A DNA stretch of 62,698 bases, the filler included, from Piptocephalis cylindrospora (lineage: Eukaryota): NCBI GenBank assembly GCA_003614145.1. It is 4 parts of 4 records of this genome, joined end to end, with 100 filler letters (N's around TTAATTAATTAA, not from the genome) between each part and the next. Parts side by side here need not be neighbours in the genome. Positions count along the whole stretch, not along the records: positions 15,720 to 31,337 come from KZ987890.1; 3 more parts are not named here. One strand, written 5' to 3'. Positions 1 to 62,698 of the stretch are shown in pieces. A model generated the notes under the pieces. It saw nothing but the letters and a program-made list of their open reading frames with translations, ran no database searches and was not told the origin of the DNA. A program made the position numbers and the translations under genes. Within the stretch, counting starts at the first letter, position 1, and each line of letters opens with the position of its first letter.

Positions 1-3000
1 ATGCGCATAGGATGAAAGGGGATAACAGCGAGGGAGAGGGGGCGGGGGGGGGGGGGGGGAGGGGGGCGGAGGCCCACGGACGGGCGGGGGGTTGAATCCA
101 AGGGGTTTTGGGGTGGAGAGGGGCCGGAAGGGGGTTGAGAAAGGAGGGAAAATGGAAGCCTCGGCCTCACTCAGGGCAATCCCTGCGTGAGCAGCTCGTA
201 GAGCCCCGCAATCATTTCCTCCATCCCCACACATTGCGGTCACAGACTTCTCCATGTGGAGACGTACACAAGAGACCTTGGCGTCCGGGGACATCCGGGA
301 AAAGATGCGGGTAAATCGCAATAGGCCTCGCATCCTCCCTTGGTTGACCAAAAGAGTAAATGCCTTTCCTGTCACAGCCAGCTCAATACATGGATCCGAC
401 TGGGTAAGATCCTCAATGGATTGGGTGAGGGGGTTTTCCGACACATCCCCTTCTCCATTGACCTCACGCCACTGGATGGAGTGGGAGGAGAAGGAGTGAG
501 ATGTATGGGTAAGGGAATCTTTAGCCTCCAGATCAACATCACCGAGGAAAATACGTCTACCACCCTCAACCATGCCACACTTCCTGGCAATGTGAACGCC
601 GGTCAAAGCATGATCTCCGGTAATCATGACAGGACGAATGGCTCCTGCCTTGAGTTCACCAATGGCCTCGGTGGTATCGGATTTAAGGGAATTCCGGAAG
701 AGGATGAGACCAAGGAAATGGACATTCTGCTCCATTTGATCCCGATCCCACAATCGAACTTCCTCCTCTCCAGCCTCCTTATAGGCCAAAGCTAAGACGT
801 AGTAGCCCTGGGAGGCAAGATGGTCGGTGACTTGGTCAAAGTCTTCTGGAAGGGAGGAAGGAAGGACCATGTCCTTCACCTTCTCAAAGGCCCCTTTGAC
901 GTAGACACCGACACGACCGGTATCCTGATGAGGATCCCGAAGAGCTACGCTCATAGAGGCACGAGCATGGATGAATTGGAATCTCCGAACAATTTCAAGA
1001 GTGGTGGATCCATCGGATGAGGTCATCTCATCCAGGACGCCAGAAGCCTGGGGCGCCTTAGCCAAATGGAACCCTGAAGCACGGAATTGCTCCATGTCTA
1101 CGGGGTTTCCAATCACTTCCACCTCATCTTCCTCCACTTCGACTTGAGTGACACCATGGCAACCACCAAGACCCATTCTCATTGTCCTGTTCATCTGAGG
1201 CACTCGATCTTCTTGTTCCTTCCAGACAGGGCCTGAGTTCATCCCCTCATCCTTAGCACTTGAAACCTCCATGACTCCGACAAAGTCCAGACCTTCTTTA
1301 GTCAGTGTGCCGGTCTTGTCAAAGCAAAAAGTCCTGACCTTGCCGGCAAGCATGATACGGGGAAGGTGAATGCATTGGATTTTCTGGGCCTTGAGACGAG
1401 CGGCGGCGACGGATTGCCCAACAACCAGAGCAGCCGGGAGTAGGGGGCTCATGATCTCAGAGATGATGAAGATACCGTAGAACCAACTGGTGATGTCACC
1501 TCGACCCATAAGCCAGATGGTAAGACCAAAGGCAACAATACCCCACATAAGCAGGAGGATGATGACGCCCCGAAGGTGCTCATCAAATGTAAAGATAACA
1601 CGGGTGGGGAAGAGAATCTGCTTGACGAGGGCTCCCTTGTCGGTGGAGGTACCAGTGTGGGTGACGACGGCTTCAGTGTCCTCCTTGGCCTCAAGAATAC
1701 GAGTGCCGCTAAACAGGGTTACAGCCTTCCCTGTCCCCTCCTCCTTACAGTAAGGGGTGGGGTCCTTGGGGGTGACGGCGACCTTGCGAATTGGCATGGC
1801 CTCCCCTGTCAGGTTGCTCTCGTCGACTACGCAGTCGCTCCGGACCAGAACAGCATCACATGGGATATTCATGTCGCGGACGACGCGGATAACGTCCCCA
1901 GGAACCAGGTAAGCCGTGTCGATCTGAGACCATTGGCCCTCTCGACGAACGGCACAAGTACCACGGAATTCTGCGAGAGACTTGACTTTCTTTTCGGATT
2001 TACGGCGCAAAACAACCTTTACAATGGCTGAGACGGAGATGACGACGATCTGGACAAGGGCCATGTAATAGTAGTTGAAATAGAGCCAAACCCAGAGACA
2101 CATCATCTGGTAAAGATAGAAAAAGGCTGTGAACTCTTGCTTCAGGGCCTGGATGAATCCAGGGACCCTAACGGAGATAAAGTTGGGGCCCAGCAGATCC
2201 AGTAATTCCTTGGCTGATGCCTCTCCGAGACCCTTCCCTTGACCTCGATCGTAGAATTCTCCATGAGTTCCACCCACGGGAGCGGACCAAGGAGCAAATT
2301 GACCTGCGGAAAAGACATATCGAACACACCGGAACTCAAAATACCTTTGGCCAGAGGAGGTGTGCCTGACAGGCATGTTTTCCACAACTTTGTCCATCCT
2401 GTTGAGAAAGGGAGGGAGGGGGGAGAGGTGATATGAGTATGGGAGGATAAAAACATATTTTTCCCCAAAATATATACGGATAAACCTACCCAAGATAGTG
2501 AGAAACGTGGTCTTGATAACGACGAATGAAGCGTAACCACCGGATGCCCCCATGACCACTCTCCTCCTCATCCATGACAATGGCATCCTCCATCTCGGAC
2601 TCGATTTTGACGACATGGGCAGTGGCCAGGGGGGAGCAAAGGCGAAAGTAATTATCAATGTGAGGGGATGTGATGTTGATGACAAGGAGGAATGCAGAGA
2701 CAAAGTGCCAGCACACAACAAAGACCTTGGAGCTCTGAGGGGAGGAGTTGAGGAGACCAAAGGCGGTGCCATGCACGAGAAATCCATAGTAATCCAGGAC
2801 AATAAGAAGGAGAACGACGACAGAGGCTACAGAGGTGAGATTGACGGTGCGATGAACAATAGCCCCTGGCCAGGATCGACGATAGCCGAGAACCTCCATG
2901 CGATCCTGACCATACCCTGCTGGGGGCAAGGATTTGTCATGGAGCATGACTTCGGAGCGCTGTCGACGCTTCTCCACAAAAGACTTATAGGCATGCCATA

Positions 3001-3580
3001 GGGCTACAAGGAGGATTTGGCCACAGACCCAGCCGTACAAGGCGAGAAAGAAAGGTTCTTTGTAGGTGAGGGCCACCTCTGGGGGTTCTGCGCACTCCAG
3101 CCATCCGGGACGGCCTGCGGTCGGGGAAGAGAGGGAGGGGGAGGGACCTTCCCAGACCGAGGTAATATTGGAAGAGAGAGATTGACCGCAAGCAGCGGCA
3201 GTCTGAGGAATCAATTGGCCCGGGATAACCCCAGGTAGGTCAACGATGTGACCGGGAAGACAGGGGAGTAAAGAAGAGGGGGAACCAGTGGCACAATCAC
3301 ACGGGTTAGCTTCATTAGCCGGACATGCATCTTTGCACTGACCATCCAAGCACAGGGTCTGTCCTGTGGGACAAGTGGCAGGAGGCCGAATGGATTCGGG
3401 GCATGCGGAGAGACTGAACACGCAGAGCAGGGGACACGCGACACCTCGACTTGGGATAAGTGGGCAAGTATTACCATTTAGGTCCAGATGATTGACAGAG
3501 TGGAACACGGGAAGACCATGGGAAAATCCAGTGAGGAAGGCTAAAAATCCTAGTAGAGCAAGTGATGCCCACGGCGCCAT
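1..3580 (-). CDS. P5-type ATPase (ATP13A/Ypk9-like), N-terminal ~3/4: signal peptide, Cys-rich domain, TM, A/P/N domains
   Basis: Minus strand reads FCFDKTGTLT (~1297-1329), DESNLTGEAMPIRK (~1785-1830), TM4 MSPLLPAAL and MCGDGGNDCGALRAAHAGIALSEAEAS (~155-235). Intron 2399-2489. Sequence 1-150 is G-run-degraded. Confidence 0.9.
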
Positions 3581-3783
3581 GAAGGAGAAGGATTAGAAAG
3601 GAAGGAATGAAGAAAAAAGGAGGGGAAGGGGAGGGAGGGAGAAAGAGGAGAGAATGGGAGGAGAGGAGGTGAAGTGAACGTTGGGAGACGCGTATCAAGA
3701 ACTGGGAGGGTATAGCTGTGAAAGGGACGAGAGGAGAGGATCCAGGGGAAGAGAGAGGATGAGGGGGCCCAGAGGGAGTTTAG

Positions 3784-4627
3784 GACCACTTCCCTCGCCG
3801 GGTACAAGTTCCTCATCCTTTACGGTGAAACTATGGCCTCTCTCGAACTTTTCCAGTATTACTTTTCTGTCGTCGTTGCTCAGTGGTCTTGGATCCTCAT
3901 TGACTCGGTTGTCACCGTTGGACTCAGTTGGGCCCTTACCATGGCCCAGCCTGCCAAGACCCTGGCTCCTAGTAGACCCACTGCCCGACTCCTGGGGCCC
4001 GAGACTCTGTGGTCGGCTGGTGGTCAAATTGCCTTGAACTTTGCCTTCCTCTCTGGCGGCTTTGGTATCTTGTACCGACAGTCATGGTTTAGGTGTCGAG
4101 AGTTCGATGCCTCCGCCGTCGACACGGCCAGGTGGTGGCTTCTCGGGGATAGTTATGAGGCCGAGGTCATCGCCATCATTTGTCTCTTCCAATTCATCAA
4201 TGCTGCTGCCACTTTCAATTTTGGTCATCGTTATCGCCGTGCTTGGTGGAGGAACTGGACCCTCGTCCTCTACTGGGCCTCCCTCATGACCTTGGTCAGC
4301 TGGATGTGTCTGGCCGACCCCAATCGTGTCGGCTGCTTTTTCCGTCTCAATTGCGGCACCGCTTCTGTTCTCACTAACGAGCTCGGGTATCCCCAGCCCA
4401 ACTGGTCCATCTCCTCGTACAACTCGCCCCTTGGCCACAATGTCATGCCAACGTCCTTCCGGTGGCTCCTTTGGGCTTGGTGCATGCTCAATGCCATCCT
4501 CGCCATCCTCTGGGAGCGCATGGTCATCGTTGGCCCCGTCCGTCAGTGGATTATCCGACACAAGGCTAAGGACGAGGCTGAGGAAGAGATGGTTAGGTTG
4601 GAGGGGAAGGAAGGCAAGATGCTGTGA
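3784..4627 (+). CDS. C-terminal part (TM5-TM10) of the same P5-type ATPase, in opposite orientation
   Basis: Frame begins TTSLAGYKFLILYGETMASLELFQYYFS...LAPSRPTARLLG, the segment that follows the P domain in P5 ATPases. Preceded by AG at 3782-3783. Confidence 0.85.
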
Positions 4628-4801
4628 TCTGTCTTTACTGTTGGTATCACACCATTGCCCATTTCTCTTGTCCATCGTTTAGTATCAGTTTAATGGATGC
4701 TCACTTTCTTTTCCGTCCATGTCATGCCATCTCGATCACGTCATAGCAAGAAGAAAAATCATTTATTTCCCATCCCCCTTACTCACGTCCTCATCCACAT
4801 C

Positions 4802-5287
4802 CTAGGAGTCCTCACCCCAGGCATTCTCCCGCTTGACCCGTTCTTCCTCCTCGGGGGTAAAGTCGTTGACAATGCCAAAGGTCTCTCGGATCTGCTCGGG
4901 GGTCTTGCCCTTGATCTGGCTCGCAATCACCTTGCAGCCGAGTTCGAGTAGAGACCGGATATCGAGGTAGTTGGCCGCGAGGATCAGCTCAAAGATCACC
5001 TCTTGCTTGCTACCAATAAAGTCCCGGTCCCACGGCTCAATCTCCTCGTTGACCCTCGGTTGTGAGTAGTCGTCCTCGGCCTCTTCCGCATCCACCGCGG
5101 CATCGTCCTTGTGATGTTCACAGTATTCCAGGACCCGTTTTAGCACAGGCCCCGTCACATTGGGGAGGGGGATGGCCTGGTCATATCCCCCTACGTCTTC
5201 CAGTAAATTCTTGGTCAGGATGGACCTTTCCGCTACCTTTCTCTCCACTTCAAACGTTTGATTGTCTGAACTGGTAAGCTTGACCAT
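4802..5287 (-). CDS. SKP1: SCF ubiquitin ligase adaptor Skp1 (intronless)
   Basis: MVKLTSSD...IPLPNVTGPVLKRVLEYCEHH...FELILAANYLDI...IKGKTPEQIRETFGIVNDFTPEEE...ENAW. Confidence 0.96.
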   Translation of the reverse strand: MVKLTSSDNQTFEVERKVAERSILTKNLLEDVGGYDQAIPLPNVTGPVLKRVLEYCEHHKDDAAVDAEEAEDDYSQPRVNEEIEPWDRDFIGSKQEVIFELILAANYLDIRSLLELGCKVIASQIKGKTPEQIRETFGIVNDFTPEEEERVKRENAWGEDS

Positions 5288-5800
5288 GATAGGGGGATGT
5301 TATTGTCGAGAGGAGGAGGGAAGGTGGGTGGACGGGGAGAAGGGTGGGGAGAAGAAGAAGGGGGGTGGGCTGACGTGGGGTGATGGGTTTTCGCTCCGCG
5401 CGCATGTCCCCTTAAGTATGTGTGCACAAGCATGGGCTGTTGTTGCTAGAAATGTGAGTCAGGCAGGGTGGGGGGAAACATTGAAAAGTGCTTTCCTGGT
5501 CGTCAGGGGAGAAGGAATAGTATGATGTGATGGGCGAGGCCAAGATACCAGCTGTAATATCTTTGAGCGTCTTGATCCTTCAAACCTGGACAGATGGAAT
5601 GAAAACTGCTGATCGCTCGGATCACTGGCATTTCCATGGTATCCTGGTTCTTTGATCCGTCAGGCCTGTCCTCAACACGCTCTGCATTTACCTAATGGAT
5701 GATCCTTTGGAGAGATAATCCAAGCATCATACTCTAATCCCTTCAAAAGCCCTTTCAGTAGAGAAATAAACGAAAAAAAATGTACAGTCCATTCTAGACA

Positions 5801-7191
5801 TCACGCACCAAGGATATCCGCCAACATCTCCTCCATTTGCAACTTGACCATTGCCGATCCACCTCGCGCTCCTTGAGATTCCTGGGAGGAGGGCGTGGAT
5901 GCTGTGGATGCTGTGGGTAAAGGGGAAACCCCAATCCTGGAAAGGCCGGGTATGGGCTCGACAAAAGCATGTGGAGCCATCTCCGCCACCAAGTCGAATG
6001 CCCGTTCATCCACCAATACACTATCCTTCTCCACCGTGTCTCCCGGTGATGTAGCCGTCAGCTTGCTGGAACAGTGCTCCAGCAGCGTTTTCAGATGAGC
6101 CTATCCAAGCGCGATCATCAAGAGCAGAACATAGGGGGGTGGGGGGGGTGGGGGGTAGGATGACTCGTCAGCTTTAGTACACATATACATCTATGAGAGC
6201 CTTACCTCAAGGGCCTTGGAAAGGAAATCAGCCACATCTGGGGCCACGCCCCGGGAAAGTCCATGCTCCGAAGTGATCGCGCGTAGCCGGGTCCTGAGCG
6301 CCTCAGTCGCTGGCAACACCCCGGCATCCTGGGCCAAAGGAGTAAACATCCCAGGAACCGCATCTGGGGTCATCCCTATTCGACAGGAAAGGATTAAATA
6401 AATTCAACCTTCTTCAAGCCATCTAGCTACTTACACATGGGGATAAATTCTTCGTCCCGATCCAATACCGATTCAACAGGTCGGGTAGGGGCAGTAGGCC
6501 ATTGGGAAACCTTGCGTTGAACGCGCTTCTTCCGTAGCATGGCCTTTAGCCGGTCTCTTTCGGCCTTGGGAAGACCCAGTACCTGCTTCTTGAGCATCCG
6601 GCGTCGGACATCTGTTCCGCGCAGTGAATCTCCAGTTGGTCGGAGCTTCCCATCTTTCCCCACCACCAGGCCTTTTGCATGGGCTGCGCCCAAAGCCTCG
6701 GCCTCTTTACTCCCTGCTCCCCCCACCACCATCATCCCATTAAGTCCAGTCTGACCGGGGACCAAGGAACTATCGATTGGCAGAGTCCCTGAGGCCTGGA
6801 CACTTCCAAGGGCCTTGCTCGTCCCCTGAGTCCCCTCCACGGAAGCAAGCAGTTTATAGTCCGGATCCGGAAGATGGGCATTATGAAGAATGTTGAGAAC
6901 AAAATCATTATGGCGATGTACTATGAATGAACGGTGAGGTGTACTTTAGTGAGTACATCGTCATCCCCCTATCCTTCTCCCCCCCCCTCCCCCCCACGTA
7001 CATTGTGCTGAGGTGGGAAAGTGCTCCTTCACAAAGGAGGCGAGCTCCGTCCTTGGCCTCTTAGCCGTCAGAAAACCGGCTAGAAGGTCAAAATATCGTG
7101 GTCCGTGCGTAGGTCCTAGGAAGGCCAGGAGCCGTTCCTTTTGCTGTACGGTGTCTCGGAATTCAGGATTCTTTTCTTCCCCTGGTGTCAT
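5801..7191 (-). CDS. SAGA complex subunit Ada1/Hfi1-like (4 exons)
   Basis: Exons give RYFDLLAGFLTAKRPRTEL...HNDFVLNILHNA and histone-fold LRTRLRAITSEHGLSRGVAPDVADFLSKALE|AHLKTLLEHC, the SAGA-Tad1 pattern. Confidence 0.75.
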
Positions 7192-7526
7192 TATACTCTG
7201 AGGTGCGGAGGGTGAATAGGGAAGGGGTAGATAAGGAAAAAATGGAGAAGACACAGTATAAAGGATGAGGAGAAGATGGGTTGTTTTGGTGGGAGAGAAG
7301 GCAAGAGGCGGGATGAGAAGATCAAGCAAAGAGACACACAGTGGAAAAGGCCCACAACACGCCAATACAGCCTTTGCTTGAGTAGCCAGTCCCTAGCCTT
7401 ATTACCCCCCTCTCATCAAGGGAATCGCGGAGCTTGGGTCCAGAAATTCGATGCGAGTGGAGGTGATTTCTTTCAACCCAAAGGTTTTTGTGAGGCAACG
7501 GCCTTCGTGAGCTCCCTCCCTCCTTT

Positions 7527-7610
7527 CTCTTTACTACCTGCTCCTTCCTCTTTACTACCTGCTCCTTCCTCTTTACTACCTGCTCCTTCCTCTTTACCAC
7601 CCGCTCCCTC
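7527..7610. repeat. 21-bp tandem repeat x4 (ctctttactacctgctccttc) between the divergent ADA1-like and COY1 genes
   Basis: Units at 7527, 7548, 7569 and 7590, the last degenerate. Confidence 0.95.
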
Positions 7611-7732
7611 CTCTCGGTCACTGAATCCCATCTCCTAGCTCCACCCATCCTTTATTGAGCCCACGAACACCACGACCTGCCTTTTCTTGGTCACCTATAT
7701 CCTATATTCGTCCGCAAATCTACTGAGCATCC

Positions 7733-10700
7733 ATGGCGTCCAATCTCCTCGATGCTGCCTTGGAGCGATGGAAAGGTAAGTTCAGTTCAGAAAGATGAGG
7801 TGCACATGCCATGTACATGCCCTTATCACTTTTCCTCATACACGTGAAATAGAGGTGGATTTCAATGCTTTGCAGAGCCAACTTGAATCTCAGAGCGAGG
7901 ACATTCTCAAAATTCAGGGGTCTTCCACGGCCTCCCGGAAGGCCTTGGCCGAAAAAACAAAAGGTATATTAATGAAAAGGACATCTATCCTATTTATACT
8001 TATCATTCTCCCGGTAGAATTTCGCAAGGTCTCGGATGAAGAGAAGCTCTCCAGTCTCAAGAGCCTCCTTAAGAGCTATCAGCAGGAGATTGATCAATTG
8101 ACCAAACGATCCAAGTCCTCCGAATCCATTTTACTGGATACATTCCATCGACTGGGGGATATCCCCGATCCTATGCCCATCCTGGGGGATGCTAAGGTAC
8201 GAGTTGTGAAGCGATGTGAAGAGAACATCATTCAAGCGCGTCTCATTGCTTCCGATACACCCTTTAACACCGGTTCATTGTGTAGCTTTATGCCCAAGAG
8301 AAGGAAAGATCTCGGGAGTTAGAGGAGGGTAACGAAGCCTTGACCCTGCAATGCAAGGAGATACAGGAGGAGCTATCTAAGAAGCTGACCGAGGAAGGGG
8401 AAGTACGAAAGTTAAAAAAGACCCTTAAGAAATTGGAGGATGAGGTATGGTCTATCGATAAATGAGTGGACAAACATGTATTTTACTGACTTCATCTTTT
8501 TTGTAGATGGAAGAAAGGGTAAAGACCCAGGTAGGCGCAAAGGAGGCTGATATTTTGGAAAAAGCAGAGCTTAGAGTTCAGCAAGCTAAGAGCAGGTATG
8601 TTTCATGCCTGCCAATACACACACTATACTCAATAACGTCTCAATGCTTTGCTCATCCATCCAGGGAAGAAGCTCTGGAGAAACAGTTGGACCAGGTTAG
8701 ACAGGATATGCTGGCATCCAAGAGAACTGCAGATGCCCTGCAAGCCCGTCTTCTCTCGTCTTCTTCTCCTCATGGGGGCGAAAGAGCTACACCAACAAAC
8801 TCCTCTTCCTCTTCCCCTGCCATATCCAGCGTTCCAGTGCAAGAGAGTAGGTCAGGGGATGGATCTGCTACAGGAGAGGCCAATTATCTAGTCAGAGAGC
8901 TAGAAAAGGCCAACATCCGTATCCTTGAGCTAGAGAAGGAAGTCAAGGTAAATGAAAAAGGGGATGTGATGGGTTCAAGATTCTTTGGATCAGCAGAATC
9001 ATTTCCTTATTTACTCCCCCATTTCATCAGAATAACCTTGGGCCTAATACTTCAGGTGGAAAAAATGAAGATTTAATCAAAAAGTAAATTATTTACCCTA
9101 GATGGACATGCTCTTTTGTACTGACTATCTCAAAATTCCCCTCAATCTCTTACCGTCAATGAATCATGGAATAGGCTAGAGGAACGGGATCAGCGGATTA
9201 CCCAGCTAGAGGTGAGAAGAGGAGGGTAAATGCCTCTATGCAAATGACTTATACGTTTATTCCGGGTATTTTTAGGTGGAGTTACTTTCCTTACGCAATA
9301 AAATTTCCGAGTCTGGTTCGGAATCTACTTCTCGACTCCATCCGAAGCATATTTTGGGAAAGCCGCAAAATGATCCACTGGGTCTGGTCTCTACTGTAAG
9401 CCCCCACTCATTTACTCTAGCCTTATGTTTCCTCTAACCATTCGATCCTTCTTATTCTGCTACGTAGGAACAAAAAATTCAGGAATTAACCAAAAAATTG
9501 GAGGATCAATCGGATTACCATGTTATTCGACAGGAATGGACCATGTTACGATCCATGGAATTCTCCGATCAGGACATCTCTAATGGACCCTCGGCCAACG
9601 AGGAGGCATCTGGAGGAAATGAATCACTGGAAGTATTGATTCTCCGGAAGAATCGTCGGCTGGAACGGGAGATGTCAGCTCTCAGGGTAAGGATGTCTGG
9701 TGGATTATCAAAATAGGATCTGGGAGAGCACATCCAAATTATAACCTCTATGTATATACATATAGTCCAAGATGCAGGAGGAGCAAGGAGAGAGTACGAA
9801 GACCAAGGAAGCGTTGAAAGGTACCTTAACTCAGCTAGAGAAATATCAACGGATAGTGGAAAAGCTGGAAGAGGATGTAGATCAACTTCAAGCTCCCTCC
9901 AACACCCGTTTCTTACTCGACGCCCCCACCTCTACTCGGTTTTTAGATGGGGTAAGAGCAATTTTTATCATTCTTGCTATGAAACCATCTTTACAATTGA
10001 TACATTCATCTAACCCTCTTTCTACCTAACCCTCTTTCTACCTAACCCTCTTTTTACCTAACCCTCTTTTTACCTAGTTGGATGCCAAGGGTGCTGCTAG
10101 TGGGGTCACCTCTGCAAGCACCACCCGATCATCCTCTCCCTCCATCTCACATCCTCACTCTCCCTTACCTCCTATGGGTGGACCTACCGGGGGAGGAGAG
10201 GCCTCTCTGATCCCCATCCTCAAGGGGCAAAGGGATCGATTCAAGGCCCGCAACGTTGATTTGGAATGGGTGAGTCTTCCCGATGAAACTGGCTAGGATT
10301 TATCAGTATTTTTTAATGGGACAAGCGAGGGTACATTTAACGTCCTATCTTGATCCTGATGCCCTTGTATTAACTCCATCACCCCATTCAATGTTATAGC
10401 AAATGAAAAAATCTCAACAGCAGATCCAGGATTTAGAGAGCCGACTCTCCTCTTTGCATGCTGATAATGTTCAGTTGTACGAGCGTCTCCGATTCCATCA
10501 AGAATCTGCTGCTCCGTCCCGTGCTGAGGATCATCCAATACATGAGGTATGTGTTTATTCCAATCCTCGTCCCTACATCTTCATTCTCATCTTTCCGCCC
10601 CCATTCATCTAGCCTTCTCCTTGGACAAGTATCCATATGGACACGAGGGGGGAGGAAAACCAGGGTATGGTTCATCGTACTCCTAAGATCTCAACACCCA

Positions 10701-10993
10701 TGGCCCATGTGGATCATGTAACTGGTCAAGCCGTGGCAGATAGATACAAAAAGGCTTATGAGGACCGTCTAGATCCCTTTGCCCACTTTCATCGTCAGGA
10801 GGCCGAAAGGGTTCGTCGTGCTCTTAACCCTGTCGATCGTCTCCTCCTCACTATGGCTCGGCTCCTACTCGGTACTCGTCTAACTCGGCTCTTGTTCCTC
10901 GCCTATGTCTCTATTCTCCATCTCCTTGTCCTTGCTTCCCTCTTCCAGGCTTCTTCAGATAATCTTGAGCCATTGCCTGGTCCAGTACATTAA
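7733..10993 (+). CDS. COY1: Golgin CASP/Coy1 (multi-exon)
   Basis: N-terminal RKALAEKTKEFRK...LLKSYQQEIDQLTKRSK...PDP. C-terminal ILKGQRDRFKARN, DNVQLYERLRF, YEDRLDPFAHF and a TM with the conserved Y/H (AYVSILHLLV). Confidence 0.92.
10010..10073 (+). repeat. 16-bp tandem repeat x4 (ctaaccctctttYtac) at the 3' end of a COY1 intron
   Basis: Units at 10010, 10026, 10042 and 10058, followed by the ctag acceptor at 10074-10077. Confidence 0.95.
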
Positions 10994-11228
10994 GAATTGG
11001 TAAATGGCAGAGAGAGAGATCATTTGTTCATGTTTGTTGATCAATACAAGTAGAAAATGGGTTTATTCCTCAGAGGCAGTGGGCGTTGAGAATGATAATA
11101 GATGCAACGACGATGGATAGAAAATCATGTCATGTCTCTTGCTTTATTACTCTCCCCATCAACCAACACGGTATCCTCATTTCCCTAGCACACACAACCT
11201 CCACCATCAAGCCTATGGCAATAGACCC

Positions 11229-14012
<2,784 letters not shown>

Positions 14013-14196
14013 TTAACTTTGAGAGAGGTAAGTTGGAGAGGGGCACAGGGGTGCGTTGGAGGAAAAGGAAGAGGAAAGAGAAGTTTGAGTCCTTGTGTTG
14101 TGGTGTGTGTGCAATTCTATAGTGATAAGGGGGCAAAGGATGACGGTGTGGGCCAGCGGCCTACAGCAACCGCCAAATCTTGGCTGTTGAAATAAT

Positions 14197-15119
14197 GGGA
14201 TAATATCAGAAATGCCCTTATTCTCTGTGGTATTTCAGAAATGCCACAATTCACGGATAACATCAGAAATGCCCCCCTCGTTTATGCCTGATGATACCAA
14301 GAATGCCCCTCTGTTACTTCAATTGTCGGGTGTGCTCCCCTCCCCACAGCGCCACCGCCTTACACTTTGCCTAAGGGGCGCAGCGGTATTTCTCACCTGC
14401 CCCTCCGCCTCTCATCTCAGGAGGGTAGAGAGAAATAAGAAGAGGGGCATCCTAGAAAAGGCGCGCTCTACAACTATCATCATATTTATCTCAAAGTGTA
14501 CGTTGGAGATACCAATATGACCGCTGGATAGGAATGATTTCTCGTCCTAGACAGTATGAGACACAAGTAGGGCGCACCATGCTTGCCTTCTATCCTTTGC
14601 CTCACTCCCATCCATGGCCCACCATTCTGCTCATATGCATGCTAATGCCAGCGGCAAGGCTTTAATAGTATCATTTTAATATAGTATAATATATGTTGAA
14701 TACTTGTCATTGCCACGCATCATTATCCCCATTAAAGAGCTGTATTTAACGGCCTTGTTGCCACCGTGTTGGATGCCCCTCTGCCTATCCCACTGAGGAA
14801 AATAAAGTGATTTCATCATCATCATCACCATCGTCATAAAAACATTATCTTAAAACGTTATATCTGTCCTGTCATTCTTAGTAGCAATAATGAAATGGTG
14901 TACTTGATAAAATAAGTCATAGTCGGTGGAGGCAAGGGTAAAGTATCAGTATGATAGGGCGAGAAGAGGGGGAAGGGAAAGTAGATCCGACAATTGTAGC
15001 AACAGAGGGGCACTCTTGGTATCATCAGGCATAAACGAGGGGGGCATTTCTGATGTTATCCGTGAATTGTGGCATTTCTGAAATACCACAGAGAATAAGG
15101 GCATTTCTGATATCATCTC
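14197..15119. mobile_element. Non-autonomous TIR element (MITE, Mutator-like ends), ~920 bp
   Basis: 14197-~14329 is the near-perfect reverse complement of ~14987-15119. Each arm has three tcagaaatgcc subrepeats. No coding capacity and no clear TSD. Confidence 0.85.
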
Positions 15120-15619
15120 AAAGATATATCAACACAGTCTGAAATCCCTATTTCCTCTCTGAATAGCACCAAAGGAAGATCCGAGTGATTAGGTACGAGG
15201 CGTGAAAGATAAGGTATTTACCCGAATCTAGGAAAAGGTTTACGAAGTTCATGAAAGCGTTGCTAGTATCATAATGTAGAGTGGGATGTAAACATAGACA
15301 TGTTAATCTAGCTGAGCAGGTAAGAGAGGACTAGCGGGGGAGTGGCTAGGCTAGGAAGCTCAACAGAAAGATGATAAGCTCAAGAGAAGGAAAGGGCGGA
15401 AAAGAGCACGAAACGTGATGGCCTTTCCCTTAGGAAGCTCTGCTCTAGGTACCCTGTAGCGCATTATCTTGCTCCATACCCTCACGCAGATCTATTCTCT
15501 TCCGGACTTGCTGAGCGAGCCGATTGGTTCAGCCTCTCGAAACAATTTTATTCTTGAAATTCTCCCCCCCCCCCCTTCTTCTGGTGGGCATTCATTGGAT
15601 CCACCCTCTCATCGACTCT

Positions 15620-15719
15620 NNNNNNNNNNNNNNNNNNNNNNNNNNNNNNNNNNNNNNNNNNNNTTAATTAATTAANNNNNNNNNNNNNNNNNNNNNNNNN
15701 NNNNNNNNNNNNNNNNNNN
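15620..15719. other. Artificial scaffold linker N44-TTAATTAATTAA-N44
   Basis: Six-frame-stop 12-mer in the centre of an N run. Identical linkers at 31338-31437 and 47019-47118. Confidence 0.97.
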
Positions 15720-17600
15720 CTGGGGCCTAGGATTTCCAGTCCCACCTGGTAAGTTTTTCCCTTGAGAGTGGATTGGAGATGCTCGATGGAACATTTATTG
15801 GGTTTTAGGATGGTATAATGAAGGGATAGAGCGGTAACGAAGCCCTATTTTACCTCCTTTCCCCATTTCATACTTTGCCCACCTTGAAAAACGGTCCCCT
15901 TGATAATGGGAATTAGAGTTTGAGAATTGTGCAGAGGGTATTCTAGGGGGATCCCATTGCGATTTTAGGTATTCCTGAGAGCGGATGGTCACTATTTTTT
16001 CTGGGGCCTAGGATTTCCAGTCCCACCTGGTAAGTTTTTCCCTTGAGAGTGGATTAGAAACGATGTTGTCCGTAATGATTTTCATCATTAGGGAGTTTCT
16101 GTACTCCCACAAAAACCAGGGTCAAATTTAGTTCCTATTCTTGCCCCATAAGTTCCTCTTTCATATATATAGGGCCCCTCTTGTCTCCCTTCCCTTACAC
16201 TTTTGGATAGACATCAAATGTTTTCCCTCTGTTCTTGTTGCCTTGTTACAAAAACAAGCCAAGGGAGACCCCTCCTGCCGTGCTTCATTGAAAACGCTGA
16301 TGGGACGGATGCTATAAAGAAGAGGGAAGGGGGAAAGAAGTGTGTAGTTGAAGTCTTTTCCTTTCCCCACTCTCTTATAGTTACTTCTTGGAGAAACCTC
16401 TCACTGCCCCTAGTCTCTCTCAATGTGCTGTCCCACCTCTTCATTTGTTTGCACCCGATGTGCCCTAATTGTTCATTTGCCTCAAGGCTCCTCAGCTTGT
16501 CCCACCTCTGTCACTTTCAAGCGTTCCTCCCTTAACCGCTTTCACCAGGCCCAGGAAAGTCAGAATCATGGCCACCCTTACGGTATCTACTGACCGCACC
16601 AAGGAAAAGTGGTCTGGAGGGTAGTGAACGTCCAGGGCTCAATCCACCGCAAATGCTAATTTCAGAGGGCTTTTATCATACTCCCTACTCTCCTCATTCT
16701 GAAGCCGCTCACTTCTTTCCCTTTGCCTCCCGGTTTCCCATCCTTGCCTATAAGCTTGGGGCTTGGGTTTAATATGGCGTCTCTGGCCCCCAGGGATATA
16801 AACCCTTTTCGTAGCCTTCTCACCCCCTGGATATCCCGGCTCAAGGTATAGTAAATCATTTATCTTGGCCATTCTCTTTGTCTGGATCTCTCGCATACCC
16901 ACGTATTTATCCTTAGAAAGTCTGGCATTCTCATGCATGATACCCTTCACAAGATCCTTATCAATCTGAATGCTGTGATCATTCTGTCCTAAGTATCGCT
17001 TAATCATTTTTGGGTAAAAACGCGAGATTTCTATGTCCCACCCATTTAACTATGCTCGATGCCTGTGGAGGCAAACCTAAGCCGCCTTAATAAATGATAT
17101 GGGGCCCTGGCAAATAATCGTTGACCATTGTTGAATTTCAGTTGGTGGTTGGTTAAGTCGTAATTGATCACCCCTAGGTAACAATTGGCCCGTTGAATCC
17201 AACCATATATTATTACTGAATGCTATTCAATAATCGGATATCAATTGCTAATCCTCGGAAGAGCTTTACTTATCCTGGAACAATAGAGGGTTTATGAGGA
17301 GTCATCAAGGTAGGATACGAGCGGGTAGAGAAGGGCCAGATGGTTGATGAGATAAATCCACGCCTGAGAGAAACAAGGTAAATCTAGTGTTTAGGTACTT
17401 GTTTTGAAGAGCTAATTAGGGAGACGAGCTAGCCTTTAAGCATGTCCACTTCTCCCCTCCAAATCCTAATAGTATCTCAATATCTAGACGATTGCGAGGT
17501 ATCCCGATAAGGATATTTAATATTCATATTCATCGCAGCCTCCGCCTACCCATTTCACCGCAAGTTATGATATGCTCAAGAAGAAAACGACCCCACAACC
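15720..17600 (-). mobile_element. Heavily decayed Ty3/gypsy-like pol remnant (RT to integrase)
   Basis: Minus-strand fragments in gypsy order: GRRRLR*..ILNIL..IEILLGFGGEKW (RT start-like, ~17440-17555), DLLYLE..KRVYIPG (pre-integrase linker, ORF 16639..17007), IGLRYRSIPSLYHPKT (STAYHPQT-like, ORF 15795..15992). Many stops and frameshifts. Confidence 0.5.
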
Positions 17601-18279
17601 AAGTCGTTCCCATTTACACCCTTCTACCACGTTGCTTTAACCCTGGAGATATAACCCTGGAGATATAGGTTATAGTAGTGGACGAGGCACTTTCGCGGGA
17701 AAACAGGCTTGGGGCCCCCTAACTTGGGCTAGTCATCTACATCGTGCCATCAGCTCTAAAATGTACATAATTTGGGACGCCCAGGATATGAAAGAACACG
17801 TCATTACTGAACGTACTGTTTACCACATTATAGCTCATGGGCGGTGGCCTTGTGTAATTGGGACAATGTCAAGGGGAGAGAACAAGGATATATAAAAAGA
17901 CACGTTGTTGCGGAACAAGTCATGTGCTTTATAACCGTTTCCAAACTTGAAATCATGCCCACTGGTGCAGATAACATAAACATTACAACCCCCATTCTCT
18001 TTTAATTATTCATAAGGATGTGTTTAGCCCTGAGATATGAAACTTCATCGGAGTATCTAGAAGAAGTACAGAACTTAGCATTATAGACCATCATGATGCA
18101 TGACGCCTTCATGGGTGATATCTCCATGGGCTTTTCTGGCGAGTCCATGATTTTCTTAGTCAGCTTTTCAGAAGCTTCCATCTCTCTCTTACCACCCCAA
18201 TGACCGCCATCCGTAAATGCTTCCATAAGCTGTAACGCGAGAAAGGCCAAAGTGGTTTGACCTCTGAGCCGGACACATA

Positions 18280-19723
18280 CAGCGTTTGTGAAAATAAACC
18301 GATATTTATACCGCCATGGACCCTTTTCTTCGTCATTCTTCTTCTGGGAAATCATTCTTCATGAAATAAAGTACACTGGAAACGTGAGAACCACACGATC
18401 AGGGATAGCTGAAGTACTTTTAAATGGAAAAATAAATCGTTTCAGGAATTAAAACTTTGTAAAACAAATTGTGTCGGCACTGTAGTGAAACAGGATCAGC
18501 TTGAAATACACTTTTCTTAATCTCATTATAAAAACTAACATATTAGGAATCAAGCTATAAGAACATCAGTATAAGAACCAGAGCTCTTCATTATCCCCTA
18601 CACCACGATCTCCTTCAGCTCGCTCAACCATGAAAGCCATACCAAAAGAAACAACTATGCGCATCAAGATGTTCCTGGAGAAGGGCCAATCAGTGCGCCA
18701 AGTGGCCATCAAGGCCAAAGTAGGATCATCTACGGTAATGAGGAGGCGTAAGGAGCTGGGTATCGTGGGAAAACCTAACCCAGGTGGCCGCCCAAGGCTT
18801 CTAACCCCAAGAGAAGAACGGATGGCCGTCCGAAATGTAACTACAACACGCGGGGGATCAGCCAGGAGGGTCGCAATGCAGGTTTCCGCCGATCGTGGGG
18901 AACGCTTCAGTGCTGAGATAGTGCTTTGTACCCTTAAAAGGAGAGGATTGAGAGGCAGGAGACCTGGAGATGCCATCCATGACGGAAATGTAGTATCTAT
19001 AATTAAGTTTGGAGGAGGTAATGTGCTGATTTAGGGCTGTATTCCTGTTTATGGGGTTGGTAGACTCCATAGGGTTGGCGGGAAAATGGATGCGGACGTA
19101 TACTGTGATGCATTGGAAGAAAGCTATCTATCATCCCTGGATGACTGGGGCCTTGGTGAAGAGGATATCATCTTTCAGCAGGATAATGATCTAAAAATAC
19201 CTTTACTAAGGCCCGGAGCTGGCTTTCCTCAAATAGGATCCAAGTCCTGGAATGGCCTTCTCAGTCTCCAGACTTGAATCTTATTGAGCGCCTTTGGGGA
19301 CACCTAAAGAGAAGCCATTAGCCACCTACAAGAGGGCCCCCGCTAGTATCAATGCTCTTTGGATTCGGGTGAAGTCAGAATGGGATGGGATCCCTCAAGA
19401 TGTAGTCCTGAATCTCATCGACAGCATGCCTTCAAGAATTCAGGCCGTCCCAAAGGCAAAGGGTGGACGTACTGGGTATTGATGGTTGGCAATGGAATTT
19501 GCAAAATCTTGCATCGAAAGTGTGCCGGTGTAGTCTATATCGTAATTTCTTGCTTTCTGCAGTGGGTTATTGAGTAATTTAACATTGCTTTACTTACTCT
19601 TGATTGCATGATTCATGCACATCTAGTGTACTTTATTTCATGAAGAATGATTTCCCAGAAGAAGAATGACGAAGAAAAGGGTCCATGATGGTGTAAATAC
19701 TGGTGTACTTTCACGATACACTG
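18280..19723 (+). mobile_element. Tc1/mariner (IS630-Tc1) DNA transposon, 1444 bp
   Basis: ~100-bp TIRs (18280-18378 vs 19625-19723) starting CAGCG/CAGTG. TA at 18278-79 and 19724-25. Transposase relic inside. Confidence 0.93.
18630..19482 (+). pseudogene. Tc1-type transposase pseudogene
   Basis: HTH region SVRQVA..GGRPRLLTPREER, then KFGGGNVLI*GC, IFQQDND and WPSQSPDLNLIERLWGHLK. Internal deletion of the first catalytic D region, a stop and frameshifts. Confidence 0.9.
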
Positions 19724-19919
19724 TATCATGACTGTTTGAAAAATCATAGATATCCCAACGGAAATGACTAGGGAAGATGATGGATGGCTATGTCCGGCTC
19801 AGTCTTAACCGTGGGCTGCATTGTATAATAAAAAGTTGTGTATGAGAAGATATGTCCCAAAGATCATGGTAAAGGGGAGGGTCATTCTCACTAGTAGCAC
19901 GCAAGCTGCTCATTCATTT

Positions 19920-22480
19920 TTAATCATCTCCACCGGAGGATAGATTACATTGGTCTCTCAAATCAATGAATAGCTCCCCCGAGAGCGCCTTTGCAAACAT
20001 ACCCCTGATGGAACACCGGACCATACAATCGATCCTCCGAAAAAGTAACCAAAGTTCCTTGTCAAACTTAGAGGCGGCATCCTTTACAAGACGCCTCTGA
20101 TGCCTCTGCATAAGGTCTACAAGGGAAATATAAGCAGGTAGATATTTCACTTGAGACCACACACCAGGCTTTACGTAATGGGACCGCAGCTGACCAGGGC
20201 GTGGGAAAAGGTATCGGAAAAGCTTCCACCAAGAGCTGATTTTCCTTCTGCTTGATACATGCCTTTCTTGACGATGGCCAATGGCTTGACGGACCTGTTC
20301 CAGATTCCACTCAGTGATGATCCTAGTATCCGCGAAATCCTTCGCAGCATTGATCAGATCTTGCCGAAGAAGTTTGATGATCAGGCCGGCGATCACTTCA
20401 GGGGTCAGTAGCACACTACGTTCCACTTCTTTGTCATAATCGCCGCCCATCAGGTCCCGCATCTCCTGCTCACCGATTAAACTGTTCAGAGTTTCTTCCC
20501 TTCCTGCCTCATCACCACTCGAACTATCCCTACCCACCACACTTTCCTCTTCTTCACCGACCACATCATCCCTATCTAGTCTCCCTTCCTCCTCTTCTTG
20601 AATAACCGAACGACAAGGCAATGCCCACACAGAGAGCCAGATGACCTTGTCATGGGTAGTGTAGATCCAGCCAAAAGTCTCAATGGATTTCCCGAGGTTA
20701 AGAGACCTGGAATCCGTGCGATTCGGGTTTCCATACACATACCTTCGATCATAGGAAAAATACTTTCCTCGATAAAACCCCCGAAATAGAGAGGCGAGCA
20801 GTCGCATAAAGGATTCAGTACTGGGATCCGGGGGAAGGCCTTTCCTCTCGAGAGCCCGATCGACCCGCTCTGCTCCATCCCTTACGATCCATAGGCAGGA
20901 AGCCTGGAACCGGGCAGCAGTCAAGGATGGCAGAGCAATAAAATACTCTTGATGGTTTGCCTTCACGGCTTCACACTCATTCATGAATTCCTCCAACCCA
21001 TCTACTCGAAGGAAACGGTCCCCTGTAATCCTTTGCTCGTATCGGGACCCCCACGACATCATGCGACCGTCCTCTAACCCACCGATTAAAACCTTCCATG
21101 CGTCTTTCATCTTCATGTTGGACCACTTCATATCGTGCCATTGCAATCTGCTCATCCAATGATCTCTCGCCCCAGAGATAAGCTCCTTGTCAACTTGATA
21201 GACTTGCGCATACGCAGGATCGGGATGCTCCTTTCCTACCTCAACCACGTCCCGCCCACCTGGGCCAACAGTCATCCCAGTTACGTCCTTTGTCAACCAC
21301 CACTCGGCCAACTTTGGCTTTAGGTTCATGCCGGTCTTCATCTTCAGACACCCTTCTCTTTTCCATAAAAGGTGAATGGGACCATGGGCGGCAATGGCGA
21401 CTTCCGAAGGCATAAATTCAACTGCAATGTCCACTTGCATTCCCTTCATCCCCTCATCTCCAAAGGCGCCGGCGTACCGCCTCATCACTGTGTCCTTCCA
21501 CGATCGTAGACCCTCGGGATTGAGGAGTTCACGGTACGGCACCACTGTACCGCCTTTGACGCCCTTACACGCGGCATGGAAGAAGAAGCCGTTGAAGTGG
21601 GACTGGAGATGATCATCTTGATTGACGATGGATCTCATCTCCCTAGTAACACCGTTGACTTCGAGAGGTTGAAGAATATGACCGATCATCCCCTTCTTGT
21701 CATAGTCCCTGGCGTTCCGTGCGGTTGGCCTCAAGTGCTGAAGTCGGTTGGGGCCAAGGAAGCGGCGACATGCTGGAAGAACTACAGACTCATACCACAA
21801 ATCGAGGAGAGGTGTTGGTAGGTAATCCTGACCAGGGGGTAGGTACTTGGGGGAGAGGGAAGGGAAAATGGCATGGATAGTGATTGTGCCTCTTGTTTTC
21901 CCAAACAAGCAGTGAGGAGTTCTGCTCATTGGAACTCTCCCCGCCTGGTCAACCTTTGGGACAAATTGATGATTCCCCACAATATTCGACCCTTGATGAG
22001 GATTTGGAAAAATGTGAATGGGATCTTGGGCCGGAATGTAATCGAGATTCCACAGGACAGAATCAACGTCAATGAAGGCATCCAGCTCGGGAACTTGAGG
22101 TAATTCGTGTGATTTGATCTCTAGTCTCCGCGGCACATGGCTATATCCTACCCGGTGACCATAAATTACCCTTTCGATGTCCAGACAACTAATCGGACAA
22201 GCGACCCCTTCTTTAAATGAGAAAGACTTCAGAAAGTCCTCGAGGAATTCAACCTCTTCACTTCCTTCCTCTCCCTTTTGCAGTACAGGAGGTGCACTAA
22301 ATTGTGTCAACAAAGGCTTTTGAGTACCACTACCATATACCCTAGTAGCTACTTTTATCCATAAGAAACCTAGCCCACTTACTGTAAGGGAGGAGGCACT
22401 ATCTCTGCTATTGTGGAGTAGATGGCTTGGTCTCTGGTGAGAGAGCTCACAGCACTACAGTACTTTCTTTCTGGAGGCAT
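19920..22480 (-). CDS. Intact ~824-aa orphan protein, probably mobile-element-derived, with Rep_trans-like motif order
   Basis: 797-codon open frame. Predicted phase-2 intron 22297-22382 (gtaagt...ttgac..tttag) joins in frame to an ATG at 22480 behind a CT-rich leader. Function not established. Confidence 0.75.
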
Positions 22481-23957
22481 ATGGTGATAATGATGGTATG
22501 AGCAATGTATCAACACCCGCTTCTGCAGGAGATGATCAATTTGAGGACGAAAAGGGGGAGAAGGGAGCAATAAAGAATTGAAGGGGGGGGGGATGGTGAA
22601 GCAATGAGGATGTAGTGAATGTCACGCTTTGCCAAAATAATGAAAGGAGAGAGTGTGAGTGGGGAAGTGAAAACAATAAATAAGGAAAGGAAGTAGTGAG
22701 AAGGGGAGAGGGGAAGAGGACGAGGGGGGGGGGGGGTGATGAGGTGGTCTGAGCAGATAGGGGTATGCGTTTTGCACGGTGACGTTCGCGTGATAGAGCG
22801 CGCCTTCTCCGCCATGTCCACAGACGATGGTGGAGGGTGGCAAAGTTTAGACCCGTTTCTGAGCGGAATGCGCACCACGGATGTGGCTCTTCCGACATAC
22901 AAAGGATGCAGCAGGGTGAGGGAGTAGCATGTGGCTTTATAAGTGCGGAGAGTACGTGCGACGCGACACGGCCCTTCTATTGTTTTCCTTGAATGCGTCG
23001 GCTGATGATATTATGATATTGTTAGGTGTCTGGCTGACTATCAGGGAAGGGTCAGTAGTAAAGTGGTTCGAAAGTGGCTTGGTCAAATGTATTGATGGAC
23101 ATTCAAAGTCCAGCCCTTTATAGGGAGCCATCCAGGAGGGTTATTCCTTATATTTAGGACTATCTTGAAATAATCCTGTGCGGCTAGATCTTTCACTTTA
23201 TCTGTCCATGAAGCTTGTTTCCTCATTTCTGCTCCTGATTTTTGTCTCTGGGGGGTTTCACATAGGCATCCCGCTCATACGGCTCACGCAATGACTTCCA
23301 AACTATTACAATGTATATTCCAGATAGTCTACTGGTACCAATAACATGCAGAAGCATAACAGTAGCTATTTCTCTGATCTTAGTTACGCCTTCCTGGCGA
23401 TCCACTTTCGCTGCTCTTGGAGGAAGCACTATCATCCGATACGCCCAGGGAAAAATAAGGGATGATGCAGGGTAATATGTGAGGCCTTGCCTATCAGTTT
23501 CCATGTTGATCACTTGATTTAATATTTGAAGTTTCCAGAACCATCATCATTTTAAAAAGCCACGCATTACACTAATAATACTGGAGATACAGTACATTAT
23601 AGCAAACGGACTTATGAGGGTTCCAACCACCATGACTACCATCCAACCGATGATCCATCCGCTGTATATATTCCGTTTCTCTTTCACTGTGAAATGCCAA
23701 GAATGAATCCCTTTGAGGGACAATGCACTAAAACAATGGGATCATTGATAATCCTTATCGTAGCGCAACCGCGAAAATAAGCCAGAACGATACATCATGT
23801 ATTCTCTTAGTGGGTTATTCCCGTAATGGGTTAACTCAATCGCTACATGCAAACAGGTACGAGGATGTGTAGTGAAACACCACGAGAACAGAAGATCCAG
23901 CATGATGACGTCCCGAAATATTCATCAAGTGATGGATAATCAATGGTAAAGCGAGGC

Positions 23958-26900
23958 TTAGGGGCGTTCCTTGGACGTGCGCTTGCCAAACATTCTCCGA
24001 AGCTTGTTACGAATCTTAGCCGCCCACTTTACTTTAGCCGGTTTGACCTATTAAATTAAGGGACGATGAGAAGTGAGAGATCAGCAGCCAGGAGACAATT
24101 GAACCTCCATCGCACTCCTTGTATACATTGGGGTCATTGAGGCTAGAGCTCTTCATGACGCCATGAAGAACAAAAAGTAATTGGATAGGTCCAGAGAGAA
24201 TGTGGAATACGACCAAAGTGAAGCGGGCGGGACATATAGAGAAGGATGAGTAAAAGTTTCGTATAAAAATTGCGCAAATGTTCAATGATGATCGATGAAA
24301 CAGGATCTGTGTGGTGAGCAATTCTCCATCGTTAACTTACCGGTGAGAGTACTGGCTTCACCTCTTCCAGCCTGAAGTGCGTCTTAGCTAATGAACTTTG
24401 AGCTTTCCTTATCTGCCCCTATGTGAGAAGGTTTCGTGGGCGAAGTTATCGTTAAGCAAGGAGATATTGGTGAGCTTGACATGAGAGGAAATGGGGCAAG
24501 AAACCCTCCTTTTATCCGAGATAAAAGGCCACATCCCTACTCAAAGCCTCTGCAGTGGGGGATGATTGGATAGCCTATCTCAATGTTCTCACTAATCGAC
24601 AATCGATAGCACCATCCAATTTGCCACCCAGTCACCATGTGCTTAGGAGAAGCTCAAATTTCAAAACTAACCTGTTGATGGATAGTTGACTTAGCCCGAG
24701 CATCTTGCTCACGCGCCTTCTGCGCCCTGGCCATTTGCTAAATGTAGTGTAACAATAAGGGTTAGTCTAAGATACTCCCTACCTCAAGAAATATATCCTT
24801 CATAGCTACTAATTCATACCGCAAGTAGGTCGTCACCAAAGCCATCATCATCATCATCATCCTATATACAAAAGGTTAGTAGACATTACCAAGGCAGAAG
24901 AGTGGCAATTTAGAGGGATTTAGCCCCTCAAGAGACATAGAAGGACTTTAAATGAAGAGGAAAATACGTACAAAGCCATTCTTCTTCCTTGTATTCTACC
25001 AGATTGGGAAAGAGTAGGTTGTTGTGTGTGAGAAGGAGAGTAAAATATCTAGTTAATTTCTCAGCCCCTTCTTCCACTCGACTTATGCGTCAATCCTCGT
25101 ATAGGCACAGAAAGATTTACCTGTCCAAGCTCGTTACCAGTACTAAACTTATCGTTGGTCTGTATGAAAATGGTAAAGGAATTGGATCAAGGTTAATTAA
25201 CCCATGCTCATGGGGTATCTCCGAGACTGAAGAATAATCATCTCCTTTGAAAAGACCCCGTGCCCCTACGCTTCACCTACCGAATGTGGTTCCTCGACTA
25301 GAGTTTTCGACATTCTCCTCTTGGGGAACTCCTGAACCTAATAAAGATTCCCGAAAGATGAGCAATTGTACACAGCCTTTAATAAAGGAAGCGCCAACAT
25401 GGGTCCATGATGCCAGGTCTGCGTGGTGAGTAACTCTCTATCATTAACTTACCGGTGAGCGTACTGGCTTCACCTTTTCCAGCATGATGCGCGTCCCAGC
25501 TAATGAACTTTGAGCTTTCCTTATCTGCCCCTATGTGAGAAGGTTTCGTGGGCGAAGTTATCGTTAAGCAAGGAGATATTGGTGAGCTTGACATGAGAGG
25601 AAATGGGGCAAGAAACCCTCCTTTTATCCGAGATAAAAGGCCACATCCCTACTCAAAGCCTCTGCAGTGGGGGATGATTGGATAGCCTATCTCAATGTTC
25701 TCACTAATCGACAATCGATAGCACCATCCAATTTGCCACCCAGTCACCATGTGCTTAGGAGAAGCTCAAATTTCAAAACTAACCTGTTGATGGGTGGTTG
25801 ACCTATCCTGAGTATCTTGCTTACGCGCCTCCTGCGCCCTGGCCATTTGCTAAATGTAGCATAACAATAAGGGTTAGTGTAAGATACTCCATTCCTTTCC
25901 CTATCTCAAGAAATATATCCTTCATAGCTACTAATTCATACCGAAAGTAGATCATTATCATCATCATCATCCTATACAAAAGAGATTGGTGGAAATGGCC
26001 AAGACAGAAAGTGGTGGGTTGGAGTTGTTTAGCGCCTCAAGAGGCATATAAGTACTTTAAATGAAGAGGAAAATACGTACAAAGTCATCCTTCCTTCTCG
26101 TATTCTATCAAGTTGGGAGAGTAGGCCATTGTTATGTGAGAAATATGATAAAATATTTAGCTGATCCCTCTACTGTACGTACCGAAGAGTCCCCTGAAGA
26201 GCCTGTAGAGCTTTCCGAGTTGGGACTTGTACCCTGCCTTCCTGTAGTAGACAAGGGGTTTCCTGCTTCCCTGACAGCCTACGGGAGAAAGAAAAAAAAT
26301 GATTGATGAGAGACTCCAGGAGCAACGACGAAGGGTATGGCGTATCATGTAGCATTGCAATAAAGGGAAAGTGGCATATGCACATATTGCTTATAGCTCG
26401 TACGGCTGCCTTGCATGCTTTCCCTTTCCAACATTTCTCTTACCTCAGGTGTTCCGTATTTTTTCTGGCTCTTGATAAGGGAATTCTCGATGTCATTTAC
26501 CCACTAGAATGAGTAGTAATAAAGAGGGATAGATCAATAGTATTGCGATTAGATTTGATTACTTGCCATCTAGAAGTCATAGAAATAAGCCAAAAGACAA
26601 GGTACCGTCTGTATCTCTGGGTCCTTGTTGAGGGTTCGCAGGCGTCCAAGATCCTCGACGAGCGCAGAATATCTCTATAGTTACCGTAGTGTTGATTTAA
26701 GTGATGATAGCTTCTTCTATGCGCAATTTTTTTCTGTGGGCTTGGAATACTTACCCATTGTAAAAAATCGGCACGCTCCTCAAGCTATCCAGGGGAGCGT
26801 GGCATTGATGGGGTAAGTGTGGTTAACATGAAGGATAAAAAAGAGCGCAATGCTCTCATACAACACTTACGTAGTTGATCTTATCCTGTAAGGAAATGAT

Positions 26901-29717
26901 AACGATATTTGCGTCGCATGGGGTTAATTGGTTAGAGTGTCAGGAATATTTATAGCCACTCTCATTAACAAGCTGCACGGACCAGACCTCCCCAGAGGCA
27001 TCGCACTGAAGTATCCCTCAATATTTACCGGTAAATTGTCAACTTCTCTTTCTAACTCCTTTGATTCCTGGAATGAAACCGGAAAGTAGATAGGGGAAAC
27101 GATGAGATTTGTCACAGAAGAGGATAAAGCATTTCGCGCATTGTCATCAGGGTGTAGCTCTGATTAAGACGAAGGGTGGACTTACATATTTAATACGATC
27201 CATTTCGATGGCTCTCTTTTCAGGGATTCTCAGCTATAGCGCGAGTGAATTGAGGGCGTTAGCCTATGGGTAAAGTTTCTTCTGGCCCATGATAGGAGAT
27301 AGCTCGGCTATTGTTTGAGGTAGTCATCATGCTGTGGGAGTTAGATGGCCTTTGAGAAAATGACCATCTTTTCCATGCCCGCTTGACCTGATTTACATCG
27401 CAGATAGGATAATTGTCTATAAAGCATCTTACTTCATCGTCAGTGGGTCTTGTAGGCCATTCCTTCGGTAGTGGTTTCTTTGTACGAATAATAGCCTATA
27501 GTTTGTGCAGTGGAAGAAATGAAAATGCTATTATTAAATTGAACGCAGGGGAGGCAGAAGCTATTTCTACACTGTCCTAGTGGCGATCCTGCCTCTCACA
27601 AAATCCGCATAGGGTCCATTTCCAAATTAACACAATTCCCTTAACGTTATTGGGGCTATATCATTACTTACGGTATAGAAGGTGAGCTTCCAGATGATAT
27701 CAGATGCCTTGAGCTTCAGTGGTGAAATATCCTACAATAATAAAATGACAAAGATCATTAACGGGACAATTCCAGTGGTACTGGTACGACTGAGACATCA
27801 CGGAGTATTCATGCGAACATCCTAGATAGCTAATTATTTCAATTTGGCATTTACCTCATCGGGCAATTTTTGCCTAATAGCCTTTGCGAGGAACCTAACA
27901 CCTTCAAATGCTTGCTAAGGGGGCATGGGTGAGAAATTTTAGAGGTTTTGAAGGATTGAAGGATGATTAGTTATCCAACCAGTCGGAAAATCCGGGAAGC
28001 GCAGATATTCAATCTGTAAGATGCGCCAAGCGTATCTATCCATACTCAGAATTGGGAAATGACTTACATAACTGGCCCTTCTAATACTTCCTTCTGAGCG
28101 GACCTAAGATATTTTTTGGAGATATCAAGGGTATTAATGAAGGCACCCTTGGAAGAAGACAGTGAAAATACAAATAGTGATGTCTAAGAATTGTGAGGGG
28201 GCTGACATGCGCTCTTACATTAGTATTGGACCGTTCATCCTTCTGGATAAGCGTAATTCCCACAGAGAAGCATATGAAGGTCAAATGGTGAATAGTAAAT
28301 GCCGTTGGGTTGGGTTAGATCGAGGGAAGGAGATGGATATAATGAGATCAAGAGCCTAAGATTACTGATAGATAATGTACTTCCCCTCCGCCTTACCACA
28401 AGCCTGTTGAACCAGGATTCGCCAATCTCGACAGTCTATTTTTTAACGAGAAGTGACAAAATTTGATAAGTAATTGCTTTTGATCATAACGCCTTGAGTT
28501 GGGTATTCACTAGGTAAGCTATCTTCGATGTAACTTACCTGCTTGGCGTCCTGTTTTAGAAGGTGCTAAATAATGGTTCAAAAGATGAAAGAGTATTAAT
28601 TGGAGTAGTCTACTTCCCCATTCCATCCAATGAAATTACCCTATTGCGAGCAACAAAGTCAGGATCGGTTGCCTTTTCAGATTTCTGAATATTATTAGGG
28701 GCGGTACGAACGATCACCTTGTAAGAGAATGACCAAATTTCATCGATAAAAGCGTTCCAAAAAGGATACGACATAGGAGGGTTCCGAGGGAGTTAAAGTA
28801 GGTTAGGTAGGCAGAATTAACTGTAATTTATCCTGAAAACTAGGCTCATAAAGCTCCTCATCCAAAAGGCATCCTTACCCTATCGGGCTGTTTTGGAGTC
28901 ATTTTGTAGTTCGGCGTGGTGGCCGGTACGTAATCGGCGTCTATAAATGCGGATGCACGGTTAATAAGTACTATTGATGTAACCTCTATGTAATAATTGA
29001 AGAAAGTGGCAAGAGAAATGCATACTTTTTTTGACCGTCTAATCGAAAGAGGATGCAGATGAAGGAGGATGATTAGGGATCCGATTGGGATGATAGTAAT
29101 GGGATTGTACACGTTATTAAACAAAAGGTCCATCCGGCTGATTAGTACTACGATAATTGCAAATTTTTACGCTCTGAAGAGATATGGATCCTTACATTCA
29201 TTCCTGGAATGGCGGTCCGGGGATACATCAGCAGAGAAAGGGAGGGTGATCGAAGATGAGTCATGTTGTTATTATTATTAGGGGATGAGATAAGCATGAG
29301 CAAAAGAAAGTGTTATGGTTGGGCGCGGGAATCCACTCATGAAGGCCATGCCATTGATGTCTCCCTATGAGCATTGCACTTTTAAAACAGCACTGCTTGC
29401 AAAACTAACGCATTCGGTTCACAGAGATTACGCAAAGCTACATCATCGGATTGCTTTTCACTTACTTAAAGGGAGAGTGGGCGTAGACGCGCCTATATTC
29501 ACGGGATGGTTAGCGGCTAAATCAACGAGTGAGTGATGGAGAGGACGATATACATAGATCAGTAGATTAGAGCCAGCATTGAGAAGCTTGTGGTTTAGGT
29601 GTAGCAAGAAATGACATGATGAGATGACTTACTGGTACGCGTAGAGCCTGGAGCAACCACATGTTGAGGAAGGAAGGTGAGGCAGGCAACGCTAAGAATA
29701 ACGATGATGAGTCTCAT
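23958..29717 (-). CDS. 31-exon micro-exon gene encoding a ~518-aa secreted orphan protein
   Basis: Manual GT-AG model with an open frame throughout. Exons: 29633-29717, 29466-29516, 29196-29203, 29026-29038, 28879-28940, 28640-28717, 28539-28565, 28397-28435, 28219-28242, 28068-28103, 27855-27914, 27672-27731, 27433-27495, 27186-27233, 27029-27067, 26871-26885, 26755-26784, 26606-26674, 26444-26503, 26183-26278, 26081-26104, 25942-25971, 25784-25849, 25453-25530, 25281-25337, 25121-25159, 24972-24995, 24820-24861, 24672-24737, 24341-24418, 23958-24047. Signal-peptide-like start MRLIIVILSVACLTFLPQHVVA. Confidence 0.8.
24332..26165. repeat. Direct duplication of a ~720-bp four-exon module (24332-~25055 vs 25444-~26165)
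   Basis: Offset is 1112 bp. Core 24386-24681 is identical to 25498-25793 and the flanks are diverged. Confidence 0.95.
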
Positions 29718-29945
29718 GTTGATTGGCGAAGAAAGCAACAAAGGGTTTGAAGAGAGCAGTAGGACAGAGGAAGAGGCAGGAGAGAGAGAAAGGAGTTGAA
29801 GAAGGGTCTCACACAGTGAGAATCTGAGGGTGGATGGATGGGAAGATGTGAATGATTGCGCCAGGCAATGAACCACTTTAACGAGGTAGATGGAAGGATG
29901 GGGTCGCACAAGGGGGGGAGAGAGAGGAGGGAAGAGAGGGATAGA

Positions 29946-30029
29946 GAGAAGGAAGAGGAGGAAGGAGAGAAGGAAGAGGAGGAAGGAGAGAAGGAAGAGG
30001 GAGAGGGGGAGAAGGAAGAGAGGGGGGAG
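29946..30029. repeat. 21-bp purine tandem repeat x4 (gagaaggaagaggaggaagga) upstream of the micro-exon gene
   Basis: Units at 29946, 29967, 29988 and 30009, progressively degenerate. Confidence 0.85.
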
Positions 30030-30339
30030 AGTGGGTGAGAAGAAAATACCATTTATGGGAAAGTTGCCGTGTCGGTGACCCTGTTTTAGAGGGGGATCCT
30101 CAGTATTGCAGCTGATGGGATTTCTATCTGTCTCCTACAGCTTAAGCGGAGGGTCTGGATATTCACTTGGTCCACTGGCGACCATCAACAAAATAACACC
30201 CAATTAAACGCAGCACATTAACTGACGGAGACGAAATGGCAATTGCCGCCAAATTTACTCTCTATGGTATTCCCATCACTAAATCAACTCTGCCATGTAG
30301 CTCCGCTCAAATAACGGCCGTGTATTCGCCATGACACTT

Positions 30340-30900
30340 CACGGCCATGTAAGGTAATTCGGAGTTTGAGTCCTCATCATACTAGATAAAGCTCCATAGT
30401 ATTCAGCGGTAAATCAGGCGGTAGCCTGCTCCCCAGCACCTTGTGGCAAAAGCAGCTGGCCTAAACAACCTTATTCAAGCCTTTCTCAATGGGGCGTATT
30501 CAAGAATCAGCATTATGGCTCATCTTCCACCACTCAGGCACCGGGAGTGAAGGTCTGATCAGCCATCTATATTATACCACGGAGCTCACAGGATTAGGGA
30601 AGGGATGATGGCATTGTCCGGCCTTTTATCTCCTGGTATTTCTGTCGTCCGGTTGCAACGTGCCTTCTCTTTCAATTCAGCTTTTCGAACAAGTGCTCCA
30701 GGAACGTTGATAACCAATCTCAGGTCGACAAATCAAATAGCTCTACATACATCTCGTTCAAGGGTGTGGGACACTGCTAGCCTCTTCAATTAGGAGCTCC
30801 GATACAGACGTATGCTTAGAGGTGAAGGAGCGACCCTGAAGGTCAACATAGGGCACATGCTCATATCGGAGACGGAGTTTTAAACCCTGAGTGAACGAGA
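30340..30900 (-). pseudogene. Possible decayed protein-kinase-like sequence
   Basis: Minus-strand pieces in kinase order: IPGDKRPDNAII (HGDIKPDN-like), MAD, LEYAP, CWGAG, ELPY. Stops and frameshifts throughout. Confidence 0.3.
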
Positions 30901-31337
30901 ACTTAGCCTGTTTTCTACAATCCTTTGGTGAGGCGCACAGTAGCCGATATTAACTTGAATTTCATTACAAATCGTCCAAGAAAGGGGTTGGATCATTCAT
31001 TTCCCATCAGATGAATACGAAAAAGAGGGCCATCACCTAGGAAGACGCAACAGGAATGTACTCTAATCAGATGGCAACCCTTCTTTATGCACCGTCTACT
31101 TTGACGCTAGAAGAGGCATATTAGGCTATGATAGTGTTGATAATTGATCCCAGACAAGCCACCTTGGATCATTCTTCTACTGGGTGAATCGAACAGAAAA
31201 CAACAAAAAGTGTACTGGAGGAGCGAGAGAGGAAAGAAGGGGAAGGGGGGGAAGCGGTTGTGTATGGACAGAGAGGAGAGATGGTATGGTATCAACAAGG
31301 ATGTGGAAGGGAAAGGAGATCATGAGAACAGAGCTAG

Positions 31338-31437
31338 NNNNNNNNNNNNNNNNNNNNNNNNNNNNNNNNNNNNNNNNNNNNTTAATTAATTAANNNNNNN
31401 NNNNNNNNNNNNNNNNNNNNNNNNNNNNNNNNNNNNN
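31338..31437. other. Artificial scaffold linker
   Basis: N44-TTAATTAATTAA-N44. Confidence 0.97.
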
Positions 31438-31512
31438 TTGTCTCCCGGCGTCTCTCTTTTTTACGCTCCCCCCCCCCCCCCCACTATCTCGATCATTCTT
31501 TGTAGAAATACA

Positions 31513-34262
31513 GGCGGCGGGCGGAAAGAAGAAGAATAAGAAGGCCGTCAAGATGAACCTGAACGATTTTCTTGCCGACTCGAGTAGGTGATTCATGGAT
31601 CGCACGCGTAATGAAAACATTTTCCACTGACTCACCTCCACTACTTTCTCTTAGCCACCGGTACCAACTGGGCTGATGAGATGGACGAGCTTCCTTCTGC
31701 ACGTAAGTCTTTCCTTTGTGCTATCTCTTTGGTAGATTGCCCTCATTCAACTCATCCTTCCTCTTCCTGGTTAATAGCCGCTGCTGCCTTTGGTGGTGAT
31801 GTGGGTGGTGATAGTCGATCCCGTGGATTCGGGTCCGAATTCTGTACGTATCCCTCGCATGTGTCACGAATGGTCCTATCCTCACTCATACCTTATCGGA
31901 TCATCGTCCCTGATGCATAGCTCGCGACTTTGCTCCCCGTGGTCCTCAGGTCCTCCCTACCAGCCCTCCATTCACGGCTTATGTTGGAAACCTTCCATAT
32001 GAAAACCTCACTGATGAGTCCCTTACCGAATTTTTCACCGGATGTGCCGTCAAGAATGTTCGCATTATCCGGGATTTCAGTGATCAGCCCAAGGGCTTCG
32101 GCTACGTTGAATTTGAGGATGTCTCCTCTCTCGAAAAGGCCGTTGCTCTTTCTGGTAGCCCCTTGAACGGTCGAAACCTCCGTATCAATATTGCCGAACA
32201 ACGTACGTGTGCTGCCATCCTTTTTTGTTCATATTAAACTCCATCTGTTCATGGAACTCATCCCTTTTTCTCCCCGTGCTCTGCAGCCAAGACGGGATTT
32301 GGAGATCGGGGTGCTGGCCCCGAAAGGTCTGAAACTGATCAGTGGCGTAGGGCCGACTCGGGTTCCTCCACAGATCTTCCCAGGTCTGGGAGCACTGGCG
32401 GCTTTGCTCGAAGGGACTCTTCCTTTAGTCAGGGTGGCGACCTTGGCAGGGCTGATTCCAGCGGTGGTTGGAGAAAGGCCAATGACTTTTCCCCTCAGGA
32501 TGGTCCCACTCCCCCTGGGTCCGCTAGGTCTCCTCGTTTCGGCTTTCGTCGCAATCAGGAAGGAGCTTCCCTGGCTGAAGACACCTCGGATTGGCGTCGG
32601 GACCGTCCAGCCTCCAGGTCTCCCTCTGTGGGCCGGGATATTTCCCGAACCCAGTCGGGTAGCACAGTGGAACGGGGGAGCCGTATGGGCGGTGGAGGCT
32701 TTTCCTCCCATCACACCGGTCCCTCTGACACCACCTGGGGTGGCGGCGCTTTCACTCCTCGACCCGCCGGTCGATCTCCCTCTCGGGACTTTGGTTCCCG
32801 TGATCGGTCTGGGGGCCGCGATAGGTCCTGGGGCCGTCCGGGTCACGCCAAGGATACTTCCTGGGGCGGAGGCGCCTTTACCCCCCGAGGCCGTCGGGAG
32901 GAGCGATCTACGGAGCGGGACACCTCTCGGGACACCTCCTGGGGTGGTGGTGCCTTTACCCCCCACTCTCCTCGTCCCCCCCGTCATGAGGGTGGCTTCG
33001 AAGCTGATGAGGAACGGGGCCGTGGTCCCCCCCGGACCAAGGATACCGAATGGAGCGGTGGCGCCTTCTCTGGCAAGGAGTCTTTTGACCGTAGGCGTAG
33101 CCTGAGGGAAGAGGGTCATGTTGAGGGCGAAGAGGAGACTGATGAGGCTCCCAAAGGCAAGAGCGAGACTGAGCCCACTTGGAGGAGACCCATTGTTGAG
33201 GGTGAGGAAGAAGAGGGTGAAGAGGAAGAGGAGAAGAAGGAAGCTAAGAAGGGCAAGAGCGAGACTGAATCCACTTGGAGGAGGGCCACTGCCGAGGAGG
33301 ATGAGGAGAAGGATGAGAAGGAGCATGAGCACGGAGAGAAGAAGGAATCTAAGAAGAGCAAGAGCGATACCGAATCCACCTGGAGAAGGGCTCCTGCTGA
33401 GGAGGAGGAAGAGAGCAAGGAAGAGGAAGACAAGGAAAAGAAGGAGGATGAGAAGAAGGAAGATGAGAAGAAGAAGGAAAATGAACTTATGGAGAAGGAC
33501 ACCTGGAGGCCTTCGGGCTCATCTCCTTCCAAGTCCACTGGCAGAAGGAATTCCCATCAACCTAAGAACACCTCCTGGAGTGGTGGTGCCTTTTCCCGTG
33601 CCGCCCCCTCTACCTCCCCCGAGGGTGAGGAGACGATTGAGGAGGGTACGGAAGACAAGGAGAAGGGGGAAAAGAAGGATGAGGAGAAGGAGAAGACCAC
33701 AGCCTCCAAGAATACCAGGTCCAACTCGGCCTGGGGCAAGCGTGCCTCAGGCACTGACCGCACCATGTCTGACAAATGGGAACGTGGTGTGCCCCTCCCT
33801 CCCGCCTCCCCCCCGCCTCCCCAGAAAGCCGAGGGTAAGGAGGAGACCGCTGATGCCTCAGCCACCACCGGTGGAGCACGAGCGGACCGACCCAGTCGAG
33901 GCCAGGGGAACAAGACCTGGGGAGGAGAGGATCGGGCCTCCAGATCTGACTGGGGCAGAGGAGGAGCTTCTTCTTCCCCCCGTCCCGAGGGTAATGTCTG
34001 GGAGCAAAAGAATAAGGCCGCTGCCACCAATGCCCCTGCCAAGGAGGACCGCACCCTTGGAGATTGGGGCAAAGCCCGGGCCGAGGCCAAGCCCCGCTCT
34101 GAAGATGTGGAGGCTCCAGTGAAGAAGGATGAGGATAAGCACGAAGAGAAGGGATCTGAGGCAAAGAGGCCCGAGAAGAGGTCTGAGGAGAAGAAAGCTA
34201 CTGCTGCCCCCAGTAAGGCTGATACTGAGGATACTTGGAGGGTAGTGACGAGGAAGAAGTAA
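31513..34262 (+). CDS. TIF3: Translation initiation factor eIF4B (5' start lost in gap) with long repetitive C-terminus
   Basis: KKKNKKAVKMNLNDFL|TNWADEMD, PTSPPFTAYVGNLPY, RRM RNP1 KGFGYVEFED, LNGRNLRINIAE. Continues into ORF 32628..34262. Confidence 0.85.
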
Positions 34263-35030
34263 TCACGGGGAATGATATGTCCACGATGCGTAAGAGGCTC
34301 CTCCTTGTCCTTTGCCGTTATGTCTGGTTGATGAGACGGTATGGGTACTTAAAAGTGTTGAGAAGATGAATATGTGCTGAATGTTGGGCTGTTTTTAGAA
34401 GATCTTTTTACGTAAAATGGGAGATCAATGTGATTGGTTGCTACATATGTTTAAAAGGGTTGGCTGGGTGTTCTTATTATCCCATGATGAGCATACCTAA
34501 TGAGGGGTAGAAGGGGTAATATATTGCACCTTTGCTCCTGGGTAATCCAAGGTAAGAAAAAAATTCAAAGGGAGGTGCAGATGAACAGGATAATATTGTA
34601 TTATGGATAAGTCATCTATTTAAAAAGAAATCGTCAATCCACTCCACTTCCCAAAACTAGCAAGGAAAGATTGAAGGCTCAGACAGTGTGAATACAATTG
34701 GAAGTACTCCCATCGAGGTTGAACTCCTCTCATCCTCTACTCAAGGGTAAAGGGAGAGGAAGATCAGAGCCGTCGAATCGAGGATCCGGTAAGAGGTCAT
34801 CATAGCCAACAGAGCCACAATCTCATGCTCTCACCCTAGAAACAGAGCAAGCAAACACACACACACAAAAGGATGGAAAGCAAGTGTATTGAAAGGTCCG
34901 AGTACTTCACGAAAAAGTACCCATCTCCCATCCAACGACACAGGCAACACCATTCACCCGTGGAAGCGACCGAAAGGTCGTCTTCATCAGGAACCATGTA
35001 GAACACGGCGATAGATGCATAAACCACTTC

Positions 35031-35690
35031 TTAAGCGACGAGGGCAGAGGCAGTGGAGGACTCGCTATAGGAATGTACAAGAAAAAAAGCGGACAATTGC
35101 AGAGCCGAAACCCAAGCAATGTCAAAAAGAAAAATGTGAAGGGGAGGGGAGTAAGAAGGAAAAGGTCAGTGAATGCTCGGATAAAAGTGTACACGCGTCC
35201 TCTGCCATTCCTCTAGCAAGGATTAGTCCCATCACCCCACACCCTCTCCAAAAGCCAAAAGTATTTACTATTTCCAGTTAGGGGGAAGCTGGCCGACGGT
35301 CTTGTAGTAACGAGCAAGACGGTGGATACGGGACTCGACGAGAATGAGACGGAACTTGGAGTCCTTGTCCTTGCGGTTGCGCTCAAGATGCTTGCGGACG
35401 GCGACAGCCTTCTTGATCATGTGGTAGAGATCCTCGGGGATGGCGGGGGCAAGACCGGTACCCTTAAGGATACGGAGGATCTTGTTACCGGTGACGTTCT
35501 TGACCTGGGCAACGCCGTGGGAGTCACGGAGGACAACACCAATCTGGGAAGGAGTCAGACCCTTCTTGGCGAGCTTGGCGATGTGATCGCACACCTCCTC
35601 GGGGGTAACCTTGAGCCAGGAAGGGGGGGTACGACGGTAGGGGAGGGCAGAGGACGAAATGCCCTTACCGGGAGTGTGCATGCGACCCAT
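35031..35690 (-). CDS. RPS13: 40S ribosomal protein S13 (uS15)
   Basis: [18 protein letters not shown]...[17 protein letters not shown]. Intron 35065-35268, giving 151 aa. Confidence 0.98.
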
Positions 35691-36543
35691 GGTTCTGGTG
35701 TGGGTGTGGGGGACTTATCAAAGGGCAAGGGGAAAGTGCGGGACAAAGATGTCGGGCCTAAGAAAGAAAGGAAGAGGGGGAGAAAAGAGGAAGGGGGGAG
35801 AGTGCTGTGGGGGAGTGAGGCGTTGCCAGGGTATTTATCCTCGACGCGACACAGTGATATCCTTTTTCTGCACAATGTGTGTGTATCCAGTCTGAATGAG
35901 GAGGTGATAGGCGTGTGGGTGTACCAATGAAGGGAGGGGAAGGCGGAGCGAAAAAAAAAGTGACACTGTGTGCGTGAGGCATCGGGAGGTGGAAAGGGCT
36001 ATGAACACTGTGGATTCGCTCTATGGCAAATAATGTACAGCAGATAGACACTAGTGAAAATATCATGAAAATGGATGAGAAATTGGTATTGGCTTTTTCC
36101 GGGTATAATTGACCATCGATTAAAATATCTTCGCTTTGTGTAGATTCTGTCACTCAGAGTTTCCCGTCCTAGCCATTCCCCTCGGTCCGTGACAAGGGCG
36201 TGAATTCGCGTAGTCTTTTGGGTGCATTTTCCCCATGTGACAATAAATTTTTCAACAACGAAATATCTTCGCTGTGTATGATGATGATTGGCGATCAATG
36301 GTCCCTGTAGAGCTTCATCAGAGCGGTAACCCAGACAATAAAGCCCTCAATACCAACACTAGCGCTATTCCCACCGGCTATGAAAGCTGATATAGTTTAA
36401 GGATAATACTGCCCTGCATCCGAACTTATAAGCTCTTAAAACCTCATCTTCATTTCCCCGACGAGAAAAGAACAAGGCTTAGATCACCCCCTCCCCCCCC
36501 CTTTCTCCAATGAAAATACACATTAGGCACATACACATGCACC

Positions 36544-39500
36544 TCAAATTTCGCTGATCCTCATCTCAGCAATCAATTGCTCAAGATCAATGCCTGATCC
36601 TATAGATGAGAAATGAAGAGTGAGATCATGGATAAATGAGCCAGTCAGATAGGTCCATCGGGTTCTCTCCCATTAAAAACCTACCTGAAATGGACTGCAA
36701 GAAACGAATGATCTCCTTGCACAACTACGCCAAACATCATGAGAGTGAATATAGATATCCCTACATCCTTCCAAACTCTCACCTACCTCGAAATCCCTAG
36801 CGTCCACCACCTTTTCCAGCAACTTGGCCGAATCCTATGGGAAGATAAGGATAATGAGAAACCATTTCTCCGTCTTCCATCGAACCGCAATCTCCACTCA
36901 CCTCACTGTTCACTCTAGTAGGTTCAAGGGTCTGAAGAACAATCAAGTAGGCCGTGGCCGTCTGGAGCTGCTGTCTCTCTAGACATTCTTCAAATAGGAG
37001 CTTGGGTTCCCCGACGGACCCAAAGAGCAGGGACCACATGGATACCTCGGTCTTACGAGCGCACCGGACAATAACCTCTAAAAAGTCTGGGAATTCCCGG
37101 ATGAACCCGACGACAGCTTTGAGCATCCGTGTGGGGGATCCAGACTCGGTCTCGCTTTCCTCTTTCCTCTCCCCTTCCTCACCCTTCTTCTCCTCCCGGT
37201 CTGCCTCCTCCTCCAAGACATGATGAAGGAGGATCTCGAGGGCATGCCCAAAGTACATGTGCTTCTCGTGGACCCGGGCATACATCAGGGCCCCTTCCCC
37301 GGTAATTCCAGCCCGTTGAATCAAGTGCTCCATCATCTTGTGCAGATAAAGCTGACTTGTAGTCGCAATCGTGTAGGTACTGCACCCTAGGGTGTGGGAA
37401 TGAGAGGATCTCTGCTCGGCCCCGAAGACAATTCCTCTCAGAGTCAAGGCAGCTAGGAACGGGAGAGAATAGTGATTAAATCATATGCTCTGCCTCAGTA
37501 ATGCCTCATTCCTCAGCCGGGTATTACCTAATGGACAGCATTCCGTCTTGAAGGTAAAGGGTTCTCGAGTAAAGATACCTTGTCCACACAAGGAAGATCC
37601 CCCTGGTCCCTCTAAAGGATCTACTTCTTGTAATTCTCTATTAAGCACAGGCCAGATCAGGGCATCCTGAGGGGTAAAAGCCCAAATGGAGGCGAGAAAG
37701 TCGTTTCCTTGAGCCGTCAAATCCACGTACACCCCTGTGTCTACTCCTCGTGCCAAACGACGGTACATGTACGTAATTCCTTCCCCAGAAGAAGGAGTGG
37801 ACGAGTCCATCCGATGAGGATCAATGAGCAGCAGATCTCCGGCCACGACTAGGCCAATTAAATGGGCTGGATGGGAAGGGAAGAGGAGGGAAGGATCAAT
37901 GAGCATTTCCTTGCCAGATGAATCACCAGCATCCTTCCTTACTACTTGACCCTTCATGGATGGGGAACCAATCCACTGAGGTAACCTGTTCCGGGATGGG
38001 AACAAGAGTCCGGGATAGCATCACATGCTGCCGTAGACTCACATCCAAGACACCGCCTGAGAAAAGGAGGGAAAAAACGATGAGTGTTGTAATAAAGGAT
38101 AAAATTTTAGCTCCTACATTCGTCCATCTCCACTTACTTTGATTTAGATGGAGGCCGTAATGGTACACCACGTTATCCGCACAATACACTACTAGAGTTT
38201 CTCCACGAATATTGAGACGAAGAGGCTTGGCGGATAAAGGGCCTTCCTCAGTCAGGCGTAAATCCTCGTCCAAAGGAAGATCTCTAGAGTAAAACCGAAT
38301 CTAGAGGACGAGTCAAGATGAATAGCGACGTGAGAGAGAAATATTATAAATCATCCCCTAGATCACCCATGAAATCCACTCACACTATACTCTTGAGTGA
38401 CTAGGTCCTCGATAGCACACACTAGGATTCGGTTATACCAAGCGAGACCCCCTGTCACCCGAATGGCTTGTTCCTGGGAAGGGAAAGGGGGGAAGGGAGG
38501 AGGATTGGGTTAATGGATAGTAAGCACCATATCGTTCAATACAACAAAGGACATACTTGATCTTGCCGCTGCAAACATTTCCACTTTCGAGTATGACCAT
38601 GATAATGGGCAAACCCCCTTTCCCCAGCCAAGGCTACACACAATCCATCCTCACTCATGCTCGCATACCGCACTGGCCAATTCTCCGAGATGTACAAAGT
38701 GGGCCAAGCTACTTCTTTCCGAAGAGCCTCTGGGGAGTCGCCTTCTGCAGCCGTTGCTTCTCTCTTATCCCCGGCGGCTCCCGTATACACAATCCAGCCA
38801 TTCCATGAGATGAGAAGGGCATTCTTTGCATTATCCTATGCAGGAAAAACAGAGAGTGAGGGAGGAAGGTGTGTAAAAAGTCCCTTCTTTTCCTTTCTCT
38901 TTTTGTTCTTCGAGAAAAGAGAAAAAGCTTACATGAGTTGGGCATTTGGCATCTGCAGAGGCAAGGGTACCCAGGGTGAATAATTGGGCTTGATCCTCCG
39001 AGGGCCATATGAACAACTCTGCATCACCTTGTCCCCAAAACTACAGTGAAGATCAAAGAAAGAGGGAGGAGGGAGATGATGAGACGGAGAGAAAAGCACC
39101 ATCTCACAGCTCGAGAAAACGTACAATTGTGGTTACACCATCATGAAAAGGCTCAACAAGACCCTCTGAAACCCCATGCCCCTCCCCATCCACAGTGGGG
39201 GCAAAGGAGATCCCTTCTAACCCATCGGCAAAAAGAGGCTCGCTGGAGGAATCGGCAAAGATTCGTCCAAACGCCCCATACAAGGCCAGGCCCCCCGAGG
39301 GCCCACCCTGACGGCCCACCGCCAACGCCAAACCATCTGAGGACCAGGATAGGGAGCTAACGCGTCGCTCTATTCAAGGAAACGGGAGAAAGAGATGATT
39401 AATGGCTGCATCAAGCGAAAAAGAGAGGGGGCAAGGGCAAGCAAGATATCCACCTATCTCGGCACCTGACGGCCGCCTCGGGGATGGGATGGTGTGGAAA

Positions 39501-40792
39501 TGGGAGGTAGAGAAGGATGGGGGGGACATGGGCGGGTCCAGCCGGTAAAGATGAACCCTGCCTGACTGGGTGCCAACAGCAATGACGCCCATGAGATGAT
39601 TGATGGAAACTCTCGTTGCTTTATCCTTCCTTTCAATCGGCCTATGTAGTATATAGGATGACCATGGCCTTCCTGCAGCGGCTGGGGTGAGGAGAAGGGC
39701 ATCCCCGGAGACTAGGGTCAATCCCAGACAGCCTCTATCAGCATCCCAGACTAGATCTTGTATAGGGGCGGAATCCGAAGTATCTGGACTCCAAGATTGC
39801 CCCAGAATGTCGGATAAGAGGGGAATATCCATGAAAGAGGCGCTCCACCGAGTAGTGGCCATACCAGGCCAGGGAATTAGGTGAAAACGTCCATCGGACA
39901 TGACAACCCACACTCCTTCACTAGACCCCGCCATTCTTTGTTGTAAGAGCAATGAGAAGATGAGATGGAATGGGATGGAATGGGGTAAAAAGAGAAAGTA
40001 TACGGTGTATACGAATGCACTTACTGTGTAATGATAGCACCTGCCGGCAGGGAGATTCCCTGTACAGGACGCATTCGATAAGCCGGGATTCCAGGAGCGC
40101 CTTCTCCTGGCCCCGAGATATGAGGAAATTGGGAATCACCAAAGCCAAATTGTAACAAGGGCTGGGCCTCATCCTCCTCGGTGTCCACACTTGGAGGGTA
40201 AAGATGGATAAATTCGATATCCCCATTCAATGTCTATAAAGGAAAAAGGGTTTTTAAAGGGTTTAATTGACACATACATATTCCTCGATGTGCATAGGTG
40301 TGATTTACCGCAATGGCCAGTACAGAACCCGTAGGGCTCCATACTCCCTGAGTGAATGGAGAGGTGAGGGAGGATCGGGAGAGTTGACCGATCAATGCCG
40401 TTGGCTAAATATGGAACCATGGTGTAAGTCGTATTGGATCGTGCCATCCCATAGGGCTCTAAAAGTAAGCAACGCACCCGAGCCTTCCACAAGGAGATGG
40501 CATGATCGGACAAGGAGAAGAAGTAGATTCCATTAGGGGAGGCTCCTATCGATGTTGGCGGCCCAGATGATGCTAAGGCGGGCTCCTGGATGAGTGGGGC
40601 ATCCTGCTCCGAAGTCGGAGCCGGAGTGTTGGAGGTAGAGCCAAAGAAGAAGGGTCTCACCAAAGATGTCGCGTATTCCCGAGCGGTAAGGGCATACCCC
40701 TGCCCCGCTGCCCCAGAAGGGCCTGTGGAGCTGTTACTCAGTGCCTTCGTGGTCAAGTCCACAGGCGAAGGCATTCCATAAAGAAAGTACAT
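36544..40792 (-). CDS. RIC1: Ric1, Rab6/Ypt6 GEF subunit (multi-exon)
   Basis: MYFLYGMP start, YISENWPVRYASMSEDG..ALAGERGFAHY..RKWK, YFGHALEILLHHVLEEE, FLEVIVRCARKTEVSMWSLLF..LFEECL..TATAYLIVLQTLE. Confidence 0.93.
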
Positions 40793-42305
40793 GATGATAA
40801 AGTGTAGGGCGGTATTGAGAAGATGGGGAAGAGAGATGGGAAGAGCACCAGGGAAGGGCTGATCTGCCGTGTCAAGTGCGCTCACATGTGGTTCCTGTTA
40901 GATCGCTACTGTGAGTGTATGTGTGTGTGTGTATAGTCGGATATGGGTGGGAAGGCCTTGTGTGGAGCTTTACTCTGGAGGCTTTACAGCAAGGTCAATC
41001 GCTTGAGGATGGCCATAGAATGATTTCTGGAGTGGCTCTAGGTTAGATTTAGAGAGTAAACTCTAAGAAATTATATCTTTATGTTTGGACAAATTTCCAG
41101 AATAATGTACTTGATTAATGAGCTTTAAGACAGGGAGTAAATAAATTTTGGATATACAAACACCTGGTCACATGCAACATCTCATAATAAACACTTAAAT
41201 GATCATTGACTCATCCATCTATAAACTGCGATTTCACAATCTGAGCGCTTTAAAGAGTTACCCAGCCTCGTGAAAATCAATGGTACCAAAGGACACCGAA
41301 TGACACAGGTATCTAAACTGATCGACCATCATTTCCTATTTAAAAGAACCCCTTGTATCCAACTTTTCGCTGCAAATCCAAAAGCATTGACATGACCATG
41401 ATGTCATAGCAATCGGACATTTGACGATTCGTGCTGGATCCGGATGATTATAGAAACCCTTGTGCTTTTGCATGGTAGCCTAGCCTAGCTCTCATCACTT
41501 AAGACTCATGACTATCATAGTGCATCATAATGAACTTAAAAAGCCCTTGCTTGTAACGCGAGACAGCCTGATGCATCCGCATGATCGTTCTGGCTAGGAT
41601 AGTAAACCTAAGAAATTGCTCCAGAGCCCTTCTGCGGAGCGGGCCCATCTTCGCAAGCCATACTTAGCAACTCCTATCCAATTTCTTCCTCTTTAGTAGC
41701 ATGGTGACATCAGTAGCCTTCTCACACATGGCAATGGGGATGAGGCAATTGAGAGGAAAAGCACCTCTCCTCAGTGGCCCTCTCATCAGAAGCACGTGCT
41801 GTTCTTGGACCATATGCATCACCTCAGTATTTTGAGGGCGCTCATCCTCTGCCCAGGCAATTAGCTGGATCCACAATTCTGCAACTCCGCACGCACTCAC
41901 CTGCTGTCCAACCCTGATTGTTTATCCGTTGTTGACTAGGAAGGTAGTCCTCAATCTGGCCTGATCCATCTGGTGAGATGAACTTTTCGGCCATCTCTCA
42001 TAGGTCTGTAAAGCTCAATAGTGATGTAAGACGTCGGGAGCGCAGGGCTTGTCACTCTCGCTTCTTTTGGGGCGTCAATGGAGAGAGCAGTGACTCTGGA
42101 GGGAGGGGTGGAGGTGTGAAGCATTGCCCACGCCCACCGATATTGACCTTGTCCACCACCGCCCCCAGAAAGTATAAGTAAAAGGCTTTCATGTCCATGT
42201 TCCCTTCACCATCCCTATAAACTTCACTTGACCCTTCCTTCTTTCCTCTTCCCACCACCACCACCGGCAAAACAATAACCTACGCTTCCCACTACGCTTA
42301 CTACC

Positions 42306-42479
42306 ATGGCTTTCACTGCTTCAGACATCCTCAAGATTGTTGCCGCCGTCCTTCTCCCTCCCCTCGGAGTCCTCTTGGAACGAGGATGTGGGGCGGACCT
42401 GTGCATCAATATCCTCTTGACCATTCTGGGTTATATCCCTGGAATCATTCATGCTCTTTATATCATCTTGAAGTATTAA
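42306..42479 (+). CDS. PMP3: Pmp3 plasma-membrane proteolipid, copy 1 (57 aa)
   Basis: MAFTASDILKIVAAVLLPPLGVLLERGCGADLCINILLTILGYIPGIIHALYIILKY*. Below the ORF-track cutoff. Confidence 0.95.
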   Translation: MAFTASDILKIVAAVLLPPLGVLLERGCGADLCINILLTILGYIPGIIHALYIILKY

Positions 42480-43516
42480 TCACCACCACAATCCTAACCA
42501 ACCAGGAGATAGCACTAGGCTCCCGGATGCTATAACATCAGAGTAAGGGGAGAGATACTTTTTTTTTTGCTCCGCCCCGCCTTTTCTCTTAGGCCTTTAC
42601 GTATGATTCCTAGTCATCACCTCAGAAATATACATGCTTTGTCGTCGCTGTCGTTCAGTATCCTTGAATAGCTTTGTCAATCATCTAGTATGCAGTGAAG
42701 GCATTCAGTGTACAAAGAGGGCAGCCGAGATCGGAGGAAAGTAGTAGTGTCGCAATGACGACGGCGTTGATTACTTGTCGAGTTTGACGTGCTGGAATGG
42801 GCAGTCTTAAGAAATGAGCTCACCCTATCCGAGACATGCGAGGCATTTCGTTTGGGTCTTCCCACTCATCAAATCAATGTTGGCGCGAGGAAATCTATAT
42901 CGTTAGACAACCGATCTGTCTTAGATTCCTTCCTCTCACATTTCCCTCCGCACTGGGGACACACACATACTGACATCTCCCAGAGTCAGTCTAGTTGGTG
43001 TCAGAGGTCACACCGAGCCAAGAAAGCTTAGCCCTGAAGGAAGGGTGAATCCTACGAGGTTTCATACATGTGTCGGACCTCTATTGGACCCCGCTTTGAT
43101 TCAACTGCTGCTCCCTTTTTCCTCAGAATCAGATAGATGTTCTCTTGAACCCTTTCTCCCTCCTTGATGGCGGTCTTCTTGTCCAAAGAAAGGGGAGATA
43201 CAAGGAGAGCACCCTTCCCCCACACACTCCTCAAGTCCCGCATCAGTCTCTTCTCCTGTATCGCCTTTCTCATCCATCTCAGGAAAGAGTTTCAGCCTGG
43301 CCATTCAGAGCATGTGCCTCTGTATAGGGACCCATGAAGAAATGAGTATATAAAGGAACATGAAGATTGGATAGCTGAGTTTGCACCCAAGGCTACACCA
43401 TTATCTTCCATCTTCCTTATTCCTCTTCTCCATTTACCCACCTAGCCCCTTTCTTTGCCATCCATCACCCCACTCCCAATAACCCTCTTCGCTAACCCTC
43501 TTCAACCCTCTTCACT

Positions 43517-43690
43517 ATGGCATTCACTGCTTCCGATATCTGCAAGATCATCTGCGCCGTCATTCTCCCCCCCATCGGTGTACTCATGGAGCGGGGATGC
43601 GGAGCAGACCTGTGCATCAACATCCTCTTGACCATTCTGGGTTATATCCCCGGGATCATCCATGCTCTGTACATTATTTTAAAGTACTGA
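43517..43690 (+). CDS. PMP3: Pmp3 plasma-membrane proteolipid, copy 2 (57 aa)
   Basis: MAFTASDICKIICAVILPPIGVLMERGCGADLCINILLTILGYIPGIIHALYIILKY*. Confidence 0.95.
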   Translation: MAFTASDICKIICAVILPPIGVLMERGCGADLCINILLTILGYIPGIIHALYIILKY

Positions 43691-44082
43691 AGTGGCATCC
43701 TCTCTTCCCCACTCCTTCATCATATGTCCCCCCCCCCCCCTTTTCGGCTCCCTCATCTGCCCCTCCCCACAACGTCCCCCGTCGATCATCCGCACTTGCC
43801 CTATGCTGACGTAATCGGTCTAATCTCTTGAATTAGAAGGAGATCAAATAGACAAAGTAACAAGCTGTTTTGCCGTAACTTACACTGGTACCGGTGTCAT
43901 TGAGTATAGAATAGGGTGATGTTGAACCGTGATATAGAACCGGGCGGGTCAAAATGAACAGTAAGAATAAGGTGCGCAGCAATAAACAAACAATAGTACT
44001 ACCTGTAAAGTCAGATGTTCCTTCCATCAGAAATGGATTTACTCCCATCAAGTCACCTCTTCTCTACAACACAATTCCGCTC

Positions 44083-45056
44083 ATGTTTAGCAAGAACTCC
44101 ACCCCACTCTCCCCAACAAACGTCCTTTCCTTTCTCCATCTGGTGGAGAACCTCAAGGTAAGCGAGGGAGTCAAAAACGCGTCTTCTAATTAGGATATAG
44201 GAGCACCCTGTCCTCACAACCCATGCACGACAACAGAGAACAAAGAGGACAGGATGGGTGGAGCACGGGATCAAGGGTCCCGAAAGTATCTCGGACCATA
44301 TGTATCGAATGAGCATCATGGCCATGCTGGTGGATGACCCTGCCTTAGATCGAACACGGTAAGGACCAACAGGGGAAGAGTGAATGGATGTTTTGTCTGC
44401 CTGCTCAACGTTACCTTCCTCGTGTACCGGAACAAGATGTATTAAAATGGCCTTGGTCCATGACTTGGCCGAGGCCATTGTGGTAAGTAATCTTGATTGC
44501 TTCCGTCATTCACCATGATAAAGGCGACCTTCACCATTTATCACCTATCCAACTACCCTATAGGGAGATATTACCCCTCATGCCAAAGTGACCAAAGAGG
44601 AGAAGTATCAGATGGAAAAGGTGAGGGCACAATCTCACCGCCTCTGCTTCTTCCCCGCCAAGCTGATCTTTCCCTCCTCTTTTATACTAGAACGCCATGA
44701 CCAAGATTTGTCAAAGTTTGGGGAATGACCATTCTTTTGTTCAGGAAATCAACTTATTATGGCAAGAGTATGAAGAGGCCACGACCCCCGAGGCCCTTCT
44801 GGTCAAGGACCTGGACAAATTTGAAATGATTGTCCAGGCTCTCGAGTATGAAAAGTGTAAGCAGCCATGATAAAGGGTCGGGGATCTTTACACATCTGAC
44901 CTTTCCTCTTGCCTCCTCCATCCTCCCTTAGCCGACAAGACAAAACTGGAATCTTTCTTCCAGAGTACACAAGGCCGTTTCCAGCACCCACAGATTAGAG
45001 CCTGGGCCGAGGCCCTGTACGAGGAGAGGAAAGCCCATCACCATTCCTGTTCTTAG
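44083..45056 (+). CDS. HD-domain 5'-deoxynucleotidase (HDDC2/Ygk1 family), multi-exon
   Basis: [74 protein letters not shown]. Confidence 0.93.
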
Positions 45057-45215
45057 GGATTTATTCCATTGTAGGCATGGGATAATATGACCTTTCAAGA
45101 AACGGCTACTACCCTCCGATCTACACATACTACTCCAATGGAAATAAAGACTTGCTTTCCCTTCTCCATTCACTCGCCTTCATATACCCATCAAGACATG
45201 ACCCTCCCTTAAACA

Positions 45216-47018
45216 TCACTCCTCGTCGCTCTCCTCATCATCTTCGCTCTCCTCATCCGCCTCCTCCAACCAAGTAATAAACGCAATAGCCTAAACACGC
45301 GCGCACAGGAAAAGATCAGTCAGTTGATATGGGCCACCTTCCCCCTTCCCCCCCCTCATGTCCTTTTGAACTTACCGATTGCCTCACTGGCCCGCTCACT
45401 TCAGTTGACTTGGAGGAATACCACCATCGAAGGACTTGCTCCTCATCAAGGACATCCTGCTCATACAATTGATGCAGGACATTCTTAAAGGCACTCAAGT
45501 GCTGTGGGTGTCGAGCATAGAATTCTTGTGTGGCAAGGATGAGATTAACTTGGTCAGCCGACTCGTGGGTCATTCGGGTCAGGAGCCCAGACCACTTGGT
45601 CAAAACCGGTCGGATCCCCCGACCCGCCCCGCCTTCCTGGCCCACCGGTAAGGTCAGGGTAAGGAGCGCATCCGTGACCTCTCGGCGGATTACACGATAC
45701 TGACCATTGAAGGTCATTCGAAGTGTATTAATCTCCAGAGCTGCCACCTCCACCTCATGATCCTCCTTGAAGGCCCGGTCCAGGGTTTGTCGAAGTTCCC
45801 GGACAAACTCCTCGCTCTCCTTTCCTCCTTCCTTGGGCTGCTCAATGTTGTCCAGGCCTTGAATCTTCTGTAGCCCGTCCACTCCATCTGCAAGGCCCAT
45901 TGGACTACCCCATGCCTCGTCGTCGTTATCTTCATCTTCCTCCTCCTCCTCCTCAGAGGACTCTGACCCCGTAGTTTCGCCTTCCTCAAGCTGGAGTTGG
46001 CGTAGATTGAACCCAAGGTCCGAAATCGCGCGGTTCCTCGGGTCCTCCTCATCCTCTTCTTCTTCCTCGTCATCATCATCCTCTCCACTCTCAGTATCCT
46101 CATTGAAATCCGAGGCATCAGAAGGGCCAGCTGCAGCAGTTTCAAGTCCTGTCTCATCCGAAGACATACCTCGCCGACCCATGCCATACCCTCCCCACAC
46201 CCTACCCTTGCCCGTGCTACCAACAACGGGGATGTCCCATTGATTCATATCCTCCTCCACCGAATCCTCTTCATCCTCCTCTTCATCCCACTCTGTGTCC
46301 TTGCGGCGAGACACGGTGGTGAGCCGTAGTCCGGGGGAAAGGACCATGTCTTTGGCAACACGGACGCCATAGGAAAGGATGGAGCCCTTTTGCACCATTG
46401 ACCCCTCCCCAAGTTCTACTCCATCCGCCAAAATGGACTCCTCTACCTTGGCCCCGGTCCCGACCCGAACCCCGGACCAGAGATGAGATCGAAGAATTTG
46501 AGCATCCTTTTCTACTCATGCATAAATGTGATTTACCCCCCGTCCCAGAGGATAAGAAAGAGTGAGTTGGGGGAGGTTAAAAGATCGTACAAGGATCATT
46601 TAGGGTACCATCTCGCACAGAAACAAATAAACAGTCAATATCTCTCTCTCTCTCTCTTACTCATATCTTCTCTTTACCCTCTTACCAATGATACATCCAG
46701 GACCAATAATAGATTGAACGAGACGAACACCATCCTCAATGATGGCTCCATCCCCCACCATGACCCCTTGGCCCAGATGAACTCCACGGCCAATGGTGCT
46801 TCCAGGATGGATATAGGTATGGCCTCGGTGAAGGATGCACTTGTCCGATAGAAGGTCCTCAGGAGTGACCAAGGGAAAGGCGTGACGACGGACTACATCC
46901 TGAGAGACTACTTGCATGAGCCGGGGATCCCTGACCCTAGCACCCTACCCCTGAGTACCGGGGGTAAAATAGGCGTGAGATGTTTTTCCCACACGATCGG
47001 CCTGGAGGAAACCTCGGG
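45216..47018 (-). CDS. GCD6: eIF2B epsilon subunit, 3' part (5' end lost in gap)
   Basis: VSQDVVRRHAFPLVP, hexapeptide LbH repeats, acidic linker, AALEINTLRMTFN, W2 domain LYEQDVLDEEQVLRWW..FITWLEEADEES. Confidence 0.92.
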
Positions 47019-47118
47019 NNNNNNNNNNNNNNNNNNNNNNNNNNNNNNNNNNNNNNNNNNNNTTAATTAATTAANNNNNNNNNNNNNNNNNNNNNNNNNN
47101 NNNNNNNNNNNNNNNNNN
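47019..47118. other. Artificial scaffold linker
   Basis: N44-TTAATTAATTAA-N44. Confidence 0.97.
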
Positions 47119-49012
47119 TGATTTGCGAAGCTATGCGTCATTGATTCGTCTATCCTAACCCAGCCACTTACCCATCTATTTCCCCTTCATTTGAATGTCC
47201 CAAGGCAGCTTGATCAGGATCAACAGGAGGTTTGCCTTCCTTAGCCCGTTGCACCTTGTGCTCCACCTCAACAACCATATCATTAAGCATTAAGAGTCGA
47301 TCTATCACGGTATACCATTCCAGTGGGGGAGAGTATAAGATGTAAATGATTCGATAGGGGTAATGTACTCGCTCATGCGGCATACTCCATCGACTATCCC
47401 ATCACTCACCCATGTTTTCGACGGCTTCATCTTCCGTGAGCATTTTTTGTATCTTCACCTGAGCCGCCTTGCATTTGCTCATCATGGGCTATCCTCATTG
47501 AGGGAAGAGGAGAAAAGGGTAGTTGTGGGATGATTAGTTGAATGGGTTTATCAGCTTCACTAAGTCTAACTATGAAAAGTGGCCCTCGAATACCTCGATT
47601 CATTTCCGCACAACTGACTTACCTGGAAATCTTGCAGATCCTCCACCTTCTCCCCTGGGTTCAATGCATTGACAATCTCATTCAGCATGATAATATCATC
47701 CTGGATTACATCCAGCTCCTTCTCCACCTCCTTCTCATACTTATCCGATGAATCGGAAGTCTATGGGAGATAGGCATGAGAGGGGGGATCTTGTTGTTTG
47801 GGAAATCTTGCATCTGACAACTCACATAGCCGGCCATAACCTGCATCAGGTCATTGGCTTTTCGCAGGTCTTCAGGAGATCCACGACGCAAATATTCTTG
47901 CAATTTCTACTTGGATTACCCGGTCCCCACAAGAAAGATCCGAGGGAGTAATGTGAGGTGAGAGTGTGTGACCTTAGAAGCTTTCCATCCTTGCTCTATC
48001 CCTACTCTGGATGTTCGGAAAAAACCCCATGGAAAAGTGACCTACCGCGGCATTGACAGCCTGGTCCTCTGCCGCAAGTTCATCGGCCGATTTTAGCATT
48101 CCAGGTTGAGCCAGGGCTGAGTTTTCCAATGAAACTCGTGGAAACCGATATCCCTTGAAGTGGAGCAGACGGCACATATCCAAGATATGTACTAGCTCAT
48201 TCTTGTATCGTGAATTGACGCATATCGTGAGCCTCCATTCTTGCAGCAACTCCAGGGTCTTTTGCTGGATGGGGGTGTATAACGTCTGGCAGAGGGTCAA
48301 ATAAGCATGAGTGGGAGGTATTATCTCTGAGATAAAATGAAAGGTTGATCCCCTGGACGAATGTGCCCACTTACTGGTGGGTGTTCGGGGAATTTTTTCA
48401 CCAAATCGTTCAAGAATTCTTTGGAAGCGCATTGGAGATGAAATGGATGACCGCAGTTCTTGACACAATTGTCGAGAAGCTATCCCGAATAGGATTCGGT
48501 TAGTATCATCGCTTTCTCTCTCTCTCCCCCCCACCCTTAATAGGCCAATACACAACCCATCTCTTCCCATTTTTCTCTGGAATTNNNNNNNNNNCCCCAT
48601 GAGCCAATCTTACCGTCAAGGCGAGCATCGATACATTGGAATCCCTACTGTTAACATATCGAACAATTGTACGTGATGCCTCACTAAAGACCGCAGATCC
48701 AAGATACAGTGTTATGAGTATCATCACATCATCGAGGAAAGATGGGCTCATATGATGGCTTGGGAAGATCCCATCGTGGACTTACTAGCTTTTTTCCTTC
48801 TGATTTACCAGGTCACACACCTCCAGATTTAAGGGAAGATTGGGTGAGATGTTCCTGGGATCACAGGCCCGTGCTAGTGGTCACGGTTAAGGGATGTTGG
48901 GGGCATGAGACGTGCTGGAGACACTGGCTTCACATCCTAGTCGCAAGGATGGCCGAGTCGACTGAATCAGGGTGGACGTACCAATGAGAATAAGGACTGG
49001 GTTTGGACTCAT
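47119..49012 (-). CDS. GGA: GGA clathrin adaptor (VHS-GAT), 3' end lost in gap
   Basis: RACDPRNISPNLPLNLEVCDLVNQK, LLDNCVKNCGHPFHLQCASKEFLNDLVKKFPEHPP, RLLHFKGYRFP, LKSADEL, KLQEYLRRGSPEDLRKANDLMQVMAGY. Confidence 0.92.
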
Positions 49013-51272
49013 GGCGTTTCCCAATCAAGGCAGAATGGAGTGGGAATGTAAGGGTCAGATGGGAGAGTAGGGAAGAGGAGGAGGAAAGTACGGCTTGCCG
49101 TTTGTTTGGCGCGTCCGCTAAGCGGTTGTTTCATATGAAGAGACGGGCTTTTGTATTGAGGCTTTTAGCATTCGCTGCTAAATCTCAAAGGCAGGTGGCC
49201 GTGGTATTTTCTCTCACACTCACACATTTCATCACGCCCAATGCGTCCTCGGATGGAATTGAACCACCACTACTGTACACACTTGGTATGTTCAGCTCTC
49301 ATTAGACGCTATTATTAAGGGTGCCGATTTATTGCTCGAGGATCATACAAGACCTTATATCCTTCTTCGAAAGACGGTATGGGGTTATCCTAATAGTAAA
49401 TGAGGGTAGGCCCGAGGCTGAATGAATGTCACCAAGATCGCTTCAGATCTCGATCTTGCTGGGCCAGATATTCCTTGGATTATATACTATTTTTCCGAGA
49501 ATGGCCATCAAAGAAAGGGGCATATCATCTTTTTATCATGATTAAAGTACCAATTTCCTAGTGGCCAGGTGTCATGTGTAAGGGTGATAGTCATAATGTG
49601 TATAAGAAATTCCAGAGAAAAATGGTAAGAGATGGGTTGTGTATTGGCCTATTAAGGGTGGATGGATGAAAGAATTTGTCAATGAGAAAGACTTACGTAC
49701 TTTTAAATGACGATAAAGCCATTTTATTTTTCCCAGTGGGGTAGGCAGATGGGCATTCGAACACAATATCTGCTAAGATAGCTGACATGTGCTTTTTGAA
49801 ATAAGCAATAATCTTCCTGGATGTTTCTTCTATAAATAAGGATATCCAAAATATACTATCCCAAAAAAATCTAAAAGCTAAGCCATTGAGCATCAAAAAT
49901 ATATTCTTCATTCATTCCTCACCTGTATTTAAATCTTAACAATATAAAATGTTCGAGGTACAAGAGATAGATAAGATCCTGATGATCATGAAAAGCTGAA
50001 AGCTATCGTTGGAGTCCAATTTCACTGGAGGAGATTTTGAGGTAAAGTGAACAAATGGCATTTCACAGGTAATGCATATAGTCAACGGCTAATTATCAGT
50101 ATTTATTTGAGCAGCATATTAGAGTAACTGCAAATGATGGCGATGATGGAATCATTGCATTTCAATGGATTTGCGTCCATGTGGATAAACGAGACGACAA
50201 TTAGGCGCGGTGCATCTGGTACAACGAAAGACGGAGATAACAATCCTAATGGCAGAAACTAGAGCCAAAGTGGAGCATCTCTCCCAGAGACAGGTAAGGG
50301 AGGAGAAAAGGAAAAGGGTAAGCCCAAGATAAAATGGGCCTCCTTTATCTTGCCATTTGAAGCGCGGTCTCTAGCTGACATCCTTCATGCCTTACTCTTT
50401 CCTTAATTAATCATGCTTCTCAACATACCTCACACTCACTGCCTGCTCAAAGAGTATTTATTTATAATGAACGTAAACCTGTGATCAACCATCTCGATCT
50501 GTTTCTTTATAAGCTCTCCGCTTTCTCATCCAAGAGAGGTGCAAATATCTTGCTAAATTTATCATTTCCCACACAATCAGCCCTTACTTTAGGTAACATG
50601 TGCATTATTACTTCCATGGAAAGGCAGGGTGGAAGATATCCCAAGAGCAGGAACAGGGAAATGGAAATGGAGTAGAATTACGCATTCAGGATGAATACAT
50701 CCCCGATGCTAAGACCCGGAGGCAAGATAAAGAACCAGTAAACGAATAGAAGGGTCATATGCTTTCCAGTCACAGCTGGGATATTTGAGTGTGAGAAGCC
50801 CCAGGGAAGATGAGTTGTACTCCGCTGAAAATGTCTTTGTGGAGGTTCTAAATAGGGAAAACGAAGAATCATGAAACATCATTGCGGAGTCCCTTGAGTT
50901 GGAGAAGGAGTATGTAGTAGAGATTGAATCAGCTTCCTACTCGTCCTCCTCTGATTGACCATCTAGGAATTCTCTCTCCATCTTCTCTTCTCCCTGGGTG
51001 CAAGAACAGGATGGCCTTACTAGCCATCTCTCGCCCAACTCTGTCCTTCAGCAGTGCATTCCCCTAGATCAACCATGTCTCCTACTCCCCCATCGCGATA
51101 AACTTAAATAGGGGTCAGATCAAGGCCCCTTCCCTTCCATCATATTCTGCTCATCCTCCAAATTACCCATTCCTACTCTCCTTCTACCGTCTTCCCCTCT
51201 TCAAAGAGCTTTGGTCTCTTCTCTATCTCTCTACTTTTCTTGTCAAGCGACATCCCCCACCACTTCTTCACC

Positions 51273-51527
51273 ATGAAGCTCACATCCATCCTATTCATCT
51301 CCGCCATGCTGGCCATGGCTCTTACTGTTGCTGCTTCTCCTGCTGGGGAGGGAGGTAATAAGAAGGGTATGAAAGGAAAAAATAAATCGGCTGATCCCAT
51401 GCCAAGGGGAGATCAAACTTGCAACTTCGGTTGTCATGCTGGTTATGGGTGCGCACCCAATAATACCTGCGTTGGTATAGAGTGGTATAACGCGTGGGCA
51501 GCGAGGAATGGCCAGTCCTTCATCTAA
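51273..51527 (+). CDS. Small secreted Cys-rich protein (84 aa)
   Basis: MKLTSILFISAMLAMALTVAASP signal peptide, Lys-rich spacer, then C-x3-C-x5-C-x5-C. CT-rich leader and acc-ATG context. Confidence 0.8.
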   Translation: MKLTSILFISAMLAMALTVAASPAGEGGNKKGMKGKNKSADPMPRGDQTCNFGCHAGYGCAPNNTCVGIEWYNAWAARNGQSFI

Positions 51528-52841
51528 TCATCTAGTAGGACCTGCCGCTTCCTTTCTACCCCTGTTCCCCGAGCGCTTATGCCTTTTTCAGGGATCTTTG
51601 ACCAGGATAGATCTTTGAAGTTGACTGCCATTCTTTCGATATTTTCGTAAACTCATTCCTTGAGTGACCTATACCGTTTTTTGTGTACGGCAATGCTTCA
51701 GGCGTGAGTCCTATTGATGCTGAAAGAATGAAACGATCCCCACCATAGTGTAGATTGGCGTGCATGGACCATTTGGACAATGCCAAGGCCGAAAGCCCCT
51801 CCGGTAGAGGGAGAGACCTTGTCATCTCTGAAGTGGTAGACAGCTTGACCCAGTATGACACTAATCATCTCAGGGATCTGAGAGTAAAGATGATATCAAT
51901 TGCTCCACATAAGAATATCACATCCTTAATAGTAATAATAATCCTGAGGACTGGGGACTCAAAAGACGGTGACGAGGCCCAAGTATATTCAGTGTTTTTT
52001 TTTAACTTAAGGCAATGACCCGCACCTCTCCCAAGTAGCATCCGATTTTTCATATGGTTTATTTATGGGTAATAAGAGATAGTCAGATAGACACGTTAAA
52101 GTGCGAGAAATTGCTCAGAAAGCCCGTGGATTTATCGAGGCTAAGCTGGAGTAGCGGGCTCAGATCTAAGGGTAGGATGTCTTGATGACCGTGGTGGTTG
52201 TTGTAGAGAAAGGGACTTTCAGGCTGATGACCTTGATGAGTAATATGATCGTATAGGGGTAGGTGATTACGTGAAAGAGGTTGATCTGCACATCAAACCA
52301 AGATGGTGGTATTTAAGGATATAAAGGAGGCATGGATTTTCAAGTAGAGAGATATAGCGGCAGTGTCAAAGTGAATCCATCCTTCTTCCTTGCAAGGACT
52401 GAGCCTAGTAATAGACAGTAGGAAGTATTGCTTTTCCAATATTATTTTCGCGGTTAAATTGGATCCTTTCATTGAAACTAAGTTGGTTTTTATAGATCTA
52501 GCTTACATGGCTCATGCGAACTTTGCATCGCTTTTCCCATGCACCAGTAGATGACAGTGGGTGAGGGAATGGGGAGGTAAGGGACTGTGGGGCACAATGC
52601 TACTAGGATCGGGATGTGGGTGGGGGAGACAGTCCTCTCCCATCATTACCGTTCCAACACCGACATCATCAGCAAAGTGCTGATGTGTGTCCCAATAGAG
52701 GGACTGGACTGCCCCCTCCCTACTCACCCTTCCTCTATCCCTTGACTCCATCCTACTTCCCTCCCTACCTAACCGCTTCAGCTCTTGCCAGTAAAGATCT
52801 GCTCTCTTCCTCTATTGCCATTCTAAGGGTAAACACAGCGC

Positions 52842-55800
52842 ATGGGTCATCGTATCTCTACGCTCACCCCGTCCACGGCGACGGCCGGCCTGGACACGTA
52901 CATTGCCGAGCTTCCTGACACAGCTTATGAGGGGAGGTAGGTGGTATAGCAGCCTTATTTATATGAACTTCTTCATAACCTTCTTCCTTTGGCCTGTTTT
53001 CCATTTGTATCGCTTGCACTCATAGCCTTCTACACCGTGTAGTTTAGGGAATGCCCGCTTTCTCAAGGCTGTCCGTGGCCGAGTCCGGGCTAAATTATCC
53101 CACCGTCTCCCTCCCCCAAACCCTCCCCGTCCGTCCACCTCTTCTACCTCACTGGTGCATCCACATATTGATGATGGATTTTCCCTGCCTGTCGTCATTA
53201 AGATTTATGTCAAACCCGACATCCCTGTAAATGTCCACACACAAGTTCAACGGATTCGAGGTAGGCTTCTCTGTCACATATTAATCTTTGATAACTTTAA
53301 GAGTTCTTTTTGCGTGGGTCATGAATATTTTTTATCATCCATCTCCTTCATTCCTAACGCTCCCGGGCCATCACTCACTCTTTAATTCATGCAGAGGATG
53401 CTGCTATTATGACGGATATGCCTAACGTACTTCCGTGGGCCCGGGCCCTGGAAACCGATAGAGCCGTGTATATACAGCGTCAGTATCTAACTGCAAGTCT
53501 CTACGATCGTATCTCCACCCGTCCCTTTCTCGCCAACATTGAGAGGAAATGGGTCGCTTTTCAGCTGTGCCGTGCAGTAGCTGACCTTCACACCCGTCAC
53601 GTAAGTCTATTTTGACTAAGCTTCTTTAGTATTACGCAATGACACTAAACCATCTTTTCCTAATGGACCTTCTCGAATATACCCACAGATCTATCATGGT
53701 GATATCAAAACGGAGAATATTATGGTGACAAGCTGGAACTGGGTGTACCTCTGCGATTTTGCCTCTTTCAAACCTACCTATCTACCAGAGGTAAGCATGT
53801 GTTATGATGGAAATCTGAAAAATTGCCTTGATTGTCACAAAGTCTTGCTCCAGCTGTATAACCTCCTTTCTCTCAATGAATATATTCCAAATGACAGGAT
53901 AACCCTTCCGATTTTTCCTACTTTTTCGACACGGCTGGGCGTAGGACGTGCTACCTGGCTCCCGAGAGATTTTATAGCCCCGATTCATCCGTGGACCGAT
54001 TAAAGGTAAGTAATTGTCTCCTTCATATCCCCAGAAATGATTCAGGCCCATTTTCCCTATCCATATGCCCATAATTTCTTTATTCATAAGCTCATACCGC
54101 TCACATTGCCCATAGCAACAATTGCGGCTCGGAGATGCCGATGGTGATCTGGAAGCCTCCATGGATATCTTTTCACTAGGATGTGTCATTGCCGAGCTCT
54201 TTCGTGATGGAAGTCCAACCCTCACCCTTTCTCAACTCCTCCGATACCGAAAGGGCAAATACGACCCAATGGCTGACGTGGGGAAGATTGATGATCCTGG
54301 AGTCGCTAGAATGGTCGGACACATGCTGCAATTGGACCCTTCTAAGCGCCACTCGGCGTCCCAGTATCTTCAATCTCAGAGGGGTCATGTTTTCCCCGAG
54401 TATTTTTACACTTTCCTTCATCCCTATATGGCCTCTTTGGATCTCCCCTCTCCATCTGGCGCCCCCGTTGATACTGGATCTAGCGTGGTGGACCAACGTA
54501 TTTCCAAGCTCTACCACGATGCTGAGCAGATTGATGATGAGCTCAAGGAGGCATTTGATGATATTGGAGTTTCTGATGAAGATGATGGAACAGTAGATGG
54601 ACTAGGCCTTGAAGTTCGAGGAGATGGTGGATTAAATCCAAGCCCCAGGGATCAAGGAGAAGAGGATGGGCGCAACCAACAGGGTGTGTCTTCATCGGAT
54701 ACCTCAATCATAGCCTCTTCCCAGTGCCCAGCAGCTTCCCCATCTTGCTCTGGTTATCTTATATACTTGGCCTTACTTTGTTCATGCACTCGGCACTGTG
54801 ATACCTCCGAGGCCAAGCTTCGACTTCTTGACCTTTTCCTCCGAATTAGTCCACATATTTCCGATGAGGCAAAGCTTGATCGACTCCTACCTTATGTCAT
54901 GACCCTTCGATCTGATGGGCATGCCTTGGTTAGATCCAGGGCCATTCATGTCATTGCTCTTGTTGTAAGTTATTTATTACCTAAGGGGAAAGAGGTGTTG
55001 GATTGATCATAATCTCCAAGTTGGCTTCTGACCCTTTCCCTCTTCATTCCCTATCCCCATCCTCTTCCTCCTCTCTGAAATTTTGGTAGTTGGAAAGCGT
55101 CCAGAATCTCTCACCCATTAATACAGGTGTCTTCACCGATTACATTCTTCCAGGCCTTCGAAGATGCATCGCGGATTCTGAGCCCTTGGTGAGGGCCGCC
55201 TACGCCGGTATCATCGCCACTCTGGCCGAAACTGCTGTTCGGTACATTGATCTAGCCCAGGTAAGCTTATTACGTGCATGGAAAGTGCGGGACAGGTAGA
55301 TATTACTCTGGGGATGCAATGTGGACTGACCATGGATAATTTTTCTCTATTATCTTATCGCACTTTTCCTGCTTCTATAAAGTCGATTAAGAGAGATAGT
55401 GGAACTTCGTTGCCTATTGAAGAGGAAAATCTGCTTCAACTCCAGCAGGGAGATAGGCAAGCCGCTATGGACCGTCTGCTTGCTCAGTTGCATGATCATC
55501 TCAATTCACTCCTTGTCGACGGGGATGCCACCGTACGTCGAGCCTTGTTGAGCAATGGTAGCTTGACTCGTTTGTGCGTCGTCTTTGGCAGGGCAAAGGC
55601 AAATGACTTTCTTCTCTCCCATGTGATAACCTATCTGAATGATCGGGATTGGCTGTTAAGATCGGCTTTTTTGGAGGCTATGGTGGGCCTAGCTACCTTT
55701 GTGGGTAGTCGATCCCTGGAAGAGTACCTACTCCCTTTGCTCGTTCAGGCCTTGACGGACTCAGAGGAAGCCGTCGTTGCCAGGGTTCTATCCACCATTG

Positions 55801-58800
55801 CCGCACTAGCCGGTCTACGTCTCTTTCAGCGTCCCACCCTTCGGGACCTCGCTACCACGGTTGCTCCACTTCTGTGTCATCCGAACGCTTGGGTCCGAGC
55901 CTCGACACTTCAATGTATTCTCCAGTGTTCTCGACAATTTCCCGTTGCTGATCTTTGGTGCTTCCTTCATCCCGCCGTCCGTCCCTGCCTTAGGTGCGAC
56001 GTTCCATCCTTGGAGCGCTCATTGATTCTGAAAGCTCTCAAACCCCCTCTACCACGAGCCATGTTCGATGTTGCTGTGGCCTGGGCCGGTAGATCGCGAT
56101 CCTTCCTTGAGGGCATGTCTTTGGCCAAGGGCATAGGTGCAGGAGGCTTACTCCACTCTTCTTCAGGGGTGGAGATCAGAGAGAGAACCGGCGGTCTGCG
56201 GGACCTGGGTCGTGGAAATTCACGGCAGTTCCTAGAGTAAGTGGCTTGGTTGTAACCATGGTGGTCTGGAGTAGTGCCTTTTGACGGAGATACTATCTCC
56301 GTTATATAGACATGAAGATGTTTGGTTACGCTGTATCATATCGCCTAACCCTTCCCTCCTTTCTGGATGCAGAGATGACGAGTTCCTGGAAAAGCTACGG
56401 CATCTTCGGATGGGGCCAGAGGATGAGGAAAAAATGTGGGCTATGCGTGAGTACCTCAGCAAGCTAGCAAGAACTCGTCAGGGAGGTGGTATCACCGGAG
56501 GCGGAGGTGTACTCGCAGGCAGTGGGGGCTCCGATGGGCATGGCCGAGGAAAAGAGGGATCATCCTCCGTCGCCTCCATTCCATCCGTTGTACAGCTCAA
56601 AAATGTTAATGCTACCCCAAAAACGGTATTTCTTCATCCGGTTACGGATTTCCTGCCGGACCATTCGGCTGACATTGAGGATGCTATGTCCATGCTCGGA
56701 AGTACTATGGGAGGAGGTGGGACGGGTAATTCGATGGCTGCGTCCATCCTAGATATTCGATCAATGGCTATGGGCGAGTCTGGGAAACGTGTTTCCTTGG
56801 ATGTGTCCAAGCCCTCTCATGATGTCTCTAGCCACTCTATACCCGAAAATCCTTCTTCCATGCCTTCTCATATGACGCTATTGGATAAACAGGAGGATCA
56901 AAAGAGCGGAGAATCCCAGACGGATGGCGCCACTCGAGCTAGGTCTTCCACCATGGATGGGGAGGGTATGAGGATATCTCGATCGACCCCTCTCTCCTTT
57001 CATAGGGCTTCTCGTGCTTCTCCTTCCCCCTCCCCCTCCTCTCCATCTCCCTTGAGTCAATCTACTCGGCTACGCTCTGCTACAGCTTCACAATCCTATG
57101 GATCATCTGTTGACGAACGACTCCTCTCCCCTTCTTACGGTTCTTATCCCAATTCGGGATCGCGGGGCCCGGCGAGCCCGGGAAAAAGGGTATCCAGTTC
57201 CTCTAATCCTCCGTCTCCCTCCTCTCCCATCGCATCACATGGGCCTGCCAAGGCCGATGCGGAAACTGGGACCAATCGAGAAACAGCCGAGGGTGCTGTC
57301 CTACAATGGCGAAGGGCTAGTCCAGCGGGAGATGGGGCTGTGGGTGAGGAGGGGTCAGAGAAGAAAAGTAGCGTTGTGGGCGGGAAGAAAGGTCGGGATC
57401 ATGCAGAAACTGCCTCCATATCCACGATGGCTGAAGGTGACGTTGGTGCCAATAAGGAGCGATGGATGCCTAGTAAGTGATCTCCAGGGACACTTTAACA
57501 TCCTGGTCATGGATGCTCCTTTGTTTTTCTAGTTGATCTCCATTACTTACACTTTTCCATTTTCCCATCCTATTATGGGGCCTTAATGTGATAGAGGAAG
57601 CCGATGTCTACCTACGTAATCTATTGAGGAAACGTGCTATGCAGGCGTTCCCGGATCCTTTACTTGGTGGGTTTATTTCTGGGCTTTTCCATCGCCTCAG
57701 GATCATGCCTCTCTTCGGCTTGAGGTGATAACGTGCAAATGCTTACATGCTCCTCCATTCTCCTTAGATATTGGACCAGTAATTACCTCCTCTTCTTCTT
57801 CCTCTACTTCAACCATGGATGGGCTCTCTAATCATGGGTATACTACAATTCCCCATCCCTCCCCGGCCTCCTCATCCTTCTCAGTCACGACCCCTTCTTC
57901 TTCTACCGCTCTCCCATCCCCCAGTGCGGTTGGAGGCGTGTGGAAGCCTCGAGGGATACTCCTTGCCCAGCTCACCGAGCATACTGGCTCCATTATTACC
58001 ATGGCAATCTCCCCAGACCAGACCTTCCTTGCTTCCGGGGGAGCCGATGGGGCTGTGCGAATATGGGATGTGGCTCGGTTGCTTCGGGGGACAAGCCATC
58101 GAGCCCGAACCGCATTTGATCAGTTCTCCGATGGGGGTGTCATTCGGTGCATGACTTTCTTGGAGGGCCGGCACGCCATTGCAGCCGCCTCCTCTACCGG
58201 GCAAATCCGCGTCTTCCGGTGAGTTTTAGCTGTTGGGATCTTGATCGCAGAGTGTGTCACACTTGGAAGGCGCAATTTCGTGAGAAACCATGCTTTTCAT
58301 ATCTATTCTTCTTCCCCCTACCCATTTCTTATGCTAACAGTTTGATCTCTTCCATTTACTCCTTAGGGTACCCTGCACGAAACCTAGCTCGATGAGCTCA
58401 ACAACTACCGGGAATGGTGATCTCCCACAGTATGGAAGATGTCAAGTCGTCCGAGAACATCAGTTGGATACCCCAGCCCAGGCTGTAGCAATGCATCACT
58501 ACGTGGAGGAGGAGGTTGGAGCAGGCGGGGGAGGGGGTGGTGGAGGGGGTAGATCCATTCTCTTGGTGGCTACTACCGAAGATGTCATCTTGGCTCTTTC
58601 CCTTCACAGGGAGCCCTCAGGGGACCTCAAGGAGCTTTGGCGATTACAGTCGATTCCGCACCATGGGACTCTCACAACCATGCTCCTGGACCCAAGGCGT
58701 CACTGGCTCCTTACAGGGACAGCACATGGGGTTTTGACCCTTTGGGACCTGCGATTTAAGGTCAGAGTTCGGTCCTGGTTGCATCCACGTCGTCGACGTA

Positions 58801-59880
58801 TTACCACTCTTGCCCTCTATGGCCATGGGATTCCACGGGGACGATTGGTACTGGTAGGGACTGAAGGAGCTCCGCATGAGGCCACTGTATGGGACCTAGA
58901 GACCGGAGTATGTCGAGAGGTCTATACAACGGAGGTTGGGGAGCAGGAGGAGGGGCAAGCCACGTTGCATGGGGACATTTATCAGGTAAGAGCTCAGGGA
59001 GGCTTTATACTTTGAGAAGCCTTTCCGGTCATGCCTTTAGGGATGAGATGCTTAAACGTGTGACTCATCCTCTTTTATTCAGGCCTTGGAGGTGCCAGAT
59101 GAGATTGAGGCCCTATCTGTGGTTGGAAAGTACCTAGCTCAAGTCTCACTTAGCCTATCCCCACCGGAGCATCACGGCCCCTTGGATCCGTTGGAAGGCG
59201 CAGTACGAGGGGTCACCAGTATCCTTAGTCCCACTCGGTTTCCTTATGTCCTTACTGGGGGTTCAGATGGTGTGGTTCGCTTCTGGAGCCTAAAGCGACC
59301 CTCGGATTCTCGGGCCATTGGTCGGTCCAACACTCTTCGTCCTCCAAGTAAACGACAGTTCAGGTAAGGGCTTTCTAGATATTCAAAGAACTATAGTATT
59401 GCTTGCTTATAGCTATGTGATACTTACGCCCAATCTATCAATCCTTCATACCTTAGGGCATTTCAATTGGGAAGAAAAGAAGTAATGGTGCAAGTAGAGT
59501 ATTCCACTTTTTCCTCCACATCCTCGGATAGTGGATCTCGTCAGGATAAATCAGGAGGGAGTATACGGTCCCGTCGCAGCCAAACAGTGGCCTCTTCCCC
59601 ACAAGTGGCCGAATCCGGGCTAGGGCATCAAAAGACTTACACTTCATTCCTTGGCCGAAGTGTGCAACTGGGCCGATCCACCTCGGCCTCCCCTATGACT
59701 GCCACAGAGACCCCCATTTCTACCTCTGGGTCCAGTGGGGGAAGGTCGACCCGAGGCATCGGTCGGGATGGAAAGCCTTTGGACCTTGGCCGGATCACCT
59801 CCCTCTTGCTTACTACCACGACACCCTACCCCTTGGTCATTATTGGGAATACGGATGGGATTATCCAGGTTCTTGTGTGA
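52842..59880 (+). CDS. VPS15: Vps15 PI3K regulatory kinase (kinase-HEAT-WD40)
   Basis: MG start, [101 protein letters not shown]. Confidence 0.97.
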
Positions 59881-60063
59881 GTTTTGTATTAGGATGAGCG
59901 GATAAGATAGTCCTCACTATTCTGTGCCCAACCTATTGAATACATTTCATCTTACATGGTTAAGAGTATCTCCATCAAAAACCATGAATTTAAAGAAAAC
60001 ACAAAAAGAGGATCATGCAATGAATATACTATTTTCCCAACCGTATAATTGATCAAATCCCAT

Positions 60064-62310
60064 CTAAAAGTCAAACTCTTGTCGAAACTCCTTGATATCG
60101 GCGCCAGGGTGGGCCATTTCGGCCAGGTCACGTCGTTCCATCATGTAAAATACCCGTCGGAGTGTTTCCCACAAGGAATTACTGACATTGACAGCGGTTT
60201 GGCCATCCCCATGCATGCTCAGGGCGCCGAGAAAGTGCTCAGCAGCTTCCCGATGACAGCCAATGTTGATACATGAGACACCCAGGTTGTAGCGAGCACG
60301 TACAAAGGAGGGTCGAAGGTCAAGGGCACGATGGTAAGCATTGATGGCCTCCTCACTTCGACCAGAATTGGCGAGGGTAGCACCAAGTCGGTTCCAAAGA
60401 AGATAATCCTCTGGTCGGACCTCGAGGGCAGCAACAAAGCAATCAACAGCTTTATCAAACTCACCACCCCCGTACAGGAGGACACCGAGGCCCAGCTGAA
60501 CATCAGCATCGACGGAACCTCCTTCTGGAGATTGAGGGCCCTGTCGGGCGGCAGTCAGGTATGCATCGATGACCCTCGCCCGTAGGTCCATCGGGGCAAC
60601 AGCACCGTCTGGAATAGGAATGTCGGGGAAACGATGGCGAATCCAAGACTCTAATGTGGCATATGCCTGCTGATCGTACCCTTCGTTCACATAGCTTACG
60701 GCCAAGGACTAGGGAGATAGGTGAAGGGGTCAGGATAGGGCAATGGTCATTCAGCACATGGGTAAGGTTCCACTTACAGTGTAAGCCGGGAGGCAGGCAT
60801 CATCTAGTTCAATGGCTCGTTCTAGGGCCCTAATAGCCGCTGTCTCCTTTTCATTTTCGGCCTGGATTTGGCCAAGGAACATCCAAGCCTCTGCATCCAG
60901 GGCATGAGAATCTCTTTGAACGGAGGCCTCATACGCTAAAGCAGCCTCCTGGAGCGATCCACCCGACTCACGTAGCCTCAGGGCCTCGGAATACGGGTCA
61001 GAGTGGGTAAGGTAGGGGTTTTCCTGCTCAAAGGTGTAGGGACCATTTGGGAGGGATCGGGTGAACTCCGAGGCCCAAGAGTCAGGGTCACCCAAATCGG
61101 CGGTTAGGGGGTCGTCATCCAATTCACCCACCATCCCAGACTTTTCCTTCCATAGCTCCTCGAATTGCCTGGAAAGCTCGTCTTCGGACTCGAGGCCAGC
61201 AGCGGCAATATCCGCTTCGGTCTTGGACTCTAGATCTAATTGATCAAACTGTCTAGTCCAATCCACATCCTCTAGCCCTGTAACATCTTCCCTTCCTTTG
61301 CCCTTTCCCATGCGGTCTTGCTGAGAAAACTCACTCTCCCAGGATTGATGCTGTTGGAAAGCTGCCTCAAATTCCGCAGCTTCCTCGGGCCCAAGGGCCT
61401 GTTCCACCGAGGGACCATGTGCATGAAACCTGTTAAATTCGTCTCCCCAAGCGGCTTTGAGGAGAAATAATGAAAAGTTGAGAGAGTGGGGAGGTAGGGA
61501 TCACATATCCTCAGGAAAGTGAATCTTACCAGAAGAGGGGGGGGGGGCAGTAAAGGCATTCTCAAAGGCCTCAGCTTCTTCCGGCCCAAGTTCATGGATG
61601 CGTTCGCGATTATCCATGAATTCCCGGGACCATCCGTCACCTAAACCATGAAAACGAATAGGTTATTCAAGAGCTTGAACCACGACATTGAGATGATAAT
61701 GGTAGATGCCAGGCATGGGTGACTCCCTTATATATACAAATTATCTACTCACCTGACATGATTTGCTCCGGGCCACTTTGCATCCTGCTATGGCTATGGA
61801 TCAAGTCGATGTGAGATGGACCAGCAGGATGGTCATTTGATTGTAAAAACTCATTGACCAACTGAAAATCCACAGTAGAGATGGGAGGAGGGAGAGGTAA
61901 ACTGTGAGTAGGGAGTGACTTCCTTAGGCTTGGACCATCCGCCTTACATTGGGCCCTTGGGGTACCCTAGCAGTGGTTGGTGTCCGAAAGGCATTCTATA
62001 AAACGGAACAGGGTAGATGAAAAAGTAAGAACACAAAGTATCCTCTTTGAAATAGGTGACATGTTGCAAAGAGTACGTACCCTGGCCGTGGGAAGTGAGG
62101 GTCCAGGGCGGCCCACGGCGCCCTCCTAGGAGTATCGTGTAATCAGAAGAGAGAGATGATGTGAGTGGATGAACAGAGACGAATTATTGGGAGCCTTGAG
62201 TATTTCTGGACCGTGTACAGTACCTGATGAAGGGACTTGTCCCGGGTGAATTGCTTGGAGATTTGCGATAGAGCATTGGAGGAGCCTGAGCAGCTAGCGT
62301 CGTCGTTCAT
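60064..62310 (-). CDS. PEX5: Peroxisomal PTS1 receptor Pex5
   Basis: N-terminal conserved Cys (MNDDASCSGSSNALSQISK), WxxxF motifs (WESEF, WTRQF, WASEF), TPRs with LLWNRLGATLANSGRSEEAINAY..FVRARYNLGVSCINIG. Confidence 0.97.
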
Positions 62311-62643
62311 GGCTATACTTGTCCAACGAGGGGGTAATCAGGAGTGAAAGGATAAAGAGAAGAGGGAGGGGGGAGGGGAAAGAGAAGGAAAGATGGGGAA
62401 AGAGGATCAAGGTGATTAAGAAGGGAAGAGTAAGACGAGCGGACGACAACATCCGTGTATCCATCTTCCCTTAGTAGCTGTCATACATAGGGCTTCCCTT
62501 GTCAGTATTCCCCAACAACATCCTGGAGTTGTCTCCGGCATGACGCCTCCGTCCGTGTGTATATCTCTCCTACTCATCTGGCCCCCAACCATCACCACCT
62601 TTGTGCCACATTCCATTCAGTATGGACGGGTGTGATGTCTCGG

Positions 62644-62698
62644 CCCTGTTCCGTTTTATAGAATGCCTTTCGGACACCAACCACTGCTAGGGTACCCC
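62644..62698 (+). repeat. 55-bp inverted copy of PEX5 internal sequence 61959-62013 at the window end
   Basis: Exact reverse complement. Confidence 0.93.

Follow-up and report, generated by a model that had tools for sequence, protein, structure and literature searches.

Does a 5.8-kb region of the Piptocephalis cylindrospora genome that looks free of open reading frames carry a gene, and are its short exons built for alternative splicing? The region lies on the minus strand of the window, by which we mean the whole stretch of 62,698 nucleotides analyzed (assembly GCA_003614145.1; the part concerned comes from KZ987890.1). P. cylindrospora is a zoopagalean fungus and is termed a 'biotrophic mycoparasite' (PMC6784888), in line with the fungal, possibly parasitic system envisaged in a preliminary description of the locus. 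The 31-exon gene is real. With moderate confidence we favor the view that it is one intact gene with a likely secreted product, that its same-phase introns stem from the copying of exon units, that splicing is mostly fixed and that the protein acts at the host interface.

Exon-intron layout of the gene

Rebuilding from coordinates gave a single open frame over 31 exons on the minus strand, running from 29717 to 23958:

29633..29717 (-): exon 1, 85 nt, with the ATG, a signal peptide predicted at about 22 residues and a phase-1 donor, GTAAGT
29466-29492 or 29466-29516, 29196-29203, 29026-29038, 28879-28940 (-): exons 2-5, phases 1,0,1,0
28640-28717, 28539-28565, 28397-28435, 28219-28242 (-): exons 6-9, phase 0-0; 78, 27, 39, 24 nt
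28068-28103, 27855-27914, 27672-27731, 27433-27495 (-): exons 10-13, phase 0-0; 36, 60, 60, 63 nt
27186-27233, 27029-27067, 26871-26885 (-): exons 14-16, within 26444..27233; 48, 39, 15 nt
26755-26784, 26606-26674, 26444-26503 (-): exons 17-19, within 26444..27233; 30, 69, 60 nt
26183..26278 (-): exon 20, 96 nt, Ser/Gly/Thr-rich linker
25403..26170 (-): copy A of a duplicated block with its introns; exons 21-24 at 26081-26104, 25942-25971, 25784-25849, 25453-25530; 24, 30, 66, 78 nt
25281-25337, 25121-25159 (-): exons 25 and 26, within 25121..25337, between both copies; 57, 39 nt
24301..25052 (-): copy B; exons 27-30 at 24972-24995, 24820-24861, 24672-24737, 24341-24418; 24, 42, 66, 78 nt
23958..24047 (-): exon 31, strongly basic tail and stop

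Exons 6-30 are 25 consecutive symmetric exons, each phase 0-0, and the 26 consecutive introns 5-30 are all in phase 0; lengths and phases came out exactly as first described. The frame is indeed uninterrupted. It measures 1533 nt (510 aa) with the 27-nt exon 2, and the 1557 nt given originally are obtained with an alternative in-frame acceptor 24 nt upstream, which yields a 51-nt exon 2. On a matrix trained on neighboring genes the acceptor of the longer version scores 7.1 and that of the shorter version 3.6; the latter has a CTAAC branch motif. Exons 2-5 (28879..29516) and their join to exon 6, whose acceptor is weak (AAG, score 0.1), are the least certain part of the model and have no independent support.

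Introns are 74-293 nt long (median 122, compared to a median of 105 in neighboring genes). The neighbors, represented by eight crude, unverified gene models, have a median internal exon of 196 nt versus 42 nt here, and phase 0 in 27/53 introns versus 26/26 in the run (Fisher p 2e-6), which bears out the longer exons and mixed phases noted for them earlier. An excess of TAG acceptors (21/26 vs 33/53 in neighbors) was not significant (p 0.13). Internal exons of at most 81 nt carry 82% of the coding sequence, and the smallest symmetric one has 15 nt. Because 8 of the 29 internal exons are ≤27 nt and 16 are ≤51 nt, the majority are small exons and not strict micro-exons. 

Frame-blind reconstruction of the exon chain

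The splice sites had been chosen by hand, and a selection bias had been conceded as possible. The exon chain survives selection without regard to frame. A hand-made frame-blind exon rule, written after the sequence had been seen, returned 21/24 exons divisible by three (19 being model exons), compared to 91/285 in five control sets. A second chain maximized splice scores only, with scores trained on 43 neighbor introns; here 20/24 exons were divisible by three (18 being model exons; binomial p 7e-7), against 113/343 in 20 control windows and 11/21 on the plus strand of the locus. The chain score was 128 at the locus and 100 in the best control. A crude gene finder given no prior on intron phase produced a 25-exon chain with phase 0 in 21/24 introns and predicted no second gene of such layout in the window. 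The three-base periodicity of housekeeping genes is present in exons 6-30 (chi-square p 1e-11, versus p 0.13 for introns); their three frames hold 0, 13 and 43 stops.

The public gene model

The locus had been called hidden. Most exons are, however, already in the public annotation, as RKP14075.1 (hypothetical protein BJ684DRAFT_15583), which carries no remark on function or architecture. This model reproduces exons 6-8 and 10-31, 25 in all, without a single differing letter. It omits exon 9 (28219-28242) in frame and starts at an ATG at 28774, in intron 5; exons 1-5, and hence the signal peptide, are missing. The public annotation appears to miss the protein start. The omission of exon 9 could reflect a skipped isoform. 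RKP14075.1 presumably derives from the project of PMC6784888 and is probably an ab initio prediction, because the words 'transcriptome' and 'RNA-seq' are absent from the main text of that paper; the missing exon therefore need not be an isoform.

The predicted product and exon skipping

The product of about 510 residues starts with a predicted signal peptide (mean hydropathy 3.05, residues 3-16), as originally proposed. In a hydropathy scan no later segment exceeded 0.85 after the N-terminus. Judged by the hydropathy of its N-terminus, the protein is likely secreted. The sole cysteine (residue 12) lies in the signal peptide and the mature chain is cysteine-free, with 15% Ser+Thr. The exon 31 tail has 12 K/R and 1 D/E in 29 residues. 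In Kex2-processed repeat proteins a dibasic site bounds every repeat. Dibasic sites are also present in this product, where a pattern listed six and exons 21 and 27 each have RR/RK, but they do not recur evenly along the chain.

Exons 15-18 match a leucine-zipper coiled-coil pattern. In P0123, the stand-in sequence for the 510-residue product in folding and searches, leucine recurs at every seventh residue (161, 168, 175, 182, 189, 196). The six heptads have apolar residues at the offset position and one proline inside, and a helix is predicted. The four exons encode 13, 5, 10 and 23 residues, none a heptad multiple, yet the register is unbroken. By a simple heptad score devised for the present analysis, the intact order reaches 0.77, a value attained by 0/300 shuffles and 12/720 exon orders, while leaving out exons 15-17 singly or together (7 combinations) lowers it to 0.33-0.55. 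Single-sequence AlphaFold2 placed one helix over exons 14-18, followed by a second helix (exons 14-19 region; block pLDDT 70-86), at low overall confidence (mean pLDDT 54 and 67, pTM 0.26 and 0.33). The C-terminal half is predicted to be disordered.

The preliminary description held that any subset of exons can be skipped. Skipping exon 15, 16 or 17 degrades the heptad in every case, which argues against this claim as a source of variants, and no isoform was seen. A narrower version resembles schistosome micro-exon genes (MEGs): symmetry would be kept for combinatorial skipping, which would supply a repertoire of secreted variants while the fungus is in contact with its host, with exons 6-13 and 20-30 as the most plausible cassettes and the core of exons 15-18 fixed. 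The phase contrast to the neighbors, the disordered C-terminal half, the mini-exons of Tuber NACHT-ANK genes as a fungal precedent and the in-frame alternative sites (the two exon-2 acceptors and a donor 3 nt into exon 19) are consistent with it. Median splice scores also lie slightly under those of the neighbors, which were scored on their own training set (donor 5.4 vs 6.1, acceptor 5.0 vs 6.6). The absence of exon 9 from RKP14075.1 points the same way, but loses weight if that model is ab initio. High exon-skipping rates are described as a predominantly animal feature associated with long introns (PMC6142364), and the introns here are short (median 122 nt). Together with the unbroken heptad this makes MEG-type splicing rather unlikely in our judgment. 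Under the favored reading, splicing would be mostly constitutive, with one fixed exon order.

A duplicated four-exon block and the origin of the phase-0 run

Copies A and B are 88% identical over 763 columns. Exons 21-24 and 27-30 correspond, the introns were copied too, junctions are kept and a 12-nt indel is in frame. The four-exon block is thus a recent in-frame duplication, an instance of the exon duplication without frameshift that had been proposed. Within the duplicated exons pN is 0.129 and pS 0.082, values from just 17 and 3 changes and from a comparison between copies, not orthologues. Exon bases differ at 15 of 144 positions and intron bases at 4 of 335 (Fisher p 1e-5). This contrast rests on one 296-nt identical run; a faster evolution of exons than introns was set aside as an explanation, because gene conversion or short-read repeat collapse would also give such identity. 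Between the copies, about 20% of positions differ in introns 20/26 and 21/27 and at the beginning of 24/30. Intron 23 showed no unusual fold (z -0.34).

We propose that the gene would have grown by in-frame copying of exon-plus-intron units, with the 26 same-phase introns as the record of this process. The older exons would share this origin but no longer resemble each other, a course also argued for aphid bicycle genes (PMC9168663). With phase 0-0 at every internal exon of the run, introns could serve as sites of unequal crossing-over or conversion that gains, loses or exchanges modules in frame, and variation would therefore build up between strains and generations more than between transcripts. 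From N- to C-terminus, the product would comprise the signal peptide, a stretch of mixed character, a coiled-coil core resembling a leucine zipper, two acidic-patch-plus-helix repeats and the basic tail. The core would self-associate or pair with a coiled coil of the host; the tail could serve as a nuclear signal or attach to membranes or nucleic acid.

Outside the duplicated block, no clear kinship emerged among 435 intron pairs and 325 exon-peptide pairs (best scores: an unrelated intron at z 7.2, a peptide at z 4.0). Exons 6-19 are not repeats of one another, and their origin by duplication is hypothetical. This lack of kinship, and the continuous register across helix exons of 13, 5, 10 and 23 residues, would also follow if an existing coding sequence had gained introns strongly biased towards phase 0, through insertion preference or selection against frameshifting mis-splices; the one tandem duplication would have come later and the exons would never have been modules. 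A burst of introner elements is expected to leave introns that resemble each other. The introns are unlike one another, the junction flanks are varied with no common proto-splice site, and introns in the neighboring genes are neither dense nor of uniform phase. Intron gain is accordingly improbable as the main source of the run, and copying of exon units remains our preferred explanation.

The 5' end

Three contig sets of one sample, guessed to be RNA, were mapped to 23500-29860, and no splice joints were found in them. Two features at the 5' end were covered by contigs of runs X1 and X2:

29718..29821 (-): probable 5' UTR, pyrimidine-rich; X1 and X2 contigs, depth about 600-2300
29614..29632 (-): start of intron 1, unspliced read-through of 13 nt (X1) and 19 nt (X2), contig depth about 1200

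The records reading into intron 1 are each 154 nt long, with 30 and 24 letters unplaced. No contig cover lies below 28825, a lack that carries no weight either way. The contig pieces at the locus explain the whole word share (0.083 vs 0.08 and 0.044 vs 0.04); cover of exons 5-31 would add 0.107.

Such read-through, together with the start of RKP14075.1 at 28774, would suit a separate or truncated 5' unit: the main RNA would be ~200 nt long and end in intron 1, exons 6-31 would rarely be joined to the signal exon, and the long protein would be stage-restricted or not secreted. The X1/X2 contigs are, however, RNA by guess and cannot fix transcript start, end or strand. Canonical GT-AG introns of ordinary length link exons 1-5 to exon 6 without breaking the frame. 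Donor 1 has a normal score (5.2), and the contig ends have no usable donor close by (0.1). The short RNA would end before any stop codon, and Rfam gave no match to E 1 within 23500-30200. We regard a separate 5' unit as distinctly improbable. That the whole gene is spurious, a result of choosing splice sites by hand in non-coding DNA, as the lack of RNA junctions and homologues might suggest, is scarcely credible given the frame-blind tests, codon periodicity, RKP14075.1, heptad continuity and a duplicate that diverged while preserving frame.

Relatives and comparable systems

The neighboring gene CEF1 (877 aa) showed 0 mismatches. The locus adjoins transposon remains.

An exon-20 query had one match in 1.84 billion representatives, RKP14075.1 itself, a singleton cluster; no other relative of the gene was present there. 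Pfam gave no family at cut-off and no NACHT or ankyrin match up to E 1; a PDB sequence search gave no match under E 0.18, and Foldseek with the P0123 model none at E 0.001 or better. VIA-align reached a best Z of 7.6, generic helices only, with 0/48161 chains at Z of at least 8. In metagenome scans, 597 pattern matches to the exon-1 frame and 582 to the upstream neighbor yielded 0 confirmed cases each, and a homologue search with the exon-1 frame returned 1 candidate, with none scored. In a literature search mostly confined to papers outside subscription, no paper describing a symmetric-exon run in the gene of a secreted fungal protein was found, and no characterized Piptocephalis effector. 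The preliminary description knew of no fungal case; fungal mini-exon splicing is published for truffle NLRs.

Schistosome MEGs have short symmetric exons of 6-81 nt, mostly 15 nt (PMC10526429), introns of 0.1-5 kb, longest in the center, and proteins of up to 189 aa; alternative splicing is demonstrated, exon duplication recorded, and the genes are described as flatworm-restricted (PMC10526429, PMC4350168). Raised dN/dS is a further MEG trait. The P. cylindrospora gene shares a predicted signal peptide, a parasitic organism, the lack of a known domain and exon duplication, and it resembles MEGs in a coding region largely of short symmetric exons. It differs in exon size (median 42 nt, 8/29 ≤27 nt), intron length (74-293 nt, median 122) and product length (510 aa), belongs to a fungus, has no sequence homology to MEG families and would be spliced mostly in one order. 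The gene is MEG-like in layout and is not a MEG.

Aphid bicycle genes are probably the nearest analogue in how the gene works. They too have many small internal exons nearly all in one phase, encode putative secreted parasite effectors and are too divergent for similarity search; their exons are phase 2, not phase 0, and their proteins have CYC motifs, whereas the mature chain here has no cysteine (PMC9168663). Bicycle genes also form a multigene family expressed at the host interface; for the present gene, no second one of its kind was predicted in the window. The nank (NACHT-ANK) NLR genes of Tuber melanosporum reportedly have tens of frame-preserving mini-exons (Iotti 2012, as cited in PMC3689799, PMC4986451, PMC13449251) and likewise are fungal and set in inter-organism recognition. 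Codon-sized exons, reported alternative splicing and intracellular receptor domains set them apart. SP7-like effectors of arbuscular mycorrhizal fungi consist wholly of tandem repeats, variable in number, with one conserved intron described before the first repeat. They are secreted, as is likely here, and like the present product are modular, repeat-bearing and from early-diverging biotrophic fungi; no symmetric-exon run is described for them in the accessible text (PMC11333574), and no homology was found. IGY proteins come from three-exon genes with rare alternative splicing (PMC4367982), and Coprinopsis micro-exons are scattered and mostly frame-breaking (PMC12230235).

Lifestyle, lineage restriction and sequence features suggest an effector role. 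The gene is a concrete candidate Piptocephalis effector, obscured by a public model without signal peptide. A bolder reading, speculative and unlikely as a whole, would make it the first fungal counterpart of MEGs and bicycle genes. The mycoparasites of the Zoopagales would possess a family of secreted effectors, each with an unchanging leucine-zipper core flanked by phase-0 cassettes that are mixed by skipping and block duplication in a host arms race. Secretome lists would miss such a family because annotation drops the signal exon, and termination in intron 1 would switch expression on or off when no host is in contact. Should this layout prove to recur in parasites among flatworms, aphids and fungi, a shared route to fast effector evolution would be indicated. 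The gene is suited to testing whether symmetry serves splicing or duplication, because a zipper core and disordered cassettes predict different skipping. Its layout, a signal exon followed by a run of small exons in the same phase, offers a sequence-free search route, as used for bicycle genes.

Gene model and public annotation

The gene was rebuilt from the minus strand by listing donor and acceptor sites. It comprises 31 exons (29717 to 23958, minus, numbered 5' to 3') that join into a single open frame, 1533 nt long and coding for 510 aa; the 1557 nt of the preliminary description is obtained if exon 2 uses its upstream in-frame acceptor. Read directly from the rebuilt model, introns 5-30 share phase 0, measure 74-293 nt and are GT-AG throughout, and the lengths of exons 6-30 match those first listed exactly. 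The 31-exon chain and its phase-0 run are confirmed. The locus lies within one contig, with flanking N gaps at 15620-15719 and 31338-31437, and is surrounded by housekeeping genes (Pfam); eIF4B-like and RPS13 genes lie next to it. As had been claimed, these neighbours have longer exons and mixed phases: in eight crude, unverified models the median internal exon is 196 nt vs 42 nt in the gene, and 27 of 53 introns are phase 0.

Alternative sites were seen at these positions:
25653-25661 and 24541-24549, minus: 9-nt phase-0 cassettes with a stop codon at the end, within introns 23 and 29
26501-26503, minus: strong donor (6.1) 3 nt inside exon 19, the gene finder's choice, whose use would yield an in-frame one-codon exon
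27331, minus: second acceptor in intron 13 (matrix score only 1.3) that has a branch-like motif and after which the frame runs for seven codons to a stop; we read it as a decoy or dead exon

Introns 23 and 29 (253 nt) are each readable as 122 + 9 + 122 nt. The cassettes have a strong acceptor (5.6) and a poor donor (2.1), were chosen by the frame-blind chain at the lowest penalty and, if included, would stop translation behind exon 23 or 29.

A query with exon 20 against 1.84 billion representatives returned a single match, RKP14075.1 (P0123, the public model of the gene), which is 456 aa long, is labelled hypothetical and forms a singleton cluster. Exons 6-8 and 10-31, including the 15-nt exon, are present in it letter for letter; exon 9 is left out in frame. 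The model starts at an ATG inside intron 5 and therefore lacks the signal peptide. The gene, described as hidden, is thus present in the public annotation, though apparently with a wrong start and the signal exon missed. RKP14075.1 is independent support for the predicted chain. It presumably derives from the project of PMC6784888 and is probably not RNA support, since 'transcriptome' and 'RNA-seq' are absent from the main text of that paper.

The CEF1 protein of Piptocephalis cylindrospora, found via the second CEF1 exon, matches the window with 0 mismatches over 877 residues; a query with the first exon had given only hits of about 65%. In the public CEF1 model (11229-14012, minus) a second intron, possibly a false one, takes out 17 in-frame codons at a place where the window has an uninterrupted frame. 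P. cylindrospora, an obligate mycoparasite, belongs to the Zoopagales and feeds on Mucorales via haustoria. The fungal parasite proposed at the outset is borne out, PMC6784888 describing a biotrophic mycoparasite whose life cycle could not be completed axenically.

Predicted protein and splicing

The N-terminus is hydrophobic and no hydrophobic segment follows; the mature chain contains neither cysteine nor an N-glycan site. The protein has a pI of about 9.7, 15% Ser+Thr, a mostly negative FoldIndex and a very basic tail, and is probably secreted and may act at the host interface. It is neither repetitive nor a mucin. It had no Pfam family at cut-off and no PDB sequence match. AlphaFold2 single-sequence models of P0123 and its exon 10-19 part were of low confidence overall; in them exons 14-18 form a long helix and exon 19 another one (block pLDDT 70-86); fold searches with the predicted structures returned generic helices only.

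In the predicted exon 14-18 helix Leu recurs at each seventh residue, six times, and the offset position is apolar. This register is directly seen to cross the three junctions that link exons of 13, 5, 10 and 23 residues. On a heptad score devised for this analysis the native order reached 0.77, vs 0.33-0.55 for the seven skip combinations of exons 15-17, and was matched by 0/300 shuffles and 12/720 exon orders. Skipping all three exons kept the register, with most of the zipper gone. The heptad continuity therefore validates these junctions at the protein level and argues that the core is spliced in a fixed order.

Combinatorial skipping, as in schistosome micro-exon genes (MEGs), is unlikely to account for the layout. 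The introns are short, like those of neighbours, and PMC6142364 links frequent skipping to animals and long introns, but loss of the predicted disordered cassettes outside the zipper might do no harm, and the slightly weaker splice sites leave room for skipping. Splicing is probably mostly constitutive. The proposal that any exon subset can be skipped or duplicated in frame survives in part: an in-frame block duplication is present, but the lower heptad score on exon 15-17 skips argues against free skipping. The layout resembles MEGs (PMC10526429, PMC4350168), from which the gene differs in intron length and lineage; it likewise resembles aphid bicycle genes (putative effectors), from which it differs in phase and CYC motifs. 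No fungal secreted gene of such layout was found among the main texts of open-access papers covered.

Duplication and growth of the gene

Exons 21-24 and 27-30 with their introns are copies lying about 1110 nt apart. In this directly observed in-frame duplication the junctions are kept; the sole exon indel is 12 nt, and intron indels are of any length. Apparently greater exon than intron change between the duplicates was set aside as a sign of selection because it depends on one identical 296-nt run. Since clear kinship was confined to this block (435 intron pairs, 325 exon-peptide pairs), the common phase is our only ground for inferring that exons 6-19 arose by duplication, an argument made for bicycle genes in PMC9168663. 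Growth through repeated copying of exon-intron units is our best explanation and somewhat favoured; phase-biased intron gain appears improbable.

The 5' end

A detached or truncated 5' end is rather doubtful. Three contig sets from one sample, whose RNA status is a guess, were placed on the locus and gave no splice joint. In two of them the stretch between 29614 or 29620 and about 29821 is covered at a depth of about 600-2300, as are some intron-containing pieces at depth 2.5-4.3. The deep contigs continue past exon 1 into intron 1, by 13 nt in one set and 19 nt in the other, with 30 and 24 letters unplaced. A poly(A) tail would explain these letters, but contigs cannot show ends; an RNA ending just inside intron 1 would have no stop codon. 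This read-through keeps a truncated transcript in contention, at low probability.

Chance and selection of splice sites

Hand-picked splice sites had been a worry from the start. A frame-blind rule gave 21/24 exons divisible by three vs 91/285 in controls, a result biased by the rule's composition after the sequence had been inspected. Therefore splice matrices were trained on 43 introns from neighbouring genes, and the best chain was built without codon, stop or phase information. Here 20/24 exons were divisible by three, vs 113/343 over 20 control windows, and 18 equalled model exons exactly. Stricter penalties gave 18/22 vs 46/131 and 14/18 vs 18/39; the plus strand of the locus gave 11/21 and 10/17. 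A crude gene finder with no phase prior returned a 25-exon chain with 21/24 phase-0 introns. Three-base periodicity of the exons resembles that of housekeeping genes, and stops are confined to the other two frames. Against this worry stand the frame-blind tests and the codon periodicity, and an artefact is very improbable.

Other features of the window

14185-15134: MITE-like pair of inverted repeats, each about 166 nt long (90%) and spaced about 950 nt
18277-19726: 105-nt inverted repeats (90%) around a fragment at 18561-19034 that weakly matches a Tc1-like transposase (E 0.014, below cut-off)
19920-22454, minus: 844-codon intronless ORF just downstream of the gene, with no Pfam family
42309-42479 and 43517-43690, plus: tandem pair of near-identical hydrophobic 56-residue proteins
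about 51270-51527, plus: end of a single-exon ORF whose small product has a signal-peptide-like start, four cysteines and no Pfam family

Atlas look-alikes of the 844-codon ORF (0.91) bear CxC4/CxC5 domains; this recognition is weak and below threshold, and hints at a KDZ-type transposon protein. The tandem 56-residue proteins resemble Pmp3/RCI2 proteolipids.

Follow-up and report, generated by a model that had tools for sequence, protein, structure and literature searches.

Parasitic flatworms and aphids are known to have genes for secreted proteins in which arrays of small exons share a single phase. Schistosome micro-exon genes (MEGs) encode proteins with a signal peptide and carry most of their coding sequence in small symmetric exons (PMC4350168, PMC10526429). 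They are apparently confined to platyhelminths, and schistosome MEG orthologs show raised dN/dS (PMC4350168). The bicycle genes of aphids encode putative effectors and contain many small internal exons, all of phase 2 (bioRxiv 10.1101/2021.09.24.461719), and the KQY/KHI cassette effectors are encoded by genes of 12-87 kb with many small exons of the same phase (PMC7495047). In the SP7-like effectors of arbuscular mycorrhizal fungi, 6-11 repeats in tandem each end in the motif Y[KR]Rx[AP]x[AP] (PMC11333574).

Piptocephalis cylindrospora lives as an obligate, biotrophic parasite of other fungi (PMC6784888), and haustoria are known from mycoparasites of the Zoopagales (PMC10386755). Here we describe a gene of about 31 exons from this fungus, probably coding for a secreted protein, that contains a four-exon duplication. 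The explanation that we favor, and consider reasonably probable as a whole, is that the duplication is real and that an intron found identical in the two copies is likely a 199-nt gene conversion tract lengthened by an assembly error.

Like the schistosome MEGs, the gene comes from a parasite and has most of its coding sequence (81%) in phase-0 exons, with 28 of the 29 internal exons no longer than 81 nt. A hydrophobic leader encoded by exon 1 may correspond to the MEG signal peptide. Its exons are larger than those of the schistosome genes (median 42 nt compared to mostly 15 nt), its introns are shorter (74-293 nt compared to 0.1-5 kb, up to 4 kb centrally), and its product is longer (499 aa compared to at most 189 aa). 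Unlike the schistosome MEG products, this product also has a predicted folded helical domain. Under the MEG rule, exons of 36 nt or less make up 75% of the coding sequence; in our model they make up 17% and include 11 of the 29 internal exons. No MEG-family homology was found, as the protein search matched only the gene's own protein and a paralog from the same species.

The aphid bicycle genes and the KQY/KHI genes resemble the fungal gene in their putative secreted products, their small exons of one phase and a divergence too great for ordinary homology searches. The phase is 0 here rather than 2 as in the bicycle genes, and the fungal gene spans 5.8 kb, compared to 12-87 kb for the KQY/KHI genes. 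Bicycle proteins carry paired CYC motifs; the 499-aa model has no cysteine after the leader (residue 23), and hence no CYC motifs. As in the SP7-like effectors, an early-diverging biotroph encodes a product with a predicted signal peptide, hydrophilic repeated modules and basic stretches. However, two modules are present here instead of 6-11 repeats, and Y[KR]Rx[AP]x[AP] is absent from the model. We conclude that the gene belongs to neither the MEGs nor the bicycle genes and that it lacks the SP7 motif as well. The titles and abstract openings of a partial literature set mentioned neither fungal genes of this kind, with phase-0 micro-exons and a secreted product, nor Piptocephalis effectors of such a structure. 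A 2026 study of effectors in mycoparasites, Piptocephalis among them, uses neither 'exon' nor 'intron' in its main text (PMC13188720).

Materials and methods

The window, i.e. the whole stretch of DNA analyzed, is 62,698 nt long and consists of four N-joined contigs of P. cylindrospora; the locus lies on contig 2 (15720-31337, KZ987890.1). The neighboring contigs carry eukaryotic genes (Cdc5/Cef1-like Myb domains and Skp1), and the GC content of the gene span is 42.9%, compared to about 51% in contigs 1 and 3. Exons were picked by hand from splice motifs and reading frame. Of six sequencing runs, four (X1, X2, X3 and X5) were compared with the window as assembled contigs, which, unlike raw reads, omit rare variants and may merge small bubbles. 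X1 is a DNA run that may be the source of the window itself and is hence not an independent strain. The X2 pieces listed start at 24802 and so do not reach 24404-24482. X3 and X5 represent one sample, and its RNA status is a guess; neither run has a contig over exons 6-31, a blank that carries no weight as evidence.

Results

The gene model and the features to which the text refers are as follows.

23958-29717, minus strand: entire gene model; 499 aa encoded by 1,500 nt in 31 exons, with introns of 74-293 nt; open, with one terminal stop
29633-29717, minus strand: exon 1; predicted signal peptide MRLIIVILSVACLTFLPQHVVAP; absent from the public model P0001
28879-29492, minus strand: exons 2-5 of 27, 8, 13 and 62 nt in mixed phases; S/T/P/K-rich linker; the least certain part, not in P0001
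26444-28565, minus strand: exons 7-19, phase 0; helical domain common to the paralog P0003
23958-24047, minus strand: terminal exon 31; strongly basic VKPAKVKWAAKIRNKLRRMFGKRTSKERP

The phase-0 portion of the model consists of 25 consecutive candidate exons (6-30) of 15-96 nt, each with phase 0 at both ends. When donors and acceptors were paired mechanically, 25 of 28 pairs on the gene strand were open and phase-0, compared to 17 of 128 over the remaining window sequence (p = 1e-14), and an earlier motif scan gave 25/27 on the gene strand compared to 1/12 on the opposite strand; the motif list was set after the sites of the gene had been seen, so that these counts are not fully blind, and long exons elsewhere were missed. 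With a 48-aa reading frame of the gene as query, a single protein was retrieved from 47 candidates: P0001, a public hypothetical protein of P. cylindrospora. Of the 31 exons it has 25, among them the eight that make up the duplicated modules described below, and it is without exons 1-5 and 9. P0001 may derive from this very assembly and is hence evidence for the splice sites rather than for the DNA. Neither P0001 nor the paralog alignment contains anything that corresponds to exon 9 (28219-28242). The open phase-0 exons, the splice-motif test and the 25 exons present in P0001 support the gene model of the original prediction.

The leader encoded by exon 1 is the only strongly hydrophobic stretch of the product (KD 2.25; beyond residue 30 the highest value is 0.85). 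The 40-aa exon-1 frame, used as a query, gave nothing at E <= 1. In a search of 1.84 billion proteins the sole other relative was P0003 from the same species (E = 5e-6), which is 24% identical to the gene product over 164 aa encoded by exons 7-19. P0003 starts with a similar hydrophobic leader, followed by a Ser/Thr/Pro linker and then the same helical domain. This speaks for a signal peptide in the true gene that the public model missed. From its sequence the product is predicted to be a likely secreted protein.

An AlphaFold2 model of the region encoded by exons 7-19, built on an alignment of 2 sequences, was all-helical with a pTM of 0.78; a full-length single-sequence model (pTM 0.26) was set aside. 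Long helices in the predicted domain cross exon borders, so exons 7-19 would be expected to be mostly constitutive. Foldseek found no match to the helical domain at E <= 0.001. The best VIA-align hit (Z 11.0, rmsd 2.2, 80 residues aligned) was among many unrelated three-helix bundles. The fold searches bore almost entirely on the part of the domain after residue 85. Neither P0001 (2 weak hits) nor P0003 (0 hits) had a Pfam match that passed the cut-off, and a PDB sequence search with query A1 gave one match with an E of 0.42. For P0001 and P0003 the ESM Atlas contained no match by features, and by structure the TM by query was <= 0.43. A related locus was not found in metagenome contigs (274 pattern matches, 0 confirmed), a kind of search that introns would defeat. 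The duplicated module forms part of the charged, low-complexity tail, outside the part common to P0003, and is present as two modules of 66-70 aa, encoded by four exons apiece.

Self-alignment of the window revealed one duplicated block, 24301-25052 versus 25414-26160, with 87.7% identity.

25414-26160, minus strand: right (5') copy, exons 21-24; its X1 contigs are unique, with 0 differences
24301-25052, minus strand: left (3') copy, exons 27-30; identified by self-alignment, exon check and X1 contigs
25121-25337, minus strand: spacer between the copies; two unique phase-0 exons (25: 25337-25281; 26: 25159-25121), both in P0001

The right-copy exons lie at 26104-26081, 25971-25942, 25849-25784 and 25530-25453, and their left-copy counterparts at 24995-24972, 24861-24820, 24737-24672 and 24418-24341. 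GT/AG borders and the peptides originally given hold for all eight. The second module exon is 30 nt in one copy and 42 nt in the other with the frame kept, as had been claimed. The last two module exons contain 15 differences in 144 nt, 14 non-synonymous and 1 synonymous, so the original count is correct for the window sequence. In the first module exon, which that count left out, 5 of the 24 nt are changed, 3 of them non-synonymously and 2 synonymously. The 253-nt intron between the last two exons has 0 differences between the copies in the window, and the identical run extends from 24386 to 24681 (296 nt). The two other introns of the module had been described as diverged. This is true of one (22/109 nt), but the other has only 4/82 differences plus a 10-nt indel. 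The 5' ends of these two introns are identical over 27 and 37 nt, which could reflect smaller tracts or splice-signal constraint.

Several alternative arrangements were rejected. A 1,112-nt head-to-tail tandem unit is not consistent with the spacer, which is without a clear match to either flank: in comparisons of spacer exons 25 and 26 with the flanks the local alignment scores were reached by 15/300 and 63/300 shuffles. A missed phase-0 exon within the 253-nt intron was not found in the motif scan, and a false duplication does not agree with the unique junctions and even depth. Older duplications were not detected among the remaining exons (the four module pairs score 131-261, the next best pair 34).

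The X1 contigs resolve the repeat and distinguish two parts within the identical core.

24483-24681 (= 25595-25793), no strand assigned: shared tract, likely formed by gene conversion; last 10 nt of an exon, followed by 189 nt at the 5' end of the intron
24404-24482, no strand assigned: divergent stretch and likely assembly overwrite; in the window the left copy reads as the right one does, in X1 it differs by 14 substitutions and 12 additional letters

Two entry contigs (23000-24512, depth 150, and 24946-25624, depth 213) lead into one shared contig of 199 nt (25595-25793, equal to 24483-24681, depth 358), from which two exit contigs depart (24652-24812, depth 225, and 25764-25934, depth 179); each overlaps the shared contig by 30 nt. 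The seven single-copy pieces have depths of 150-225, and the depth of the shared contig equals 1.91 times their mean and 0.99 of the two entries summed. As each copy has its own junction contigs and the core they share is present at about 1.9x depth, we conclude that both copies exist and that the four-exon duplication is real. Growth of the gene through duplication of a phase-0 exon block, as originally proposed, is supported.

The left entry is one 4,838-nt contig that runs unbroken from 23000 to 24512. It differs from the window by 14 substitutions and 12 inserted letters, every one within 24404-24482; 4 of the substitutions fall in the last exon and 10 in the 3' 64 nt of the intron. At all 14 places the left copy of the window has the letter of the right copy. 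The other seven of the eight X1 pieces listed (8 of 11 records) have 0 differences from the window. The X1 version retains the YAG acceptor, and exon 30 stays open, with Gly replaced by Lys in codon 1 and Lys by Asn in codon 5. Ten of the 14 substitutions are transitions, and the divergence in the intron part (10/64) is similar to that of the neighboring intron (22/109). With the acceptor kept, these features make the X1 differences look like natural paralog divergence.

The most likely explanation for the conflict between the window and X1 is that 24404-24482 of the window is an assembly overwrite, which we regard as quite probable; about 80 nt of the identical core would then be an artifact. 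An identical anchor of 18 nt (24386-24403) directly precedes the divergent stretch. In X2, a loose end at 29039 matches 30306-30332 on the other strand (inverted, 1.3 kb away), indicating that chimeric molecules occur in these libraries. Inverted chimeras are known from whole-genome amplification.

It is unlikely that the window and X1 instead represent two real alleles or nuclear haplotypes with tracts of 296 and 199 nt, such that conversion is ongoing and polymorphic. Three of the four Zoopagomycota sampled in one study were not haploid, though the accessible part of that source does not say which (PMC6784888), and a conversion tract that ends at an 18-nt identical anchor is biologically plausible. 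Amplified single-cell libraries can also lose an allele. Against two alleles, no further X1 difference is present over the approximately 6.6 kb listed, and none in the 8 listed X2 pieces. A half-frequency allele should also have broken X1 contigs 1 and 4 at the junction. Both are unbroken, contig 4 through the matching place of the right copy, and the depth of 99.9 observed in the bin 24362-24588 equals the 99.9 computed from contig 1 alone. These results give no sign of an abundant window-type junction in X1, and a minor window-type allele is compatible with these contig-level data. The small remainder of our confidence falls to an error in the X1 contig.

The assembly overwrite that we prefer leaves 199 nt of the core shared in X1, so that the artifact which would have undone the original reading affects probably about 80 nt. 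For the entire core to be a collapse artifact in both the window and X1, with true introns that differ throughout, is most improbable. Part of the core already differs in X1, and contig building can merge small bubbles. However, divergence of about 14% leaves few common 31-mers, which would prevent merging, and the depth of the shared contig allows at most about two hidden single differences.

When the X1 letters are used, the block contains about 72 difference events in 677 columns. A difference-free gap of 199 nt arose in 0 of 200,000 random placements, for which the median longest gap was 41 nt; 199-nt stretches with two or fewer differences came up in 0 of 20,000 placements. The depth permits up to about two merged single differences inside the tract. 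The simplest cause, and the most likely one, is recent gene conversion between the copies 1.1 kb apart. The original prediction had also offered a conversion tract that covers the intron. A homogenized tract is supported, but it extends over 199 nt, not 296, and does not cover the entire intron. The identity of the 253-nt intron holds in the window sequence, but as DNA the left copy in X1 differs over 24404-24482.

Purifying selection on intronic splicing signals, or on an intronic RNA that defines the small exons, could also preserve 199 nt, and the identical 5' ends of the other duplicated introns would suit such a cause. We consider it very improbable: 189 intron nt with 0-2 changes, compared to 14% elsewhere, is stricter than short enhancers should need, and no Rfam match was present at E <= 1 in 22500-31337.

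Diversifying selection on the module exons was evaluated from the substitution counts, from which the second module exon, with its indel, was excluded. With the window letters, one or fewer synonymous changes out of 15 has a probability under neutrality of 0.118, 0.079 or 0.052 for transition weights of 1, 2 and 4, and of 0.34, 0.24 or 0.16 when the first module exon is added; the 14:1 ratio is thus not significant (P = 0.05-0.12). With the X1 letters the last two exons contain 17 non-synonymous and 2 synonymous changes (dN/dS 2.6-3.6, P = 0.17-0.07), and the first exon brings the ratio to 20:4 (P = 0.38-0.17); dN/dS is 1.4-3.6 over both exon sets. Over 12 variants the point estimates of dN/dS were 1.4-5.8 with P = 0.05-0.38, none significantly above 1, and with 32-40 synonymous sites and one copy pair there is little power either way. 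Non-synonymous divergence was 15.2%, compared to 14.2% (41/289) in the intron outside the tract, a ratio of 1.08 (P ~0.45). When all intron sites were used, tract included, the ratio rose to 1.87 (P = 0.02-0.03), a yardstick lowered by the tract itself.

The original reading, in which diversifying selection acts on the module exons and the introns are homogenized, is in our opinion rather unlikely. The 17:2 count, the ratio of 1.87 and the raised dN/dS of schistosome MEG orthologs (PMC4350168) point in its direction; the P values against neutrality and the ratio of 1.08 outside the tract argue against it. The contrast between exons and intron arises mainly from the conversion tract together with the overwrite. 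A tail under next to no constraint would agree with the data, which neither show nor exclude positive selection.

Discussion

It is a general mechanism that symmetric exons are duplicated as a block whose ends lie in introns and that gene conversion later gives the two copies a patch of identity. The mechanism here appears to be alike, with the apparent paradox inflated by the assembly overwrite. We propose that a block of about 750 nt with its ends in introns was copied 1.1 kb along; exons 6-30 are all symmetric, so such a block could be copied without a frame shift, and the outcome would be two acidic-helical-basic modules in the C-terminal half. The copies would then have drifted to about 14-15% divergence in introns and amino-acid-changing sites alike. 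Weak constraint on a low-complexity tail would be consistent with this, and positive selection would not be needed. A recent intrachromosomal conversion would have moved about 200 nt between them. Finally, the assembler or an amplification chimera may have joined the left copy to the right through the 18-nt anchor, overwriting about 80 nt. The picture of racing exons around a frozen intron mostly dissolves into a short conversion tract and an assembly error, and cautions against taking repeats in fragmented assemblies at face value.

What remains of note is a candidate secreted protein, encoded in a mycoparasite by a run of 25 phase-0 exons. Hydropathy, the paralog and the lifestyle of the fungus suggest a putative haustorial or secreted effector-like role, in which a conserved helical core might be combined with a modular, fast-changing tail. 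It is a tentative and somewhat doubtful possibility that Piptocephalis independently evolved a micro-exon effector gene family, a fungal counterpart of the MEGs and bicycle genes. One gene and one paralog do not yet make a family. If true in an obligate haustorial mycoparasite, this would point to a third, convergent origin, in which phase-0 arrays would gain diversity through duplicated exon blocks, gene conversion and skipped exons. It would also mean that annotation truncates such genes, which are then lost from the predicted secretome, and would open a structure-based route to effector candidates in Zoopagomycota.

The public model of the present gene is itself without the signal-peptide exon. 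Near that exon, two high-depth X3/X5 contigs pass the exon-1 donor by 13 and 19 nt unspliced and then leave the stretch, and no splice joints are listed among the X3/X5 contigs. The unspliced contigs do not fit splicing at this donor. The depth of the X3/X5 contigs, for which RNA is a guess, is 1,000-2,300 over 29614-29800 compared to 2-4 just downstream, and hints that the 5' end of the gene is transcribed.

Possible transcript signal at the 5′ end and a possible optional exon

Runs X3 and X5, which come from one sample and are RNA only by our guess, reached a depth of 1,000–2,300 over 29614–29800, where the gene lies on the (−) strand, and this signal was confined to the 5′ end of the gene and exon 1. 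Two 154-nt contigs assembled from these runs read through the predicted exon-1 donor unspliced and then departed from the window sequence. The depth peak could reflect a transcript that is short, artefactual priming, or signal from a paralog. One X2 contig left the window sequence at 29039 and ran on in inverted sequence 1.3 kb away (30306–30332); this contig is a chimera of the kind typical of amplified DNA.

The gene model includes this small exon:

28219–28242, (−) strand: candidate exon 9, 24 nt, phase 0, with good splice sites

This exon is missing from P0001, the public protein of this species containing 25 of the 31 exons, and was unmatched in the alignment with the paralog. It may be an optional cassette.

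Mobile-element-like and repeated sequences

Two features that may relate to mobile elements lie between 18277 and 22454:

19923–22454, (−) strand: open frame of 844 codons, 1.5 kb downstream of the gene
18277–19726: element with terminal inverted repeats of 105 nt (89.5% identity)

A Pfam search with the 844-codon frame gave no match, and the exact sequence tried was absent from the protein collection; our guess is that it is possibly a transposon gene. The termini of the element read TA-CAG, and it contains a 157-codon frame (18561–19031) for which a Pfam search gave no hit. This element has the appearance of a decayed Tc1/mariner copy.

The window joins four distinct contigs, each about 15.6 kb long, and adjacency across a spacer is not genomic adjacency. 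The spacers and further inverted-repeat pairs are:

15620–15719, 31338–31437 and 47019–47118: N spacers
14185–15134: inverted-repeat pair, 141 nt, 94%
48519–49673: inverted-repeat pair, 66 nt, 91%
61959–62698: inverted-repeat pair at the contig end, 55 nt, 100%

These pairs may be MITE-like elements or, for the contig-end pair, the product of amplification fold-back.

Other coding-like features

51273–51524, (+) strand: small protein read from a single frame, carrying four cysteines and a hydrophobic leader
42303–42475 and 43514–43686: direct repeat of 173 nt, 82% identity, spaced 1,211 nt
32700–33600, (+) strand: GC-rich, coding-like repetitive region in which repeats of 30 nt and of 96 nt occur (families D7 and D8)

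The first, whose exact sequence is absent from the protein collection, is a candidate unannotated small secreted protein. The 173-nt direct repeat probably represents two small genes in tandem.
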